Shown: positions 1 to 64,000 of the stretch, one piece after another
Position numbering within the stretch: the first letter of the stretch is position 1
Layout of the letters: each line of letters begins with the position of its first letter
Virus record (IMG/VR): IMGVR_UViG_3300027977_000006
Source: a virus
Lineage: Duplodnaviria > Heunggongvirae > Uroviricota > Caudoviricetes
Direction: 5' to 3' (one strand)
DNA: 64,000 nt
The notes under the pieces: generated by a model
Database searches by the model: none
Told to the model about the DNA's origin: nothing
Seen by the model: the letters and a program-made list of their open reading frames with translations, nothing else
Position numbers and translations under genes: made by a program

Positions 1-1440
1 GTTTGAAATTTGAACATAATCATTTAACATTCTGTAATCAGCTAAATAAGTTGCAATATTGCTTCTAAGCGTAGTTGTTGAAGTATTGGTTAATTTTCCA
101 TTGGCATCTAAACTTAAGATATACACTTTAACTTTGTTTTGTTCTTCAAACACACCACATCTAAATGGAACGCCAAATTCACCTGGCATTAAAGAAATCC
201 TACTATGATAATCTTTTATTGTTACAGCTCTGTTTTGAGATGAAAAGTTATACTTAACCATGTTTCTTATTTCCTCAATGCTAGGAGCGTCTTTACCACC
301 CAAAGCTGGAAGTGGGTTATTCACTCTAAGAGAAGCCTTAACAGAGTTATTTACTGTCTGATTTGGACCATTGACTACCATGTTTACCAAACCAAGACTA
401 GTTAATACGTTTGGTCCTAAATTTGTATCGCCACCACCACCAACTCTGTATTTTACAAACATGGTTGTATTTGCTGTTGGCGTTTCACCCAATGCCATGT
501 TATTTATAAAATCACCGATTTGATTAACCAAAGCTGGGTTTACATCAAAATCACAAAGGCTACTAACATCTTGGCTACCACCACCAAAGGTTATTTTTGT
601 GAACCCTAAGTCAGTGTATTCACGTATAAATTTTTTTGTTACTGTTATCCATTTTCCTGGTCTAATACCAGCATTATCACTAGTAACGGCATTATCTCCA
701 ATAAAGATTTCACTTTCAGCTAGCGCATCCATTTCAAACCATCTATTTTCAATGTTTAAAAATTGGTCTAATGCTGGGTCTTGTATAAAGTTTGTTCCTT
801 GAAGGGCTATAATAGAATCAATCGATAATACATTGTTTTCTGGTAATATAATTTGGAAAAATGGTTTAACGTCATTTGCTGATATGGTTCTACTAAAAAT
901 TTTTGTAAAACCGTTTACAACCATTTCTCTCTTTGTCAATGTATAAGTAGTTAAAACACCATTTGAATTGAAATTTGGAATAATCAATCTGTTTGGTACA
1001 CCGCCTATTGTGAATGGGTTTGAAAAATCAATATCATACTGTGTTTCAAATACTTTACCAGCACCATTAACTTGAGCTCCAGCTCTAATAACTGGTGCAT
1101 ATGACACATCAAATGTATCTGCAAATGGCGGTACTGTAACTGAAAAATCAACTATAGTTACGCTTGGGCGTTTTCCTGGAATCTTTAAACCAAATGTTCT
1201 AGCTAAAGAAAGGACTGATTGTCTTTGTTGTGCATAATCAATTTGTGTTTCTTGAAACATTCTGTCTGTATTGAAGGATAGCATGTCCCCAACAGCAGCG
1301 TTTAATTCCAATAACATCATACCAACAGATGCATCGTTAAAATCATTAAAAATGTCTGGATAGTATTGTCTAACCATGTTTACTAGGTCGGTTCTTATAT
1401 CCGCAAAGTTACGAGAAGTATAGTTAATTCCTTGTGCCAT
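1..1440 (-). CDS. Baseplate wedge protein, T4 gp6/baseplate J-like (runs off the window start)
   Basis: Not in the ORF track. Read manually from ATG at 1440: MAQGINYTSRNFADIRTDLVNMVRQYYPDIFNDFNDASVGMMLLELNAAVGDMLSF...; later GGKDAPSIEEIR and NRAVTIKDY motifs; follows the gp25-like gene. Confidence 0.85.
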   Translation of the reverse strand, partial: MAQGINYTSRNFADIRTDLVNMVRQYYPDIFNDFNDASVGMMLLELNAAVGDMLSFNTDRMFQETQIDYAQQRQSVLSLARTFGLKIPGKRPSVTIVDFSVTVPPFADTFDVSYAPVIRAGAQVNGAGKVFETQYDIDFSNPFTIGGVPNRLIIPNFNSNGVLTTYTLTKREMVVNGFTKIFSRTISANDVKPFFQIILPENNVLSIDSIIALQGTNFIQDPALDQFLNIENRWFEMDALAESEIFIGDNAVTSDNAGIRPGKWITVTKKFIREYTDLGFTKITFGGGSQDVSSLCDFDVNPALVNQIGDFINNMALGETPTANTTMFVKYRVGGGGDTNLGPNVLTSLGLVNMVVNGPNQTVNNSVKASLRVNNPLPALGGKDAPSIEEIRNMVKYNFSSQNRAVTIKDYHSRISLMPGEFGVPFRCGVFEEQNKVKVYILSLDANGKLTNTSTTTLRSNIATYLADYRMLNDYVQISN

Positions 1441-1441
1441 A

Positions 1442-1828
1442 TTATATATTAATTATTACAAAATCAGAGGTTGTAAAAACGTCATCTGTTATAGTGTAGT
1501 CAAACCTAACCACAGCTGCATGGTCGTTTAACTCCGATGGTGTAACACTTATTTCATTTACTTTTAATTTTGGTAAATATCTGTTTACAGCTGTGTCAAT
1601 TTCTTCTTTTATTTTAGATAATGTCAAGCCATCCTCTGGCTCAAAAATATATCTAAGTAAATCTGTTCCAAAGTCTGGATTATATAATCTTTGACCTTTT
1701 CTGGTCAATATTAAATGCATCAAATCTGCTTTGATTGCTGCATTTTCATCAAGGTTTAAATCCAAGAAGAAACCCTTTGGGCTATTCTTAAATGGATAAT
1801 TTATGTTGATGTATTTTAATTCAGCCAT
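1442..1828 (-). CDS. Baseplate wedge subunit, gp25/GPW-like
   Basis: LILTRKGQRLYNPDFGTDL..YIFEP signature; likely start MAELKY at 1828 (track start 1846). Confidence 0.9.
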   Translation of the reverse strand: MAELKYININYPFKNSPKGFFLDLNLDENAAIKADLMHLILTRKGQRLYNPDFGTDLLRYIFEPEDGLTLSKIKEEIDTAVNRYLPKLKVNEISVTPSELNDHAAVVRFDYTITDDVFTTSDFVIINI

Positions 1829-1887
1829 GTTTGTGCTTTTATACATAAATATGGTACTAAAAGATTTTTGTAAGTAAATATGTAAAT

Positions 1888-1915
1888 AAAAAAAAGGGCC
1901 TAAAAAGGCCCTTTT
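1888..1915 (-). terminator. Intrinsic terminator after nrdA-C
   Basis: AAAAGGGCCT-AAAA-AGGCCCTTTT hairpin with flanking A/T tracts. Confidence 0.8.
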
Positions 1916-1934
1916 ATAATTTTAATGTAATAAT

Positions 1935-3023
1935 TTAAGCTGAACAACCAAAACACTCAAACTGACTATCTTTTGGTTTCTTGGCAACATTTACTTGTTG
2001 TGTGGCTAATTTTGTGTTTGTTTCCAACTTTGACTTTGTCCTAGTGTAGTAAACACCTGTTTTTAACCCACCTTTCCAAGCATACATCAAAGCACTTGCT
2101 ATTTTCCCATATTTTGCATCAGCATGATATACGTTCAATGACTGTGATTGGTCAACATATTTGTTTCTAATGATGGCCAAGTCTAATAAAACTCTTTGTG
2201 GTATCTCCCAAACATCTTTGTATCTGAAACGAATATCTTCTGGTATATCAACAATATTTTGAATACTACCTTTGTTTTTAATAACTTTGTCAATCATTTC
2301 TGAATCCCATAACTCATGTTCAATCAATTCGTTTACAAGATATTTGTTAACAATCAAAAACTCACCTTGACCAACACGTCTTGTAAACAAATTAGCAGTA
2401 ACTGGCTCAAACGACTCAAATGAACCCAAAAGAATTGCTGATGAAGCTGTTGGCATAAGACCGAGAAGAAGACTGTTGTACATAGGTATTGGTTCTCCAG
2501 CTGGTTTTGGTGACCAACCTTCAATATAAGTTTCTCCAACAGAATATAAACTTCCTTCCCAAGCTGGATAGTTTTGTCCTTTTTCTTCAGCTATTTTCAT
2601 CGACTCTTCAACAGCAGCTTTATACATTGTTTCAAAAATGTCGTTGTTCCATTTCTTAGCTTCTTCGCTTTCAAACGAAATCTTCTTTTTTGCAAAGAAA
2701 TCAGCTAAACCAGCAACACCGATTGCTAAAGCTCTTTGGTCCAAACCAGCTGCTTCGCTCCAATCATCACTCCATTTATTTTTATCAATAACTTTATTTA
2801 AACCTCTAACCAAAACCCTTGTTGTTTTGTCAATTGATTTAAGTCCATTGTGTTCAGCTAAGTTTACAGATGCCAAAGTACATTGAGGTGTGTATTTTGG
2901 TTTTGAAGCTTGAAAAATCTCACAATTATGAACTAATATATTATTAGCATAAAAATTGTTAGTATTCTCAACTTGAATGTCATACACATCCATAGTTTTT
3001 TCTAATTTATTAATTTTAATCAT
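1935..3023 (-). CDS. nrdA: Ribonucleotide reductase class Ia alpha, C-terminal half preceded by split-intein IntC
   Basis: After VHN: CEIF, CTLASVNL, RALAIGVAGLAD, MPTASS, DQSQSLN, GLKTGVYY and terminal CFGC redox pair. Confidence 0.93.
   Translation of the reverse strand: MIKINKLEKTMDVYDIQVENTNNFYANNILVHNCEIFQASKPKYTPQCTLASVNLAEHNGLKSIDKTTRVLVRGLNKVIDKNKWSDDWSEAAGLDQRALAIGVAGLADFFAKKKISFESEEAKKWNNDIFETMYKAAVEESMKIAEEKGQNYPAWEGSLYSVGETYIEGWSPKPAGEPIPMYNSLLLGLMPTASSAILLGSFESFEPVTANLFTRRVGQGEFLIVNKYLVNELIEHELWDSEMIDKVIKNKGSIQNIVDIPEDIRFRYKDVWEIPQRVLLDLAIIRNKYVDQSQSLNVYHADAKYGKIASALMYAWKGGLKTGVYYTRTKSKLETNTKLATQQVNVAKKPKDSQFECFGCSA
2925..3023 (-). mobile_element. Split intein C-fragment (33 aa)
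   Basis: MIKINKLEKTMDVYDIQVENTNNFYANNILVHN|C: block F (VYDIQV), block G (HN), Cys+1. Confidence 0.93.
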
Positions 3024-3045
3024 ATTATTTATTTTTTATTAATTA

Positions 3046-4245
3046 TTAATTATTTATATATTCAAATTTAAAACCTTTATAAGTTTTATTTCTACCTTTA
3101 CATACTGCTAATACAGATGTTATTTTACCATCTATATATTCAGCAGCTGATTTTAATGAATCAAACTCGATAATATCACCGTTATTATCAATCCTTCTCA
3201 CTTTTCGTTGATTGTTACCTTTTTTAATATCAAATGTGTATTCTTCATTCTCCCATCTAAAAATATCAATAAAAGTGTTGTTATTTTTACATTTTCTTCT
3301 GATTACAGTTGGGTTTAAACCGATTTGTTCACTAGCTTCAAATACATTATTGAAAACTAATTCTATATTACTATCAATATCTTTTTTGTAATAAACTAAT
3401 TTAGAAATTCTAATAATACCATTTTTAGTTGTTTTAAACCCTCTGGATGAATCATCAGTAGGTTTTTTATAATCTGACCGTTTAGTTTTACTATAGACTA
3501 ATTCACTATCATTGTATCTAAAATAATAGCCTTTATATGTACCACCATATTTAATACATCGGTATATTAATGATTTAGTTTTAAATTCATATTTATTAAG
3601 TATATCATTAATATTTAAAATATCTATTTCTTCTAATGTTTTAGAATCAATCATAACTATTAAACGTTTAACTCTAGATTTAAAATTTTCTTTCATATTA
3701 TCTATACGCTCTTTAGTAAATTTCTTACCTTTATTCCAATGAACTCCATTAATTTTAGCTAAATAAGATGGATTAATTTCTATTGGTCTACCATACATAG
3801 GGTTTTTACTACCTTTAGTATTTTCACTATGTTTTTCCCTTATTTCTTCTTTTTTAGGATTATTATTAAAAGTATCACCACCAGTTCCACCTATAACAAT
3901 ATTAGTTAATAAACCACCTTCAGTAAATCGACCATAATAACCAATTAATTCTTTCTCAACTTTAAAAGCTTCATCTTCATTATCTGTTTCAAATATAACC
4001 TTAAAGTTAGGTTTGAAACCTAATCCAATTAATTTTTTAATCGTATTAGTTTTATGTGGGTTTATTTTACTACTGCGATTATCTTTTAATACATCAATAT
4101 AATGTGTTAAATGTCGTTTTCTATTATTTTTAGCGTTATAATCACCTTTACCTATATAAAAAGGTTTGTAATTTATTTCAGAATAATTATTACTATAATC
4201 ACCCATTACTCTATCATCTAATAAAATGTAAATATAATATCTCAT
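3046..4245 (-). CDS. Free-standing GIY-YIG homing endonuclease with NUMOD3/NUMOD1-type DNA-binding repeats
   Basis: YYIYIL...PFYIGKG...R...EAFKVEKELI...LTN...GG; KGSKNPMYG; repeated F.S...AA...C......GF.F.Y units; likely start MRYYIY at 4245. Confidence 0.88.
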   Translation of the reverse strand: MRYYIYILLDDRVMGDYSNNYSEINYKPFYIGKGDYNAKNNRKRHLTHYIDVLKDNRSSKINPHKTNTIKKLIGLGFKPNFKVIFETDNEDEAFKVEKELIGYYGRFTEGGLLTNIVIGGTGGDTFNNNPKKEEIREKHSENTKGSKNPMYGRPIEINPSYLAKINGVHWNKGKKFTKERIDNMKENFKSRVKRLIVMIDSKTLEEIDILNINDILNKYEFKTKSLIYRCIKYGGTYKGYYFRYNDSELVYSKTKRSDYKKPTDDSSRGFKTTKNGIIRISKLVYYKKDIDSNIELVFNNVFEASEQIGLNPTVIRRKCKNNNTFIDIFRWENEEYTFDIKKGNNQRKVRRIDNNGDIIEFDSLKSAAEYIDGKITSVLAVCKGRNKTYKGFKFEYINN

Positions 4246-4251
4246 ATTAAT

Positions 4252-4296
4252 AAATATACAGTACATAGTGTACTTTATACTATGTACTGTATATTT
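4252..4296. promoter_or_regulatory. 18-bp perfect inverted repeat immediately upstream of the endonuclease start
   Basis: AAATATACAGTACATAGT-gtactttat-ACTATGTACTGTATATTT; overlaps a TATTTAT motif, 6 nt from the ATG. Confidence 0.75.
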
Positions 4297-4304
4297 TTTT
4301 TTTA

Positions 4305-4616
4305 TTAATTAAAATTTGTATCTAACTCATCATCCTCTAGTAAATCACAAGCCATTACATAACCTCTATTTTTAGTGAATATCCTATGGTCTGGTGTACA
4401 AATAATCCTAACATTTTTTTCTTCATCAATAATTTCAAGTACTTCAGCATTATCTTTAGTTTTTATAGCACCTAATATTGGTTGAAAAGTATTATCTTGA
4501 CTTAAAACTAAAATATTTTTATGTTTTTCATAAAGTTTAACTACTTCTTCCATAGTTATTTTTTCAATACCACCGTTTTCATTAATGATTGTTATAATTG
4601 ATTCACCATTTAAACA
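4305..4616 (-). mobile_element. Split intein N-fragment (103 aa)
   Basis: SNLC|CLNGES (block A) ... CTPDHRIFTKNRGYV (block B TxxH) ... DLLEDDELD then stop. Confidence 0.93.
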
Positions 4617-5786
4617 ACACAAGTTGGATTGACAAATAGGGCCTATATTGGATTGCATATTTCTTTTGTTCGCATTGTCTTTAAACATAACATACGGTCT
4701 GCCACTTTCAACTTGTGCTTTAATTATGGCGTCAAATATTTCTTTTGGATTCACCTTTTTACCAATTCCCAAATCAACCGCTTTTTGATACTCTGTTTCA
4801 AATTCTTCACCCCAAAGAAGATGCAGTGGTGTTAAACCAGCTTTATTAATATCATTTGGACAGAACAAATACCAATCTTCACTTTTTTCAAGCTTTTGCA
4901 TAAACAAGTCGTTTATAACAACAGCAGTAAATAAATCACGTGTTCTTAATTGTTCATCACCAATTGGTAAAGTAAGGTCTAAGAAATCAAAAATGTCTCT
5001 ATGCCAAACTGATAAATAAAGAGCGCAACTTCCAGAACGTGAGCCTTGTTTGTAGAAACGCATTTTTGATTGAACCATATCTGCAAGTCTTACAACACCT
5101 CCAGCGTTGCCTTGGAATGAATGAACCAAGCTGTCTTTGCTTCTAAGTGGGTCTATAAGTAAACCAATACCAGAACCCTCTTTTGATGCAGACGCTATCT
5201 TTGTTAAAGTAGCTTCAATACCTTCAAAAGAATCTTCTTCCAAATGTGTTAGATTACAACTAACCATACCATTTCTTTTGTCCACACCAGCGTTTGTATA
5301 TGTTGGTGTTGCAAAGTTGGCTCTTTTGCTTTTTAATTCTTTTAAAAGTTCTTTTCTAGCTTCTTCATCATCATCGTGCAAATGATAAGCAACACGCTCA
5401 TACATGCATGAAGGAAGTTCAATTGGTGCCTTGTTGTTATCTCTTTTTGAATACTTCGAAAGAAATGTTGTCGCAGCAAAAAAGTCATAAGTCAAATCAA
5501 TTGGTTGTAGTTCTTTACCTACCAATTTTGATTGTCTACTTAATAGTATTCTACCACCTAATAAGGAGTAGTCTGGATGCTGAATGATTTTATCAGCAGC
5601 TTTAAAAGCGATGATTTCATCTATTTCTGTTGTTGTAATGTTATCGCTTATAAGCGGCATAACTTCCAAAAATAAAGAATCGGCATCAACATTTAGTCCA
5701 GTTGATTGTGTTTTAATCCTAGTTAGGATTTTGTTTGGCATAAACGCTTGTGTCGTTTTGTCTCGTTTAACTATTCTCATTCCCAT
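4305..5786 (-). CDS. nrdA: Ribonucleotide reductase class Ia alpha, N-terminal half fused to split-intein IntN
   Basis: ATP-cone-like IVKRD start, FATPTYTNAG, SCNL, GSGIG, QGSRSGSCALYL..WH.D, ESGRPY, QSNLC. Confidence 0.95.
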   Translation of the reverse strand: MGMRIVKRDKTTQAFMPNKILTRIKTQSTGLNVDADSLFLEVMPLISDNITTTEIDEIIAFKAADKIIQHPDYSLLGGRILLSRQSKLVGKELQPIDLTYDFFAATTFLSKYSKRDNNKAPIELPSCMYERVAYHLHDDDEEARKELLKELKSKRANFATPTYTNAGVDKRNGMVSCNLTHLEEDSFEGIEATLTKIASASKEGSGIGLLIDPLRSKDSLVHSFQGNAGGVVRLADMVQSKMRFYKQGSRSGSCALYLSVWHRDIFDFLDLTLPIGDEQLRTRDLFTAVVINDLFMQKLEKSEDWYLFCPNDINKAGLTPLHLLWGEEFETEYQKAVDLGIGKKVNPKEIFDAIIKAQVESGRPYVMFKDNANKRNMQSNIGPICQSNLCCLNGESIITIINENGGIEKITMEEVVKLYEKHKNILVLSQDNTFQPILGAIKTKDNAEVLEIIDEEKNVRIICTPDHRIFTKNRGYVMACDLLEDDELDTNFN

Positions 5787-5791
5787 TTTGT

Positions 5792-6745
5792 TTAAAATTC
5801 CTCATCAAAAATACCATCAATAGTTGTTGGAATGTCTACTCTGGTATATTCACCTTCTCTCTTTTCAAAGAAGTTATTTTTAGAAGACAATCCAATTCTA
5901 GACATATATTCTAACGGATTGCTAACCATAAATTCTCTTTGGCAACCAAAATCGTTTAGCACAATATCCGTAACATATTGGACATATTTTACCATGTCTT
6001 GTTTTGTAATACCTTGTAAACCATCTGGCATACTTTCTTCAACAAAAGCTTTTTCAATTTCATAACAACCCAATATAACTTTTCTTAACTCGTCAGTTGA
6101 CAACTTATAGTCATCTTTCAAATAGTTGTTATATAAATTAATAGCAAATTCATAATGGAATGTTTCATCCCTTAAAATTAATTCGTTCATTGCAGCTAAA
6201 CCTGGCATTTTGTTTCTGCTTCTAAACCAGAAAACCCCAGAAAATACGCTAGAGAATGCGATACCTTCAATACAAGCAAACGCTACCAATCTATGAGCAA
6301 ATGATGGATGGTTTATCCAGTTTTCAGCCCATGAAGCTTTTTTAGCCACTGCTTGATTGTTTTCCATTGAATTAAACAGCTCTTCTTTTTCGTGAAGATT
6401 TTTTATAAACGTTTCAATCAATAGAGAATATCCATTTGCGTGGACTTGTTCAATAAACGTTTGATGACCATAAAAATATTGAGCTTCCAATATTTCAACT
6501 TCATTAAGAAAGTTTGTGGCCAAATTATCAATAACCAACCCATCTGATATGGCAAAGAAAGCCAAAATGTTTTTAAGGTAAGTTTTTTCATTATCTTTTA
6601 GCTCATCAAATTTATCCTTACTCAAATCTGTTTCTTCAGCAACCCAAGTTTGTGATTCAGCTTTCTTATACATTTGCCACAAGTCATTGTGAATGATTGG
6701 GAAAATGGAATACCTTTTTTTAAGTGTTTTATCTTTTAGATACAT
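5792..6745 (-). CDS. nrdB: Ribonucleotide reductase class Ia beta
   Basis: FFAISD, EQVHANGY, EGIAFSSVF, RDETFH di-iron ligands; NFFE; C-terminal FDEEF. Confidence 0.96.
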   Translation of the reverse strand: MYLKDKTLKKRYSIFPIIHNDLWQMYKKAESQTWVAEETDLSKDKFDELKDNEKTYLKNILAFFAISDGLVIDNLATNFLNEVEILEAQYFYGHQTFIEQVHANGYSLLIETFIKNLHEKEELFNSMENNQAVAKKASWAENWINHPSFAHRLVAFACIEGIAFSSVFSGVFWFRSRNKMPGLAAMNELILRDETFHYEFAINLYNNYLKDDYKLSTDELRKVILGCYEIEKAFVEESMPDGLQGITKQDMVKYVQYVTDIVLNDFGCQREFMVSNPLEYMSRIGLSSKNNFFEKREGEYTRVDIPTTIDGIFDEEF

Positions 6746-6768
6746 TTTTAATAATTTAAATTTGTTTT

Positions 6769-9270
6769 TTATTCTTCGTTTATAACCGCTTTTCTTTTTG
6801 TACTGGCTAAAACTTCATTTACCCTTGCTTGGTCGTTAGTTTCGACATCTTTTTTGTATTCAGTTTGGGTTCTTGCTCCTTTACTTTGGCCCATATCTAT
6901 CTGAATCCTAGCATTGTCAAAGGTTATATCTTCAAAGATAATACCATCCTTACCAAAACGTGATTTAAGTATGGCCATTGTTGCAGTTCCATTTTCTTTT
7001 TGGTCTAGAGTTTTTGCGATTGACACAATAAAGTGACCTATCTGACCTTTTTTAATCGAACCACCCATTTGGTCTGCTTCTACTACGTTTGCCTTTATTG
7101 AACTTCTGTTTCCTTGTACCGCTGTCCAACCAGCAATATCTAATTCACCTAACATAGCTTCAAATTGTCTCATAACACTACCTTCACCAACATTCGCATC
7201 ATCATATTTTCTTGATGGTTGAACACAGTCGATATAATCCAATAGAACGATGTCTGGTCTAAAACCTTCAGCAATTTTTTTCCTGATATACTGTCTTATA
7301 ATAGGTATGGTTGTCCCATCACTAGAAAATTTTTTAAGTTTTAAGTTACCTTTTCCACCTTTTGACTCTTTTTGCTTGTGTTCACATAAAGACGTGATTT
7401 CGTCTTTATGTAAAGATAAGCTATTCAAGTCAATACCAGTCCAACAAGAAATATGTTTTCTTTGAATTACCTTTGGGTTATCTTCAAAGAAGATTTGTAA
7501 AACTCTGTAACCATCGTTCATTGCTGTGTTAGCAATTTTGGTCATCATGGTCGTGTTGTGGGTGACGATGTAATCATCAGTAACATATAAATGTTCTGGG
7601 TTTTCCACCATAATACATTTAGCTTCTTCTTCACCGTAATACTCGATTGATTTAATAAATTTATTATTAGAATACTTAGTTCTATTTTTAAATTTATTTA
7701 GTTTTCTACTTAACCTACTTGGTATAATTCCGTTATCTGGGAAACTAAAGGAAATACGATAATAATTATTACAAATATTATCACCATATTTTCCAATCTT
7801 TTCAGAAATTGAAACTCTACCACCTAAAGATAAAACTAATTCTCTAATATCTTTAGATAACTGTTCAGATGTTGTTGAAATCTCTATTCTATGCTCATCA
7901 ATATACCCATCTGTATCAACTAAACCTTGTAATAGGCTAACTCTATCAGATATAGAAGAATAAAGGTAGTTTTGTGGGATAAACTTAGTTTTAGAATTAG
8001 TTCCGTATAAGTCTAATTCGATTAAAGAATCTTTAATCCCTAATAATGAAACCTTTTTTAAATAGCGTTTAACTAAAACTAATTCACCATTAATTTCTTT
8101 TTCAATATCTCTAATTTGTTCTTTAATTGATAAGTTGTTATAAATTTTAGCAACCTCAGTAATTATTTCTTCATCTTTGGTAACAAAATTCGGCTGATTA
8201 GATGATGTAATACACCCATCACCTAATATAACACCTAATAAATAAGGGTCAATAATCAAATCTTTTTTTATGAATTCGATTGGTGATACATTGGGTATTT
8301 TATAATTCAATCGTCTTCCATTCCAAACTTTAACACTATTAATCATATCAATAGTTTTTACAACTTTAAATGAATTATCAGATTGTAAATAAATTTGTTT
8401 ACCATCTTTTTTTGTTTTTCTATTTCTTTGATTAATTGTGTTTACAGACCATAAATGCTCAGCATCACATAATGTTTTAGTACCATCGTTAAATTTAACT
8501 TCGTATATAGGTCTTTTTCCTTGTGGGAATGTACCAATAACTTTGGTTGGTTTTCCGTCCCTGCCAATAACATAGTCACCTAAATTAATATCACCCATAG
8601 TTACCCAACCATTAGGTGTTAATATATTAGAAAATAATGGCTGTGCTTTACCGACACCAAACGGTGCCAATATTACAGCCAATTCACCTTTAGATAAGCC
8701 ACCATCCATTACTTCATCCAAGCCTTTTATGCCAGTTCTTATTGGTTTTCTAAAGTCATCAACCAAAACATCTTTGATATTATCGAAAACATCCATGCCG
8801 TCATCCTTATTGTCGCCATGCTCCAATGCTTTTCTAAGTATTGTTTCACATTGTTCGTAGTTTTCAATGTCACCAATATCAATTATTTTTTGAATCTGTT
8901 TGATGGATTTCTTCAACTCTTGTTGTTTACAAAACTTCATAGCGATGTCTTGTATTTTAAGAGCATCATAAGAACTAGCCTCTTGAACCTTGCTAAGCTG
9001 TGTTAGGATATACTTTCTTTGTAAATCCTCTGTCACATCGGCTAACAGTCTAATTTTAACACTTCCTAAATCAGGAACAATATCATCTTTTTCTTTGGCT
9101 TCTTTTATGGCAGCAGCTATTACTCTAAGATATGGGTCACTAAAGTAATTAGCATCTACAATATCAACAATTGAATTGGCAAATCTATTATCCGTAAGTA
9201 ATTGAGCCATTAGTCTAAACTCATAGTCTAAACCCAAATAACCCAAACTATCTCTATCTATTTTCGCCAT
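6769..9270 (-). CDS. dnaB: Replicative DnaB/gp41-like helicase containing an intein
   Basis: TGIKGLD..MDGGL.KGEL, Walker A APFGVGK|T, LDYID, TAVQGNR, KSRFG; likely start MAKIDR at 9270. Confidence 0.92.
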   Translation of the reverse strand: MAKIDRDSLGYLGLDYEFRLMAQLLTDNRFANSIVDIVDANYFSDPYLRVIAAAIKEAKEKDDIVPDLGSVKIRLLADVTEDLQRKYILTQLSKVQEASSYDALKIQDIAMKFCKQQELKKSIKQIQKIIDIGDIENYEQCETILRKALEHGDNKDDGMDVFDNIKDVLVDDFRKPIRTGIKGLDEVMDGGLSKGELAVILAPFGVGKAQPLFSNILTPNGWVTMGDINLGDYVIGRDGKPTKVIGTFPQGKRPIYEVKFNDGTKTLCDAEHLWSVNTINQRNRKTKKDGKQIYLQSDNSFKVVKTIDMINSVKVWNGRRLNYKIPNVSPIEFIKKDLIIDPYLLGVILGDGCITSSNQPNFVTKDEEIITEVAKIYNNLSIKEQIRDIEKEINGELVLVKRYLKKVSLLGIKDSLIELDLYGTNSKTKFIPQNYLYSSISDRVSLLQGLVDTDGYIDEHRIEISTTSEQLSKDIRELVLSLGGRVSISEKIGKYGDNICNNYYRISFSFPDNGIIPSRLSRKLNKFKNRTKYSNNKFIKSIEYYGEEEAKCIMVENPEHLYVTDDYIVTHNTTMMTKIANTAMNDGYRVLQIFFEDNPKVIQRKHISCWTGIDLNSLSLHKDEITSLCEHKQKESKGGKGNLKLKKFSSDGTTIPIIRQYIRKKIAEGFRPDIVLLDYIDCVQPSRKYDDANVGEGSVMRQFEAMLGELDIAGWTAVQGNRSSIKANVVEADQMGGSIKKGQIGHFIVSIAKTLDQKENGTATMAILKSRFGKDGIIFEDITFDNARIQIDMGQSKGARTQTEYKKDVETNDQARVNEVLASTKRKAVINEE
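7555..8646 (-). mobile_element. Class 3 (Ala-start, WCT) intein with LAGLIDADG endonuclease, 364 aa, in the DnaB Walker A motif
   Basis: GK|AQPL...EHLW...LLGVILGDG...LLQGLVDTDG...AKCIMV...VTHN|T. Confidence 0.92.
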
Positions 9271-9326
9271 TTTTTTTTTTTTATCTTTAAAAACGTTGTT
9301 ATGGATAAATATCACAAAGTAGTCGC

Positions 9327-9827
9327 TTAGGCAACCACTTTGTTATATTTTTTTTTGCTTAATGAATCTCTAATCTCAAACATTATAACTGGTATAATTT
9401 CTTTTATAACCACAGCATAACGTACTTTTGGGGGAAAATAATTACCAGAAAACACTGATTTTGCAACACTTTTCTTATCTATCTTAATCTCAAACTGAAA
9501 GTCATCAATTTTTTCGAAAATGTTTCTAGGTTCTTGGTCTGGTTGAACAAAATAAGGGTTGTAGTTATTCCAAAGATAATCCTTCGATTTATTTTTCAAA
9601 TAGTTAGGTATGATACCCATGCTACCATGATAACCATTGTTCATTCCGCAAATAGCATCCATCAATTCTTTCATCTCCCACGAGCCAATACTATTTTCGT
9701 TAAAATCACGAATGTTAAAATACCTTTGGCAGATAATATGATTGTTTATGTAAAGAACGAATTCAAAACGTTGTTCTTCAACTTTCTTTTGGTCAAATGT
9801 TCCTGTGTTTACTTTTGTGTTTGTCAT
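9327..9827 (-). CDS. Hypothetical protein
   Basis: 166-aa ORF tightly packed in the replication operon. Confidence 0.75.
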   Translation of the reverse strand: MTNTKVNTGTFDQKKVEEQRFEFVLYINNHIICQRYFNIRDFNENSIGSWEMKELMDAICGMNNGYHGSMGIIPNYLKNKSKDYLWNNYNPYFVQPDQEPRNIFEKIDDFQFEIKIDKKSVAKSVFSGNYFPPKVRYAVVIKEIIPVIMFEIRDSLSKKKYNKVVA

Positions 9828-9843
9828 AATTTAAATTTAAATG

Positions 9844-10893
9844 TTAAAAATTGTTTTCTCTGTCTATTAGTTTTTTAAATGGTTCTAAAAAGGTAGCGTA
9901 CCTAGTCTCACCTAATGCTTTGTCTAACCCATCTCTTTTCATCATGATAAAAACATTTTTGAGGTCTCTACCCGATGAGTCAAGGGTTCCGTCTATCAAA
10001 TGTTTTAATTCTATTACACCGTTTTCAGTTAACATTGGTCTTGACAAGTTTACCAGCCTATCATTAATCTCATAAATCTTGTCTTTTTGAACACCATCTG
10101 TAACCTTGTTTATGATATTATCTAGGATTGTAAGAGGTTTCTGTTTGTTGGTTACTCTATCACTTTGTAACCTTTTTGCTTCTTGGATTACGTCATCTAC
10201 ACTTAGTTTACGTTGTTTTAAATCTGGAAATAAAGAAAGTAATTTTGTCTCGCCTAAACCTTTGATGCCTTTTATGCTATCACTAACATCTCCAATCATG
10301 GTTTTTATAAGAACAGAATTATCTTTGTGATGGCAAAAGTACGAAGAATAATTGGTTAAACCAACGTATTCTTTTAAATCTATAAAATAAATTCTTATTT
10401 CTTCAGATATTAACTGCAAAAAGTCTCTATCTGTCGACACAATTGTAATTTGTTCGTTTTCCTTTTTATTTAAACAATAGTACGCTATGAAGTCATCACT
10501 TTCAATAACTTCATGTTTTAACTGTCTAACATACATTTCGTTTAAATAGTCCCAAACCATCTTTCTCTGTTTTAGTTCAGATAGTTCTATTGGTTGGGTG
10601 CCGTTTATATAATCTTTACCACGGCCACTTTTGTATGGTTCGTATATTTCGTATCTTAGCTTTCCGCTATAGTTTCCATCCCAGAAAACATAAACCTTAT
10701 GGTAAAGGTCATCTGTTAAGATTTTTCGTAAAATAGTGAGGAATGAATACAAACCACCAATGTGTTCACCACTACTGTTGTATTCTCCTTTGGCACCGAA
10801 ATACCCTACTTTAAATAGGGCATTTCCGTCTACCAAAAGTGTATTTTGTTTCTTTATTATTTTTTCACCATTACGTGGTGGTCTTTTATTCAC
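9844..10893 (-). CDS. 5'-3' exonuclease / T4 RNase H-like flap nuclease
   Basis: LLVDGN, VFWDG, YKSGR, ESDDFIA, STDRDFLQL, GDVSDSIKGIKGLG. Confidence 0.92.
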   Translation of the reverse strand: MNKRPPRNGEKIIKKQNTLLVDGNALFKVGYFGAKGEYNSSGEHIGGLYSFLTILRKILTDDLYHKVYVFWDGNYSGKLRYEIYEPYKSGRGKDYINGTQPIELSELKQRKMVWDYLNEMYVRQLKHEVIESDDFIAYYCLNKKENEQITIVSTDRDFLQLISEEIRIYFIDLKEYVGLTNYSSYFCHHKDNSVLIKTMIGDVSDSIKGIKGLGETKLLSLFPDLKQRKLSVDDVIQEAKRLQSDRVTNKQKPLTILDNIINKVTDGVQKDKIYEINDRLVNLSRPMLTENGVIELKHLIDGTLDSSGRDLKNVFIMMKRDGLDKALGETRYATFLEPFKKLIDRENNF

Positions 10894-10923
10894 AAACTCA
10901 TTATTAATAGGTTAAACAATAAA

Positions 10924-12021
10924 TTAAGCCATCATGTCTTCTTTGCTTAATCCGATTTCTTCTTTTTCAATCACAAAATCATCATACTCTGTGTTCAAAT
11001 GAGCTTTTATGAACTCTTTGTGTTCTTCTTTGTAGTCATTGATTTTATCTGGGTTCCAATAACCATGTGGTGTTGATGCAATCTTACCTTTTTGTTCAAT
11101 ACCGTTAACTTGATTCTTTTCACATCTGATTCTTGTTTCAACACCGAACTGAAACTCTTCACCAGCAAATATAGCTTTTAATTTTTCAGTACTATGTGTA
11201 AGAATACCACCAAAATGGAAGATAAGTCTTGGGGAATAAAAGAACGCTTCACCACCCTTATGTTTGATAACTTTGTTTTCATTATCTAACCATATTTGCT
11301 GAACTACAGCAAATGTAGCAGTATAAGGCGCATCTTCTCTTCTAGAAGCTGGAATTCTATAATTAATTAGTGATTTAAAGCATGTGGCCAAAGCACCAGC
11401 AGTCCATTGATTGTTGGTAGTTTTTGATGTTGCTCCTTTGAAACAGTTTATTGAACCAACTGAATCCCAGAAGAAAGCAACATCTCTTGGTAATCTTCCT
11501 TCTTGTTGTGCATCCAATATTGTATGCATGTGGTATGATATGTCCTCAACAACTGGTTCATATCTTAAAGGTTTTGTACCCATTTTGCTATGTTGATGGT
11601 CATAACAAACGTACATTTTTAAAAGGTCTGGACCTTGTAAGAAAATGAAATCACCACGATAATTTAATTCTCCAGTTTCTTCATCAACATATTCTTCAAA
11701 TTGAACTCCAATATTTTTTGCATGTGCCCAATTCCAGTTTCCTTCAGTTTCATAAATAATCGGTAGGATTCCCAATTTTTGACATCCAGCCACACCTTCA
11801 TAAATCGCAGTTGATTTACCAGTGTTTGAGTATCCTCTAAAACTAGTAAAATATCCAACTGGAATCCCTGGAACTTTAACCGCATCATGGAACGCTTCTG
11901 AAAGCGGTATCCATGCTAATTCTTTTTCTTTTACTGTAAAATTGAGCCCTTGTGTTTTCTTAAAATCTTCTAAGTTAAAATCTTTTTTCTCAATAGGTTT
12001 TTTAGTAGGTTTCTTCGCCAT
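10924..12021 (-). CDS. RecA/UvsX-like recombinase
   Basis: GIP.G..T.F.G.SNTGKST Walker A, ETE, WDSVG Walker B, GGEAF, EKNQV. Confidence 0.8.
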   Translation of the reverse strand: MAKKPTKKPIEKKDFNLEDFKKTQGLNFTVKEKELAWIPLSEAFHDAVKVPGIPVGYFTSFRGYSNTGKSTAIYEGVAGCQKLGILPIIYETEGNWNWAHAKNIGVQFEEYVDEETGELNYRGDFIFLQGPDLLKMYVCYDHQHSKMGTKPLRYEPVVEDISYHMHTILDAQQEGRLPRDVAFFWDSVGSINCFKGATSKTTNNQWTAGALATCFKSLINYRIPASRREDAPYTATFAVVQQIWLDNENKVIKHKGGEAFFYSPRLIFHFGGILTHSTEKLKAIFAGEEFQFGVETRIRCEKNQVNGIEQKGKIASTPHGYWNPDKINDYKEEHKEFIKAHLNTEYDDFVIEKEEIGLSKEDMMA

Positions 12022-12110
12022 TTTAATGTTATTAATTTAAATTGTTATTCTAGAACAAAAAAAGGCGATTCCTCACCTTTCTTTGTGTGTAAAACATTAA
12101 AATTACCATT

Positions 12111-13016
12111 CTAAAATGGGAGGTCATCACCTTCCTCTTCTGCGGAAACCTCAACTGGAGCAGTCGGAGCAGTCGGAGCTGATACGATACCAGCTTTAAC
12201 ATTTTCAACACCCAATGTCAATTCAGATTCCAAAGAGTCGGTTTCGCTAGATGTTGCTGTCAAAGAAGCTTTGTCAATAAATTTCTTATCTTCAGAACTC
12301 CATACTGGAATACCACCTTTTACAATGATTTCCAAGTACTCGTAACTTCTAACAGAATAAACATCTTCCCAAGTTCTTGAATCTGACAACCAAGCTTTTG
12401 CTTCTTCAGCATTTTCTGAAAGCGGACTAGGGTCTAGGGATGCAACAGCGGATACAACTGGCACATTGGTTTGGTTTCTATTGATGGTTAACACAAGGTC
12501 ACGACCAGTTTCTGGGTGTGTAACATCCTTTTTAAGAGCGTTAAGAACACCGATGATTTTGTCATAGATACCCTCTTTACGATAGTCGTGGTTAAATCTC
12601 CAGAATTTAACACCTTCTTCTGGGCGTTCTCTGTCAATAACTTTAACAACGTACATCATCTTTGCACTGTATTTTTTAGCAAGTTCTTTATCAGACTCTC
12701 TGCCAGTAGATAACAATGCTTCACGTGCTTCGCAGAAAGGACATGCTTCATCTTTTTCGTGTTTCAAGCAAGGGAATGTTTTCCACTCACCATCAACTTG
12801 AATTTTATGGCCATGCATCTCAACGAATGGTGTACCACCGTTTGTACTAGGTAAAATTCTGATTTGTTTTGTAGCTGACTTCACACCATCTTTAATGTAG
12901 GTGTTAAAGTAGTTTTTTAAGTCGTAAACCTTTTCTGATTTTTTCTCATACTTTGGTTTGTTGTTTGCTTCGTACTGTTCTAAAATAGCTTGCAAACTGG
13001 TTTTTTCATTACTCAT
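12111..13016 (-). CDS. Single-stranded DNA-binding protein, gp32-like
   Basis: IRILP, H..., C......CPFCE, V.VID, G.D..L, acidic tail ending DDLPF. Confidence 0.82.
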   Translation of the reverse strand: MSNEKTSLQAILEQYEANNKPKYEKKSEKVYDLKNYFNTYIKDGVKSATKQIRILPSTNGGTPFVEMHGHKIQVDGEWKTFPCLKHEKDEACPFCEAREALLSTGRESDKELAKKYSAKMMYVVKVIDRERPEEGVKFWRFNHDYRKEGIYDKIIGVLNALKKDVTHPETGRDLVLTINRNQTNVPVVSAVASLDPSPLSENAEEAKAWLSDSRTWEDVYSVRSYEYLEIIVKGGIPVWSSEDKKFIDKASLTATSSETDSLESELTLGVENVKAGIVSAPTAPTAPVEVSAEEEGDDLPF

Positions 13017-13070
13017 TTTTCTCTGTTTTTAAATTTATGTAGATGTTATTTTTACTTAGTTTATGTGTTA

Positions 13071-13174
13071 CAAATATACTAAAAATATGACAAAAGTCAA
13101 GCAGAATATTGATTTATTTTAAGCCTATTTTAACTATAGAATGCAAATATACTACACATTTTTCAATGTTGCAA
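13071..13174 (-). promoter_or_regulatory. Two tandem host-type (Bacteroidota-like) promoters for the ssb-uvsX-dnaB-nrd operon
   Basis: TTGACT-N16-TATATTTG (13100-13071) and TTGCAA-N17-TATATTTG (13174-13144). Confidence 0.75.
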
Positions 13175-13193
13175 GTACGGAACAATTCTAAAT

Positions 13194-13221
13194 AAAAAAA
13201 GCCCCAAAAAGGGGCTTTTTT
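13194..13221 (-). terminator. Intrinsic terminator
   Basis: AAAAAGCCCC-AAAAA-GGGGCTTTTT. Confidence 0.85.
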
Positions 13222-13223
13222 AT

Positions 13224-14000
13224 CTAGATATCTTCTTCTTCATATTCTGGAATATCACCCTCGTCATAAGGGTTTTCTGGTGTTGAAAATGATTGTTTAA
13301 TAGATGAATCACTGTAAGTTGAATCAACGTCATCTTTTGTTAAAATGTATTCTTTTGGTTTACCACCTGTACCCATAACATCATACATTCCCTCTTTATC
13401 AGCCCAATAATCACTTAATTTTTGATTGAAAGGATATGAGTGAAGTGACCTCATCTCCAATTTTTCAACTGGTGTTGGGTTTCTCTTTATGAGTTCTTGC
13501 TCTAATCCTTCTATTTTATTTGTGATGTCTGTCATGTTAGCAACACGTGATTCCAAATCAGCCAATTTTTGTAGCAACACTTCTGTGTTTTTTGTAGCGG
13601 CATCAGCAGCTTTTTTAGCTTCTTCAGAACCTTTTACAATAGAGGTGACATCAACTTCAACCTCGTCACCAGATGGTTCATCCGCAGGCGCTTCTTCGTC
13701 ATCCGCAGGTAATTCTTCGTCATCGGCTGGTTCTTCATCTGGTAAATCAGTAACTTCTTCTTCACCAGCTGGAGCCTCAACGCCTAAATCAGCTGCAACA
13801 CTATCAGCAGCCGCTCCAATGTTATCTTCTGACTCCAAATCGTCTGGGGCTTCTTCAGCCTCATCCATGGTGTCACCTAAAATAAGGTTTTTAAACTCAG
13901 GAATTTCTTTTTTCTCTTGGTAGAAATCATATTCTAACAAAAGTTTAAATCTATTTTGTTCTTCCTTAAGCAAGCTAGGATTGAATTTAGTCTTTTTCAT
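13224..14000 (-). CDS. Acidic hypothetical protein, possibly internal head or scaffold-like
   Basis: D/E/P-rich centre, coiled coil, N-terminal LLKEEQNRFKLL motif. Confidence 0.7.
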   Translation of the reverse strand: MKKTKFNPSLLKEEQNRFKLLLEYDFYQEKKEIPEFKNLILGDTMDEAEEAPDDLESEDNIGAAADSVAADLGVEAPAGEEEVTDLPDEEPADDEELPADDEEAPADEPSGDEVEVDVTSIVKGSEEAKKAADAATKNTEVLLQKLADLESRVANMTDITNKIEGLEQELIKRNPTPVEKLEMRSLHSYPFNQKLSDYWADKEGMYDVMGTGGKPKEYILTKDDVDSTYSDSSIKQSFSTPENPYDEGDIPEYEEEDI

Positions 14001-14197
14001 TAGAATAATAATTGTCTTCCGTCTTCTGTTATTATCTTCTTGTTGATTCTTTCAACAATGCTTTTGTCGCCTTTTATTACGCAAACACCAGAACTACAAT
14101 CCATATTTGGATTTTCACTGTTTTCCAACATTGAATTCAATGCTTTCATAAGGTCTTCAGTTTTTTTGTTTGTTTCTTTTTTATTCGTATTTTCCAT
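14000..14197 (-). CDS. Small hypothetical protein
   Basis: 65 aa, stop overlaps the next start, preceded by TATTTATA. Confidence 0.7.
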   Translation of the reverse strand: MENTNKKETNKKTEDLMKALNSMLENSENPNMDCSSGVCVIKGDKSIVERINKKIITEDGRQLLF

Positions 14198-14247
14198 AAC
14201 TTTAGTTTATTAAAGTTGTTATCTTTTATATAAATATCTCAAACACA

Positions 14248-14649
14248 TTAAAAAATCCTCTGAATCTTGAAAATGCCTAGCTCTTGGCCGTTTAATAAAA
14301 TAATCCTATCTTGATATTCTGACCAATCAATCTTATATGATTTATAGTCAATGTTTCCTATATCGCTACCAACTTTTAAATCAATTAGTTTATTTAAAGC
14401 GTTTATAGTATACAAAGCATTTCCTTTCTTGTGAATAGGTACGGCATTTGGGAATAAGTCTTTTAAGTTTATTTTTTTATCTTTTTCAAATTTAAACTTA
14501 AATGTCATGATGACTTTTGATTCATCATCCAAGTTTTTATAACAAAAAACTTTGTCTTTGGTTATTGAAAATTTAGCTTCTAGATAACTAATAAACCAAT
14601 CAACTCTCTCTGGGAATATGAATGATGCTAGAAGAATCGTTTTGTCCAT
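14248..14649 (-). CDS. Hypothetical protein
   Basis: 133-aa ORF. Confidence 0.7.
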   Translation of the reverse strand: MDKTILLASFIFPERVDWFISYLEAKFSITKDKVFCYKNLDDESKVIMTFKFKFEKDKKINLKDLFPNAVPIHKKGNALYTINALNKLIDLKVGSDIGNIDYKSYKIDWSEYQDRIILLNGQELGIFKIQRIF

Positions 14650-15235
14650 TTTTTATAGAATATAAGTACGGTGCAAATCTAATGTTTCCGTTTAGATAAT
14701 TGATGCATTTTTTATATTCTATAAGTATCTCGTTTTCTCTCAAAAATACACTACTGCTGGCTTTTACCTTATCTTTTATTTTGTCTGAATCAAAACCGAT
14801 ATATTTTAATAATTTTAAATCTACCCCAAAGATAAAATTATCAGAATACATATACAGCATTTCACCATGTTCATAGGTTATAATGTTATCCAATGACTTT
14901 ATTTTTCTAATTATTTTCATCATTGTTTTGCCCCTATATTGAATAGGGTCAACGAATACATACACAACTTTGTCTGTAAATTGTTTATAAACCTTATTTA
15001 TAAACCAAACCAAATCTTCATCGTGTTTATCTCTTTTCTCGGTTCTTTTAAAAGTCCAATAAAGATTATCAGATAATTGAACATCTGTTATGTCAAAATC
15101 TGGATAGTGCTTTGATACATAGTCATAACCAATTATAAGGGTTGGTAACCCATCTATAATAGAGTTAATTGACTTTACAACGTTAAAGTCTTCTGGAGCA
15201 TTTACCTTTGTTGTTGTGACTATATTGGCTACCAT
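14600..15235 (-). CDS. Hypothetical protein
   Basis: About 211 aa; probable ATG at 15235 (track uses 15244). Confidence 0.7.
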   Translation of the reverse strand: MVANIVTTTKVNAPEDFNVVKSINSIIDGLPTLIIGYDYVSKHYPDFDITDVQLSDNLYWTFKRTEKRDKHDEDLVWFINKVYKQFTDKVVYVFVDPIQYRGKTMMKIIRKIKSLDNIITYEHGEMLYMYSDNFIFGVDLKLLKYIGFDSDKIKDKVKASSSVFLRENEILIEYKKCINYLNGNIRFAPYLYSIKNGQNDSSSIIHIPRES

Positions 15236-15241
15236 ATCACG

Positions 15242-15272
15242 CAAAGGTACTAAAATTTATTCAATTTTGCAA
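15242..15272 (-). promoter_or_regulatory. Host-type promoter
   Basis: TTGCAA-N17-TACCTTTG. Confidence 0.7.
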
Positions 15273-15273
15273 G

Positions 15274-18200
15274 TTAACTGCATGTTTTTACTTGAACGGA
15301 TGATTGGCTTATTGCTGGTGGGTTTACAGTGCTACCAGCTAGTACATTATTAACGCCAGCTCTAGTACCCCATGTAAATAAACTTTTACTTAATGATAAT
15401 TTATATGCGCCAATGTTATTTTTTAAACCATCAACAATATCTTTGTAATAACCGTTTGTTAAAGTATCTACAGTTGCTTTTAAACCAGCATCTTTTGATG
15501 CGTAGTTTTTTACAAATGCTTTTCCTTTAGAACAAGAAAAGGCTGTTGATGATGGGCTACCTTGTGTTGTGTTGAAAGGGTTCCAAGCCGCTTTAGCGCC
15601 TTCAGCTTGTCTCCAAGCATACAAAAATTTCAAGTTTTCTGGTGTTGCTTGGGCACCCAAACTAGTTAATATTTGGGTGTAAAATTGAATATCAGCCGAT
15701 GATGGTTGAACGACTGAAATGTTTTTATTTTCCAACTTATAAGTTTCTTCGGTTCCATCTAAGTTTTTATCCACTTTTTTATAATCGCATGTTGTATAAA
15801 CCGCTTCTGTATTATTTTTATCGTTAGGGTTTCTAACAAAATCTTTATACGGTTTATTGGTGCTGACTGTAATCGTTTTAACTTTAGGTCTCTGAGATAA
15901 TATACACGCAGCACTTTTACCGTGATATTCAAAATGCCAAAATTCTTCAAGGCCAGTATCATCTCTTAAAGCTTCTGGTATTATCCAACCATATGTGTAT
16001 CCATTTTCTAATAACCAAACTATAGATTCATTTATGTTAAAATTATATCCTTGCCCAACATTTGGTTTGCTATCAACATAATTTTTTATGATAGCACCAC
16101 TTTTTGTTAAGAACTGAAAATCAACCGCAATACCCCATCCATGATTTGAAGTGCCTGGTCTAGCAACACATCTTCTACCTTCACATGTTGCTTCATCATA
16201 AAGTCTTTGTTGTTCCTCTATAGTTCTAAAACCGCTATTTATGTATGCGTAAACGCCACTGTTACCAGCAAAACCTTGACTTTTCATCCATACAACCCAA
16301 TCTGTTAACATTTGATTAAGGGCTGTTACAGCTTCTGGGATTAATTGATTTTTAGCTTTATCCCCAGCTATTGTGTTTGAAATTCCAGCTGGTGTTTGAA
16401 TAGGTAATAAACCTAAAGAATCTCGATTACCATTATTTCCACCTCTATCTATTAATGTTAATACTATTGGTGGGAACGCTTTTGAACCTAGTGGTCTAGA
16501 TGGTTCTGAAGGGTTTACATTGGCGGCATTAATGGTATCAATCAAAGACATGTATAAATCACCAGCTTCAAATATTGGTGTTACTGATTTTCTTATTCTA
16601 CTTCCAGTAAAATTAGTTGTCATATGATTTGGTTTTATGCTATGTTTTACTCTAGTAATAACATAAGCACCATGAAACATAGGTATGTTATCCAATTGGA
16701 AATACATCATCGGTTGAATCATAGCGTTGCCCATCATTTCAACCTCAACTTTATAACTTCTAACAGAATAAACATTATAGATGTTTTGACCAGCTAAAGT
16801 TCTGTATGTTTCAGCACCTTTTTTAGATATATCCTCCATTATTTGTAATGATTCAGCTGTTTCGGCAAACTCACTTTGGTCTAAAACTATATCTTTGAAT
16901 ATGTTTTGGTTTTGCTGGCCAAATCTAACTTTGAAAAATACTGTTGGGTCTTCATAGTCATTGCTTGTTCTGGTTAAATCTGGTGGTATATCACCATCCC
17001 TAACGTCAAAGCCATCATTTGGGTAATTTGAACCCTTAAAGTCTAAATGTTTAGAACTTTGTCCAACGTACATACAAATAAATGATGGTCCAGAAACGCT
17101 TTCTGAATCTGAATATGTTGGGAATGGTTTAAAAACACTTTGTACTGTTTCTGGATTTCTATAGTTTATAAAAGATGGGAGGGCAATAAAGTCAAAATTA
17201 TTTGATGATAAGATAGACGTAACCATATCATATAAACTAGTATTTGGTTGCGTCTTCATAATATCATGTATTGGGAATGGGTTAACAGCAAATCTATCTC
17301 CAATATCTTCAAAAGACCTGCTTATAAACCTAAAGCTATCTATTAACCTAAGTTTTGGTTCGTTAGAACCTGTTCTTTTTTTAGCCAACGATAAATCAGA
17401 GTCATTCCTACCACCACATTGAAAAAATATGCTGTCACCATCTTCAGATTCTGTTATCCATTTATCATACATGTTTTTACATGTTCTGTATAACATAAAT
17501 TTTATAAGGTTATCATCTGAAGTTCCAAATATGCTATTCTTAATTTCTTTTTTTTGTTGCTCTTCTGTTATTGGTTCCATACCTTTAAAATTTTCTAAAA
17601 AGGTATTAATATATAATTCAGTATTTTCTTTTGAAATTGTGATATAACTTGCAGTACTAGTATTTACTGGTAATTTTTGTTTGTCCCATATTCTATATGA
17701 CATATTAGAAATGACAACTTCTTTCTGTAAAACACTAATCAATGTATTGGTAACGGGTGTGTCATCTTTTATCTCCAAGAAATAATTGTTTTCATATTCA
17801 CTATCTATGTATGGATTAAAAATAATATAATTATCAAAATTTTTACCATAACGGTTTTTTACGCTTAATGTTTCCAAAGAATCATTAGTTATTGAACCTT
17901 TTGTTGTTTGATAAGCTGTGGACCAACTACCTTGTGGTGTTAATTCTAATTCAGACTTAATTGCATTCCAATCATCACTTTTTGCGAAATCCAAAAATGA
18001 ATTTTTAAATTCTTCTTTTGCTTGTTTTGGTAGTTTTAATAAGACTTCATCAAGTTTTCTATATTTATAACCAAAACCACTAACATAATTATCATTAATA
18101 AATGACATCGGAACTATAGGAAAACTCCTTAAAGTATCCAAATTTGTTGTAAAATTTACAAATTCATTTACAGTTAAATATTCATCTTTCTTTGGATATA

Positions 18201-21200
18201 CATCTGGGTGTGATGTTGGTGAATTTGTTCCAAATGTTGGTAATAAAGAATTTGTACCATCAAAAAAAACTATCGGGTCTGATGTTTCTTCATATCTCCA
18301 AAGTAATCCACCGATAAACGCAACCCACAATTTTGGAGCGTATACAAATCCAGCCCTGTACTTAAATAAATTTAAAATCTCTGTATCTACATCATTACCT
18401 TGACTAAAAGAAGTAAAAATTGTGTTTGTTTTTACCGCATCAAAAGTAAAAGTGTTATAATTTTTTTGTATTAATCCATTCCAAGGTAGTGTATGCAAGA
18501 ATAAAAAAGCTTTAGACTCTTCTTTAGTTTGACCATAATAAAGATTACTACCAAATAAACTAATCGGTACAGATACATCGCCAATCCCAATAAATCCTTC
18601 ATCAAATATGTTAAAATGTACATAAGGATATGATATATTTTGTTCGCCTTTTTTAACATTAGACATTAAATCTATCGTTTTACCATAATCCATGTGCAAC
18701 ATCTTATCGGATTCTTTAAACATTTCAACTATGTTATTCAAGCTACTTGAAACTTTGTATTTGTCTGGTTTCACATCAAACTGAGACGATGTTGGTTGGC
18801 TTTGGTTAGCTTGATTGGATGCTGACCTAAACTTACCTAAACCATTGGCAAAAACAGATTTATCAACAGCGTTTGAATAAAATAGCGTACTAAGTGGTAA
18901 TCCATCCAGTGCTTCATCACCCCAATTTAATTGGCTAAATTCTTGTATACCGTATAAACCACCAAAGCAATTAAAACCGACACTATTGATGTTATCTTCA
19001 ATATCTTTTAATTTTTCTAAATCTATTATTGATTCTGTATTTATACCAGTAGGTAGTGAATAATTGGCCGCACCATTAACGTATGAATCTTTGTCAACGA
19101 TTCTAAGATATATTGCACCATCATCATCTGGGTTTGTTGGATTTGTTGGGTCTTCATAAAAATAACGATTTCCCAAAAATAAGCTACCACTCTCTTGTTT
19201 TTCTTTTAATTGTGTAAATCTAGTTGGCCATACAACTTCATTAAAACTATCATTTATTGGAAAATATTTATTTATGTTTTTTTCAGGTAATATATATCTA
19301 TAATCATAAACCCCATTTTCTTCTACAAGTACAAATGAATCATTACCATTAATTTTTCCTTTTGTTGCTTTTATAACACCAGTAGCACCTGATAACTGAG
19401 ACAATGACTGAACGACTGTTGCTTTATTTGGTGAATCGTTCATAACAGCTTGAGCTTCAAAATTTGCCATCGCTATTATTTCATCTGATGTTAATGTAGT
19501 TTCCTTGTTTGTAATCCCCAAAAATGTTGCAGCTCTTATTAACACCAAAACTAAAAGCTCGTCTTTTGTTTTAGGATTAATTCTGCTATATGGTGCCAAT
19601 TCGTTTTCGAAAACTCTTGTATCTAAAGGATTTGACGGAACCCAATTTGATTTTAAGGATTCAGCCAACCTGTCCATGTCATTTTGTGTTTGAGCTTGTT
19701 CGATAAAAGCTTTTAATAAATCTTTTATAAAAAAAAGTTCTGGTACGTTATCTGGATTGTCTAAAACGCCTGGTTCTCCTAAATAAGCATCTTCTAATGT
19801 TTTATCGGTTTCTTTTCTATAATCTGGCCATGGATAATACTTTGGTATAAGATTATTTTGACCATTATTAGTTGTCGCATCAGTATCTATATCACTATTT
19901 CCTTTATTTTTAAAAACTTTTTCTAATTCATTTCGTCTAACGTCATCTGTGTCAGATGATGCATTTCTTGAAACCTCATAAATACAATACATGAAAACTT
20001 CAGCAGCTGTTGTAAGTATTTTTACAATATTTCTTATTGATGGGTCAAAGTCTAATTCTGATTTAACTTGCAAACTTAACCCTTCAGCCAAATTCTTTTT
20101 AGTTGCGTCAATGTCTGAATTTATTTTGGTTAACTTGTCTTCTAGTTGTTTAAAAAGATTTGTATTATCAACAACATTAAATTCATAATCATCTTGCAAA
20201 ACATAATTATTGTTGGTTATGTAAGTTAATAAATCTTTTCTAGTTTGTTCCGCATTTGTTGAGCTGACCAATTTTTTCTTAGCTTCAGCATAATCATTTG
20301 TTGGGTCTTTTAAAATTTTTAATGTTAATTTATCGTATTTTTTTATATTGATAAATTCATTTTTATCTAAAGTTATATTATTAATTTCATTAAAAGAATC
20401 GATTAGTTTTCCAACTGATTCTCTGTAAGTTGTTGCAGCTTTTTCATAATCTTTGTTTGTTGAATTTACAATCGCAAAAGAATATGTGGCTGATTGTTTG
20501 TTTATATCAATTATTTCACTAAAATTTTGTATTGTTCCTCTTATATCAGTGATAGTGCCTATCTTACCTTCCGCTAATTTAAGTTGGCTGTATTCTTCAC
20601 TGTTAGAAAGAATTCTCCCAACTTCTTCATTTATTTTTGAAATTTTATCATATAGTTCATCTAATGTTAATAAATTAGGGTCTTCTTCTTTTAACTTACG
20701 GTACTTACTCTCACCAATTATTGTGTATGGTATAGCTTTTAAATAACCAATTAACATATCTGACAACATTGCATAAGTATAACCAACAAAACTAGCTGTT
20801 ATTTCAAAATTACCAGTTTGTGAATTAAATCTAGATGTAAATTTTGTCATGTGCAGACAATATTCAACTGGCTGACCATAATAACCTTTTATTTTTAACT
20901 TATATAGTGGGTATGGGAGTTGAAAAAAGACTGAATAATCATTTTCATTGTTAGCTGTTTTTTCTTCATTTTGAAAAATAGCACTGCCTCTAATATCAAT
21001 AAATTGAATTGTTATCATTGGCGCAAATGAAGAATTAAAATCTATATCTATTGATGTTATGCCTAAATTTTCTTTAGAATTTTCATCACCAAAACTAGTT
21101 GTTAGCTCAGTAAACTTGGTCGTCAAAAAACGTTTATCACCAAAAGACTCGCCTTCTATAAAATTTATTTTAACCCTTTTATCATTTAGTGCAACATTAC

Positions 21201-21351
21201 CAGATGATTTTGTACTAAGAAGCGTTCTGCCTTTTTTTTGTGTTGATAGTTCAACTGATATTGTTAAATCCTCATATGGTACAAAAAAATTAGAACTAGA
21301 ATCTTGTCCATCAACACTGTTTGGGTCAATTATGTTTAATCTATTGGCCAT
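15274..21351 (-). CDS. Giant baseplate hub protein (gp27/GpD-like) with M15 (VanY-like) peptidase and a C-terminal lysozyme-like domain
   Basis: VEMMGN..IQP.....G.Y.I..VKH.I.....T hub motif; SGFRT..EQ..LY...ARPGTSNHGWGIAVD...EFWHFEY; W..AEG...NPFNTT. Confidence 0.8.
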   Translation of the reverse strand: MANRLNIIDPNSVDGQDSSSNFFVPYEDLTISVELSTQKKGRTLLSTKSSGNVALNDKRVKINFIEGESFGDKRFLTTKFTELTTSFGDENSKENLGITSIDIDFNSSFAPMITIQFIDIRGSAIFQNEEKTANNENDYSVFFQLPYPLYKLKIKGYYGQPVEYCLHMTKFTSRFNSQTGNFEITASFVGYTYAMLSDMLIGYLKAIPYTIIGESKYRKLKEEDPNLLTLDELYDKISKINEEVGRILSNSEEYSQLKLAEGKIGTITDIRGTIQNFSEIIDINKQSATYSFAIVNSTNKDYEKAATTYRESVGKLIDSFNEINNITLDKNEFINIKKYDKLTLKILKDPTNDYAEAKKKLVSSTNAEQTRKDLLTYITNNNYVLQDDYEFNVVDNTNLFKQLEDKLTKINSDIDATKKNLAEGLSLQVKSELDFDPSIRNIVKILTTAAEVFMYCIYEVSRNASSDTDDVRRNELEKVFKNKGNSDIDTDATTNNGQNNLIPKYYPWPDYRKETDKTLEDAYLGEPGVLDNPDNVPELFFIKDLLKAFIEQAQTQNDMDRLAESLKSNWVPSNPLDTRVFENELAPYSRINPKTKDELLVLVLIRAATFLGITNKETTLTSDEIIAMANFEAQAVMNDSPNKATVVQSLSQLSGATGVIKATKGKINGNDSFVLVEENGVYDYRYILPEKNINKYFPINDSFNEVVWPTRFTQLKEKQESGSLFLGNRYFYEDPTNPTNPDDDGAIYLRIVDKDSYVNGAANYSLPTGINTESIIDLEKLKDIEDNINSVGFNCFGGLYGIQEFSQLNWGDEALDGLPLSTLFYSNAVDKSVFANGLGKFRSASNQANQSQPTSSQFDVKPDKYKVSSSLNNIVEMFKESDKMLHMDYGKTIDLMSNVKKGEQNISYPYVHFNIFDEGFIGIGDVSVPISLFGSNLYYGQTKEESKAFLFLHTLPWNGLIQKNYNTFTFDAVKTNTIFTSFSQGNDVDTEILNLFKYRAGFVYAPKLWVAFIGGLLWRYEETSDPIVFFDGTNSLLPTFGTNSPTSHPDVYPKKDEYLTVNEFVNFTTNLDTLRSFPIVPMSFINDNYVSGFGYKYRKLDEVLLKLPKQAKEEFKNSFLDFAKSDDWNAIKSELELTPQGSWSTAYQTTKGSITNDSLETLSVKNRYGKNFDNYIIFNPYIDSEYENNYFLEIKDDTPVTNTLISVLQKEVVISNMSYRIWDKQKLPVNTSTASYITISKENTELYINTFLENFKGMEPITEEQQKKEIKNSIFGTSDDNLIKFMLYRTCKNMYDKWITESEDGDSIFFQCGGRNDSDLSLAKKRTGSNEPKLRLIDSFRFISRSFEDIGDRFAVNPFPIHDIMKTQPNTSLYDMVTSILSSNNFDFIALPSFINYRNPETVQSVFKPFPTYSDSESVSGPSFICMYVGQSSKHLDFKGSNYPNDGFDVRDGDIPPDLTRTSNDYEDPTVFFKVRFGQQNQNIFKDIVLDQSEFAETAESLQIMEDISKKGAETYRTLAGQNIYNVYSVRSYKVEVEMMGNAMIQPMMYFQLDNIPMFHGAYVITRVKHSIKPNHMTTNFTGSRIRKSVTPIFEAGDLYMSLIDTINAANVNPSEPSRPLGSKAFPPIVLTLIDRGGNNGNRDSLGLLPIQTPAGISNTIAGDKAKNQLIPEAVTALNQMLTDWVVWMKSQGFAGNSGVYAYINSGFRTIEEQQRLYDEATCEGRRCVARPGTSNHGWGIAVDFQFLTKSGAIIKNYVDSKPNVGQGYNFNINESIVWLLENGYTYGWIIPEALRDDTGLEEFWHFEYHGKSAACILSQRPKVKTITVSTNKPYKDFVRNPNDKNNTEAVYTTCDYKKVDKNLDGTEETYKLENKNISVVQPSSADIQFYTQILTSLGAQATPENLKFLYAWRQAEGAKAAWNPFNTTQGSPSSTAFSCSKGKAFVKNYASKDAGLKATVDTLTNGYYKDIVDGLKNNIGAYKLSLSKSLFTWGTRAGVNNVLAGSTVNPPAISQSSVQVKTCS

Positions 21352-21661
21352 AAAGTAGGTTGTATGTTTTAACTTCGTTTATATATCTTTGAACAGCGTT
21401 GTCGTAAGGAAAAGGAACCCTTATTGGTGACATGTCTGGAATGTTAAACTCTAAACCACCAAATTGAGGGTTAGCCAATAATATCAACCAGCCGCTGTAT
21501 GGATTATTATAATAAGTGTTACTCATTTTGTCAAGTCTACTAACACCTTTTTTATAAACAGCTAGTTTATCACTTTCAGCTCTTGGAATAGAGATTCCTG
21601 GAAGTGGTCTAATCTGACCGTTCTCTCTAAAATTACTGTATCTATCGAAATATTGTGCCAT
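21341..21661 (-). CDS. Baseplate wedge gp53/LysM-like protein
   Basis: RLDKMS..YY......W.IL.ANP......IRVP. Confidence 0.7.
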   Translation of the reverse strand: MAQYFDRYSNFRENGQIRPLPGISIPRAESDKLAVYKKGVSRLDKMSNTYYNNPYSGWLILLANPQFGGLEFNIPDMSPIRVPFPYDNAVQRYINEVKTYNLLYGQ

Positions 21662-21691
21662 GCTATTTTAATTTTTGTTTGTTTTAATTTA

Positions 21692-24600
21692 TTAATACCA
21701 TTCTTGGAATTTATCACCAACATCTGGAACTTTAACAGCAGCTGGCGCAACTAATTGACCGTTGTAGAACACTTTTAACATATAATTACCTCTAATTAAG
21801 GTACCAGAAGTAATTGTTCCATTGTCTACTTTATCACCCATAAAATATTGTGAACTGAATAATGCAAATGCATTCTTACCATCACCTCTATCATAATTGG
21901 CCGATGTTATAATATCTTCAACTCTACTAGTAGTTGTTGGGTTTGGAACAACATCTAATGTTATTCTAATACCCTTATCTAAAAATGCTTTAAATTCATC
22001 TTCGCTTATCAATAATGTTTGTGTATTTCCAGAATTTTGGAAAATACCTTCTTGTTTTAACCCTACTTGTATAGTAAATTGTTGAAGGTCTCCAAATTGT
22101 TCAATTTTTACATAAGATATACCTGTAATTTTTGGTTCTGTTGTCCCTGTGCTAGGTGGTGCCTGTGGTGCTGTTTTAGCAGCTGCGTTAAGTTCTTCAT
22201 CACAAGCTTCAGTTTGATTTATTTCTGGTTCAATTTGTTTTTCAGATATAACAGTGGTTGTTCTGAACTTATTTATGTTCAAAGTACCATTAACTATCTC
22301 GTATGCTCTATTTGTACTTACTTGAACTGTATCTAACGTATTAGTACTAGCATCACCAGTATTTTCTAATCTTGCAACTGTTGTAGGTGCAGGTTCAGAT
22401 TTTTTAATATAATCAGCTCTTGGGTCGTAAACATGTGTATTCGCATAGTAATTAAACGACAACGCATTCTGCAATTTATTTATTGGGCCTAATAGCGATG
22501 AACCACCAACAATTTTAAGAGATAATGTTACATTTGCAATCATTGGTTGAACACCTATACCTTCTGGATTTAAATCCCAAACAAGTGGTTCATAATCAAT
22601 TGATAAATTATCTATTATTACTTTTGTATGGAAGAAGTCACCAATTCTAAGAATACAAATTGGTGCTCTACCAAAAGCTAAATTATCTGTGTCAAAGTTT
22701 TCAGTTGTTGGGCCTTGTCTAGTACATTGTTGTAAGAATGTTAACCTAGAATTTAACCCTTCTGGTGTCATAGAGTGAAAGGCTGGGTGAAAATATCTAA
22801 TTCTTTCTCTAAATGAATCAAAGACAAAGTTATCAGTTTGTTTTAATTTTTCAAAATACATAGCTTCATTATAGAACCTATTAGTTATTTTTGAATTTAC
22901 ATCAAAGTTTTGTTTTTTAACAACTGGTGTTGGTTTTACTGTTTCTTCAGTGGCCAATGTACTATCAAATTCAATTAATACTTCAGCTCTTCTGTCTTCT
23001 TTACATTGTTTTTGGTCTGGTTTTCCATCTTTAACACAACCAGTATTTGCACCTAATGGTTTGCTAGTTATTGTGGCAACCAATCTATTATCTTGATTGG
23101 TTATACCCATAGCTTTCAAATAGTCATATATTGATTTTCCTCTACCTTGTGCTAATTTTTCGTTAGAAACTTTATCACCTTGAACACTGGCAAATGCAGA
23201 TATCTTTATTTTACAGTATTTGCACTTGCTATCCATATAGGCTTTTAAAGCAGGTAAGAAATTAGGGTCTGATAAACCACTGTAAGATGGGCCATCAATT
23301 TTTATTGGAGTTTTATTTAACCCATAATTATAACCATCATAATATATTGTAAATGGAGCATTAGGTATTGGATTTCCATTGTTGTCTTTTGGTGGTGTAA
23401 CTTGTCCTTGAACATTACCTATACCAAATCCTTCTCCTGGTTCTTGTACTGGTGTGGTACCAACACTACTATTACCGTTATTGAAATCATTATTCAATCC
23501 ATTTTCGTAACCAAGAAGAATTATGTCATCCAAAGTTATTACATCATTAGGAAAGTAAACATCAAATTTAATATCTGGTGGTCGTGGTGTTGCCAAAACT
23601 TGTTGTTGTGGTTCTTGTATTTCTTTTTCGACAATTGAACTTATTTCAGAAACAGTAAGTCTTTCAGCAAATCTATTATTAGGTTCAACACAACCAGCAA
23701 CAAATGAAGCAACATAATTATCTTGTGGTCCTAATGCACCTCTAAATGAATTCATATAACTTGAATGGTCGACAATTATACTAAAAGACAAACTAGCTGA
23801 CCTTTCTGTGTTGTTATATGTATAAACTGGTTCACCTCTACCTATAAAATTTGTTGATTCCCAATTAACAGAAGAGGATTCATTAAATTGAATATTATAA
23901 GGTGGAAACCACATTATTCTGCCTTTGCTTCCAGTAATTAAATCACCTCTTCCAGCTTCCACAGGTGGTAAGTTAGGTAGAAAACCTTGCCAAGCTAAAT
24001 TTTCAATAGATAGCATATAGTTTTTTGGGTCAGATACACTAGTTAAGTTTCCTTCACTATCATAATCAGTATATTTGTCATCAACATATGGTGCGACTTT
24101 AACAAACCCATTATCATCCAATGTTGAATTTAGTGTTTGAAACCTGAAATAATTTTCACCAAATAATTTTGATGTGTCATTAAGACCAGAATTTCTAACC
24201 ATTTTTGATACTTGGTCGTATCTATCTAAAGTAGTCCAACTTCTACAATATGTGTCTTTGGCTTCCGCTCCTTTGTCAACGTATCCAATATCATTGTATA
24301 GACTACCAGCTAAAACAGCACTACCTTTAGATATACCATCAGCATTTGCTGTTGTTATTTGTGATGATGTATAACCCATTTCACCTTTAACAGTGACTAT
24401 ATTTTTCATACCTTTACTGTTAAAAAGTTTTTGTGTTTTAACGAGCAAAGATTTTCTATCACCAATAAGTGGTTCATAATCAGGACTTTTATTAACAGCT
24501 AAACCATCTCCTCCAAATGAACCCCAAGAAAAATTAACATCATTTATTCTTCTATCTGTATATCTACCTATATTTGTATGACCTACAGAAGCTTGTTCTT

Positions 24601-25945
24601 CTGGCGCTTTGAACCCATACTCGCTAATCATTTCGCTTCTGTTATAACTTATTTCAGGTATAACATTGTTTGGGTCTGGTATTGCAAAAGGATATATTGT
24701 CCCTTTATCAGCATCATAAAAAGCATATAAATTTGGGTTTATTGCTTTTCTACCTCTATTGTCCTCATATCCTGGAACATAACCACTTCTAAATGGTGTT
24801 GTTGATGGGTTATCATTTTCAGTTGTGCCAATTAAATTAGCATTTACGTTAGCTATCAAAGCTTTAACTTGTCCTTTACCAGTATTTAATATCATTGAGT
24901 TTGCTCGCTCAATATTACCAGAATTGCTTTCTGATAAAAATATTGAACCAGCCTCATTCAAATAACTAACAGGAACTTGAAACCCTAATACTCTTGATGT
25001 ATAATCAGCTATACGACCACCTAAACTTCTTGGAACCGTAATCGTATAATTTGGCCTAAACCCAGATAAATTACCAGTCTTAACTAAACTTAATATATTT
25101 TCTTCAACATTCAAAGCGCCAAGCAAATCTTCTTGTAAATTAAATGCAGCATTATTTGCCAAAGCTAATGCTAATTGTTGACCTCCAATCAATCCTAATT
25201 TTGTGTCATTGATTAGACCAGTGGCACCAAGCACTCTACCAACCAATGAAGACCTTACATCGTAGTTGGTTACTATACCGCCTTTAGCTAACCCTAAGCC
25301 ATTACCATCCAATATACTACCTATTATATTGGCAGCTTGTACCCCAGCATTTCCGCCACCATTTAACCCACCAAATACATCCAAATAGCTATCTAATTGT
25401 TGTGAGAATCCAGCTGGCTGTAATGAAATAAAATCAGCCATGTCAATTTGTTTGGCTGTATCAACATATAAATTAAATAAAGTTGCGTCTTTTCTAAATT
25501 CAGCATAAGCTGTTTTACCAAATAAACCATATTGTGCAACTTCTTGATTTGCTGATGTTGGGTATGATTGAATACCTTGCGGAAATTCAATATTACCAAA
25601 CACACCTTGAGTCTTTTGTATGTATTCAATATCAAACAAAGAAGGTGATGTTGGGTCATCATCTTTAAATTGATTTGGAAGAATTGCTATTCCATATCTT
25701 AATAAACCTTCTGTTTCAAGTGGAAGACCAAATGGTATTACGTTTGAGTTTCCATTTATACTTGTTTCTAATACAGGTTCACCAATTCTAGGACCACCAT
25801 TTATTGATGTTGATAGAAACGGATATTGTGGTAATAAATTTTTGTTTAATAAAAAGTCTCTATACCCAAGACCAGTTGCAGTATTGGTAATACTGTTTTT
25901 AGTACTTGGTGATGGTGATGACGTGTTATAAAAAGGAAATGGCAT
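21692..25945 (-). CDS. Large baseplate/tube-initiator (gp48/gp54-like) protein with an inserted OmpA-like domain
   Basis: F.E....NW....FIGRGEPVYTYNNTERS..LSF; AP.C.LRIGD......I..L...Y; OmpA-like YFPND...SAFAS....N..LA..R......YL...DRRAEV. Confidence 0.65.
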   Translation of the reverse strand: MPFPFYNTSSPSPSTKNSITNTATGLGYRDFLLNKNLLPQYPFLSTSINGGPRIGEPVLETSINGNSNVIPFGLPLETEGLLRYGIAILPNQFKDDDPTSPSLFDIEYIQKTQGVFGNIEFPQGIQSYPTSANQEVAQYGLFGKTAYAEFRKDATLFNLYVDTAKQIDMADFISLQPAGFSQQLDSYLDVFGGLNGGGNAGVQAANIIGSILDGNGLGLAKGGIVTNYDVRSSLVGRVLGATGLINDTKLGLIGGQQLALALANNAAFNLQEDLLGALNVEENILSLVKTGNLSGFRPNYTITVPRSLGGRIADYTSRVLGFQVPVSYLNEAGSIFLSESNSGNIERANSMILNTGKGQVKALIANVNANLIGTTENDNPSTTPFRSGYVPGYEDNRGRKAINPNLYAFYDADKGTIYPFAIPDPNNVIPEISYNRSEMISEYGFKAPEEQASVGHTNIGRYTDRRINDVNFSWGSFGGDGLAVNKSPDYEPLIGDRKSLLVKTQKLFNSKGMKNIVTVKGEMGYTSSQITTANADGISKGSAVLAGSLYNDIGYVDKGAEAKDTYCRSWTTLDRYDQVSKMVRNSGLNDTSKLFGENYFRFQTLNSTLDDNGFVKVAPYVDDKYTDYDSEGNLTSVSDPKNYMLSIENLAWQGFLPNLPPVEAGRGDLITGSKGRIMWFPPYNIQFNESSSVNWESTNFIGRGEPVYTYNNTERSASLSFSIIVDHSSYMNSFRGALGPQDNYVASFVAGCVEPNNRFAERLTVSEISSIVEKEIQEPQQQVLATPRPPDIKFDVYFPNDVITLDDIILLGYENGLNNDFNNGNSSVGTTPVQEPGEGFGIGNVQGQVTPPKDNNGNPIPNAPFTIYYDGYNYGLNKTPIKIDGPSYSGLSDPNFLPALKAYMDSKCKYCKIKISAFASVQGDKVSNEKLAQGRGKSIYDYLKAMGITNQDNRLVATITSKPLGANTGCVKDGKPDQKQCKEDRRAEVLIEFDSTLATEETVKPTPVVKKQNFDVNSKITNRFYNEAMYFEKLKQTDNFVFDSFRERIRYFHPAFHSMTPEGLNSRLTFLQQCTRQGPTTENFDTDNLAFGRAPICILRIGDFFHTKVIIDNLSIDYEPLVWDLNPEGIGVQPMIANVTLSLKIVGGSSLLGPINKLQNALSFNYYANTHVYDPRADYIKKSEPAPTTVARLENTGDASTNTLDTVQVSTNRAYEIVNGTLNINKFRTTTVISEKQIEPEINQTEACDEELNAAAKTAPQAPPSTGTTEPKITGISYVKIEQFGDLQQFTIQVGLKQEGIFQNSGNTQTLLISEDEFKAFLDKGIRITLDVVPNPTTTSRVEDIITSANYDRGDGKNAFALFSSQYFMGDKVDNGTITSGTLIRGNYMLKVFYNGQLVAPAAVKVPDVGDKFQEWY

Positions 25946-26021
25946 AGTATTTTATGTTTCTATATAAATACTATTGTACCGTAATTTTTAATAAAATAAA
26001 TGATTAACTTGTATATAAAAT

Positions 26022-26051
26022 AAAAAAAGGCACAACTAGTGCCTTTTTTTT
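26022..26051. terminator. Bidirectional intrinsic terminator
   Basis: AAAAAAAGGCAC-AACTA-GTGCCTTTTTTT. Confidence 0.85.
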
Positions 26052-26121
26052 ATTATATTTATTATCATATTTATTATAATACACAATATATTATTATATT
26101 AATATACATTACGTAATAATG

Positions 26122-26152
26122 CAAATAAACCGTTTTTTTTTGACAAAGTCAA
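26122..26152 (-). promoter_or_regulatory. Host-type promoter with no downstream ORF before the terminator
   Basis: TTGACT-N17-TTTATTTG (one mismatch to TAnnTTTG). Confidence 0.5.
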
Positions 26153-26212
26153 GTCTATTTTAGAAAAAAATTATTACAGTATTGATACAACATTGATAAT
26201 CAAGCAAATTAA

Positions 26213-28678
26213 TTAACCCTTTTGAACTTGATTTTTCATTTTAGCAGCCTCAACGTGTATCATCCTAGTTATTTCCCTAACAAATTCTGGGTTTTTGGCC
26301 AAATTCATATTGATTTTTTCGTTTCCAGGTGTCATTAATACAATTTCACCACTTATATTTAAGTCGCCAAATTCATGTTTAACAGTATTTACACCAGCAT
26401 TTTGTGACATTACTTTATCAACTATACCACCTGGTTTCATTGCAAGAATATCATCTTTATTATCAATTGGTGTGACATTTTTACCTTCTAATATAGCTCT
26501 TCTAGATTTACGTACAGATTTTTTAGTTCTGCTAAAAATCCCATCTTCAACACCATATGTGTCTAAATCAAATAACTTTCCACCACCAAAAGCACCTATT
26601 CCACCACCAATAAGAGCACCTAAAGGTACGGTAACTGGAGCCATTATACCACCAAAGGCACCGAGAGCAGCACCAGCTGAAGCACCAGCCAAAGCACCAC
26701 CAAAAGCACCAACACCTTTTAATCCAGCTCTACCTAATGCCGCACCAGTTGACTTTCCCTTTTCTTTTTGTTCACCAAACTCATCATATGCTGCAAAACC
26801 GCCAGCTGCAACACCACCTAATCTTGTAGCCATAGACCCAGAAGCGCCTTTAAAATTAGCACCAAATTTTTGCATATTTGTCATACCAGCTCTATTCATA
26901 GCGTTCATATTTCTGGTGCCCATTATACCACCAGTTCCACCTCCTTTACCAGCAACAGTATTAAAACCAGCGCCAAAAGATAAACCCATAGTATACCATT
27001 TAGCAGCTTCAAGCAAACCTAACCCACCAATAGCACCAAGAATAGCTGTTATTGGGTTTTCAGCGATAAATTTTCCTAAAGGTCCAATTAACCCTGCAAA
27101 TGTCTTTGCAGCATCTTGAATTCCTTTGATTACATTTTCATCACTTAAAACGAGTGCTAATTCTTTTGCTACTGGTCTAAATGCTTTATCAAAAGCCTCC
27201 AAGAAAGGTAATAAAAGTTGTTTCATTTGAGTAACCACATTTGAAAGGGTTTCATCAAATGTCTGTGCTTCTTGTGCTCTTTTTTGTAAACTAGCTTTTT
27301 CTTCCATAGCAGCTTTAATAGCCTCTTGGTCAGCATTGCTTAATTGTTTAACCAATTTTGGTCCACTTTCTAATTGTATTACAGCCTCCCCATCCTTCAT
27401 TGTAGCCGTATTTGCAATAAACTCTTTTGTCGCTGGGTCAAAGTCATATCTTATTTCCTTTTTAATCCCAACAGCTTGGGCTGCTGTTTTTGCAGCAGCG
27501 GCTAAAGTTTCAAATTCCAATCCAGCAGCTTCAGCAACTTTTCTAAGTCTTTGCATTTCCATTGCACCAATCTCAAACTTTCCAGTTTTATCGCTAAAAT
27601 CAGCTGAAGCAGCGGCAGCATTTATCACAGATTCCTCCAATGCATCAACATCGTTTCTGGCCATATACATAAGCTTAAATGGGTCGGCCAATTTAGACCA
27701 TTCACCACCCAAGACTTGTAATTGTGCTGACATATCAACAGCGCCTTCAATGTCAAACAACTTTTCAGCCATACCAGCTGTAAAACCCATATCAATTCCA
27801 AGCTTTGCAGCTCTTTCAGCCATTTTTGCCAAACCTTTAACACCATCTTTAAAGTTGTATTTGTTAAGCATTTTAATATTTTGCTGAATGTTCTTTACAA
27901 CCTTGCTTGAATTGATACCCATTCTAGACGTATCACTCACAACTTGTTTTATAAATTCACCAGTTCTTTCAGCTGAAATACCTTGTTTTTCAAAATCAGC
28001 AGCCATTCTTGCCGCACCTTCAGCACCAATACCAGTACCTCTACCAATAGCAGCAACTGATTCTAATGCTTGAGCACTAAGAAGAGCAGCTCTACCAAGC
28101 TCATCACTAAATGTGCCTTGAATCTCAGCTAATTCTTTTATATCGGCTCCAAATATTGTTGTTTGACCAACAGCTAATTGTAGATTTTTTCTAAACATAT
28201 CGCTTCTAGCACCAAGCAAACCCATGCTGGTAGAAGCTGTTCTTATAGATTTGTCAACTTCAAATAACCCACTCCAAGATTTAAATTTACTATAACCACC
28301 AGAAATTGTTGAATATATTGATTTAACATCTTTTGCTGCCACACCAATAGCTGACAAAGACTTTGCATACTTATTGGTTTCTTTGATTACCTTTACATAT
28401 GTTTTTTGAGTCTCAGTTAATACCTCTAATTGTTTTTGTAACAATTTAAGTTTCTCATCTTCTATGGCCCTTTGTTGAGGTGTAAGTGTTGTTGCTAATC
28501 TTGCGGTTACTTGTGCTATCTGTTGATTGACTGTATTTATATCTTCATTAAGATTTTTTAAGTCCTTCATTAACTTAACATACTCACCAGAAGATTCAGC
28601 AATCTTCTTTCTAAGTTCAGCTTCCCTTTCTAATTGTTCTAAGGCTAATTTAGCCGCTTCTTGTGGTGTTAGTGCCAT
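26213..28678 (-). CDS. Tail tape measure protein
   Basis: Long Ala/Gly-rich helical protein with GAxxGA hydrophobic C-terminal region, lying between chaperone and baseplate genes. Confidence 0.85.
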   Translation of the reverse strand: MALTPQEAAKLALEQLEREAELRKKIAESSGEYVKLMKDLKNLNEDINTVNQQIAQVTARLATTLTPQQRAIEDEKLKLLQKQLEVLTETQKTYVKVIKETNKYAKSLSAIGVAAKDVKSIYSTISGGYSKFKSWSGLFEVDKSIRTASTSMGLLGARSDMFRKNLQLAVGQTTIFGADIKELAEIQGTFSDELGRAALLSAQALESVAAIGRGTGIGAEGAARMAADFEKQGISAERTGEFIKQVVSDTSRMGINSSKVVKNIQQNIKMLNKYNFKDGVKGLAKMAERAAKLGIDMGFTAGMAEKLFDIEGAVDMSAQLQVLGGEWSKLADPFKLMYMARNDVDALEESVINAAAASADFSDKTGKFEIGAMEMQRLRKVAEAAGLEFETLAAAAKTAAQAVGIKKEIRYDFDPATKEFIANTATMKDGEAVIQLESGPKLVKQLSNADQEAIKAAMEEKASLQKRAQEAQTFDETLSNVVTQMKQLLLPFLEAFDKAFRPVAKELALVLSDENVIKGIQDAAKTFAGLIGPLGKFIAENPITAILGAIGGLGLLEAAKWYTMGLSFGAGFNTVAGKGGGTGGIMGTRNMNAMNRAGMTNMQKFGANFKGASGSMATRLGGVAAGGFAAYDEFGEQKEKGKSTGAALGRAGLKGVGAFGGALAGASAGAALGAFGGIMAPVTVPLGALIGGGIGAFGGGKLFDLDTYGVEDGIFSRTKKSVRKSRRAILEGKNVTPIDNKDDILAMKPGGIVDKVMSQNAGVNTVKHEFGDLNISGEIVLMTPGNEKINMNLAKNPEFVREITRMIHVEAAKMKNQVQKG

Positions 28679-29730
28679 TACTTATTATTTTCTTGTTCTT
28701 TATCAAAACCACTACCTTTGACATCTTTAATATCAATCACAGCGTTATATTTTTTCTCTTCACCATTGTCATATTTTTTTATAAACAAAACATTGAAAGG
28801 GTGTTGAGTTCTTTCTTTAGTGTTTTTTGACCTGATTATTATAGAAATACCAGCTTTTTTGTCCTCTAATGTTAACTTTTCATCGTCAAAACTTATGGGT
28901 AAAACTTTGGCTGTGTAATCAATATTATTTTTAAATTCTATTTGTGGATTACCAGCTTTTACGGAATCAAAAACAATTGATTGCGGTGATAAAATTTTAT
29001 AGGTCAATTCTTTATTAAATACAAAACTATCAAAATCAGACCCAATTTCGTTTTTAATTCTACTTCGTCTGAAATCAGAAACAATATTAGCAGCTGAAAC
29101 AAGACCAGTACCTCTAGGTTTTTCACCCTTAACAATTGCAACTAAATAGTTCCATAATGAAGGTTGTTTATAAAAAGCTGTTTTCATTGTTGGGTCGTTA
29201 ACTATTGAATCGTATAAAGCTTTTGGGTCGATTGAACTCACCTCATCTTGAGCTTCAGCATCTGGTTGTTTCTCTGGTTCTACCTCACCACATTTTGTTT
29301 TCTTTTCAGCTAAACTAGATGACTCAATACTTACAATATTATTAAAAAAAGATTTATTTTTTTCACCTTTATCATTTAATGAATCAAACACCAAAGTAAA
29401 TGCGTCATCTCTTTTTTCAGAAGGTTTTATTGTATTTGGATTTAAATTATATTTACCTATTGGGTTTTTATCGTTTTTGTTACCAATCTTTAATGTAAGC
29501 TGAAGAGTATCCCATTTACATAGCGCCTTTTTATCATCCAAAAGAATTTCAAAATCAAATTTTGGTTCAGCCGCTTTAATACATCTTAAGACAATTTTGG
29601 TACCACTCATTAGAGTAAATTCAATTGATTTGTTTTTACCTAACAAACCAAATAACTCTACAAGCCTTTCACCAAGCTTTGTTTTAACATTTTCGTCAAT
29701 CTTGACAGCCTCTGATATAATTTTATTCAT
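28678..29730 (-). CDS. Hypothetical (likely virion) protein
   Basis: 350 aa, coupled to the tape measure start, preceded by TATTTAT. Confidence 0.7.
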   Translation of the reverse strand: MNKIISEAVKIDENVKTKLGERLVELFGLLGKNKSIEFTLMSGTKIVLRCIKAAEPKFDFEILLDDKKALCKWDTLQLTLKIGNKNDKNPIGKYNLNPNTIKPSEKRDDAFTLVFDSLNDKGEKNKSFFNNIVSIESSSLAEKKTKCGEVEPEKQPDAEAQDEVSSIDPKALYDSIVNDPTMKTAFYKQPSLWNYLVAIVKGEKPRGTGLVSAANIVSDFRRSRIKNEIGSDFDSFVFNKELTYKILSPQSIVFDSVKAGNPQIEFKNNIDYTAKVLPISFDDEKLTLEDKKAGISIIIRSKNTKERTQHPFNVLFIKKYDNGEEKKYNAVIDIKDVKGSGFDKEQENNK

Positions 29731-29771
29731 AATATTAATTTGTGTCTTTCAATAAATATCTATTAAAATAA

Positions 29772-29793
29772 AAATCCCCACAAAAGGGGATTT
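29772..29793 (-). terminator. Intrinsic terminator
   Basis: AAATCCCC-ACAAAA-GGGGATTT. Confidence 0.7.
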
Positions 29794-29794
29794 A

Positions 29795-30136
29795 TTAATT
29801 TATTGGTATTTCACCAGTTTTTAACTTTGTTTTCAATGCATCACCGCTTAGTTTGGTTGACCTAGAACCCTTAGCATTTTTATTAGTTTGCTCTTCTTTC
29901 ATTTTTTCATATTGTTCTTGCTTGATTTCAGAATCCCTGTTTAATCTACCAATATAAAATCTTCTTTCGTGCGTTGGCATATTCAATACATTAGAATATG
30001 GCATATTACGCATATACTGTGTGCAAATCCATATTTCTTCTAGTAGGTATTGTTTAAATTCTGAAGTCAGGCCAAAAAAAGTTGAGGTTAATTGGAAGAA
30101 AGGTTTCAACGGAACCACCTCCAGGGGTTCCAACAT
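29795..30136 (-). CDS. Tail assembly chaperone C-terminal extension (gp51/gpT-like), probably reached by frameshift
   Basis: Y..V.NMP..ERRFY motif; overlaps the upstream gene's end across a T7 run. Confidence 0.65.
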   Translation of the reverse strand: MLEPLEVVPLKPFFQLTSTFFGLTSEFKQYLLEEIWICTQYMRNMPYSNVLNMPTHERRFYIGRLNRDSEIKQEQYEKMKEEQTNKNAKGSRSTKLSGDALKTKLKTGEIPIN

Positions 30137-31355
30137 TTAGATTCAAATCAACTCCAGATTCAATTGAATTTACATATTGTGTAAATTCTTTTGCATCACG
30201 AATTCTAATAGATTCAATGTAGTCCTTAATTAAATTTTTATCTCTGTGTCCATTAACTTCAACAATCATTTTTTGCATTGTGTAAGTTGTGTTTTTATTA
30301 ACAGGAAGTCCATTTGCTTTGTCTTGTTCCAACATTGCTTCAATATCTTCAGCATCACCACATGTTAAAAATTTAAATTTTACTCTGTGTTTGCTAACTG
30401 GAAACATAAAATCAAACAAACCTTCGGCATCTGGCTCCGCACCAAAGTTTTTAAACTTTAAAGAATTAAGATTAATTTCAGTATCAAAAGGTTTGTCATT
30501 TTCATCCAACAAGGTAACAGCATAATTCTCACCATAAGCGGTGGCTCTTAACCAAATCATAATAGCATTTCTATCACCAACCAACAAATCACGATATCTT
30601 AATTCTGGTTCCAAAACCTTTCTATTAATCAAAATTTCCAAAAACTCACCACTTTGCAATAAGTTAGGACTTGTTAAAATACTCTCATCAGCTGTTGTCA
30701 TATACGACACTCTGATATTTCCCTTTTTAGAAGGATATGATTTACCTTGAGAAGGCAACGGAATCACGTCAAAAGCAGTGTTAAAATCTGGCTGACTTAA
30801 CGCATGTATGTGTGGGTTTATATTAGATGGGACTTGGCCATAATTTTGTGGTTGCGTCATTGGTTGTTGAACAGGAGCTGAATAAGCCTGTGAAGGTTGT
30901 GAATACTGTTGATACGTATTGTTTTGCATAGGTTGGTTTGTATTTTGTTGATTATTTTGTTTACTTGAAGCCTCATCCACCTGTCTTTGATAATTTTGAA
31001 TCATTGAAGCATTTTTAGCCAAATTTTCGTCACGGAGCCTAATTTGCTCTTCTGACCTTCTTCTAATCTCATCCATTTCTGAATTATTCATGACTGGTCT
31101 TTGTGATACTTCAGCCAATGAAGGGTCTTGAACAAACCCTTGTTGGTTTTTTAATTTAAGCTGTTCTTCAGTCCTTCTTCTCATCATTTCAACAGCACTA
31201 ACATGTCCAGCTGGAGTGTCTTGTGGATGCATTGAATTTGTATATACTTCATTTGTTGCCATTGCTTTTTCAGCTTCAAAAGCTGCTTGTTTTGCTCTTT
31301 CATCAGCAGCTTCTTTTTGTTCCTTGTTTGGGAAAACACTAGGTTTCTTGTCCAT
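30054..31355 (-). CDS. Tail/baseplate hub assembly chaperone, gp26-like, with Q/N-rich N-terminal extension
   Basis: IPLPSQG..Y...MT..DE.IL, L..GD...I...LR...YG, C-terminal FFWP. Confidence 0.7.
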   Translation of the reverse strand: MDKKPSVFPNKEQKEAADERAKQAAFEAEKAMATNEVYTNSMHPQDTPAGHVSAVEMMRRRTEEQLKLKNQQGFVQDPSLAEVSQRPVMNNSEMDEIRRRSEEQIRLRDENLAKNASMIQNYQRQVDEASSKQNNQQNTNQPMQNNTYQQYSQPSQAYSAPVQQPMTQPQNYGQVPSNINPHIHALSQPDFNTAFDVIPLPSQGKSYPSKKGNIRVSYMTTADESILTSPNLLQSGEFLEILINRKVLEPELRYRDLLVGDRNAIMIWLRATAYGENYAVTLLDENDKPFDTEINLNSLKFKNFGAEPDAEGLFDFMFPVSKHRVKFKFLTCGDAEDIEAMLEQDKANGLPVNKNTTYTMQKMIVEVNGHRDKNLIKDYIESIRIRDAKEFTQYVNSIESGVDLNLNVGTPGGGSVETFLPINLNFFWPDFRI

Positions 31356-31430
31356 ATTAAAACTTTTTTAAAATGTTATTACTTTATAATAAATATAGTT
31401 TGCTTAATTTTTTTGTAAATGCTGTAAATA

Positions 31431-31472
31431 AAAAAGGATTATTCAGCGCATAAACACCGAATAATCCTTTTT
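31431..31472 (-). terminator. Hairpin terminator after the tube gene and endonuclease
   Basis: AAAAAGGATTATTC-N14-GAATAATCCTTTTT. Confidence 0.7.
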
Positions 31473-31486
31473 AATATAATACTAAA

Positions 31487-32374
31487 TCATAAACCTAATT
31501 CGTTTTTTAATCTTTTAATAACTTCTTCACGTTTTAAATTAATATCGGTCTCCCAAAAACGTAATAATTTTATTTGTTTATTTTCTGCTATTCTATTTTT
31601 TCTAAAATCATTAGCAACCGTTTTTAATTGTATAGGATATGTTGGTATATTGTGTTTTGTATTTGGGTTGCAATGATAAAAATCACCATCTACCTCAATT
31701 AATATATTATAATTAAAAAGATAAAAATCAAATATTGCAGAACTTATTTGATGTTGAAATTTAAAATCTACGTTTTCAACTAAACCAAAAGACTCTAATA
31801 TTAATTGAAAAGTTTTTTCTAATTTAGTTTTCTTTTTAACATAGTTATTATCTGTTAATCTTTTAATTGTTAATTCTGATTGTTTTAATCTTTCATCTGG
31901 ATTAGACCATCTTATTTTTGATTTTTCTGATAGTTTATTTCTATGTTTTTCTGATTTTGCTACACCACTTAAAGCCTTTGATATGTTTTCACCTCTATTT
32001 GGATTTGACATTACTTTTTGAACATTAGCTCTAACTCTTTTATCATCAATTGTTAACCCTTTATTCCAAATAATCAATTCACCATTTTTATACATTTCTT
32101 TTTGAGTCTCATGTGATTTTTTGATAGCTTCTGGGTTATGCCCCCAGTTATTATAAACCCTAGAAGCATGACCAAGTATATATTCAACAAACCCCTTTTC
32201 TATTGAAAGAAAATTTGTTCTAGAACCACAACCACATTTACATAATGGTGGTCTACCGTCAAGTTTATAGTCAATGTATGTTTGCTCAGCACTAATCTTA
32301 TGTTTTTGTACTCTGTGTCTTCTCAACGAATCCAAAGTTTCAAATTCTCTATTACATTCTTTACATATTAACAT
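31487..32374 (-). CDS. Putative homing endonuclease: C2H2 finger + CxCGCG + NUMOD3 + Vsr/DUF559-like nuclease
   Basis: CKEC...H....H, CKCGCG, KSEKHRNKLS, FDF......IEVDGDFYH...D..KN...LLRFWE. Confidence 0.8.
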   Translation of the reverse strand: MLICKECNREFETLDSLRRHRVQKHKISAEQTYIDYKLDGRPPLCKCGCGSRTNFLSIEKGFVEYILGHASRVYNNWGHNPEAIKKSHETQKEMYKNGELIIWNKGLTIDDKRVRANVQKVMSNPNRGENISKALSGVAKSEKHRNKLSEKSKIRWSNPDERLKQSELTIKRLTDNNYVKKKTKLEKTFQLILESFGLVENVDFKFQHQISSAIFDFYLFNYNILIEVDGDFYHCNPNTKHNIPTYPIQLKTVANDFRKNRIAENKQIKLLRFWETDINLKREEVIKRLKNELGL

Positions 32375-32410
32375 AAAATAAAAATTCTTTTAATATAATT
32401 GTTATTTTTA

Positions 32411-32441
32411 CAAATATACTAAAAGAATCTTTACAAGTCAA
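32411..32441 (-). promoter_or_regulatory. Host-type promoter for the endonuclease
   Basis: TTGACT-N17-TATATTTG. Confidence 0.7.
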
Positions 32442-32470
32442 GTATTTGATAAAGCAATCTTAAATAAAAA

Positions 32471-32959
32471 TCAAAACAAGAGTATAGCTCTGTCAAAACG
32501 CAATGTTGCGGTAATCTCAGCTATACCATCATCATCCATTGATAAGTCACCGAAGCCAACGTTGGTTAACATTGTTCCGTCCAATAACCATTTCTCAACC
32601 ACAACACCAGTCGGGTCAAGCAATTCAAGTTCAACTGGACGCTTGTAACCAGCCGCATAACCTTGACGACCTGTGATAGATTCAGAATGAAGACGTACCC
32701 ATTCCATTATTGCTTGTGAAGCAGAAGGACCAATTGGGTCACGGAAAGTAACATCAATAGCTTCCCATGTAAAACGTCCAATAACCCATGTTGAAGTGTT
32801 AAGGAACGGAATTTCAACCTCATTTTGAGTAATTGATGGTCTGGAAGCAGATGCTAGCCACCATTGTTGAATACCCAAGTCTGCTGGGAAAGTAATAAGC
32901 CAACGATTCTTTTTCTTAGGTTCGTAAGGCAAAGGCATTTTCATTAGTAAATCAGCCAT
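32471..32959 (-). CDS. Tail tube protein, gp19-like
   Basis: EPK..NR, RPS......IPF.N.....G...W..I.VT..D, LDPTG.VVE.W.L, L.FD. Confidence 0.9.
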   Translation of the reverse strand: MADLLMKMPLPYEPKKKNRWLITFPADLGIQQWWLASASRPSITQNEVEIPFLNTSTWVIGRFTWEAIDVTFRDPIGPSASQAIMEWVRLHSESITGRQGYAAGYKRPVELELLDPTGVVVEKWLLDGTMLTNVGFGDLSMDDDGIAEITATLRFDRAILLF

Positions 32960-33104
32960 GTTCTATTTGTTTTAAAAGTTTTTTATTTATTAATAAATAT
33001 ACCGATAATTATTTTTTTCAAATAATATCTCGGTTTACTAATAAATATGTTGTTTTTAAAAAATAAACTTTACATTACGCAATTTTTTTTTAGTATATTA
33101 AAAT

Positions 33105-33395
33105 ATGGAGAATTTTAATTTAACAAAAGATGAGCTACAAGCTCTATACAGAGAAGAACTAAACGATATTTTGGAACAATGTGATTGGATAACCTATGTT
33201 AAACCTGAGCTTATCTGTCTTGTAGTTTCAAACGTAATGAACAAAAAAGGATATGACGTACCATGTTCTGAACTTTATGAACTATATGACACTGAAGTTA
33301 AAAGAATAAACGTAAGTCCAGAAACATGGCAAAAAGAATTTGGTATTGAAGAGATTATCTCAATAATATACGATATCCTGTTAAAAAATTTCTAA
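33105..33395 (+). CDS. Hypothetical protein
   Basis: 96 aa on the opposite strand; TTTACA-N~17-TATATT just upstream. Confidence 0.65.
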   Translation: MENFNLTKDELQALYREELNDILEQCDWITYVKPELICLVVSNVMNKKGYDVPCSELYELYDTEVKRINVSPETWQKEFGIEEIISIIYDILLKNF

Positions 33396-33400
33396 AATAT

Positions 33401-33431
33401 TTGGTGTAATCAAATATTTTTACTACCTTTG
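33401..33431 (+). promoter_or_regulatory. Host-type promoter
   Basis: TTGGTG-N17-TACCTTTG. Confidence 0.65.
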
Positions 33432-33443
33432 TGTAGTAAATAA

Positions 33444-33998
33444 ATGATAATGAAAAGATTATTGTTAATTATCTGCACGATATCAAGTCTATTGTCCTAT
33501 GGTCAAGACTATGAAATGCTTAATTTTATAAACATTTATAGGGTAAAAAATGGTTGTGAATCGGTAATCTACTCTGAAGATTTAGAAAAAATAGCAAAAA
33601 CACAAAATACTTTAAACACTATATCAGATAGCATTGCTCATTCACATAAGGCCAGCGAGATTGCCTTAAAAGGAAACTCTTCACCAGCGACAAAAATTAG
33701 TAGAGATGTTTTTACTAATTTTTTACAAAAGTACTTTAAATTAGATTACAAAGAACCGAAAACAGAAATTGAAGCACTAACATTAACAAAGCTATACTCA
33801 ATTTATCTGTTCAGCACTTCAAAAAACCATAATAATATTCTATTAGGCGAATACAAATATGTTGGTTTTGACTTCGTAGCCAACAATATTAAACTCAAAT
33901 CAAATGTGGTTAAAATAGGTGACAAAGAGTATAAACTAAATAACGTTATATCTCATCACAATGTTAATTTTTACGTTGTAATTAACTTTAAAAAGTAA
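33444..33998 (+). CDS. Secreted CAP/SCP-domain-like protein
   Basis: Signal peptide MKRLLLIICTISSLLSYG|Q; IN.YR...G......L...A, HS, S..H..ILL...Y.YVG. Confidence 0.65.
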   Translation: MIMKRLLLIICTISSLLSYGQDYEMLNFINIYRVKNGCESVIYSEDLEKIAKTQNTLNTISDSIAHSHKASEIALKGNSSPATKISRDVFTNFLQKYFKLDYKEPKTEIEALTLTKLYSIYLFSTSKNHNNILLGEYKYVGFDFVANNIKLKSNVVKIGDKEYKLNNVISHHNVNFYVVINFKK

Positions 33999-35109
33999 AA
34001 CAATTTGCGGAACCTCTTTTAGATTTATTACCACTACACTTTAACTTTATCTTTTTAAATGTTTTGGTAGTTTTTTTATAGGTGCTATTGTCAGCGTCAA
34101 TAACTTTAACCAAATCAAACCTATATTTTTTAACGATTTCTTCTGGTTTTATTATTTCTACAACTTCTTGAGAAAATTCAACAGTAAGTGATACTTTAAC
34201 ATATCTAAATTCAGCTGTCTTTTGTCTTAGCGCTTCAAGCTCAGCTTTATTATTTCTGGCGTTCATAAAATTTCTTGCACTAACAACATCAGAACCATTA
34301 TTAGGTATTTCTCTATGATTTATTTTAACATCACCATTCATTTTATTAATTAAATCAATCATAACGTTGGTCCTCAACTCGGCCAACTTTACGTTACCAG
34401 TTTTGTCGTATTCGGTTTTGTATTTAGGAATTACTTCAGCATCAGTGGAAGATTCAATAACAGCTGAGACAACCTTACCACCTTTTAACTTAATAATGTT
34501 TATAACATCTTCCCAAGCTTTAACACCAGTTTGACTTAACATATAATCGCCAGTAACAAATAAATTATCATTATTCAATTCTATATCTATTGTATCAACT
34601 ATAGTTACTATCTTTTTTTGTTCAACACCTTTTATTGTATCTGTTGAAACATCAGCTTTTTTTAATGCGTATCCTTTTTTAAGTTCACCACTTAAACTTA
34701 CCAAATTGTCAACAACTTTTTGACTAACTCTATATGTCATATCTTTGTCTTTAGCCAATTCATTAAATTTGTTAACAATTTTTTCAGCGTTTTTAGCCAA
34801 TAAAGAATCTGGGTTGCTAATACCTTTTTCGGCAAAGGCTTGAGACAATTCTTTTGTTTTTTGTTCGTCTTCCAAGGTTGATTTTATTTGGGCCATTGTT
34901 TCTGCATTTTGTAGTGCATTTTGAGCACTAGCTTTATTTAAACCAGTCAAACCAACACCCATAAGCATAGCAACACCTAACAAAACTTCTTTGAACCCTT
35001 CTTCCAAGATTTCTTTAGGTTGTTCATCAATTAAACGATTTGTTTGTTCATTTAAAAGAATAGCCTCATATTGCTTATGTGTTATTTTTAACCTTTTCAT
35101 TTTAGCCAA
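33988..35109 (-). CDS. Putative virion protein with an internal signal-like segment and an OmpA-like domain
   Basis: LF.TG.Y.L....SSTD......N..LA..R......R.V; hydrophobic aa 42-57. Confidence 0.6.
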   Translation of the reverse strand: MAKMKRLKITHKQYEAILLNEQTNRLIDEQPKEILEEGFKEVLLGVAMLMGVGLTGLNKASAQNALQNAETMAQIKSTLEDEQKTKELSQAFAEKGISNPDSLLAKNAEKIVNKFNELAKDKDMTYRVSQKVVDNLVSLSGELKKGYALKKADVSTDTIKGVEQKKIVTIVDTIDIELNNDNLFVTGDYMLSQTGVKAWEDVINIIKLKGGKVVSAVIESSTDAEVIPKYKTEYDKTGNVKLAELRTNVMIDLINKMNGDVKINHREIPNNGSDVVSARNFMNARNNKAELEALRQKTAEFRYVKVSLTVEFSQEVVEIIKPEEIVKKYRFDLVKVIDADNSTYKKTTKTFKKIKLKCSGNKSKRGSANCFTF

Positions 35110-37459
35110 ACATGATTTTTTTAATTCTCTTTAATTCTTCAGCAATCAATGGGTTTTGCATTTCATCAACTTGTGTCTCACCACCAGCCTGTTGTGGTGC
35201 TTGTTTAGGTTTTGCACTAGCTGCTTGTTGTTTTTGTTTATGCAAATATTGGAATAAAGACATGGCAACACCTAAGAAATTACTTAAATTCTTTTTAAAT
35301 GTTGTTTTGCTTTGAGCATCCTTCATAAATGACTTGTTAGGTTCAGAAGCATTGTAACCAGCCTCTTCTTCTAATTTGTTTATATTTCCACCACCCAATG
35401 TAGCCATTTTATCAATCATATTACCACCCTTGTAACTACCAGAATAAACTGTTGATAATATTTCTTTCATCATTCCAGCTAACATGTTTACTTCTTGTGG
35501 ATTATCAACATTAACACTAAATAACTTGCTAAAATCAGTTAACATAATAGGATTGCTATCTAATTGTTTTAAGAAACCTAATATAACTTTATCATCGGTT
35601 TTACCTTTTAGTTTTTTAACTAGATTTCTAATATACTCCACTCTGTTTATCAAGTCTTCAAAATTTTTAACTTTTTCAAAAGCCATTGATTTATTCAAAT
35701 ACTGTAAAAGTCGTTTGTCTTTTATATATTTACCCTCACTTACCATATCTGAATCAAATTCCCTAACATAGTTTTTATTAGCAAAAAATCTTTCTCTTCC
35801 ACTTTGTGTTTCACCACCAGTTGCGGCTCTACGGCCACCCTTCATAAATTGTCCAGAGTCATATGTCCTATCACCTCTATTTCCAGCCCCAGATTTACTC
35901 ACCACATCTGTACCTAGCGTATTTCTATTATTAACAACAAACTTAAATAAATTCTTAAGACTGTTGTATAAATTATCTTGAACATTCCCACCACTAGCAG
36001 CACCACCTCCAGTTTCTCCACCTTTAGTTTCTTTATTCTTGCTATCAATTGCTTTAGGGTCTTGAGCCGTGGGTATGTCAACAACTTCACCTTTTGGTTT
36101 TACAACACCAACACCACCTTCAATGTTTCTAATAGATTGATACAAAGCATTAAGTGTTGCTGCTCTTGATGATTTTTGACCCTTCATTCTCATAAGTTTT
36201 ACAAGTGCACCAGCAGCAATCAAACCAATTCCAATAGGACCTAACGCAGCACCCAAACCTTTTGCCACCGCATAACCAGCACCAACTTTTACACCAGTTT
36301 TCATAACAACCTTTGGAACCATTTGAACAATTGTATTAACAACCATTCCTTTTAATCCACCGCCAGTTTGTGTTACCAAAAGGTCACCAACTTGTTTTCC
36401 AGTTCCATCCAATTCACCTTGAAACATTTGTCCCAAGTTATTGCCATATGCACTTGGGTTTTGTGCGATTGCTTCTAAAGCTTGTTTTGCACCTTCAGGA
36501 TTTACAAATATACCGCCATCAGCACTTAAAGCATCAATACCAGCTTGCAAATCACCACCTCCCAATTGTTTAACACCGTCTAAGAAATCTTGTGGTGATG
36601 AATTTGGGTTTAAATTCAATCCGTTTAATCTATTCATTATTTGTGTCATACCTTCTCCAGGTTTTATTGACGCAAACACATCTGATTTCTTTTCAACCAA
36701 TTCTTTAATATATTCAATTGAAGGGTTTTGAGTTATTTCTTCAAATAAACTTCTAAACCAATCAGTATTAACCAACCAACTAAGACCACCTAACGCTGAA
36801 CCAACACCAGCTAATGTTAATGGTAATCTATTAGATTTAAGTGTATCCATTCTAGTACTAGCAAAATCTTCACCGCTATCACCCCTTTTTGCTTGTAATT
36901 GTTGTCTAACGTCACTAGCTTCAACTTCATCTAATTGTTCAACCTCTTCTTCATTAACTGTTGAATAAACAGCAGCCAAATCTACATCTAAAAATTTTTT
37001 AACATATTCTCTTAAATCGTTTATTACGCCATTAGCCGCATCTACAGGAAGATAACCTTCTTCATTTGGATTCTTATTTGTTGATGCAACAACAGAGTCA
37101 TAAACAGCAGCAATGCTCATTACAGTTGATAAAAACTGTTCTGGTTCCTTATTGTTTGGAAACTCTGGGTTCTCTTGTCTAATGGTATCATCTAATTGCT
37201 TGATAACCGCATTACCTTGCTTATCAATTATTTGTTGTATTTTTCTAGCGGCTTCTTGGTCAACTTTTCCTTTGCCAAATATTTTACCACCAGCTTTATA
37301 TCTTCCAAGTTTTGATAAACCATATTTTACGGTATCCATCAAACCTTCATTTACATTACCATTAGACTCAATGTTATTTATTTTATCTAATGTTTCTTTA
37401 AGAATTTGACTAACAATAACAGCATGTTGTTGTTCAGTTAAGATTAATTTCTTTGACAT
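35102..37459 (-). CDS. Putative internal head/ejection protein with hydrophobic segments
   Basis: 785 aa; KKLILTEQQ leader, two Gly/Ala hydrophobic stretches, terminal LIAEELKRIKKIM; preceded by TATTTATA. Confidence 0.55.
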   Translation of the reverse strand: MSKKLILTEQQHAVIVSQILKETLDKINNIESNGNVNEGLMDTVKYGLSKLGRYKAGGKIFGKGKVDQEAARKIQQIIDKQGNAVIKQLDDTIRQENPEFPNNKEPEQFLSTVMSIAAVYDSVVASTNKNPNEEGYLPVDAANGVINDLREYVKKFLDVDLAAVYSTVNEEEVEQLDEVEASDVRQQLQAKRGDSGEDFASTRMDTLKSNRLPLTLAGVGSALGGLSWLVNTDWFRSLFEEITQNPSIEYIKELVEKKSDVFASIKPGEGMTQIMNRLNGLNLNPNSSPQDFLDGVKQLGGGDLQAGIDALSADGGIFVNPEGAKQALEAIAQNPSAYGNNLGQMFQGELDGTGKQVGDLLVTQTGGGLKGMVVNTIVQMVPKVVMKTGVKVGAGYAVAKGLGAALGPIGIGLIAAGALVKLMRMKGQKSSRAATLNALYQSIRNIEGGVGVVKPKGEVVDIPTAQDPKAIDSKNKETKGGETGGGAASGGNVQDNLYNSLKNLFKFVVNNRNTLGTDVVSKSGAGNRGDRTYDSGQFMKGGRRAATGGETQSGRERFFANKNYVREFDSDMVSEGKYIKDKRLLQYLNKSMAFEKVKNFEDLINRVEYIRNLVKKLKGKTDDKVILGFLKQLDSNPIMLTDFSKLFSVNVDNPQEVNMLAGMMKEILSTVYSGSYKGGNMIDKMATLGGGNINKLEEEAGYNASEPNKSFMKDAQSKTTFKKNLSNFLGVAMSLFQYLHKQKQQAASAKPKQAPQQAGGETQVDEMQNPLIAEELKRIKKIMFG

Positions 37460-37491
37460 GATTTTTTTTATTATAAATATCAGCTTAAAAC

Positions 37492-37520
37492 AAAAAAAAA
37501 CCCCTAAATTAGGGGTTTTT
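37492..37520 (-). terminator. Intrinsic terminator after the sheath gene
   Basis: AAAAACCCCTAA-A-TTAGGGGTTTTT. Confidence 0.85.
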
Positions 37521-37538
37521 ATGTTTTGAGTTTAATTA

Positions 37539-40388
37539 TTATATGTTATCGAATGATGCACCAGTGTTCATGATTACGAACTCAATTTGAATGAACTCAA
37601 GACTTCTTGTTGGTTTTAAGAAGATTTGACCAGTCAATTGATTTCTGTCGATATCCTCTGGGTCATTTGATAGAACCACACGGAAGTCAGTCAAACCTCT
37701 TTCAGCTCTAATGTTATCCAATATTGGGTTAACAAGTGACAAGAATTGGTTTCTTACAACCGAATCATTTTGTTCGAATAGAAGTCTGATAGAAACAGCA
37801 GAGATAAGTTTTCTAGCTTGCAACAACAATCTTCTAACGTTGATTCTGTTAAGAGCAGTTTCTTTAACTTGAAGAGTTTTGTTACCCCAAATTTTGATAC
37901 CATCAGAAGTGAAAGTAGCGATTGGGTTAATTCTGTTCTCATAAAGAGTATCTCTTTCAGACAATGTAAGTTTTTTACGAGCTTGGATTGCGTCAACATC
38001 ACCTCTTTGAATACCAGCAACTGCGAACCAAGGGAATGCAATGTTGTCAGTCAAAGCGATGTTTCTTACAACGTCTCTTGTAGGTGGAACCCACATCAAC
38101 ACATTGTTTTCAGCGTCATTGATTTGAACCCATGGCCAGTATGTACAAGAATAGTTGCTATCGTATAATCCATCCATGTTATCAACAACTTCGTCAGCAG
38201 TCAATATAGAACCATCGTAGTAATCTGGTGTTGTTAAGATATACAATGAGTCAGCTCTTTCTGTTTCAATCATTTCGATTGTTTCTTCAACCAAATTTGT
38301 GTTATCGAATGCATCAATACCTGGTGTTGCGAATACGTTTACGTTTACAGCTTCTGGGTTTCTGAATGTCCAGATACCTTCAAGATAAGCATAGTAATCA
38401 GAGTTGATACCCAAATCACCATTTGTAAGTGTTCTGTTTTGGAATGCACCACTAGTTAAACCAGCAGCGCCATAAAGTCCATTGATTGTAAATCCATCAC
38501 CATTGCTTCTTCTTGTTCTGTAAACATCCCATCCATCGAAACCACCATAAGGAGCCATAGTAAATTTACGTGCAAATATTTTTTCATAAGGACCACCAGC
38601 TAAACCAGCTTCAGTTCTAAACTCAGCATCACCAGTATCAAACAAGAACACAGGGCTGTAAGTACCACCAGTAGCGTTTATGACAACGAAAACATTATCA
38701 ATTGTAACAGCAGTAGCATCAATATCCATGTGGAAACCATTTGTTAAACCAGTCCACATGTCTGGGCTAGATGTTGTTGGAACACCTTTGTAATCAAAGA
38801 AGTCAGCATCAATACCTACAGTTTCTGACAAACCTAAGTAGACTTTACGTTTGTTTTCAAACGCACTATAAGCTGTCTTATACATGATATCTGGGTTAAC
38901 AATGCTTGTATTGCCGTTTGATTGGTAATTACGAATAGGGAAACCAATGAAACCAGCTGGGAATGCATCGCTAGTATCTGAAGTGTCATCAAGTTCTACA
39001 AGAACATATGAAGACCTAGACACATATTCACCATCCAAAGAACCAATTCTTCTAGCGATATAGTTTGCTGAAGTTGGGTCCATTGTACAACGAGTAAATG
39101 TCTCAAGAATTACAGGTGAAGCATCAGTATCATAGAAACCTCTGATTCTAACATCAAACTCTTTTGTATCTGGTTTAATGTTTGTGATAGAAATTTTAAA
39201 TTGTTCGTTTGCTGCGTTACCATCAGAAATAGTCCAGAATCTGAACAATCTTAATACTTTATTACCACGAATCTCTGATACAACATATGGTGTAACAGCT
39301 GGGCTGAATTCACGCAAATAATCATTGAATGTATTGCTATAGTTCGTAACACTTTGTTTAACACCTCTAATCTTACCATCAGCATTAAGTGTTTTGAACA
39401 TATTAGAGAAAAATTCTTCAACGTAAAGAGCGGTATTACCATCTTGAGCCGTTCTGCCCAATACTCTTGGTAGATAATTTGTTTGTGTTCTATCCAAAGA
39501 TACTTGGTAACCAAATAAACCTTGAGTTGTTGAATCACCACTCAAAGAAAATACGCCAAGTGGGTTGGTTGTTGCAGCAGAAAATGCTGGGTCAAACAAA
39601 ACACCAGTTGCTCCAGTAATCTCGAAAGAAGGAACTTGAGTTGATACGTTTATAGATGCTCTAGAACGTAACAAAGCAACTAGTTGATTTTCTACATCAG
39701 AATAAGCACTACCAGAATAGTAAACTGTAACACCAGTTGTTGTACCAGTAACAGAAGTTGTCATACCAACACCAGTGTAACTTGTAGCATTAACATAAAG
39801 ACTAATTGATGAACCAGTAAATGTAGAACCTATTTTTGTAAAAGTAACACCTATATTTGAAGTAGTACCAGTACCAGCTGTTCCTAAAAATGATAAATTA
39901 GATGTCAAAAGACCTTGGTTAATCAAAGTCTGTACCAATGGGTCGGCAGACACCAAGTTGGTTATGGTTCCAGTAGATGTTGCTGAGAACCTAATAAGTG
40001 GTGAATAAGATGAACCACCACCAGTAGTACCAGAAGTTGCTTGGTCAAGAGCACCATCAAGAGTTATACCCCAAGCTAAACCAGCATCGTAACCAGAAAA
40101 ACCTAATACTCTTGTAACAAATAATTGGTTTGATTGTGATAAATATGATTTAGCGATATAAGGTAGTTCATATAATGGAGCTCCAGTGTCTTTTACCTTG
40201 GTAGCATTTAATCCACCGAAGAAAGATTGAAATTCACCATAGTTACTGATGAAAATTGGTTGGAAAGCAGGCCCTATTGTTGTTTCACCAACCAAACCTA
40301 ACGTTGTTACACCAACTTGACGTGTGATGAAGGTTAGGTCTCTTTCTGATGTATAAACACCTGGACTTACGAATACTTGTGTTGCCAT
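37539..40388 (-). CDS. Tail sheath protein, gp18-like
   Basis: SPGVY..E.D, G....GP, YWPW, WFA.AG..RG, LY..RINPI, WG.KTL, RINVRRL, KPTRS.EFI. Confidence 0.96.
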   Translation of the reverse strand: MATQVFVSPGVYTSERDLTFITRQVGVTTLGLVGETTIGPAFQPIFISNYGEFQSFFGGLNATKVKDTGAPLYELPYIAKSYLSQSNQLFVTRVLGFSGYDAGLAWGITLDGALDQATSGTTGGGSSYSPLIRFSATSTGTITNLVSADPLVQTLINQGLLTSNLSFLGTAGTGTTSNIGVTFTKIGSTFTGSSISLYVNATSYTGVGMTTSVTGTTTGVTVYYSGSAYSDVENQLVALLRSRASINVSTQVPSFEITGATGVLFDPAFSAATTNPLGVFSLSGDSTTQGLFGYQVSLDRTQTNYLPRVLGRTAQDGNTALYVEEFFSNMFKTLNADGKIRGVKQSVTNYSNTFNDYLREFSPAVTPYVVSEIRGNKVLRLFRFWTISDGNAANEQFKISITNIKPDTKEFDVRIRGFYDTDASPVILETFTRCTMDPTSANYIARRIGSLDGEYVSRSSYVLVELDDTSDTSDAFPAGFIGFPIRNYQSNGNTSIVNPDIMYKTAYSAFENKRKVYLGLSETVGIDADFFDYKGVPTTSSPDMWTGLTNGFHMDIDATAVTIDNVFVVINATGGTYSPVFLFDTGDAEFRTEAGLAGGPYEKIFARKFTMAPYGGFDGWDVYRTRRSNGDGFTINGLYGAAGLTSGAFQNRTLTNGDLGINSDYYAYLEGIWTFRNPEAVNVNVFATPGIDAFDNTNLVEETIEMIETERADSLYILTTPDYYDGSILTADEVVDNMDGLYDSNYSCTYWPWVQINDAENNVLMWVPPTRDVVRNIALTDNIAFPWFAVAGIQRGDVDAIQARKKLTLSERDTLYENRINPIATFTSDGIKIWGNKTLQVKETALNRINVRRLLLQARKLISAVSIRLLFEQNDSVVRNQFLSLVNPILDNIRAERGLTDFRVVLSNDPEDIDRNQLTGQIFLKPTRSLEFIQIEFVIMNTGASFDNI

Positions 40389-40560
40389 ATTGTTTTCTTT
40401 TTAATTTTATTATTTACTTTATCGTTTTGTTTATAATAAATATTAGGTTTTTTTCAAAAAGAGTACCATCTCAAAAGATATATTTCTTTTAGTATGTTTT
40501 TTTTCATACTTTTGTCATACTAAGGCTTTACAAACACATAAAACGTATTATTTTTGTTTT

Positions 40561-40668
40561 ATGAGAGATTTTAAATGTAAAGTAACGTACATTTATGCAT
40601 TGATGGACGGAACAAAAGTTAAATATATTGGTAAAAGCGATGACCCTAATAGTCACACCAAATGCTAA
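40561..40668 (+). pseudogene. Truncated GIY-YIG endonuclease remnant
   Basis: Manual translation MRDFKCKVTYIYALMDGTKVKYIGKSDDPNSHTKC*; YIY and YIG motifs, then stop. Confidence 0.7.
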
Positions 40669-40740
40669 AAAAACACTGTGAAAAAAATTTTTGATTTTGT
40701 TGAAACAATAATAAAAGAAAATTGCAGATAAAAATCATAG

Positions 40741-40893
40741 ATGAAAAGGGACAAAAACATTAAAATAACATCAAAAACGCATGAGTTACTTAAAAAATAT
40801 TGTGAACAAAATGGGCTTAAGATGTTCTCATATGTCGAAAAATTAATTAAAGATGCTTGTTCACCCAAAAAAGATTTATACGGTGAAAATTAA
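40741..40893 (+). CDS. Small ribbon-helix-helix-like DNA-binding protein (50 aa, not in track)
   Basis: MKRDKNIKITSKTHELLKKYCEQNGLKMFSYVEKLIKDAC...: strand-helix-G-helix pattern. Confidence 0.65.
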   Translation: MKRDKNIKITSKTHELLKKYCEQNGLKMFSYVEKLIKDACSPKKDLYGEN

Positions 40894-41038
40894 TTATTTT
40901 TTATATGTTATAACTTACCATTTGTGAAGTAGTTGTCTGAGTTGTAGATACGTTATTAAGTCTTATAACTACAAGGTCACTTGAACTTGCAATCACACTA
41001 AGGAAATTTGAACTTAATATTTCAACCATTAATCTTGA

Positions 41039-41437
41039 TTATTTTAATTTATTTTTTATGGGGATTGAAAAAATATAAGTAAAAAATAAATGAAATGTTA
41101 ATACAAATAAAAAATAATATAAAAATGACCACCAATAAAGAGGTAAAATAATCCCTGTTGTTAATAGTAGAAAGTTTTTTAGTAAACCAAACAAATGCCA
41201 CGCATCAGTTATTGATACTAAAGGATTACTTATTAACCATGTTAATACTTTATTATTTGGAAACCATTCATATTTATTTTTCCAAGAAGTTTCAGGATTA
41301 AACCATTGTACAACTTTTGGATTCTTTATTTTTGAAAATACAGATTTGTCCCAATGAAATAAAACCTTATCTTGTATTGCTTTTGATATTCCTGATACTA
41401 TTATTAGTATAATTGCTATTGTTATATTTTGTTCCAT
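41039..41437 (-). CDS. Small membrane protein
   Basis: About three hydrophobic segments; WKNKY and TDAWH motifs. Confidence 0.7.
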   Translation of the reverse strand: MEQNITIAIILIIVSGISKAIQDKVLFHWDKSVFSKIKNPKVVQWFNPETSWKNKYEWFPNNKVLTWLISNPLVSITDAWHLFGLLKNFLLLTTGIILPLYWWSFLYYFLFVLTFHLFFTYIFSIPIKNKLK

Positions 41438-41529
41438 TTTAAATATATATTATTAAATTATAAATCCAGCAATTTGCGCTCCCGTTGTATCTACCGTAGA
41501 AGCATTTTTTAATCTTTTATAATAATTAA

Positions 41530-41679
41530 TTATTTTTCTTCAGAATTTTTTAATTCTTTTTTAACTTCCTCAAAATATTGTTGCAATATTGCATGTTCTT
41601 CATAAGTTAATTTTGCAGTTCTGCTAACTAAATAAATCGCTTCTAATTTTTGAGAAGTTGTTAATGTTTGTTGTTCCAT
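41530..41679 (-). CDS. Small hypothetical protein (49 aa, not in track)
   Basis: MEQQTLTTSQKLEAIYLVSRTAKLTYEEHAILQQYFEEVKKELKNSEEK*. Confidence 0.55.
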   Translation of the reverse strand: MEQQTLTTSQKLEAIYLVSRTAKLTYEEHAILQQYFEEVKKELKNSEEK

Positions 41680-41728
41680 ATAGTTTTTATTTTTTTATTT
41701 AATTTATAATTTATATTGAAAAATAAAA

Positions 41729-42154
41729 TTATTGAATATCTAATCTAATATCTACTGTATTTGCGCCCAATATTTCCTCTAGCTTTTCTTTTATAAAAAG
41801 ATGATAAGAAAATATTGTTTTCAATGATGTTGTGCCTTGCGGAAATATAGCATCAACTATTGCTTCATATTGTGCAATAATTTGTTGGTCTAATTCTTTG
41901 ACAAATTCATTTAGTAGATTATTATATGTTACTACTACATTGCCATTTTCATCTGTTTGCTCAACAGGATACTTAATTGTGATAGGTGTATACCCCTCAT
42001 TTTTTAGTTCTGGCGATACGTAATAATTTAAAAAGAACTTCTGGTCAAATCCTTCAAATTGAGATTGAAATATAAATTTCACCAATACGTTAGTAGATGG
42101 TAAATCTGTTCCATCTGATTTTTTTAGATTTTGTTTGTTAATTAATAGTGCCAT
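41729..42154 (-). CDS. Hypothetical protein downstream of a fibre gene (possible fibre assembly protein)
   Basis: 141 aa; position; TATTTATA upstream. Confidence 0.65.
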   Translation of the reverse strand: MALLINKQNLKKSDGTDLPSTNVLVKFIFQSQFEGFDQKFFLNYYVSPELKNEGYTPITIKYPVEQTDENGNVVVTYNNLLNEFVKELDQQIIAQYEAIVDAIFPQGTTSLKTIFSYHLFIKEKLEEILGANTVDIRLDIQ

Positions 42155-42188
42155 ATTTTTGTTTTTATATAAATACTATGAAATTTTT

Positions 42189-44735
42189 TTAATGTAAATC
42201 AATCCAACTTGTACCATTATATACTTGTAATTTATTTGTCGTTGTGTTGTAACATACTAATCCTGTTGCTGGGCTTGTAATATTTACAGATGGATTTGCA
42301 TTACGTGGTGGTAAGAAACCTTTTGTAGTGCTTTCTAAAGTTAAAATAGAACTAGTCGCCCCAGTTACAGTCCCTATCAATACATTATTAGTAGCAGAAA
42401 CTAAACGCATTATTTCTGTGCCAGTAGTAGTTCCATGTCCGATACTTATATTGCCAGCCGTGCTTGCTCTTATCCAGCCATAGAAACTTATACCCGCCCA
42501 CATAGTATATTGAGCGTTTGAACTACCATTTAGATTGTATATTAACGCTTCTGTTCTATTACCGCTTGCACGTTCATAAAGAATCATACCTGCTTCTGTT
42601 CCTACAAATCTATGTCTTACTTCTGACAAGCTTGGAAATGCAGCGTTCGCTATATAATTTATACCTCTATTAGAGGTAATATTTAAAGTTCTTGCATTAG
42701 TATCACCACCATTGGTAGGATTTGAATATATTTCACCAATTGTTTCAAGTAAGCCAGAACCTGCAACTAATCTTATACCTGCACCTAAATTATTAGTACC
42801 TGTATTGGCAGTATTATCAATTAATAACTGTGTTCTTGTTGCTGCATCACTTCTTGATATATGAACTAATTGTGTTGGTGCAGCTATACCTATTCCTACT
42901 CTACCATCATCTCTAACTACTAAAGCATTGTTAGTTCCTGTACTATCATGCACTTGTAAACCAAAGGTACTTGTTCCTCCTGTTCCAGTATTTGAACCTA
43001 AAATTCTTAATCTTGAACTTGCATCTGTTGTTGTTCCAATTAAAACATTACCAGTAGCGCCAACTATTCTTAATCTTTCGTTAATACCACCAGTATAAAA
43101 TCTATATCCTCCACCATTAACATTCCCAGTTTGAAACCACATATCAAACCTCGATGATACTGCACTTGCTAAACCTATTCCAAAGAAATTCAAAGCACTT
43201 CCATTTAACCCAAAATTAGCCCCCGCACTTATTACTGTTGCAGATGGGTCAGTTGGGGTATAGGCAAAGGCAGTTATTAAACCTTGACCTGAAGAGTTGA
43301 CATTTATAACCACACCCCTATCTATTGAAGAAGATGAACCAAATGCAGCAATATCACCTGTGCCTCCAACATGAAAGTTTGTAGGTGGTATTAATGCGAT
43401 ATTTGGTCTTACTGCAACTAACCCATCATCTCTAACAACCAACGCATTATTATTTCCTGTTGCGTTATGCACTTGTAAACCGAAAGATGATGAGGTTGTA
43501 CCTGAACCATTAATCTGTAATGTTGAATTCGGAGCATTGGTTCTTAACCCTAATCTCTTATTTGTATTATCCCAGAAGAAATTTGTATTGTCTTGCGTTA
43601 TAGTATTACCAGTACCAAAAAACGCAACGCTTCCAGTTGTGCCTGTAATTTGTGAAGTACTACCAGTTAACGAACTTAGATTTAAAGTATAATTATTTCC
43701 ATCATTTCTTGTAAATATTGCAGTAGCACCAGATAGTGTTGCACCTGTTGTATAAAAATCTGTTATACCTGTTACAATAATATTAACATTGTCATTTCTG
43801 TTTAGAGTTAAATTTCTTGTTGATTGATTGAAAGTTCCACCTGTAACGAAGGTATTACCAGAATATTGACTTGCAATATTATTTATAATTGTGTTTAATT
43901 GTGTTCCACCAGAAAATATTGTGCTTGCAGATAAAGAATTTACAGATATATCACCGTTAACTGTTAAACCAGTAACAGTATTAAATAACACATTAAAAGT
44001 ACCACCAGTATTGTTTGTAAAAGTAAATGTGTTTGCATTGTCATAAGTTGCTCCAGTAACAAAAACATCTGTTGCACCAGTATAAAAACCACTTACATTA
44101 AATGTACCACCAGTATTGTTTGTAAACACTGCTGTACCATTTGAATATGAGCCACCAGTAACTGTAACATCTAAAGGAAGGTTTTCATATGTTGTAGCAC
44201 TGATAGTAGTAGCGGTCAAACCACCACTAAAACTAGTCGCCCCAGTTACAGTCCCACCAGTAAACGCACTGCTTGTTGTTATACCAGTTATACTAAATGT
44301 ACCACCAGTATTGTTTGTAAAAGTTAATGTAGATGCTGATGTCAAATATGTACCACCCGTAACAAACACATCTGTTGCACCAGTATAAAAACCGCTTACA
44401 TTAAATGTACCACCAGTATTGTTTGTAAACACTGCTGTGCCATTTGAATATGTTCCACCCGTAACAAAAGTATCTTGTGTTGATATACCAGTTAAATTAC
44501 TTCCGTCACCATAATATGTTGTTGCTGATACAGTTGTTGCACTTAAATCACCACTAACAAAAACGTCACCAACCATGTTTATTGAGTTAGAACCCAATAA
44601 AATTTCAGTATTACCAGTACATGCATATATATTTGTTGTAAATAAGGCCGTACATGCGCTTAATATGCTATCACCTTCATTTGTTTCAATAATGAAAGTT
44701 TGATTTATATTATATCCTTTTTCTGGGGTGCTCAT
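42189..44735 (-). CDS. Tail fibre-like protein with Thr/Gly repeats
   Basis: Repeated D.FVTGGTY....FTNNTGGTF.V; G.VGIG..P, STTKGFLPPR and C-terminal YN..T..LQVYNGTSW fibre motifs. Confidence 0.8.
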   Translation of the reverse strand: MSTPEKGYNINQTFIIETNEGDSILSACTALFTTNIYACTGNTEILLGSNSINMVGDVFVSGDLSATTVSATTYYGDGSNLTGISTQDTFVTGGTYSNGTAVFTNNTGGTFNVSGFYTGATDVFVTGGTYLTSASTLTFTNNTGGTFSITGITTSSAFTGGTVTGATSFSGGLTATTISATTYENLPLDVTVTGGSYSNGTAVFTNNTGGTFNVSGFYTGATDVFVTGATYDNANTFTFTNNTGGTFNVLFNTVTGLTVNGDISVNSLSASTIFSGGTQLNTIINNIASQYSGNTFVTGGTFNQSTRNLTLNRNDNVNIIVTGITDFYTTGATLSGATAIFTRNDGNNYTLNLSSLTGSTSQITGTTGSVAFFGTGNTITQDNTNFFWDNTNKRLGLRTNAPNSTLQINGSGTTSSSFGLQVHNATGNNNALVVRDDGLVAVRPNIALIPPTNFHVGGTGDIAAFGSSSSIDRGVVINVNSSGQGLITAFAYTPTDPSATVISAGANFGLNGSALNFFGIGLASAVSSRFDMWFQTGNVNGGGYRFYTGGINERLRIVGATGNVLIGTTTDASSRLRILGSNTGTGGTSTFGLQVHDSTGTNNALVVRDDGRVGIGIAAPTQLVHISRSDAATRTQLLIDNTANTGTNNLGAGIRLVAGSGLLETIGEIYSNPTNGGDTNARTLNITSNRGINYIANAAFPSLSEVRHRFVGTEAGMILYERASGNRTEALIYNLNGSSNAQYTMWAGISFYGWIRASTAGNISIGHGTTTGTEIMRLVSATNNVLIGTVTGATSSILTLESTTKGFLPPRNANPSVNITSPATGLVCYNTTTNKLQVYNGTSWIDLH
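44056..44452. repeat. About 94-bp near-identical direct repeat (44056-44149 and 44359-44452)
   Basis: About three mismatches, offset 303 nt, in frame. Confidence 0.85.
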
Positions 44736-45793
44736 TAGAATGTATTACCGATTAATGTAAACTTACCTATTTTAAGGAAGTCTTTATATACTCTTACGCT
44801 AACAATGTCATTTGCATTAAAAACCAATGGTGCAACTAATATGGTACCATCAAATACCACCATGTTGTTAACAGTTATAACAATCCTAGTTAAATTCTCT
44901 ATGTTAACTAGCTGACTAAAAGTTGCGTTATATTGTGCTGTAAACGTAAATTGATTATTAGCCCTAGCTTTATAAACAAAATTAAATGTTACATCGTTAT
45001 TAACCAATTTAGGTTCAAAAACAACATCATTAAAAATTTTGCTTTCTTCAATTTCCAAAGTCATAACCGTTCTGTTTATAGTTGGTATAACTTCATAATC
45101 ATTTTCATCCAACAAATACCCTAACATCTTCATTTCAAACATTTGAATGTAAAAACGTCTGTTTTCAAAATTCTCAATATTACTCTCGTCACCAATACCC
45201 TCTAAGTGAAGTGGCATTGGATGACCTTTTACATTTATATAACATTGTCTAGATTGAAAAGCTCTTTGAACAAGTCCATTGAATTTATTCAAGTCTTTCA
45301 TTCTATTTGTGAAAATCCTAACTTCATAAGTTATATCTACAGGTGTTGGTTGTGGAACCTTATATAAATCAATACCATGCCTTATTCCATCCCATGTAGG
45401 TATTTTCATATAAGTATAGGTTCTATTTCCTGGAATGTTCCACAAACCAGCTTGATTCTGACCTTGTTGTATATCTGGTCTTCTTACAACCGTAATAAAA
45501 GGCATTTCAATATTTTTATACTCGTCAGTAAACTTCCAAGTTTTTGTAAATTCTGTCCACCTTTGAATTGTTAAAAATATTACAGGAACCTTCTCCCCAT
45601 CAATTGTAATCATTACACGCTCATCATCCTTTAAAAACTCAACAAAAGCTTGGTCCATATCCTCTTCAGAGACACCTCTAGGTAAAAAGGTGCCTTGATT
45701 GGCGATTCCATCCAATATTTCTTGTCTCCTTTCTGGACCTATTTTTTGGTTAAGGATGTTTATGTTAGTTCTAAAGCCTTTTGGTACAGCCAT
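44735..45793 (-). CDS. Tail completion / sheath-terminator protein, gp15-like
   Basis: VPVIF....W, MPFI, P.PVDITYEV.I.T....D pattern; next to a neck gene. Confidence 0.6.
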   Translation of the reverse strand: MAVPKGFRTNINILNQKIGPERRQEILDGIANQGTFLPRGVSEEDMDQAFVEFLKDDERVMITIDGEKVPVIFLTIQRWTEFTKTWKFTDEYKNIEMPFITVVRRPDIQQGQNQAGLWNIPGNRTYTYMKIPTWDGIRHGIDLYKVPQPTPVDITYEVRIFTNRMKDLNKFNGLVQRAFQSRQCYINVKGHPMPLHLEGIGDESNIENFENRRFYIQMFEMKMLGYLLDENDYEVIPTINRTVMTLEIEESKIFNDVVFEPKLVNNDVTFNFVYKARANNQFTFTAQYNATFSQLVNIENLTRIVITVNNMVVFDGTILVAPLVFNANDIVSVRVYKDFLKIGKFTLIGNTF

Positions 45794-45821
45794 GATAATT
45801 TTTATTTAATAAATATGTTTA

Positions 45822-46586
45822 TTACATTTCTTTATATTTCCATAAATACCCACCAGCTGTTTTCCTTTTACCACTTAAAACAGCATTAATATGTGGATAT
45901 ATTTTTTTAACATCATTTACTGATTTCCATTCACAAATTAATTCTTCTAATTTCGAAAGTTGTTGAATTATTTTAGGAGTTTGTTTTAAATGTTTATTTT
46001 TTATTTTTAATATTTCTTCTTTAGTTAAACAATCATTTTTATATCTCCAAATATAACCACCAGCACTATTTCTTTTTTTATTAATAACGCTATTAATATT
46101 TTTAATACCTAAATTTTCTTTAATATAATTAGCTGATTCATATTCATTTAGTTTATTTCCATCTAAATCATACTGAATAATAATATCTTTAATAGTAGAT
46201 TTTTTAAATAAATTAATGTTTTTTGGTGTTTTACCTTTTTTAGCTAAAGACATTTTATTTTTTGTCTCATCACTTACTTTTCTACCATATGAACCTTCCC
46301 CGCCATCGGAGTTGTTAACAAGTTTAAAACCCCATACTCTAAATTGAGATATCCAATATTGTTCCCAAAACACCCACTCATTTTTATTTACTTCATCTAT
46401 TATATTCATTATTGGTTTTTCATTTTTATTTAATAATGATTTAATCCATGAACAGCGTTTATTTTTACCACCATTATTTTTACCATCAAAAATATGTCTA
46501 TAATATCTTCTTTTGGGGTTTTTTGTTTGGCCAACATATCTAACACCTAATTTATCAGATAATGTATATATATAAATTGTTTCCAT
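45822..46586 (-). CDS. Free-standing GIY-YIG homing endonuclease with NUMOD3/NUMOD1
   Basis: YIYTL...YVGQT..P..R...H, EQYWI, N...GG.G, SDETK.KMS, two QY/L...W.S...AGGY.W.Y repeats. Confidence 0.88.
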   Translation of the reverse strand: METIYIYTLSDKLGVRYVGQTKNPKRRYYRHIFDGKNNGGKNKRCSWIKSLLNKNEKPIMNIIDEVNKNEWVFWEQYWISQFRVWGFKLVNNSDGGEGSYGRKVSDETKNKMSLAKKGKTPKNINLFKKSTIKDIIIQYDLDGNKLNEYESANYIKENLGIKNINSVINKKRNSAGGYIWRYKNDCLTKEEILKIKNKHLKQTPKIIQQLSKLEELICEWKSVNDVKKIYPHINAVLSGKRKTAGGYLWKYKEM

Positions 46587-46601
46587 ACTTATTAATATAT
46601 G

Positions 46602-47123
46602 TTATCTAGCAGAAAATTCACTTGCGTCAACTGGCGCACAAACAATTGTTCTAAAAGCACCTTTGTATCCCATAATAGTGTGTTCATTGTCATAATTTTT
46701 TATTCCATCATTAACAACGCTAAAGTATCTTATTTCGGTTTCAGTAACTGGGTAACCAATATAATCACCATAACTAATAGATGTCTTCAATTCTACCAGT
46801 TGTGAAGAATAAATACCAAACGTAAAATTTCCATCTTGAATATACCTAAGACTACCATTATTGTTGTAAGTTTGATTGTCTGGTTTATCCAAAATAGGTA
46901 CCACTTTAAGCTCTACAGGTGGGTAAAATCTAATACCATCCTTTGTAGCTTCGCCATAAAGACCATCATATTCAGTCATTTGTCTATCAACCTTATAAAG
47001 AATAAGTGTGAAGTTTCCATCACCTTCGATAGATTCACGACCCATACTGATTTCTAACTGGTAGTCTTCTTCTGAAAAAAACTTGTTAATTCTCGTGATA
47101 GGTGTTACTTTATTGTTGTCCAT
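46602..47123 (-). CDS. Head closure / neck protein, gp14-like
   Basis: LYGE....F.PP.E, F.I....L......GD.I pattern. Confidence 0.55.
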   Translation of the reverse strand: MDNNKVTPITRINKFFSEEDYQLEISMGRESIEGDGNFTLILYKVDRQMTEYDGLYGEATKDGIRFYPPVELKVVPILDKPDNQTYNNNGSLRYIQDGNFTFGIYSSQLVELKTSISYGDYIGYPVTETEIRYFSVVNDGIKNYDNEHTIMGYKGAFRTIVCAPVDASEFSAR

Positions 47124-47237
47124 GTTTTTCTATATAAATACTTTCCTTTTTGATTAATCGTTAATTTATCCTTGATTTCTTAAATAAAAATTATTATATT
47201 TAGATATAATGACCAAGAATTAAAAATAAAACAAATT

Positions 47238-49082
47238 TTGATTAATTTAGATGATATAAAAGGACATTCAGCGCTATCACTGTTAGAAAAATACAGTGGC
47301 ATCAACCCCTATTTGTTAAAACTAAGAAACGAATATCTAAAAAACAAAAAAATTTCTTTAACGGAGACCCAATCAAAATATATCATAGAGAACCATGAAC
47401 GTCAACCTTTATACATAAATAGAGTTATCGGTATTACAAAATATTTTGGTGAAGAGCTAAAAAAATTGGATGATTTGTCATTTGCACCAGAAAAAATACT
47501 TATTGAATTCATTTTGGCTGAGACGGATAAATCATTTCATGTATATGGCAAGCTTAAACAAAACCAGAAAGAATCAAAAATGTATTGGTTACCAAAAACA
47601 CAAGTAACTGACGACCCATACTTTGAACCAATAGAAGTTAATGTTGATTTCACCAAATATAACGAAGTTTTGGCCAAAGAAGGTAAGAAATTATACAAGC
47701 ATCAAGAAGAAGGTATTAAATATTTATTATCTCGTAATGGTTGTATATTGGCGTTTGATATGGGATTAGGTAAAAGTGTAATATCAATAATTTCTGCTTT
47801 GGAAAGCGGAGCTAAAAAAATATTAGTTGTTTGTCCATCGTCAGCTAAAATAAATTGGCAAAGAGAAATAAACGTATTCTGTAATCAAACAACAATAGTT
47901 GATGGTAGGAGATGGAATGAAGCCAAATTTACAATAATAAACTACGATATTCTTAAGAATTTCCATACTCTTATTGAACCTAGAAGTAAAAAATCTGATG
48001 ACTCAGAAGAAATAATAAATAGAGAACTTGTTAATGCTAAATTTGATTTGATAATTATTGACGAAGCTCATTATTTAAAAAATAATGATAGTATTCGTGG
48101 TAAAATAATGACCGAATTATCAGTTAAACACGGTGTTCATAAAGTTTGGTTATTAACTGGAACTCCAGTAGAAAACAGACCAATGGACTTATTTAACCTA
48201 CTTAAAATTATTAAATCTCCTTTGGCTGATAATTGGAAACATTATGCTGTTAGATATTGTGATGCTAGAAAAATGTATAGAACCCTTAAAAATGGTCAGA
48301 AAAAGCAAATATGGTTAACAGATGGAGCTAGTAATTTAGATGAGTTAGCATCAAAAACCAAAAATATATTGTTTAGAAAACTTAAATCTGAAGCTTTAGA
48401 TATGCCAGATAAGATTATAACACCAATGCATTATAGATTATCATCAAAAGAATGGAAAGAATATGAAGCGTTATGGGAAGAATATCTTGAAAGAAGGGTT
48501 ATAGAGGGTAAAAAGGTTGGAAATCTTCAAAGAGACCTCGTAGAATTAGTTCTTTTACGTCAGTTTATAGCAGAATCGGCAATACCATATACTATTGAAA
48601 TCGTTGAAAACGCTATTGAACTTGGTAAAAAAGTTATTATATTTACCAACTTTACTGAAGAACTTAAAACGCTTGAAAGTCATTTTGGAAAATTATGTGT
48701 GACTCATAATGGTTTGATGTCAGCAAAACAAAAACAACGCTCAGTAGATGCGTTTCAAAGTAATTCAAAAGTAAAAGTATTTATAGGTAACATAAAGTCT
48801 GCTGGTGTGGCTATTACATTAACAGAAGCAACAGTTGTTGTTTTTAATTCTTTTTCATGGGTTCCAGGACACAACGAACAAGCGGAAGATAGAAGCCATA
48901 GATTGGGGCAAAAAAATGATGTAAATGTATACTACCAGTTATTTGAGGATACTATATCAACAAAAATGTGGGGTATGCTTAACAATAAAAAAGATATCAT
49001 TTCAACGATTATAGGTGATAAAAAACTTACAGATGAAGAAATAATAGAAATAATAACAGAAGAATTAATAAACAAATTATGA
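47238..49082 (+). CDS. SNF2-family helicase
   Basis: DMGLGKS, DEAH, LTGTP..N, G.AITLT, QAEDR.HR.GQ. Confidence 0.93.
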   Translation: MINLDDIKGHSALSLLEKYSGINPYLLKLRNEYLKNKKISLTETQSKYIIENHERQPLYINRVIGITKYFGEELKKLDDLSFAPEKILIEFILAETDKSFHVYGKLKQNQKESKMYWLPKTQVTDDPYFEPIEVNVDFTKYNEVLAKEGKKLYKHQEEGIKYLLSRNGCILAFDMGLGKSVISIISALESGAKKILVVCPSSAKINWQREINVFCNQTTIVDGRRWNEAKFTIINYDILKNFHTLIEPRSKKSDDSEEIINRELVNAKFDLIIIDEAHYLKNNDSIRGKIMTELSVKHGVHKVWLLTGTPVENRPMDLFNLLKIIKSPLADNWKHYAVRYCDARKMYRTLKNGQKKQIWLTDGASNLDELASKTKNILFRKLKSEALDMPDKIITPMHYRLSSKEWKEYEALWEEYLERRVIEGKKVGNLQRDLVELVLLRQFIAESAIPYTIEIVENAIELGKKVIIFTNFTEELKTLESHFGKLCVTHNGLMSAKQKQRSVDAFQSNSKVKVFIGNIKSAGVAITLTEATVVVFNSFSWVPGHNEQAEDRSHRLGQKNDVNVYYQLFEDTISTKMWGMLNNKKDIISTIIGDKKLTDEEIIEIITEELINKL

Positions 49083-49270
49083 AACATTTTGATGATTTAA
49101 AATATATTGATTACGTAATTAGATTTACAAATAAAACTGATAAAACAAATGAATTATTACTTGTTTGTTTAAACATTATGAAAGATGAACCAACATTATC
49201 AATACGTGAAACTATTGATAAAGGCTTATTTGGTTTAGATATAAAATTAGATAATTCATTATTAAAATAA
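49079..49270 (+). CDS. Hypothetical protein
   Basis: 63 aa, ATGA overlap with the SNF2 stop. Confidence 0.6.
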   Translation: MKHFDDLKYIDYVIRFTNKTDKTNELLLVCLNIMKDEPTLSIRETIDKGLFGLDIKLDNSLLK

Positions 49271-49276
49271 TAAACT

Positions 49277-49750
49277 ATGGAAAACTTATTAAAAAGACTT
49301 GAATATAAAATATTTAAGAAATATGAAAAAATAGTTGATGAAGTAAAAGATTATGTTTGGGATTATAAAAAACCAAATAATGACATCACTCAACTCGAAC
49401 ACAATAAAACTTTAAATAGTTTTATTAGATATTACATGAAAGAATTTAAATTAGATGTTATAATTACGTCTGGGGAAATTTGTACAATATTTGATAATTT
49501 TGAAGATTTTCATATCATAGGTGAACATGATGTTTATAACTATAAAAGATACAAATCTGATATTAGTAAAGATTTTGAACCATTTTTTCTTATAAGAGGA
49601 GATGGAAATAATATTGGAGTTGTAATTAAAACCAACATCAGAATTGAAGCGAATAATATTATACTAACAAATACTGATGGTTCGAATTATAAAATAATTG
49701 ATATTTGGTCGTTACCAAGTATTAAACTAATTAAATGTTTTAAAAAATAA
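49277..49750 (+). CDS. Hypothetical protein
   Basis: 157 aa, tightly packed. Confidence 0.65.
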   Translation: MENLLKRLEYKIFKKYEKIVDEVKDYVWDYKKPNNDITQLEHNKTLNSFIRYYMKEFKLDVIITSGEICTIFDNFEDFHIIGEHDVYNYKRYKSDISKDFEPFFLIRGDGNNIGVVIKTNIRIEANNIILTNTDGSNYKIIDIWSLPSIKLIKCFKK

Positions 49751-49753
49751 ATT

Positions 49754-50599
49754 ATGGAAACTAGAAGATTTAAAATACCAGAAAATGGTTTAATACCATT
49801 TGCTAAACGTGGAGAGTCTAAAATAAATAACAATGATGAATTTGAAACTGAGATACTTGATATTGATTTAAAATGGGTTGAAGATTGTTTAAGTGAAGAA
49901 ATTGAAGAATTTAAAAATAAAGGTTTTGTGGAGAAAACTGATACTAATTATGATAAAAAATTAGAAAAACTTAAATTAAAATTACGCACTTCATTAATTG
50001 AATCTAATGTAACATATGAAAAAAAACCTTATTTTATTAAGAGTTTAAATTTACCATATAAAACTAAAACTGGTGGGTATGAGCCTCATATATATAAACA
50101 CCATTTTAATGATTTATCTTTTTGTAGGGAATTAGTGGATGAAGTTGATAGTAGAAATCCAGATGATTGGATTTACTATCCTATTGGAATGTTTTTAGAC
50201 TATAAAATATTTATGGATATTGAAAGTGAATATTCATACCAAGATATTGTTAATTTTTTAGATTGGTTTGAAAATTACCTTAACTTTAAATACGAATTCG
50301 TTGGTGATAAAATTTTATTTGGTAATAAAATAATTAAAATTGAAGATATTTTTAAAGGATGTGAAAACGAAAATATATTGCCATTTATTTTTCATAAACC
50401 AATACCAGTACCATTTGGTGAACTTAAAAATCCATTACCAATGATGAACCCAATTACATATGAACTAATAAATCCAGAATCGTGGGAAGATGGTTTACAC
50501 TTTTCACCAAATATATTTGATGAAAAATATGAAACAAATATGGTTTATGAAGTTAAAAATAAAAAAGTAGTTAGAGTATATAAAAATTTAAACAATTAA
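49754..50599 (+). CDS. Hypothetical protein
   Basis: 281 aa, tightly packed. Confidence 0.7.
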   Translation: METRRFKIPENGLIPFAKRGESKINNNDEFETEILDIDLKWVEDCLSEEIEEFKNKGFVEKTDTNYDKKLEKLKLKLRTSLIESNVTYEKKPYFIKSLNLPYKTKTGGYEPHIYKHHFNDLSFCRELVDEVDSRNPDDWIYYPIGMFLDYKIFMDIESEYSYQDIVNFLDWFENYLNFKYEFVGDKILFGNKIIKIEDIFKGCENENILPFIFHKPIPVPFGELKNPLPMMNPITYELINPESWEDGLHFSPNIFDEKYETNMVYEVKNKKVVRVYKNLNN

Positions 50600-50605
50600 C
50601 TAATT

Positions 50606-50860
50606 ATGATAATAATTTATAGCATACCAGAATGCCCTTATTGCACAGAACTTAAAGAAATCCTTTCAGCTGAAGGCGTTGAGTTTACTGATGTAAATGT
50701 TAATTTACCAGAAAACGAAGAAGAATATAATAAAATTCACGAAATAACGCAATCTGAAGAAGTTCCTATTGTTAGAGTCAACAATCAATTATTGGTCCCT
50801 AATATATCTTTTCAAAGTATTAGAGAAGCTGCTGAGTTAACAAAGAGATTTTTAGCTTAA
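50606..50860 (+). CDS. Glutaredoxin/NrdH-like redoxin
   Basis: IIYS...CPYC...K..L, VP motif. Confidence 0.88.
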   Translation: MIIIYSIPECPYCTELKEILSAEGVEFTDVNVNLPENEEEYNKIHEITQSEEVPIVRVNNQLLVPNISFQSIREAAELTKRFLA

Positions 50861-50875
50861 TTCATGTTTATCTAA

Positions 50876-50883
50876 TATTTATA
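50876..50883 (+). promoter_or_regulatory. TATTTATA putative late-promoter motif (representative; the plus-strand instance)
   Basis: Same coding-strand motif found upstream of 15 minus-strand genes, listed in findings. Confidence 0.6.
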
Positions 50884-50897
50884 AGAAAAGATAAACT

Positions 50898-52040
50898 ATG
50901 CCAGTAAACACAGAAGATAAAGAAAAACTATTTAGACAATTTAGACATTCACTTGGTGCGCCTATTCGTCAAATAGAACTTACCGATGACCAACTTTGTA
51001 CGCTGCTTGAAATTTCTATAGAAGATTATGCACAATATGTACAAGAATGGCTGATAGAACATCAATGGCAATCACTTCTTGGTCAAAATGTTACAACTAC
51101 AGATATGGCATTTGCGCTTAGCGTAAGGTCATTGGATTATGTACAGCAATCAACATATGCTTATTCAAAACAAGTAGGTCTTCAAAGCAATGGCCCATGG
51201 GAACTTAAAAAGGACTATGTAGAACTAGAAGCTGGAAGACAAGTTTATCAAATCCCAGCTGGTCGTGAGGTAAACGAAGTGCTTTGGATTACACCACCAC
51301 CTACAAGCCAAGCTTTATTGGCAAACTACGGAGCCATAGATTATGGATTTGGTGGAGGTTTTGCACAAACTGGTGGTGGAACTGGTACTGGTGGACCAGG
51401 ATTTGCTCGTATGGGTTATTATATAGCGCCAGCGTTTGACATATTGTTAACAGCCGCTGACATGAACCTTAAAAACAGAATCATAAGAAGTGAATTGGTT
51501 TATAAGGTAACAGCTGGGCCAAATGGTACAAAATTATTGCATTTGTTGAGCACTCCAGGTTCTAGATTTTCCTTCGGTCAAGCAATTGGCGGTGCTGGTA
51601 GTACAATCAACTTAACTGGTTGTCAAGTTTGGTATTTCTATTATGACACAAAGCCAGAAAATCTTGACCAATGCTTAAAAGATAACCCAGATATCATAAA
51701 ATATCCTAACCAAATTCCTTTATCTAAATTGGATTACTCTGATTTTAATGAACCAACAAAAACATTAGTTCGTCAATTATTTATTGCCGAAGGTAAAAGA
51801 GCTTTAGGTAGAGTTAGAGGTAAATTTGGAGGTATCGTAGGACCGCCAGAAGCTGAAAGAACCATGGATTATGATAGTCTTTTAAGTGAAGGTAACGAAG
51901 AAAGAAAATTAGTTCTAGAAAGGTTAGACGAAAGACTAAAACGTTTGTCTACAACATCTCAATTAGAACGTAGTGCTAATGAAGCCGAGTATTTAAATAG
52001 AAATTTAAAACACCACCCACTAGGATTTTGGGTTTATTAA
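50898..52040 (+). CDS. Neck protein, gp13-like
   Basis: LGAP...IELTDDQL...I; A..K..LG.VRGKF.G...P......L..EG..E. Confidence 0.8.
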   Translation: MPVNTEDKEKLFRQFRHSLGAPIRQIELTDDQLCTLLEISIEDYAQYVQEWLIEHQWQSLLGQNVTTTDMAFALSVRSLDYVQQSTYAYSKQVGLQSNGPWELKKDYVELEAGRQVYQIPAGREVNEVLWITPPPTSQALLANYGAIDYGFGGGFAQTGGGTGTGGPGFARMGYYIAPAFDILLTAADMNLKNRIIRSELVYKVTAGPNGTKLLHLLSTPGSRFSFGQAIGGAGSTINLTGCQVWYFYYDTKPENLDQCLKDNPDIIKYPNQIPLSKLDYSDFNEPTKTLVRQLFIAEGKRALGRVRGKFGGIVGPPEAERTMDYDSLLSEGNEERKLVLERLDERLKRLSTTSQLERSANEAEYLNRNLKHHPLGFWVY

Positions 52041-52041
52041 T

Positions 52042-52068
52042 AAAAAAGGGGACATTTGTCCCCTTTAT
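52042..52068. terminator. Bidirectional terminator between convergent genes
   Basis: AAAGGGGACA-TT-TGTCCCCTTT. Confidence 0.85.
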
Positions 52069-52071
52069 TGT

Positions 52072-55000
52072 TTAGAATGGCCACCCATCATCATCTACAA
52101 CATTTGCTTCTTTTGGTTGCTCAAAAACATAATCATCTGGAGCATCGCCAAAGGTATCATCAAACTCATCATCTAATTTAAGTTCCTCATCATCTCTACC
52201 TGTTTCAGAGTTCTCGTCTTCATTATCAGAATCTTCTTCATCATCTTCAGAATCTTTCGATTTTTTATTCGATTCATTAGATTGAACAACCGATTTAATC
52301 TCTAAAGCATATTCAGCTATTTTATCAACAACATTATCTTTTTTAGATTCGACTTCATCTATAACAATTGATTCAGTTTCACCGCTAAGAAATCTTTGCT
52401 CGATAATGTATTCTAACCATAATTCATAACGTTGTTCTTCATTTTCACAACCAGTAAGCTTATAAAATTTGTTTCTTTCAACAGCTTTTTTTTCGTATTT
52501 AAAAATATCATCAACGTGACACAATACCTCACCCCATTTTCTGGATGCTAGGTTTCCAGAACCATCACCTAACAAATCACATATAGCAAATACTTCTATT
52601 GGCAACACACCTTTTGTTATTACTTTGTTTAAATCAGCAACTTCTAACTTTTTGAAGATATTCTCTAGAGTATCTTTTTCGTGTTGAATACCTTCAGCTT
52701 TTGCAATTGCCAGTCTGTTATGATAATCTTTTCTTATTGATTCCCATTCTTCAACAGACATGTAGTTAGGTAGTTTATTAACCTTATCCCAGAATTTTAT
52801 TTCTTTGTCTTCCATTGTCATAAGTTCTTTATAAGAATCTTGGTCAGCTTCTTTAAATGGAATACCTGAAATCAACCCACATTCACCCTTTGTAAAGATT
52901 AATCTTTCTTGTAGTTTTTCAGTGACTACTTTGGTGGTTTTATCTTTATGTTTTACAATGTTTAAAAGAATTCTATCACGTATATCAGGGTTGAAACAAA
53001 CTAAAAGTGGTTTTACTTTTTTGTTAAAAGACTCCAAATACTTTTCTACATTGTACTCATCAGTGAATAAAAGAGAGTTTATTTCATCAATACGTGCTTG
53101 AATACTTTCTTGTGATTCTGGGTCTTCTTCAAGTTGAGTCAAAGCTTTATTAAGCATTTCAACTTCTTTAATCAATTCAAAATCACGGTCAACAATTTCT
53201 GGGTCAATTAACTTACAATTTAATTGGACGGTAATTTCAGATGTTGGCGCACTACCATGTTCAGCAATGTACTTTTCCATTTGCTTTTTGGTTAGCTTAG
53301 ACCTGTTTATTGTCTTTAAATCACCTTGTGTCTTTGAATTCCCTGTGTTTATGTAATATAACACATCACCCAAAGTAACATCCATTGCAGCCTTTAAAGC
53401 AAGTTCCATGTGCGCTTGTTTTGGCATTGGATTACCAGCTTTATTTTTCATTGTAGCCTTTTTCCTATATTCGGCCATTGTAGATTTTACCTTTGCTTTG
53501 GTTGCCATCTTAACCAAAGGAATCTGATAGTTATAAATTTTATCAACGTATTGGTAATAGTAATTTATAAATGAATAACCATCACCATCTAGCAACATAC
53601 GAATCGCCTTACTTAAAAAGTCTTCAATATACACTGACATTTTTTTGGATTTGATTGAGTTACCAACCAATTTTATTTTTCCATCAATGTCATTTGCGTA
53701 GTTCTTTCTAGCAAAGTTGATTGTAGCGTTGCAAACATCATCAATATCCAGACCCATACGACCTTCCATATAATTTTCATTAAATTCGGCCAATACAGCA
53801 TCCAACCCAACCAATTCTTTGCCAGCATCATCTTTTGTTTTCCAATGACTTCCATTTGCAACATATTTTATTTCATCTATGTTATCAGGAAAAGCAAAGT
53901 TGAAACCATCTGTATTATGAGCAATAACACCACCTATACCACATACAAAAGTCCCATCTTCTGTGGAAATATCATAAACATATTTGTTAACGTCATTATT
54001 TGTTATGGTTTCGTTTTTCCAAACTTCATCGGTTTTCATTTTTGTTTTATTGGTAAAAGAAGAGTTATTACGATTATGGTTTTTTAACTTAAAATTAATA
54101 AATTTTTGTTTATCTTTACGAGTCACAACTTTATAATCAATACCCAATTCTTTTAAAAGCAAAGAAATTCCAGCCATAGCAATTTGTGATTTCATACCAA
54201 TATCCGAACATGTGTCAATAGAATCTCCATATCCATCAGATGCAAAAACCCCTTCAATAAACGCTTTTTTAATATCTTCAGTTGCATTTAATATTATGTA
54301 TGGTATTTTTTTTTCTCTATATGACGTATAAAAATGTTCACAAAAATTTTTAGAAAAATCAACATTATGTACAACTAGATTATATACACCACTAGATTTA
54401 ATGTGGTCTTTAATCACCCCATTAATGGAAAATTCATTTTTAAGTATTGTTTGTAATTTTTTTAAAAAATCAATTCTTGTATTAGATATTTTCCAATCAC
54501 TTCTTTTCCCTTTATTTATATGGATTTCACCAGTTTTCTTAGATTTATATTTTTGTTTTCTACTAGAACATGTAGCTGAACCGTCACCTAAGAAAAAACC
54601 ATATAAAAAAGCTTGGTCACAATTTAAAGCTGTTTGAACATTATTCATAGGTATTTCATATGTGTCAATAACATCAAATCTTTTAAGTTCAGAAGGTTTA
54701 ACTTCTTTGCCATTTTGAAATAATGAATGGTCTTCCGTAACATTAACCAACCTATCTTTGGTAATTATTCTGTGTATTTTTTTATCTGTGCCATGTCTAT
54801 AAACGTATTTTATTTCTTTCCAACCATTTCGAGTCAAAACTTCAAATGGTTTTTCTTCAAAATCCCTATATTTTTCGATATCTAAAAATTTTGAATTTTC
54901 ATTAAATAAATCACATATTGGTAAGACATCAATGTAATTTTTTTGTGATTTATATCTAATATATACTGGTGTATCATATGTTACTGAATCACCCACTAGT

Positions 55001-56847
55001 GGTTTGAATCCATGTTTTTCTGTAAAGTGTCTAACCATCAAACGAAGAGATTGACGACCACGACAAGTGGTTTCTTCAGCAGAATCCGTATCACCCCAGT
55101 TAAAGATATAAGGTGCACCATATGAACCAAACCATGAGTTTGCAAGAATCTTAAGCGGCAACTGTTTTTTATCGTACAGGGTTGATAACCTTTTATGTTC
55201 TGCAATTTCAGCTTTTAGTGAAGCTATTTCTTCAGCGGTCATGTTGGCTTTATTCTCATCCAATTTTTTCTGAAGTTTTTTGGCTTTACCTTTTTCAATA
55301 CCAGTAAGGAATTTAAAATGGTCACGAGTATCTACAACATATGTTAAAATACCTCTCATAACACCAGATATATCCAAATCTGGAAAGATACTCCAAGTCA
55401 ATTGTGTCTTTGGATAAAGTGCAGCAAAGTCTAACTTAACAACGTTCTTTGCGTAACCAACTTCTAATAGCCTTGAAAGACCACCAGTAAAATCACGCTT
55501 TGTTTGTGTCTCTGGTATTGCCAAACCATTTTCGTAAGACCATGCAGACATAATTAGTTTCCATTGACCTGCCGTACCCATGGTTGAAGAACGCATAAAC
55601 GTTGTTGGTAACATTTTTGCGATAAGGAAAGATGCTTGGTTGTAGAGATTATCTATTTGTTCAGTTTCCCACAAGTCATCACATAGATACCTTTCAACAA
55701 TATATTTTCCAGTTACAATCTTATAACCTTCTTTTAGTGGCGTTTTTTCAGAAATCTTACACCAATCACCGTTGGTGTCATTAAATGCGTAATTATTTAC
55801 TTTGTCAGCCCAAGTTGAATTGATTTTATCGCCTTGAACGTAAACCCTGTTAGGTTTTGCGATTCCAGAGTATTGTGTGATGTACTTCAACCCCCAACTT
55901 TTTATCTCAGAGTTAATAGCCATCGCTCTCCTTACGGCATGAGATATGTCTATTATGTTATAACCGTACATGTTGGTTTGGTTATAGGCTTCTGTTTCAC
56001 CACCTAACTTTAATGTTGCTGATTTTCTTTTTATCTTATGAATCCTATTAAGGGTAATGGCCAAATCACGAATATTCATACCTAATCTTTCAGCTCTTTC
56101 AAAAAGATAAGGCCAGTCAAAGTTTTCAGAGTTATAACCAGCAATGATATCTGGTTGAATAGCGTCAATAATTTTAAAAAACTTTTCTATATTTTCCCTT
56201 TCAGAATCTCTTTTTTCTTGAAGTGTATTGCCAGTAACTTCAAGAACATGTTCTATTCCTCTATTGTTTCTAAAACCTATTTGGAATATACCATGCTTTG
56301 ATGCTGATAACCCTTCAGTCTCCAAGTCAAACTGAAACCTATGAACGTTATCATAGTCTTCCATTCCTTTAAATAAACGTTTCCCTGTTTGTATAAGAAA
56401 CTGTTCGATTGGACTAAATAAAACAAATAACTTTGAGTGCGCTTTAAATACGTCAACACCACCTTCGTTAAAGAAATTAATAAGTGTGTTGTAGGAGCCT
56501 TTACATTTAGCTATGTATTTGTAACCATTTTCCATTCTGGCTGGCGTATGTCCCTCATCATTCGATGTTCTAAGTTTTGTAATCTTAACATCGAACTTTT
56601 GACAAGCTTCGAGTATTTTCATACGCTTGCCACCATACATGAGTTCTGTTACATCATGCTTAAACCATAAAAAAGGTTGATATTTATGCTCCTCTAATCT
56701 TTTACCAGAGGTAGGGTCATTTATGACCAAAGTAACTTTTGGTTCGTGATATTCTGCCTCAACAGCAACAATATATTTTTGTGGGTCTGAGCCTTGTAGG
56801 AATTGTTCAATCCTTTCATTCGTAAAAACCTGTTTTGTTTCAGCCAT
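52072..56847 (-). CDS. Family B DNA polymerase containing an intein
   Basis: Exonuclease FDLET, GYNSENFD, Y...D; polymerase DFAALYP, K...KILANS.FG, GD|TDG, RKNYA. Confidence 0.95.
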   Translation of the reverse strand: MAETKQVFTNERIEQFLQGSDPQKYIVAVEAEYHEPKVTLVINDPTSGKRLEEHKYQPFLWFKHDVTELMYGGKRMKILEACQKFDVKITKLRTSNDEGHTPARMENGYKYIAKCKGSYNTLINFFNEGGVDVFKAHSKLFVLFSPIEQFLIQTGKRLFKGMEDYDNVHRFQFDLETEGLSASKHGIFQIGFRNNRGIEHVLEVTGNTLQEKRDSERENIEKFFKIIDAIQPDIIAGYNSENFDWPYLFERAERLGMNIRDLAITLNRIHKIKRKSATLKLGGETEAYNQTNMYGYNIIDISHAVRRAMAINSEIKSWGLKYITQYSGIAKPNRVYVQGDKINSTWADKVNNYAFNDTNGDWCKISEKTPLKEGYKIVTGKYIVERYLCDDLWETEQIDNLYNQASFLIAKMLPTTFMRSSTMGTAGQWKLIMSAWSYENGLAIPETQTKRDFTGGLSRLLEVGYAKNVVKLDFAALYPKTQLTWSIFPDLDISGVMRGILTYVVDTRDHFKFLTGIEKGKAKKLQKKLDENKANMTAEEIASLKAEIAEHKRLSTLYDKKQLPLKILANSWFGSYGAPYIFNWGDTDSAEETTCRGRQSLRLMVRHFTEKHGFKPLVGDSVTYDTPVYIRYKSQKNYIDVLPICDLFNENSKFLDIEKYRDFEEKPFEVLTRNGWKEIKYVYRHGTDKKIHRIITKDRLVNVTEDHSLFQNGKEVKPSELKRFDVIDTYEIPMNNVQTALNCDQAFLYGFFLGDGSATCSSRKQKYKSKKTGEIHINKGKRSDWKISNTRIDFLKKLQTILKNEFSINGVIKDHIKSSGVYNLVVHNVDFSKNFCEHFYTSYREKKIPYIILNATEDIKKAFIEGVFASDGYGDSIDTCSDIGMKSQIAMAGISLLLKELGIDYKVVTRKDKQKFINFKLKNHNRNNSSFTNKTKMKTDEVWKNETITNNDVNKYVYDISTEDGTFVCGIGGVIAHNTDGFNFAFPDNIDEIKYVANGSHWKTKDDAGKELVGLDAVLAEFNENYMEGRMGLDIDDVCNATINFARKNYANDIDGKIKLVGNSIKSKKMSVYIEDFLSKAIRMLLDGDGYSFINYYYQYVDKIYNYQIPLVKMATKAKVKSTMAEYRKKATMKNKAGNPMPKQAHMELALKAAMDVTLGDVLYYINTGNSKTQGDLKTINRSKLTKKQMEKYIAEHGSAPTSEITVQLNCKLIDPEIVDRDFELIKEVEMLNKALTQLEEDPESQESIQARIDEINSLLFTDEYNVEKYLESFNKKVKPLLVCFNPDIRDRILLNIVKHKDKTTKVVTEKLQERLIFTKGECGLISGIPFKEADQDSYKELMTMEDKEIKFWDKVNKLPNYMSVEEWESIRKDYHNRLAIAKAEGIQHEKDTLENIFKKLEVADLNKVITKGVLPIEVFAICDLLGDGSGNLASRKWGEVLCHVDDIFKYEKKAVERNKFYKLTGCENEEQRYELWLEYIIEQRFLSGETESIVIDEVESKKDNVVDKIAEYALEIKSVVQSNESNKKSKDSEDDEEDSDNEDENSETGRDDEELKLDDEFDDTFGDAPDDYVFEQPKEANVVDDDGWPF
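53914..54987 (-). mobile_element. Ser-start intein with LAGLIDADG endonuclease, 358 aa, in the PolB GDTD motif
   Basis: VGD|SVTYDT...VTEDHSL...LYGFFLGDG...FIEGVFASDG...VYDIST...AHN|TDG. Confidence 0.93.
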
Positions 56848-56862
56848 TTGTATAATTTATTA

Positions 56863-56960
56863 CAAAGGTACAAATGTTTTTCGAAGCGGACAAGGAAAAG
56901 CTAAAATATTTTTTTAACTTTGTAATGTACAAAGTTACGAAAATAATCTTATACTTGCAA
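56863..56960 (-). promoter_or_regulatory. Two tandem host-type promoters for the polymerase
   Basis: TTGTCC-N17-TACCTTTG (56893-56863) and TTGCAA-N17-TAACTTTG (56960-56930). Confidence 0.72.
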
Positions 56961-56969
56961 GAAAATGAG

Positions 56970-57344
56970 TTATTTTAATATTCCTTGGTCAAGCACATTT
57001 ACGTACAAAGTTTCTCTAATAGGTACGATTAATGTTCCAGTACCATCTAGAAATTCTATTGTAAACTGACCAACGTATCTTCCAGGAACGGCAGTATCTC
57101 TGGATGTAAATTGATAAATAATATAATATTCTTCACCAACACACCCACTATATGGTTCAACCAATTGGACCCCAGTTTCTTTTTTTGCTATTCTTTTAAC
57201 ACCAGTGACAACATCTGTCATGGTAAAATAAATATTTGCATTCTGAACCGCATCATAAAATCTATTGAAATCATTGCGACCATCCTGTATAAGCTCAAGC
57301 TTCAATATTGGTAAAGTAGCGTTTTTATTTATATTAAAATTCAT
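56970..57344 (-). CDS. BppU-like small structural protein
   Basis: F.I.K..TLP.L..., Y.F...DT...G.Y...F.I.F......P pattern. Confidence 0.55.
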   Translation of the reverse strand: MNFNINKNATLPILKLELIQDGRNDFNRFYDAVQNANIYFTMTDVVTGVKRIAKKETGVQLVEPYSGCVGEEYYIIYQFTSRDTAVPGRYVGQFTIEFLDGTGTLIVPIRETLYVNVLDQGILK

Positions 57345-57349
57345 TCTAG

Positions 57350-57622
57350 TTAAATTAAATTAGTTATTTCATAATAAATATTACCAAGATTATCAACCAC
57401 CTTATCAATACCTTCACCTTTTTTAACCTTAACTTTTTTAGTTTCTGAAAAAGTATAACTTTCTAGTTCCCATCCATCAGGAATAATAGGTGTTTCTTTT
57501 GATTTAATAATGTATTTAGAGAATAGTTTATTGCTTGATAGTTCTTTAAATGTAGCAACTGTTCCCCAAAATGTAAGCAACATTCCTGTATTTTCTTTTG
57601 CTATTTGTGTTTCTATGTTCAT
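57350..57622 (-). CDS. Hypothetical protein
   Basis: 90 aa, packed in the fibre cluster. Confidence 0.6.
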   Translation of the reverse strand: MNIETQIAKENTGMLLTFWGTVATFKELSSNKLFSKYIIKSKETPIIPDGWELESYTFSETKKVKVKKGEGIDKVVDNLGNIYYEITNLI

Positions 57623-57634
57623 GTTTTTATAATT

Positions 57635-58825
57635 TTAGAATTGTACATAAGATAATGTTCCTCCTGATAAAATTTGTTCAACATCTCCGTCAACTGCATC
57701 AAGAAGCGTAACAGATGGTGAACCTGCCTGCATCCCCGAAGTAGCTGTAAATGTTTTATTTTCAATACCTGCCATAAATAAGTTTCGATAAATGTCACCT
57801 GTTACAATATTGTTTTCAAGATAACTAAAATTGTTATCTTGAAAAGTGCCATCAATTGAATTATTTATAAAAAAAGTTCCCGTATTATTTAAAAAATCAT
57901 CACTTAACTCACTTTCAGATAATTCCACTAAAGTATTAGATATAACGTCCCCATCAAATTGGTTACTTAGAACGTATTTAATGTTATTGTTTACAAATTC
58001 AAGTAAACATAATTGGTCAAACAATAATAAAATATTATTTACATCAAATGTGTTTTGTAATGTTGATACAGCCCCAAGTGAAACTTTTGATACAGTACAA
58101 TATAATTGAAATACAACATTATCTAATTGATAAGGTAATCCCAAACCTATTTGACCTACTTCTAACCCTGAACCTACACTTACATCAAAATTATCAAGAG
58201 CTAAATTAAATGGAGTAAAATCTTGAAATGCAAAACCTGTGTCAGTATAATTATTATAATCACTACTACCACTTACTGTTTCCCAACGTCTAAAGATGAC
58301 ATTTCTCCAATCGTAATCTCTATAAAGTTTTAAAAGAGTGTCGTAACGAGAAGTGATAACTCCTGTTGATTGACCTAGTACGGCATCATAATCTCTATCG
58401 TTAAAAAAAGGTTTCCAAGTAATATTATCTGTTGGATATATTGTTGAAATTATATTGGTTGATAATCCACTACTTGAAACAGCTTGAACAAGCATTGGTT
58501 CTGTTGCTCCTGTATGTATTTCTTCATTACCTATGCTATTGGAAAATTGTATATATGTTACAGTTTGAAAATCATTTATTAAATAATATGAGGATGGTAT
58601 AAGTTCATTATTATTTAATAATGTGGTAAGTTCTGAATAACCAATCTCCAAATAAGGTGTTTCTAAATTAATAATATCACCATTTGGGTTTAATTTTTCG
58701 TATTTTCCTGTTGCTAAATCAGTACCAACAAAAAATGTGCTAGCCGATGGTGTTATCGATGAAATATTTTCACCAGCAAACAATATTGTTTTTGTTCCGT
58801 TTTTTTGTAAATGTATTCTTGCCAT
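57635..58825 (-). CDS. Putative virion protein with an Asn-rich beta-helix-like region
   Basis: YSEL..L....LIP..YY.I.DF, YD.RNV.F.R, periodic N...F..N repeats. Confidence 0.6.
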   Translation of the reverse strand: MARIHLQKNGTKTILFAGENISSITPSASTFFVGTDLATGKYEKLNPNGDIINLETPYLEIGYSELTTLLNNNELIPSSYYLINDFQTVTYIQFSNSIGNEEIHTGATEPMLVQAVSSSGLSTNIISTIYPTDNITWKPFFNDRDYDAVLGQSTGVITSRYDTLLKLYRDYDWRNVIFRRWETVSGSSDYNNYTDTGFAFQDFTPFNLALDNFDVSVGSGLEVGQIGLGLPYQLDNVVFQLYCTVSKVSLGAVSTLQNTFDVNNILLLFDQLCLLEFVNNNIKYVLSNQFDGDVISNTLVELSESELSDDFLNNTGTFFINNSIDGTFQDNNFSYLENNIVTGDIYRNLFMAGIENKTFTATSGMQAGSPSVTLLDAVDGDVEQILSGGTLSYVQF

Positions 58826-58836
58826 TATTTATTATT

Positions 58837-61323
58837 TTAGAATCCATAACTTAATTGAGTTCTACCCCAACCAGTATTTGTTTTTATATAAATATAAGTA
58901 TTATCCCAAGCAATATCACCCACATTACCGTTGGTGTCACCACTACTAGTTGGTGTATAACTAGTTCTCATTCTTATTTGGTTGTACCCTGTTGTTCCAC
59001 TTACATCTAATGTAGATGTAGGGGTTACTACTTGAATACCTATTTTACCATTAGCTGTTGTTGCTGTCAATGGATTACCACCTGTGGTTGAATATGTTCC
59101 TGTACCAAATAACACACCACCTATGTTAATAGCATTTGTAGTATTAGGTGCTAAGGTTACATTAGTCCCAATAATAATATTATTTGAACCAATTGTTTTA
59201 TCGCTGGTTGATGCGTAACCAGCTCGGTATCCAAATAAATTTGAATAACTTGCGCCAGTTGCTTGATAACCAGCATTTAAACCTAAAAAGTTTGAATCAT
59301 TAGCATTGGTTGCTTGTTGACCAGCACCAACACCAAAAAAGTTTGATTGATTAGCATTGGTTGCTTGATAACCAGCACTTGAACCAAAAAAGTTTGAAGA
59401 ACCAGCATTGGTTGCTTCATAACCAGCTTGATAACCTAAAAAGTTTGAATTACTAGCGCTTGTAGCTTCTCTACCAGCACTAGCACCTAAAAAGTTTGAA
59501 TAACTAGCATTACCAGCTTGATAACCAGCATCCTGACCAAAAAAGTTTGAATTATTAGCACTTGTAGCTGAATAACCAGCATTAGCACCTAAAAAGTTTG
59601 AATAACTAGCACCAGTTGCTTGAAAACCAGCGTTTTGACCTAAAAAGTTTGAACCTTCAGCAGTTGTAGCTTGATAACCAGCATTAGCACCAAAAAAGTT
59701 TGAATTATTAGCATTTATTGCTTCTTGACCAGCACTTGAACCTAAAAAGTTTGAATTATTAGCATTTATTGCTTGATAACCAGTATCAGAACCAAAAAAG
59801 TTTGAATAACTAGCATTAGTTGCTTGATAACCAGCATCCTGACCAAAAAAGTTTGAATTATTAGCACTTGTAGCTGAATAACCAGCATTAGCACCTAAAA
59901 AGTTTGAATAACTAGCATCAGTTGCTTGAAAACCAGCGTTTTGACCTAAAAAGTTTGAACCTTCAGCAGTTGTAGCTTGATAACCAGCATTAGCACCAAA
60001 AAAGTTTGAATTATTAGCATTTATTGCTTCTTGACCAGCGTTTTGACCTAAAAAGTTTGATTGATTAGCATTGGTTGCTTGTTGACCAGCACCAACACCA
60101 AAAAAGTTTGATTGATTAGCATTGGTTGCTTGATAACCAGCACTTGAACCAAAAAAGTTTGAAGAACCAGCATTGGTTGCTTCATAACCAGCGTTTTGAC
60201 CTAAAAAGTTTGAATAACTAGCATTACCAGCTTGATAACCAGCACTTGAACCAAAAAAGTTTGATTGATTAGCATCAGTTGCTTGAAAACCAGCGTTTTG
60301 ACCTAAAAAGTTTGATTGATTAGCATCAGTCGCTTCATAACCAGCTTGATAACCTAAAAAGTTTGAATCATTAGCGCTTGTAGCTGAATAACCAGCACTA
60401 CCGCCAAAAAAGTTTGAATAACTAGCATCAGTTGCTTCTTGACCAGCAGCCTGACCTAAAAAGTTTGAATTATAAGCATCAGTTGCTTGAAGACCAGCAT
60501 TTTCACCTAAAAAGTTTGATTGATTAGCATCAGTCGCTTCATAACCAGCACTTGGACCTAAAAAGTTTGAATAACTAGCACCAGTTGCTTGAAAACCAGC
60601 GTTTTGACCTAAAAAGTTTGAATCATTAGCGCTTGTAGCTGAATAACCAGCACTTGGACCTAAAAAGTTTGAATAACTAGCACCAGTTGCTTGAAAACCA
60701 GCGTTTTGACCTAAAAATATACTATTACTATCTGAAAAATTAGATGTTGCTGGGTTATTTGAATAAAGAGTTGTACCAGATACTGATATAGGGCCAGTAC
60801 TTCCAGAACCACCAGTAGTAATTCCAGTAACAACAAAAGTATTACCAGAATTATTAGTAAAGGTTATTTCACTTGTTATAGAATCGTATGTACCGCCAGT
60901 AATAAATGTATCAAATGTTGGTAAATCAATATTATAAAAATCGCCACTACCAGTTATCGTTCCACCAGAACCTAAATAAACATTACCATTAAGAACCACA
61001 AATTGGCCACCAGTATCTAATTGAAGATTTCCATCAACAAATAAATCACCATAAATAAATCCTTGATAATTTTCAGTTACTGTAACTGTTGTATTTTCTG
61101 GGATATACCATTGATTTCCACCACCAGAACCACCATTAAAACTTAAATCGTTTCCGTTATATTTTTTAAGTGTTACTGTATTTCCAATTGTTTGAGCGGT
61201 GTATATAACTTCACCCTTCAAACCAATAAAGTTAGAATCTAGTTCTGCTTGAGACAAGACACTACCTTTGGTTGTATCACCATATGGGCTTATTAATGTT
61301 CTTAATATTAAATTTGTAGGCAT
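58837..61323 (-). CDS. Fibre/adhesin-like protein with 29 tandem 17-aa repeats
   Basis: GxxAGxxAxxAxxSNF(L/F) units; C-terminal G..GDIAWD..YIY.KT..GW.R. Confidence 0.8.
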   Translation of the reverse strand: MPTNLILRTLISPYGDTTKGSVLSQAELDSNFIGLKGEVIYTAQTIGNTVTLKKYNGNDLSFNGGSGGGNQWYIPENTTVTVTENYQGFIYGDLFVDGNLQLDTGGQFVVLNGNVYLGSGGTITGSGDFYNIDLPTFDTFITGGTYDSITSEITFTNNSGNTFVVTGITTGGSGSTGPISVSGTTLYSNNPATSNFSDSNSIFLGQNAGFQATGASYSNFLGPSAGYSATSANDSNFLGQNAGFQATGASYSNFLGPSAGYEATDANQSNFLGENAGLQATDAYNSNFLGQAAGQEATDASYSNFFGGSAGYSATSANDSNFLGYQAGYEATDANQSNFLGQNAGFQATDANQSNFFGSSAGYQAGNASYSNFLGQNAGYEATNAGSSNFFGSSAGYQATNANQSNFFGVGAGQQATNANQSNFLGQNAGQEAINANNSNFFGANAGYQATTAEGSNFLGQNAGFQATDASYSNFLGANAGYSATSANNSNFFGQDAGYQATNASYSNFFGSDTGYQAINANNSNFLGSSAGQEAINANNSNFFGANAGYQATTAEGSNFLGQNAGFQATGASYSNFLGANAGYSATSANNSNFFGQDAGYQAGNASYSNFLGASAGREATSASNSNFLGYQAGYEATNAGSSNFFGSSAGYQATNANQSNFFGVGAGQQATNANDSNFLGLNAGYQATGASYSNLFGYRAGYASTSDKTIGSNNIIIGTNVTLAPNTTNAINIGGVLFGTGTYSTTGGNPLTATTANGKIGIQVVTPTSTLDVSGTTGYNQIRMRTSYTPTSSGDTNGNVGDIAWDNTYIYIKTNTGWGRTQLSYGF
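59233..60711. repeat. Coding tandem array, 29 x 51 bp
   Basis: Near-invariant ACC(T/A)AAAAAGTTTGA core every 51 nt; internal block duplication at 306-nt offset. Confidence 0.95.
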
Positions 61324-61347
61324 TTTGTTTATTTAATAAATATTTCG

Positions 61348-61674
61348 TTATTGAAAATATTTTTCAATTCTTTTGCTTAGTCTAACTCTTGGGTCATTTA
61401 TATCTCTACCTAAATCCTCATATTTTAAAATGAAACCAAAGCTTAAAAAAACTCTTCTAGTGTTGAATTCGTTTGTCCAGTGTTTATATAAAGAAGCTTC
61501 AAAACAATACAAATCTGTTTCTTGAATTTTAAGTATTTCTTTGTCTAAAAAAAAATCATAATCTTCAGACAAAACGCTTATATTGCATTTATAATTCACA
61601 TAACCATCAATTGAAGCATCATAATGTGGGTTTATTTTTCCACCCTTACCCATATCAACAGCTTGAAGAAACAT
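61348..61674 (-). CDS. 2OG-Fe(II) oxygenase-like protein, short or N-terminally truncated
   Basis: I.PHYD (HxD)...F.AS..KH...RV.LSFGF. Confidence 0.6.
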   Translation of the reverse strand: MFLQAVDMGKGGKINPHYDASIDGYVNYKCNISVLSEDYDFFLDKEILKIQETDLYCFEASLYKHWTNEFNTRRVFLSFGFILKYEDLGRDINDPRVRLSKRIEKYFQ

Positions 61675-61692
61675 ATTTTATTACAATTTAAA

Positions 61693-62514
61693 TTACCATG
61701 TCACACCACTAACTCTTAACCATTGAGTAGATGTTTTCCAGTAAATACAAGTATCATCCCAAGAAATATCACCTATATTACCGTTGGTGTCTGTACTACC
61801 TGTTGGCGTATATGTTGTTCTAAGTCTTAGTTGGTTATACCCTGTTGTTCCACTTACATCCAATGTAGATGTAGGTGTTACTACTTGAATACCTATTTTA
61901 CCACTAGCTGTTGTTGCAGTTAATGGATTACCTCCAGTAGTAGAATATGTTCCTGTACCAAATAACACACCACCTATATTAATAGCATTAGCGGTTGTGT
62001 TAGGTAAACTAATATTTGTTCCTATAATGATATTATTTGAACCTAAGTTATTTCCTGTAAACGTTTTACCAACATTAAATCCAAATAAATTTGAATAACT
62101 GGCGTTGGTTGCTCCATAACCAACTTGATAACCAAAAAAGTTTGAATAAGTAGCATTGGTTGCTCCATAACCAGCTTGATAACTTAAAAAATTTGAATTA
62201 CTAGCATTGGTTGCTCCACTACCAGCACTAGTACCAAAAAAGTTTGAATAAGTAGCACCAGTTGCTTGAGAACCAGCATTAGCACCTAAAAATATACTAT
62301 CAGTACCTGAAAAATTAGATGTTGCTGGTGATGTTGAGTATAATGTAGTTCCACTAACAGCAATAACACCTACAGGTAAATTCTGATAAGTTGTTGCACT
62401 AATTGTAGTAGCTGATAAACTTGTTATGTTTGTGTTTCCTGTTATTACTAAACAGTCAATTGTTACGGTATTACCAGTATAAGGGCTAATTGTGTTTACA
62501 AATAATTTACTCAT
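61693..62514 (-). CDS. Paralogous short fibre-like protein with 4 of the same 17-aa repeats
   Basis: Shares VSGTTLYS..PATSNFS and about 110 C-terminal aa with 58837..61323; repeats at 62083-62286. Confidence 0.8.
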   Translation of the reverse strand: MSKLFVNTISPYTGNTVTIDCLVITGNTNITSLSATTISATTYQNLPVGVIAVSGTTLYSTSPATSNFSGTDSIFLGANAGSQATGATYSNFFGTSAGSGATNASNSNFLSYQAGYGATNATYSNFFGYQVGYGATNASYSNLFGFNVGKTFTGNNLGSNNIIIGTNISLPNTTANAINIGGVLFGTGTYSTTGGNPLTATTASGKIGIQVVTPTSTLDVSGTTGYNQLRLRTTYTPTGSTDTNGNIGDISWDDTCIYWKTSTQWLRVSGVTW

Positions 62515-62525
62515 TTTTTTTTATT

Positions 62526-62813
62526 TTATTGTATTGTTAGTGTTGTTGTTATTGGAACTGTTATTGTATAACCAATTCCAATTTGTAAAGGTCCAAAATA
62601 TAAAACATCAGAATTATCGGGTAACAATACATTTTGTTGAATTGGTCTTGGTCTTATTACAAACCCTAAATTAGATAAACTATAAGAATTTACGAAATTG
62701 GTAACACCACTTAACGAAATTTGCTTCGTTTCACCACCATTTACAATTGGCAAAGCATCTGTAAAGGTAGGGTTTGTGTTAACATTTAACTGTGATATTT
62801 TCTTATTTGGCAT
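62526..62813 (-). CDS. Small structural protein
   Basis: KKISQL......D.LPIV..GETK; GPL.I....TITVP....LTI. Confidence 0.65.
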   Translation of the reverse strand: MPNKKISQLNVNTNPTFTDALPIVNGGETKQISLSGVTNFVNSYSLSNLGFVIRPRPIQQNVLLPDNSDVLYFGPLQIGIGYTITVPITTTLTIQ

Positions 62814-62884
62814 GGCTTAATTCAGTTTATAATAAATATGTCAAACTAAAATAAAACGTAAGAAATAAAAAGGTTATTCAAAAT

Positions 62885-64000
62885 TTATACCCAAACCATT
62901 CCATACCCACTCTGTTGCAGTAAAAGATAAGCATCTTCAGTTAATAGAAGATTTGTATCTTGAATTCCATATCTAGGTGCACCATTAACATAATTGTACT
63001 TGATTTGAGCATAATTTAGGTCACATATGTTAAATTTAAACTGAGATATACCACCTATAAACGAACCAGCGAAATTTTCTTCAATTGGTAAACCCCTATC
63101 TGCTTGGTCTAGTCCATCAAATGTCTGACTGTCAATCAAACCTTGGCTACCACCACCTAAACTAAAGTTAAAAGGCACCCCAACTTGTTTTGCTTTGTAT
63201 TCATCTAACCTTTTTGCTATGAATTCTGGGAAATCATTTACCACATACTTAAGTCTGGCATTAACATAAAACATAAGCTTTCCTGTTCTTCTTTTTGTAA
63301 TCTTCAAATCACAGTCATTCTTATAGTCAGTCATATATCTAATAGTAATATATGACCAAGAATCTGATGTAACCATACCAGATGCTGAATAACCTTCTTG
63401 TATAGTAACACCACTTGTATAAAGTCTTTGGCCAGTGCTAGCAGTATAACATGTTCCAGTTACTGTAAGCATTCTATATCCTATGCTACCGTCATCTTTT
63501 ACCCTAAAACCTATTGCATTATCTATTATATCAATTTTGTAGTCTATTTCAGTTTGCGGTGAAGTTTTACCACTATATGAACAAACCGTTTGGTTACCTA
63601 AACCATCCCCACTTCCAGCACAATATGAACATGTGCAACCATTTCCAGAACCAACACCTCTACCATAAATCAAAAATGGGTTTTGAAAATCTGTTATCAC
63701 TTCTTTAGATTTGGCAACGGCTATTCCGCCACCACTATATGAACAAACAGTCTGACTTCCAAGACCATCTTCACTTGTCAAATTACACGCACCACCACTG
63801 TTAACCAAAACACCGTATATGTTTGGCCCACAACCACAGTCATCAACACTAGCATTTGATGTATTATTTATGGCTGACATTATGATTGTATCTGTTTGCC
63901 CACTAATTTTATTAGCTCTAGCATCTTGAGCTCGACCATAAATCAAAAATGGATTTGTAACCAAATCAATTTCAACTTGTGGTGGATTCAAAGGAATACC
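62885..64000 (-). CDS. Large virion protein, C-terminal part (LamG/ConA-like end); starts beyond the window
   Basis: W..I......FYVN......F.LGGG...F.GGI..F......L...I..NY; duplicated NPFLIYGR and DGLG.QTVCSYSG. Confidence 0.65.
   Translation of the reverse strand, partial: GIPLNPPQVEIDLVTNPFLIYGRAQDARANKISGQTDTIIMSAINNTSNASVDDCGCGPNIYGVLVNSGGACNLTSEDGLGSQTVCSYSGGGIAVAKSKEVITDFQNPFLIYGRGVGSGNGCTCSYCAGSGDGLGNQTVCSYSGKTSPQTEIDYKIDIIDNAIGFRVKDDGSIGYRMLTVTGTCYTASTGQRLYTSGVTIQEGYSASGMVTSDSWSYITIRYMTDYKNDCDLKITKRRTGKLMFYVNARLKYVVNDFPEFIAKRLDEYKAKQVGVPFNFSLGGGSQGLIDSQTFDGLDQADRGLPIEENFAGSFIGGISQFKFNICDLNYAQIKYNYVNGAPRYGIQDTNLLLTEDAYLLLQQSGYGMVWV

Follow-up and report, generated by a model that had tools for sequence, protein, structure and literature searches.

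We describe a class Ia nrdA gene that is fractured into two ORFs, and whose product is very probably rebuilt by a naturally split intein that a GIY-YIG homing endonuclease moves between alleles, with splicing and cleavage as predicted steps. The gene lies in a window of 64,000 nucleotides, the whole stretch of DNA that was analysed, and its carrier is an uncultured lake-water myovirus, probably a jumbo phage.

Architecture of the fractured nrdA locus

The locus comprises the following features, all on the minus strand.

5792..6745, minus: nrdB (RNR small subunit; Pfam Ribonuc_red_sm, E=3e-80), immediately upstream of nrdA-N
5786..4305, minus: nrdA-N + IntN ORF, 493 aa, ending QSNLC/CLNGES...CTPDH...DLLEDDELDTNFN and a stop
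4617..5786, minus: nrdA N-extein with ATP-cone, all-alpha domain and first part of the barrel (Pfam); last residues QSNLC
4305..4616, minus: IntN, 103 aa (4616..4308, then stop), with CLNGES start, CTPDH and acidic tail
4252..4296, minus: hairpin between the IntN stop and the endonuclease start (folding and covariation)
3046..4245, minus: free-standing GIY-YIG homing endonuclease gene (Pfam), 399 aa, with a C-terminal NUMOD-like DNA-binding domain
3024..3045, minus: spacer between endonuclease gene and IntC, 22 nt, AT-rich, no predicted structure
3023..1935, minus: IntC + nrdA-C ORF, 362 aa, MIKINKLEK...NNILVHN/CEIF
2925..3023, minus: IntC, 33 aa, with blocks F and G; last residues NFYANNILVHN, including the terminal His-Asn
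1935..2924, minus: nrdA C-extein, starting CEIFQ (+1 Cys, catalytic Glu), with the remainder of the barrel and C-terminal CFGCSA
2903..4622, minus: mobile block of IntN, hairpin, endonuclease gene and IntC, with ~6 nt and ~22 nt of flanking extein

The original prediction had described this locus from the sequence, and its ORFs, domains and junction are confirmed. ORF and Pfam calls agree on three ORFs, with a 103-aa IntN, a 33-aa IntC and a GIY-YIG gene between the two halves. The separate IntC ORF, expected about 1.3 kb downstream of nrdA-N, starts 1281 nt after the nrdA-N stop. The nrdA-N ORF matches in turn the ATP-cone, the RNR all-alpha domain, barrel positions 1-213 and positions 3-90 of the Intein_splicing HMM. 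The nrdA-C ORF matches Intein_splicing positions 124-155, followed by barrel positions 205-523.

The ATP-cone and the adjacent nrdB place the host gene in class Ia, and all features of a class Ia RNR alpha subunit are present (ATP-cone, all-alpha domain, ten-stranded barrel, N/C/E triad and adjoining nrdB). The best PDB matches of nrdA are human and yeast R1, and its C-extein aligns with yeast R1 residues 429-748. The nrdA-N start is more likely at 5780 (MRIVKRD) than at 5786, which matches the 491-aa database protein P0151. GC content dips across the cassette and is 23-25% in the endonuclease gene, compared with 31-37% in the flanks. No Shine-Dalgarno motif is found before IntC or the endonuclease gene, which may merely reflect the host.

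The intein is inserted directly after the thiyl-radical cysteine

Alignment with human and yeast R1 and with uninterrupted phage alleles locates the insertion point directly after the thiyl-radical Cys. Cys390 of the N-terminal ORF aligns with human C429 and yeast C428, and the +1 Cys of the C-extein with yeast C429. Uninterrupted relatives read QSNLC-I-EVFQ, with a single codon (Ile) exactly where the fractured allele has its +1 Cys, and a metagenomic contig (X14) that bridges the site reads N-L-C-I-E-V. The R1 structure alignments, the empty alleles and this contig show that the proposed parse, NLC/.../CEI with restoration of N-x-C-x-E, was right. The alternative parse SNL/CCLNG was rejected; it would leave the loop N-x-C-x-E one residue short and displace block A by one.

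The predicted spliced product would read SNLC-C-EI. SNLCC occurs naturally in yeast R1 (Rnr1), and we count this dipeptide in support of the view that an Ile to Cys scar beside the radical Cys would be tolerable.

Conserved features of the intein halves

All residues expected of a class 1 (canonical) intein are present, namely C1, TPDH, the terminal HN and the +1 Cys, and the pair probably belongs to this class. The block A Cys1 is invariant among the 68 related IntN clusters listed. The block B T-x-x-H motif, here CTPDH, takes the form TP[DE]H in 66 of these 68 clusters; the two exceptions have TYDH and TSDH. Every IntC copy that was read has the terminal HN and the +1 Cys.

IntN and IntC match complementary parts of the one Intein_splicing HMM, each half alone falling below the Pfam gathering cut-off (23.8 and 27.3 bits vs 35.8). 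Among solved structures, the NrdJ-1 intein 8ubs is the nearest match (IntN E=2.7e-15, IntC E=3e-4). The Pfam halves and the 8ubs matches support a HINT fold for the assembled halves. The two halves had also been described as carrying opposite charges at the break. IntN indeed has an acidic tail and a net charge of -9, while the basic start of IntC is borne out only weakly, its first 9 residues summing to +2 and the whole of IntC to -1.

In a tree of the 68 IntN sequences, those inserted before and those inserted after the radical Cys cluster by register; the best tree needs 4 register changes, of which well-supported branches force only 1. Two proteins, P0159 and P0168, were considered as contiguous versions of the intein and rejected, as they carry a different, additional intein at GMIS/CNLTH.

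The following sequence of events is proposed. Two polypeptides, N-extein-IntN and IntC-C-extein, would be made, and the acidic IntN would associate with IntC to give a canonical class-1 HINT domain. Cys1 would attack the peptide bond that follows the thiyl-radical Cys, the N-extein would pass to the +1 Cys, and the terminal Asn would cyclise. The expected product is a NrdA of 717-719 aa, reading ...SNLC-CEIF..., with the Ile to Cys change next to the radical Cys as its sole scar. Because the break falls in the active-site finger loop, NrdA activity should depend on splicing and not on mere association.

Endonuclease gene and upstream hairpin

The endonuclease ORF was first called at 4266..3046 (406 aa). 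The ATG at 4245 (399 aa, MRYYIYIL) is most likely the true start, since ATG 4266 is ACG in the related locus L002 and the later ATG is kept in four loci. The protein matches LEM-3-like GIY-YIG (PF22945, 28.9 bits) and I-HmuI NUMOD-like (PF22083, 27.9 bits) domains, each with a cut-off of 27, and the catalytic motifs are visible as YIY...YIG...R..H...E...N. Its homologues form 43 database clusters, all unnamed, and matches in cultured phages cover the GIY-YIG domain only.

The hairpin at 4252..4296 has a stem of ~18-20 bp, ends 6 nt before ATG 4245 and overlaps the non-conserved ATG 4266. Its minimum free energy is -27 kcal/mol (z=-5.2), 0 of 200 shuffles being as stable, and the stem shows compensatory AU<->GC changes in L002, L003 and L010. 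Downstream of nrdA-N the hairpin could serve as an attenuator or terminator, or else it could occlude the region of the endonuclease start; by one route or the other it probably limits endonuclease expression.

Many of the hairpins reported 5' of such endonuclease genes carry a TATAAATA element (Dassa et al. 2009, PMC2677866). This element is absent from the hairpin described here, whose loop has TATAAAGT. A T4-type late promoter at the endonuclease start was rejected, the sequence there being TATTTATTAATATG and not TATAAATA. The window contains 18 occurrences of the motif, with 13.4 expected, which is no enrichment, and we accordingly attach no significance to the copy that precedes IntC at 3051-3058.

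Movement of the cassette among related phages

The block of IntN, hairpin, endonuclease gene and IntC moves as a unit. Between 4622 and 2903 it differs from L002 at about 20 positions in 1720 nt (~99% identity), whereas the extein flanks are only ~76-80% identical. The X14 contig, an uninterrupted allele from another metagenome with ~98.7% identity, runs straight from 4627 to 2915, the block being absent. The cassette has a lower dS (0.5-1.1) than the exteins (1.4-1.7 or saturated) when the same pairs of genomes are compared. The locus shows unusually clear signs of recent movement, the cassette perhaps being a recent arrival here.

Clustering at 90% identity gives about 30 database clusters with the fractured layout, and divergence of their exteins reaches down to about 75% nucleotide identity. 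The endonuclease gene is lost or truncated in L005, L001 and L007; in L005 it is lost and both intein halves are intact. The nrdA of L002 carries the same intein pair together with a second, unrelated split intein. In L013-L019, of the same phage lineage, a rival split intein of the NrdA-2 type is inserted one codon upstream, and its cassette encodes a PD-(D/E)xK-like endonuclease, unlike the GIY-YIG protein here.

Identity to L008 and L009 falls to 86-91% over the last ~270 nt upstream of the site. A co-conversion tract was considered for this dip, but no sampled intein-bearing allele is closer over the stretch, and no donor was found; this counts against the reading proposed here. Megablast of the locus found no match among 50,697 phage records, and the best nrdA of cultured phages, found by protein comparison, is only 37% identical (Cellulophaga phages).

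The GIY-YIG endonuclease would be expected to cut uninterrupted nrdA near the site during co-infection, and repair of the cut would copy the whole IntN-endonuclease-IntC block into the uninterrupted allele.

Selection on the locus and alternative explanations

The locus is under purifying selection. Among fractured alleles, the exteins have a dN/dS of 0.065-0.13; IntN has 0.13-0.31, IntC 0.03-0.14 and the endonuclease gene 0.15-0.32. Compared with uninterrupted alleles, extein dN/dS is 0.04-0.05, a value that says little on function after insertion, because the cassette may be recent, given its ~99% identity to L002 and the ~98.7% identical empty allele.

The constraint on the endonuclease gene bears on whether the protein still homes. 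The intein could splice while the GIY-YIG protein is inactive or serves another role, the block spreading by ordinary recombination during co-infection. Versions with a truncated or missing endonuclease gene do persist, cleavage is a prediction, and the Pfam scores barely exceed their cut-offs. We nevertheless regard this as unlikely: the gene is under purifying selection, its catalytic motifs are visible, and endonuclease and intein seem to have diverged in parallel, to about 40-50% identity, as judged by matching contig sizes. The block also ends ~6-22 nt from the intein boundaries, which suits break repair better than a random crossover.

The youth of the cassette, with its close match to L002 and a near-isogenic empty allele, would also suit an nrdA that was recently broken and is non-functional or decaying, the phage depending on the host RNR. 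Both nrdA halves are intact ORFs, however, as is the adjoining nrdB, the endonuclease-less L005 retains both intein halves intact, and the same layout persists under low dN/dS across the divergence of the clusters described above. Decay is accordingly a very improbable account of the locus.

Phage NrdA fragments joined by interaction domains are documented for the intein-less NrdA of Aeromonas phage Aeh1 (PMC3045599; described in PMC2677866), but there is scarcely any likelihood that the intein halves here are only high-affinity docking domains of a non-covalent two-chain enzyme, as every splicing residue is kept under purifying selection, the native Ile is changed to a nucleophilic +1 Cys that is needed only with splicing, and an unspliced 136-aa HINT domain would occupy the active-site loop, where the break separates the radical Cys from the catalytic Glu.

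Comparison with known split inteins

An intein that splices in trans, moved by its endonuclease, is the reading that we compare with known systems. The original prediction had likened the locus to phage fractured genes, and this likeness holds: the ORFs are separate and on the same strand, the endonuclease gene lies between them, and a hairpin precedes it. Split intein halves with a free-standing endonuclease gene between them and hairpins upstream of the endonuclease were described by Dassa et al. 2009 (PMC2677866). The locus is a fresh example of a layout known since then, and the arrangement itself is not new.

NrdJ-1 (GOS metagenome; Dassa 2009; PDB 8ubs/9omb), which splices with a half-life of 26 s, is likewise inserted after the thiyl-radical Cys (NPC/SEI, compared with NLC/CEI here). 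Both share the split position, the acidic IntN tail DDEL and a fractured-gene locus. The two are, however, only about 50% identical (46/89 aligned IntN residues and about 17/33 IntC residues). NrdJ-1 resides in a class II NrdJ, requires Ser at +1 and has a longer IntC, whereas the present intein has a class Ia NrdA host, Cys at +1 and a 33-aa IntC.

The NrdA-1 to NrdA-7 group (Dassa 2009) shares with our locus a class I NrdA host, a phage fractured gene and a negative IntN. Its member NrdA-2, studied by Pinto et al. 2020, is capable of both cis- and trans-splicing and is homologous to the present pair (IntN 49.5% identical via P0192, which is one residue off NrdA-2; IntC about 55%). NrdA-2 is inserted one residue upstream (SNL/CNE), directly N-terminal to the thiyl-radical Cys, and the insertion described here is not of this type. 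NrdA-2 leaves no scar, because the thiyl Cys itself is its +1 nucleophile.

The pair had been put forward as possibly new, and this holds. With identities of about 50% to NrdJ-1 and about 50-55% to NrdA-2, it is nearly identical to neither. The two may still cross-react with it, because the IntC interface is very similar to theirs.

In Aeh1, nrdA is also in two pieces with an endonuclease gene (mobE) between them and hairpin-type endonuclease control. The break is not known to lie at the thiyl-Cys junction used here, no intein is present, the halves assemble non-covalently, and the endonuclease is HNH-type. The gp41-1, gp41-8 and IMPDH-1 inteins share the genomic layout and canonical split site and differ in their host genes. 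The sequence match to gp41-1 is weak (6qaz, E=0.03 for IntC), and in gp41-1 and gp41-8 the charge polarity is reversed.

Implications

These results do not overturn the current understanding of an arrangement described in 2009. NrdJ-1 is now widely used as an ultrafast split intein. At ~50% identity to it, and with Cys at both +1 and -1, the sequence of the present pair makes it a plausible candidate as a further ligation tool, possibly an orthogonal one. It could prove to be a fast, Cys+1 intein of the NrdJ-1 class that is orthogonal to both NrdJ-1 and NrdA-2.

The two split inteins in the nrdA of L002 would imply a NrdA that needs two trans-splicing reactions, without cross-reaction, to join its three polypeptides. 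The GIY-YIG cassettes (after the radical Cys) and PD-(D/E)xK cassettes (before it) may compete in near-identical phages for sites one codon apart. Taken jointly, an orthogonal pair, a three-chain NrdA and rival cassettes would make this lineage a natural testing ground for split inteins that have evolved together, a reading that we offer tentatively and consider rather less probable than its converse.

Every stage of the homing cycle is found within one lineage: empty, freshly invaded, and diverged occupied alleles, alleles with a truncated endonuclease, and alleles in which the endonuclease is lost with the intein split. These staged relatives, together with a competing cassette one codon away, allow ideas on how split inteins arise and persist to be tested on real sequences.

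Architecture of the nrdA locus

Every gene of the nrdB–nrdA stretch lies on the same (minus) strand, and the locus is arranged as follows, with IntN and IntC denoting the two halves of the split intein.

Features of the nrdB–nrdA stretch
6745..5792, minus, nrdB
5786..4305, minus, nrdA-N ORF including IntN, 493 aa
4616..4308, minus, IntN, 103 aa
38 nt, spacer between the nrdA-N ORF and the middle ORF
4266..3046, minus, middle ORF (endonuclease)
22 nt, spacer between the middle ORF and the IntC ORF
3023..1935, minus, IntC and nrdA-C ORF, 362 aa
3023..2925, minus, IntC, 33 aa

By comparison with the database protein P0151, the start of nrdA-N is more likely at 5780 than at 5786. Pfam places the ATP-cone, the RNR all-alpha domain and barrel positions 1-213 in the nrdA-N ORF, followed at its C-terminal end by the N-terminal part of an intein splicing domain (HMM positions 3-90 of 155). 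In the nrdA-C ORF, splicing HMM positions 124-155 come first and barrel positions 205-523 follow. Two domains are recognised in the middle ORF at a cut-off of 27, namely GIY-YIG (28.9 bits) and an I-HmuI NUMOD-like DNA-binding domain (27.9 bits). Together, the ORFs and domains bear out the original prediction of nrdA-N with IntN, a GIY-YIG gene, and IntC with nrdA-C, a layout of the "fractured gene" type described by Dassa et al. 2009 (PMC2677866), to which it had been assigned. Between 3000 and 4500, the GC content drops to 23-25%, compared with 31-37% in the flanks.

The window also encodes a tail sheath, baseplate wedge and hub, a UvsX-like recombinase and helicases. The related contigs are up to 300-360 kb long, and the metagenomic runs in which the stretch occurs come from lake water and fresh water. 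The nearest cultured nrdA is from Cellulophaga phages (37%), which, together with the absence of Shine-Dalgarno sequences, hints at a Bacteroidota host. Three very large ORFs are present on the minus strand, at 15274-21351 (2025 aa), 21692-25945 (1417 aa) and 52072-56847 (1591 aa).

Splice junction

Alignment to solved R1 structures equates Cys390 of the nrdA-N ORF with human C429 and yeast C428, the thiyl-radical cysteine, and the first residue of the C-extein with yeast C429. Uninterrupted nrdA in sixty-odd related viral contigs reads QSNLC-I-EVFQ, with exactly one codon (Ile) at the place of the +1 Cys of the window; the spliced product would therefore be QSNLC-C-EIFQ. Such a product would keep the N-x-C-x-E spacing, leaving a single Ile-to-Cys scar, so that the proposed restoration of this motif by an NLC/CEI junction agrees with both the R1 alignments and the uninterrupted alleles. 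Since SNLCC occurs naturally in yeast R1, the Cys-Cys dipeptide is compatible with activity. The alternative parse SNL/CCLNG was rejected, as it deletes a loop residue and shifts block A.

Relation to characterised split inteins

Seven NrdA split inteins immediately precede the thiyl Cys, and NrdJ-1 lies one residue further on (PMC2677866); the junctions are SNL/CNE for NrdA-2 and NPC/SEI for NrdJ-1 (Pinto et al. 2020). The register of the window (NLC/CEI) is that of NrdJ-1, from which it differs in its class Ia NrdA host and in having Cys rather than Ser at +1. The best PDB match is the NrdJ-1 structure 8ubs, both for IntN (E=2.7e-15, 46 identities in 89 aligned residues) and for IntC (E=3e-4, about 17 of 33 identical). 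P0192, a database protein one residue different from the published NrdA-2 IntN and used here as its proxy, is 49.5% identical to IntN of the window, and the NrdA-2 IntC is about 55% identical. These identities argue that the pair is new and about equally far from NrdJ-1 and NrdA-2; the novelty originally proposed stands, with about 50-55% identity to characterised relatives and no near-identity among them. As NrdJ-1 and NrdA-2 show no cross-reaction in the data of Pinto et al. 2020, orthogonality of the window pair to known split inteins is plausible, yet not predictable.

Approximately 30 clusters (90% identity) contain nrdA-N with an IntN that shares 64% identity or more with that of the window, all with the after-Cys junction, and NLC/C is also found in more distant NrdA lineages. 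The before-Cys junction occurs in cyanophage-like NrdA, some other NrdA and some class II enzymes. A tree of 68 IntN sequences places the window in a supported clade with 32 members (support 95/86), all after-Cys.

The full set of Cys1, block B TPDH, terminal His-Asn and +1 Cys is found in the window. Cys1 is invariant over 68 database clusters with related IntN, of which 66 have TP[DE]H and the remaining two TYDH and TSDH, and HN/C is invariant in all IntC read from related loci. Against diverged copies, dN/dS is 0.13-0.31 for IntN and 0.03-0.14 for IntC; extein values are 0.04-0.05 against uninterrupted alleles and 0.065-0.13 between fractured alleles. IntN has a net charge of -9 and, as had been claimed, an acidic tail, while the basic start ascribed to IntC is only mild (+2 over the first nine residues, -1 overall). 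Judged by its sequence, the pair is a class-1, NrdJ-1-register, Cys+1 split intein in class Ia NrdA, predicted to splice.

Other inteins in the window and in related nrdA genes

Within a DnaB/gp41-like helicase (9315..6769), the window carries a contiguous intein of 364 aa (7555-8646, minus) that contains LAGLIDADG motifs and breaks the Walker A loop (GVGK/.../TTMM). Its first residue is Ala, and Trp (HLW), Cys (KCIMVE) and Thr (VTHN) are as expected for a class 3 intein.

The related viral loci L013-L019, with extein protein 93-96% identical to that of L005, carry a rival cassette, with another intein type, one codon upstream (SNL/C...HN/CIEV). In L013 (7168-8688), and also in L015, L016 and L019, this is an NrdA-2-type split intein (SNL/CISEDS...VHN/CIEV). 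The endonuclease of the L013-type cassette (346 aa) is unrelated to the GIY-YIG gene; its weak PD-(D/E)xK-type matches fit the Vsr-like family of Dassa et al. 2009.

In L002 (6001-11612; IMG/VR UViG_3300036985_005913), nrdA is fractured twice, first by a split intein and GIY-YIG gene as in the window, and then by a different split intein at MPTAS/SAIL with an unassigned 426-aa ORF (9740..11020) between its halves. One NrdA would here need three polypeptides and two predicted trans-splicing reactions. Besides the C-terminal IntN, the nrdA-N homologues P0159 and P0168 have a third intein site at an active-site Cys (GMIS/CNLTH), where one of them has a contiguous mini-intein and the other an intein with LAGLIDADG.

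Endonuclease gene and hairpin

The first ATG of the middle ORF (4266) is ACG in L002, whose ORF begins MRYYIYIL, and the ATG at 4245 is kept in four loci; the endonuclease is therefore most likely 399 aa long, starting at 4245. It shows the GIY...YIG...R..H...E...N motifs, and its dN/dS is 0.15-0.32. Full-length endonucleases are found in 43 database clusters down to 40% identity, none of them named. For several of these clusters, the longest contig has the same size as that of an IntN cluster of matching divergence, which suggests a joint divergence of endonuclease and intein.

Between the IntN stop and the 4245 start lies a hairpin (4296..4252) of 18-20 bp, with an MFE of -27 kcal/mol (z=-5.2; none of 200 shuffles folds as well). 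Over four loci, two pairs switch between AU and GC on both sides, preserving the stem. The hairpin is similar to those upstream of such genes in Dassa et al. 2009, and lacks the exact TATAAATA element of the latter. It may act as an attenuator, terminator or translational mask.

Mobility of the cassette

The strongest new evidence at this locus concerns mobility of the cassette formed by IntN, hairpin, endonuclease gene and IntC. The L002 exteins are about 76-80% identical to those of the window in DNA and 83% in protein, while its cassette proteins are 98% (IntN), 100% (endonuclease) and 100% (IntC) identical. Near-identity extends from 4622 to 2903, a block of 1720 nt with about 20 differences, whose ends lie about 6 and about 22 nt outside the intein boundaries. 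A 1413-nt contig from a drinking-water metagenome (run X14) connects 4627 with 2915, skipping 1711 nt; the 19 letters between the joined ends read N-L-C-I-E-V in coding sense, and the flanks differ from the window at 18 of 1393 nt. This contig is a nearly isogenic uninterrupted nrdA allele.

In the last ~270 nt of the N-extein (4617-4890), identity to L008 and L009, the closest uninterrupted alleles among the related loci, falls from 95-98% to 86-91%. This segment looks like a co-conversion tract, for which no matching donor was found among the sampled alleles. In the lake sample of run X8, contigs over 3424-4257 carry versions of the endonuclease gene that match the window at about 90%, beside the identical form, so that this single sample contains several variants of the cassette.

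When the same pairs of genomes are compared, dS is 0.5-1.1 in the cassette and higher in the exteins, at 1.4-1.7 or saturated. In L005, both halves of the intein remain, separated by 19 nt, and the endonuclease gene is absent; only its last ~36 codons are left in L001 and its last ~93 in L007. These three relatives represent stages of decay. The comparisons indicate that a GIY-YIG homing cassette, with predicted cleavage activity, has moved recently.

Follow-up and report, generated by a model that had tools for sequence, protein, structure and literature searches.

In which cell, and at what point of the infection cycle, is a phage protein exported when its signal peptide lies behind a hydrophilic leader? 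This question is raised by a minus-strand open reading frame (ORF) at 33988–35109 of the window, the whole 64,000-nt stretch of DNA analysed here, which comes from a giant lake-water phage of Bacteroidota. The product was originally predicted to carry a prohead-protease leader, a complete signal-peptide-like unit and an OmpA-like domain, and to be kept from export in the producing cell, packaged and trimmed in the capsid, injected, and only then exported to the periplasm of the newly infected cell. Judged by alignment, the reported N-terminal arrangement is real and strongly conserved, far beyond chance: 144 close homologues keep the order of leader, signal-like unit and OmpA-like domain, as do 316 cluster representatives. 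The phages that contribute the ~300 representatives with this layout are uncultured, giant and T4-like, with homologues on complete contigs of 350–368 kb, and a tblastn search of 50,697 cultured-phage records with the window protein and two distant members returned no homologue.

The frame and strand proposed for this ORF hold, but its start has to be moved. Because all homologues start M-x-K-[LI]-K-I-T and the stop codon of the upstream gene (35104–35102) ends one base ahead of the ATG at 35100, the true start is almost certainly this ATG, and we dropped the TTG at 35109, as homologues begin at the ATG. The leader thus has 34 residues, not 37, and translation of 34921–35100 gives the originally reported sequence minus its first three residues. 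An internal translation start immediately before the hydrophobic core was also dropped, since no conserved Met is found there. The features of the locus are collected in Table 1.

Table 1. Features of the OmpA-like gene and its surroundings, in window coordinates.
Feature	Position	Strand	Basis
Intrinsic-terminator-like hairpin and T-run, after the tail sheath gene	37492..37520	-	Read from sequence
Late-type promoter motif GATATTTATAAT of the two-gene operon	37470..37481	-	Motif comparison
785-aa protein, first gene of the operon	35102..37459	-	ORF list, motif comparison
OmpA-like protein, 370 aa from ATG	33988..35100	-	ORF, homologue alignment, translation
Leader, residues 1–34, hydrophilic	34999..35100	-	Alignment and site statistics
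Signal-peptide-like unit, residues 35–59	34924..34998	-	Alignment, charge and site statistics, translation
Helical linker domain, residues 61–145, conserved	34666..34920	-	AlphaFold model and alignment columns
OmpA_C-type peptidoglycan-binding domain (predicted), residues 160–316	34153..34623	-	Fold, motif, translation
C-terminal basic loop between invariant C355 and C367	34000..34038	-	Alignment
Secreted CAP-domain protein, convergent neighbour	33444..33998	+	PF00188 in neighbours, signal peptide
Bacteroidota host-type promoter of the CAP-like gene	33400..33431	+	-33 TTTG (33400–33403), -7 TACCTTTG (33424–33431)

The leader opens with an amphipathic motif, K-L-K-I-T-x-x-Q-Y-x-x-I-L-L-x-E, followed by a variable linker and then by the invariant boundary L-E-E directly before G35; E18, E34 and G35 are invariant in our alignment A1 (29 sequences). 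The leader is hydrophilic, as described, and contains four overlapping [LI]xE sites (LNE, IDE, ILE and LEE), not three. Four of the five such sites in the whole protein fall within residues 1–34, and a density of at least four per 37 aa is reached in just 0.34% of the 37-aa segments of the proteins encoded in the 64-kb window. Across the family, the density of these sites is 6.8 per 100 aa in leaders (2.3-fold over expectation) and 0.9 per 100 aa in mature parts (0.75 of expectation; baseline of the window proteome, 1.19), counts that come from related representatives and are not independent events, with many of the sites supplied by the conserved leader motif itself. On these site-density statistics we rejected chance clustering in the leader.

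The boundary between leader and core is conserved. Among 212 family members, position -7 relative to the core is L, I or V in 186, position -5 is E in 185, position -4 is G in 177 and position -2 is K or R in 185, and the residue between the aliphatic position and the Glu varies. An aliphatic-x-Glu followed by Gly stands four residues ahead of the hydrophobic core in nearly every lineage, and a basic residue at the edge of the core is likewise fixed across the ~300 representatives. In a subfamily 26–30% identical to the window protein, the boundary Glu and the Gln at +1 of the predicted signal-peptidase site are two of only 13 invariant columns. The length of the leader ranges from 10 to ~165 aa, with folded-looking N-terminal extensions of 150–165 aa in some members and a tandem duplication of the motif in one locus (L048). 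No lineage has swapped the leader for a plain N-terminal signal, though the same phages use plain signals elsewhere, as on their CAP-like proteins, which have classical N-terminal signal peptides. An N-terminal propeptide ending in L/I-x-Glu is a feature of T4-type packaged proteins; here it is present, and the boundary L32-E33-E34↓G35 is kept family-wide. As to the original prediction, the conserved aliphatic-x-Glu↓Gly boundary and the enrichment of L/I-x-E bear out the look of a removable propeptide; unexpectedly for it, the N-terminal motif is not seen on the head-module proteins examined. The interpretation we favour is that the leader is a protease-removable propeptide with a putative T4 gp21-type cut site and masks a signal peptide.

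The unit behind the leader (34998–34921) is as originally described, with Lys, hydrophobic core, AxA and Gln+1. It runs from G35 to A59 and consists of G-F-K-E, a short Gly/Ala-rich hydrophobic core and a c-region ending A-S-A, which places the predicted +1 residue at Q60 (34921–34923). Of 80 full-length representatives, 69 have a signal-peptidase-I-type site (-3 small or aliphatic, -1 A/G/S, +1 Q) that lies 15–22 residues after the start of the core; shuffled sequences gave a mean of 18.8 and a maximum of 28. The hydrophobic core, with a median of 13.5 residues, lies within the ~7–15 expected of Sec signals and is not long enough to be a stable membrane anchor. Gln at +1 of signal-peptidase-I sites is a rule of Bacteroidota (PMC5837995). 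The 69 sites with Gln at this position uphold the claim of a Bacteroidota-type substrate, and they support the view that signal peptidase I has a genuine substrate in this unit, one that follows the rule. Within ~1 Mb of loci, the layout of leader, site, core and A↓Q is confined to this family. In short paralogues without an OmpA domain the A↓Q site is missing too, which ties the predicted cleavage to release of the domain and not to anchoring.

In the full-length protein, this unit has neither the N-terminal position nor the positive n-region of a Sec signal: it begins at residue 35 and follows an acidic flank. In 76 of 80 representatives the 15 residues preceding the core have a net negative charge, and in none is it positive (mean, -2.64); a cut at the last [LI]xE site, as predicted, would leave an n-region of +1 in 65 of 78. 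These charges support the conclusion that the full-length unit would be a poor export signal, and to that extent they back the proposal that the protein is not exported from the producing cell. The insertion machinery of bacteria can, however, also respond to hydrophobic signals inside a protein, and export is therefore not necessarily blocked by a 34-aa leader.

What would be delivered to the periplasm is a helical linker and an OmpA-like domain. AlphaFold predicts helices over residues 54–145 (pLDDT 74–86) and a domain over residues 160–316 (pLDDT about 80–88), for which the top Foldseek matches were all C-domains of OmpA, MotB, TagL or PorE (E 1.5e-5, probability 1.00, target TM 0.6–0.67). 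S218, T219, D220, N236, L239 and R243 are invariant in 29 sequences, and the motif of a relative aligns with GHTD...NQKLSERRA of a solved OmpA-family chain, in agreement with the pattern T-D...N-x-x-L-[SA]-x-x-R. In OmpA_C domains, this motif contacts the peptide stem. Searches of the window protein against Pfam and PHROGs gave no match, and the family profile found nothing at E<=1 among PDB sequences; of the 29 aligned members, however, 8 matched Pfam OmpA (E<0.01; best, 8.3e-6), and the distant member L063 scored 38.2 bits with PF00691 (cut-off, 27.2). The OmpA-like assignment is thus carried by the fold, the invariant motif and the Pfam matches of relatives, against the Pfam result for the window protein itself. 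Fold and motif show residues 160–316 to be an OmpA_C-type domain, which is predicted to bind peptidoglycan. Beyond this domain, C355 and C367 likely form a periplasmic disulphide, and the protein ends in C-F-T-F. The same phage has a second, weak OmpA-like segment in one of its tail proteins (1417 aa).

Removal of the leader would need a prohead protease. In T4, gp21 cuts after L/I-x-E, and 10 aa of leader are enough to target a protein to the head and have it delivered into the host; Asp in place of the Glu prevents processing while targeting still occurs (PMC9026906). Two relatives, 54% and 33% identical, have Peptidase_S77 above the threshold in their records (97.9 and 90.9 bits), a finding from these relatives, as the head module of the window phage itself lies beyond the 64-kb window; an S77 protease gene of a relative lies at L046 9069–9791. 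In the major capsid proteins of these two relatives the T4 cut site is kept, with LTE↓S and INE↓T aligned to T4 gp23 E65. In three lineages the OmpA-like gene lies in the head module (portal-protease-scaffold-capsid block): it stands between portal and protease in L050, L052 and L055, and in L032, L033 and L063 the order is protease, OmpA-like gene, CAP, scaffold and capsid, with the start of the gene overlapping the protease stop. Most lineages have it between the genes for tail sheath and tail tube.

Two other families also begin with the N-terminal motif of the leader; they are encoded among tail and hub genes, adjoining the sheath gene and the hub/tape-measure genes, respectively, and have no signal behind the motif. 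The motif was not seen on the head-module proteins of the relative G002, which carry another N-terminal motif. The third leader-bearing family (window 28678–29730), counting that of the OmpA-like protein, was folded (pLDDT 59.5); its PDB search gave no match and no tail-like fold. Gene position is weak evidence because the T4 alt gene, which encodes a head-packaged protein, lies beside baseplate genes 54 and 48.

Promoter motifs place the OmpA-like gene and its neighbour in different expression classes. In the window, the motif ATATTTAT[AT] occurs ~20 nt ahead of the starts of structural genes, among them those for sheath, tube and hub; it also precedes the homologous operon in related loci, and the arrangement of a hairpin followed by the promoter is repeated in about 20 of them. 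By this promoter motif, the OmpA-like gene is a late gene. The first gene of the operon encodes a 785-aa protein that begins with the N-terminal motif of the OmpA-like protein, has VNE↓G at the end of a ~38-aa leader and contains two hydrophobic segments rich in Gly and Ala; it has no match in Pfam or PHROG and no ESM Atlas lead, and it is missing from most loci. The convergent neighbour has a classical N-terminal signal peptide with predicted cleavage at G↓Q, and PF00188 was detected in 10 of 12 such CAP-like neighbours (best E, 3.9e-11). This CAP-like gene stays adjacent in tail-module and head-module contexts alike. Its host-type promoter belongs to a class also found ahead of DNA polymerase, HNH endonuclease and nrdA pieces, and the pairing of a late promoter on the OmpA-like operon with a host-type promoter on the CAP partner recurs in ~20 loci.

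We tentatively propose, as a possibility to be taken seriously, that the protein has a two-part presequence, a leader with a prohead-protease-type site followed by a Sec-type signal peptide, and that it is packaged, trimmed, injected and re-exported. The protein would be made late and kept in the cytoplasm, since the leader and its acidic end would mask the signal, and the leader would steer it into the prohead, like the capsid targeting sequence of T4 internal proteins. There, the prohead protease would strip the leader, creating a new N-terminus of G-[WF]-K-[ED] plus the hydrophobic core, and the trimmed protein would be ejected alongside the DNA into the next host. The now-terminal signal would route it via Sec, and signal peptidase I would free a Gln-started mature form in the periplasm, where it would bind peptidoglycan, possibly with the CAP-domain protein expressed from the host-type (early) promoter. 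Re-export via Sec in the next host is the weakest step of the proposed route. We know of no phage-injected protein that is re-exported by Sec, and a literature search for an injected phage protein with a signal peptide found none. The removable-looking leader, the signal-peptidase-I site, the protease of relatives and the late promoter all lend partial support to the original prediction of maturation-activated export; the location of the gene among tail genes in most lineages and the presence of the leader motif on families encoded among tail and hub genes speak against packaging. The strict version, in which a capsid leader silences the Sec signal, the prohead protease unmasks it, and the next host's Sec and signal peptidase I place the protein in the periplasm before phage genes are expressed, we consider rather unlikely.

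The same features could also arise if the protein were exported in the ordinary way from the producing cell, an explanation that we regard as possible, if somewhat doubtful. The unit would then be an internal or long-leader signal whose leader is left in the cytoplasm as a regulatory or docking module, and the OmpA-like domain would be freed into the periplasm to work with the CAP protein in a late function such as superinfection exclusion, envelope stabilisation or lysis control. Such export is the default where a domain of periplasmic type follows a hydrophobic segment. It agrees equally well with the signal-peptidase site and with Gln at +1, the topology is like that of MotB or Pal, homologues bear the names MotB or OmpA-like in one source, and the classically secreted nature of the fixed neighbour suggests a shared periplasmic job. 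However, the acidic flank runs contrary to the positive-inside rule for an N-in signal, the invariant aliphatic-x-Glu↓Gly with its variable middle residue would have no obvious role, and [LI]xE sites are commoner in leaders and rarer in mature parts. A signal peptidase would cut the 150–165-aa folded-looking extensions off the mature part, and no lineage has turned to a plain signal. That the leader motif also heads two unrelated proteins without a signal behind it, and that the partner gene is on a different promoter class, likewise count against export from the producing cell.

There are two further explanations. One, which we consider improbable, has the trimmed protein delivered but not re-exported: it would be released directly to the periplasm as the contracted tail breaches the outer membrane, its core would enter the inner membrane from outside and its OmpA-like domain would grip peptidoglycan, aiding the building or anchoring of a DNA conduit, perhaps together with the 785-aa operon partner. 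All of the leader and protease evidence is shared with the re-export route, and the co-transcribed 785-aa protein with its own leader and hydrophobic segments, the weak OmpA-like segment of the 1417-aa tail protein and the precedent of podovirus ejection proteins (T7 gp14–16 and P22 gp7, gp16 and gp20, which span the periplasm) are in its favour. A conserved signal-peptidase-I site with Gln+1 at signal spacing is hard to explain without Sec-type insertion, though, and both the absence of the 785-aa partner from most loci and the joint absence of the OmpA domain and A↓Q site in short paralogues weigh against it. The other, very improbable in our judgement, makes the protein a tail-associated cargo or assembly factor whose N-terminal motif is a signal for loading or docking at the tail-tube lumen or baseplate hub, akin to the N-terminal packing signals of contractile injection systems and not a capsid signal, with the Glu-rich sites incidental features of an amphipathic helix. 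The usual location between sheath and tube genes, the two leader-bearing families that adjoin sheath or hub/tape-measure genes and the lack of the motif on the G002 head-module ORFs examined point this way. Position counts for little given the T4 Alt precedent, and docking in the tail leaves the cut-site-like boundary, the masked charge pattern and the signal-peptidase site unexplained; the head-module placement in three lineages and the third leader-bearing family, which gave no tail-like fold, also disagree with it.

The closest known counterparts of the packaged and trimmed protein that we favour are the T4 internal proteins IPI, IPII, IPIII and Alt, which likewise have a short N-terminal amphipathic leader ending L/I-x-Glu, the capsid targeting sequence that gp21 removes, matched here by a T4-type S77 protease in relatives. 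The gene is late and in most lineages lies outside the core head operon, as does T4 alt. The T4 targeting sequence has 10 aa, compared with 34 aa for the window leader (range, 10–165), and the two have no demonstrable sequence homology. To our knowledge, no T4-type internal protein has a Sec signal peptide and periplasmic domain behind its leader. Delivery with the DNA is expected of T4 internal proteins (PMC9026906) and is proposed alike here. The window protein also resembles VgrG3 of the Vibrio cholerae type VI secretion system, which is injected by a contractile apparatus, targets the cell wall and has an internal signal-like element for passage from the target cell's cytoplasm into its periplasm (Ho et al., 2017, as described in PMC9927483). 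VgrG3 differs in being a bacterial and not a phage weapon, with no proteolytic unmasking, no classical signal-peptidase-I site and a Sec dependence that is not established.

Tandem signals of this kind have a parallel in organelles. The presequences of thylakoid-lumen and mitochondrial intermembrane-space proteins are bipartite, with two tandem signals of which the hydrophobic second is exposed by a first protease and removed by a signal-peptidase-I-type enzyme after the second membrane passage. They act inside one eukaryotic cell, whereas here the steps would span the capsid and the next cell; we draw an analogy only and no homology. The ESPR extensions of autotransporters, ~25 aa long and basic or neutral, act in the producing cell. 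Like these and other long-n-region signals, the window protein has a conserved extension before an otherwise normal signal peptide, but its flank is acidic, very variable in length and ends in a protease-type site.

With OmpA_C, MotB, Pal and TagL proteins (PF00691), the window protein shares the fold, the TD...N..L...R motif and a single hydrophobic segment before a linker and domain. It differs in lying below Pfam detection, in its short core without Asp and the signal-peptidase site after it, in its extra helical domain and C-terminal Cys loop, in having no MotA-like partner and in being phage-encoded. One source names homologues MotB or OmpA-like, and the name 'MotB' reflects only the OmpA-like domain. 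A MotB/PomB-type stator was rejected because the core lacks the conserved proton-binding Asp and is too short, the 785-aa neighbour has no MotA match and the segment is predicted to be cleavable. A signal-anchor-release (SAR) domain, the uncleaved N-terminal helix of phage endolysins and antiholins, fits the Gly/Ala/Ser/Thr fraction (0.43) but was discarded since the segment is not N-terminal, its flank is acidic and a signal-peptidase site follows. An i-spanin was set aside because the domain is OmpA-like and no lipoprotein partner was seen, the neighbours listed showing no signal-plus-Cys lipobox start.

The family is large and without annotation, present in hundreds of uncultured giant Bacteroidota phages from lakes and other waters, and so even the conservative reading, export from the producing cell, gives it a name and a testable architecture: it identifies a widespread unannotated pair of genes, for an OmpA-like protein and a secreted CAP-domain protein, and would imply that a signal peptide can function even when preceded by 10 to 165 residues of acidic leader. 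The conserved cut-site-like boundary is in addition a handle with which to find other processed virion proteins in these phages. The internal proteins known from T4-type phages have their targets in the next host's cytoplasm, where they counter restriction or act on RNA polymerase, for instance. If our proposal is true, a head-delivered protein sent to the periplasm would extend pre-made phage cargo to the cell envelope, and the route as stated would be a new one for the trafficking of phage proteins. The layout of this family may let a phage bring a finished wall-binding protein to the envelope of the cell that it infects next; the phage would then act on the envelope from the first moments of infection, by a tandem-signal logic known so far only from organelle import.

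The OmpA-like protein is encoded by the second gene of a two-gene operon, behind a 785-aa gene, in a T4-like phage of 32% G+C. The original prediction began the protein at a TTG (35109) that overlaps the upstream stop codon. Residues are numbered here from the ATG at 35100 because it lies one base past that stop and all homologues start at the equivalent ATG, beginning M-x-K-[LI]-K-I-T; the protein then has 370 aa. The original prediction was borne out in each part of what it described, the ORF, leader sites, signal-peptide-like unit and OmpA-like domain, although its hydrophilic leader with (I/L)xE sites proved, from this ATG, to span 34 rather than 37 aa and to hold four sites rather than three.

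Features of the OmpA-like gene, its product and its surroundings
Feature	Position	Strand	Remarks
OmpA-like protein ORF	33988-35109	-	between tail sheath and tail tube genes
Leader	residues 1-34		hydrophilic; four overlapping [LI]xE sites
Signal-peptide-like unit	residues 35-59		G-F-K-E, short Gly/Ala-rich hydrophobic core, c-region ending A-S-A; Q60 next
Helical part	residues 61-145
OmpA C-terminal-type domain	residues 160-316		predicted fold
C-terminal basic loop			flanked by two invariant cysteines
785-aa operon partner	35102-37459	-	same N-terminal motif
Third leader-bearing family, window member	28678-29730	-	between hub genes and tape-measure-like gene
CAP neighbour	33444-33998	+
Tail tube gene	32471-32959
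Tail sheath gene	37539-40388
Late-type promoter motif	37470-37481		ahead of 785-aa gene, then OmpA-like gene
Terminator-like hairpin	37492-37520		after sheath gene, ahead of late-type motif

Pfam did not detect an OmpA domain in the window protein itself. The best matches of its structure model were all peptidoglycan-binding domains of OmpA, MotB, TagL or PorE, PF00691 matched 8 of 29 family members and, above threshold, a distant member, and the invariant S-T-D...N..L...R of the family aligns with the canonical OmpA motif. On these three results we consider the predicted domain established. The last residues in the family are C-[FSAT]-T-F or close to it (33991-34002, minus strand, in the window); this aromatic end resembles outer-membrane-protein end signals, perhaps by chance. 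A 1417-aa tail or baseplate protein (21692-25945, minus strand) has a weak match to the OmpA family at residues 912-958 (18.9 bits, below cut-off), where there is also a weak alignment to the N..L...R stretch of the OmpA-like protein's domain.

We found 144 close homologues, on contigs of up to 368 kb, and a profile search gave 316 cluster representatives; all are metagenomic, with none in the cultured phages searched. Leader length varies between 10 and about 165 residues; the leader-plus-core arrangement is lost in no lineage. One locus (L048, 9941-11023) has two tandem copies of the leader motif, K-K-I-x-I-T-D-S-Q-L-K-x-x-I-E, with the same boundary and core behind. The boundary is fixed across the family as aliphatic-x-Glu then Gly, four residues ahead of the hydrophobic core: counting back from the core in 212 members, 186 have L/I/V at -7, 185 have E at -5, 177 have G at -4 and 185 have a basic residue at -2. 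A signal-peptidase-I-type site with Gln+1 lies 15-22 residues past the core start in 69 of 80 full-length representatives, whereas shuffled windows averaged 18.8 and never exceeded 28. A subfamily 26-30% identical to the window protein retains only 13 invariant columns, which include the boundary Glu, the +1 Gln, a C-terminal Cys and residues of the OmpA motif. Leader, core and helical part are retained in a large set of short paralogues, of 125-150 aa; the OmpA domain, the CAP neighbour and the Gln site (found in 5 of 35) are missing together.

The distribution of [LI]xE sites differs between the two sides of the boundary. Leaders hold 6.8 per 100 aa, 2.3-fold over composition-based expectation, and mature parts 0.9 per 100 aa, 0.75 of expectation (baseline for all window proteins, 1.19). 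T4 gp21 cleaves after L/I-x-Glu, and for T4 internal proteins and foreign cargo a 10-residue leader is enough for head entry and onward host delivery (PMC9026906). A gp21-type protease (Peptidase_S77) scored above threshold in the records of relatives 54% and 33% identical, and in their major capsid proteins Glu65 of T4 gp23 aligns with the Glu of L-T-E/S and I-N-E/T (slash, expected cut position), the column that also holds L-R-E/S of T4 gp24.

Behind the boundary, the core has a median of 13.5 residues and is less hydrophobic than the classical signal peptides that these phages also encode; their CAP-domain proteins carry plain N-terminal signals. The -3/-1/+1 pattern that follows conforms to the Gln+1 rule of Bacteroidota signal-peptidase-I substrates (PMC5837995). 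Judged by its sequence, we regard the unit as a genuine substrate of this enzyme, and the invariant Cys pair would suit an oxidising compartment. Across about 1 Mb of related DNA, the leader-site-core-A/Q layout occurred in the OmpA-like family only.

In most lineages the gene order is sheath, OmpA-like gene, convergent CAP gene, tube. In three loci (L032, L033 and L063) it is protease, OmpA-like gene, CAP, scaffold, capsid protein, with the OmpA-like start overlapping the protease stop in L063, and in three more (L050, L052 and L055) the OmpA-like and CAP pair lies between portal and protease. The CAP neighbour, with PF00188 in 10 of 12 cases, is kept in tail-module and head-module contexts. 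T4 alt adjoins baseplate genes 54 and 48, so lying among tail genes argues only weakly against head packaging. In another locus, L046, from a relative, the large terminase (553-3603, 1016 aa) and portal (3918-7265, 1115 aa) far exceed usual length and seem to contain intein- or homing-endonuclease-like inserts.

A two-part presequence, with a removable targeting leader ahead of a true signal peptide, would account most economically for the invariant boundary, masked charge, site distribution, protease, context and timing, and is the reading we favour. The full route of the original prediction, in which the protein would be packaged, trimmed in the capsid, injected and then Sec-exported in the next cell, is the reading we tentatively place first; we infer its every step after transcription. 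A variant with direct periplasmic release is unlikely. Ordinary export in the producing cell, the default reading, is nearly as likely as the full route, and explains the fixed secreted CAP neighbour. In the full-length protein the unit is not a normal signal peptide: net charge over the 15 residues ahead of the core averages -2.64 and is positive in none. Cleavage after the last aliphatic-x-Glu would leave an n-region charge of +1 in 65 of 78.

The leader could also be a tail-loading signal, which we regard as improbable. Of 967 ORFs, 64 have the leader's N-terminal motif within their first 25 residues, versus 6 matches in 187,207 internal positions. The motif heads three families: the OmpA-like proteins, the 785-aa partner and a family of 350-590 aa adjoining hub and tape-measure genes. 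It was not seen on head-module ORFs of G002, a relative's record, which like the two other families speaks for tail loading. In the partner, found in a minority of related loci only, the leader is about 38 aa long and ends V-N-E/G or L-D-E/G with no signal behind. Two hydrophobic segments of the partner, rich in Gly and Ala, lie at about residues 213-231 and 395-430; searches for family, fold and Atlas leads found none. In the third family a central motif, P-S-L-W-N ... G-T-G, is conserved, and the beta-rich C-terminal domain, modelled with confidence, has no fold match in the PDB; four of the five [LI]xE sites of its window member lie within the first 40 residues. Two G002 ORFs directly past the major capsid gene (L046, 13188-13853 and 13890-14648) start M-K-x-L-I-K-x-L-L-[KR]-E, resembling the T4 gp24 propeptide, and are candidate classical capsid-targeted internal proteins. 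Small proteins adjoining sheath or tube genes (L034, 8936-9418; L039, 11067-11594; L029, 4869-5168) start M-R-K-[FI]-D-K and contain N-L-L-[AT]-E-Q-[RK]-Y-L-E-[SA]-K-G, a further N-terminal motif that recurs in these phages.

The closest known systems to the favoured two-part presequence are the T4 capsid targeting sequence, organelle bipartite presequences (by analogy), OmpA/MotB-type wall anchors and the internal export signal of the T6SS effector VgrG3 (PMC9927483); our literature search found no injected phage protein described with a signal peptide.

The late-type motif ATATTTAT[AT] stands about 20 nt ahead of structural genes (sheath, tube, hub, baseplate, fibres) and is borne by the operon of the 785-aa and OmpA-like genes. 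The CAP neighbour has a Bacteroidota host-type promoter (-33 TTTG / -7 TAnnTTTG), probably early, and the same promoter class also precedes DNA polymerase, HNH endonuclease and nrdA pieces. The two promoter classes separate cleanly in the window (for example at 37470-37481, 32960-33030, 33424-33431 and upstream of 52072-56847). About 20 loci show this split; in the head-module loci among them a terminator lies between the OmpA-like and CAP genes. A late-promoter gene and a host-type-promoter gene have therefore remained neighbours through module rearrangements. This lasting pairing is consistent with, though no proof of, a late product that would act at the start of the next infection.
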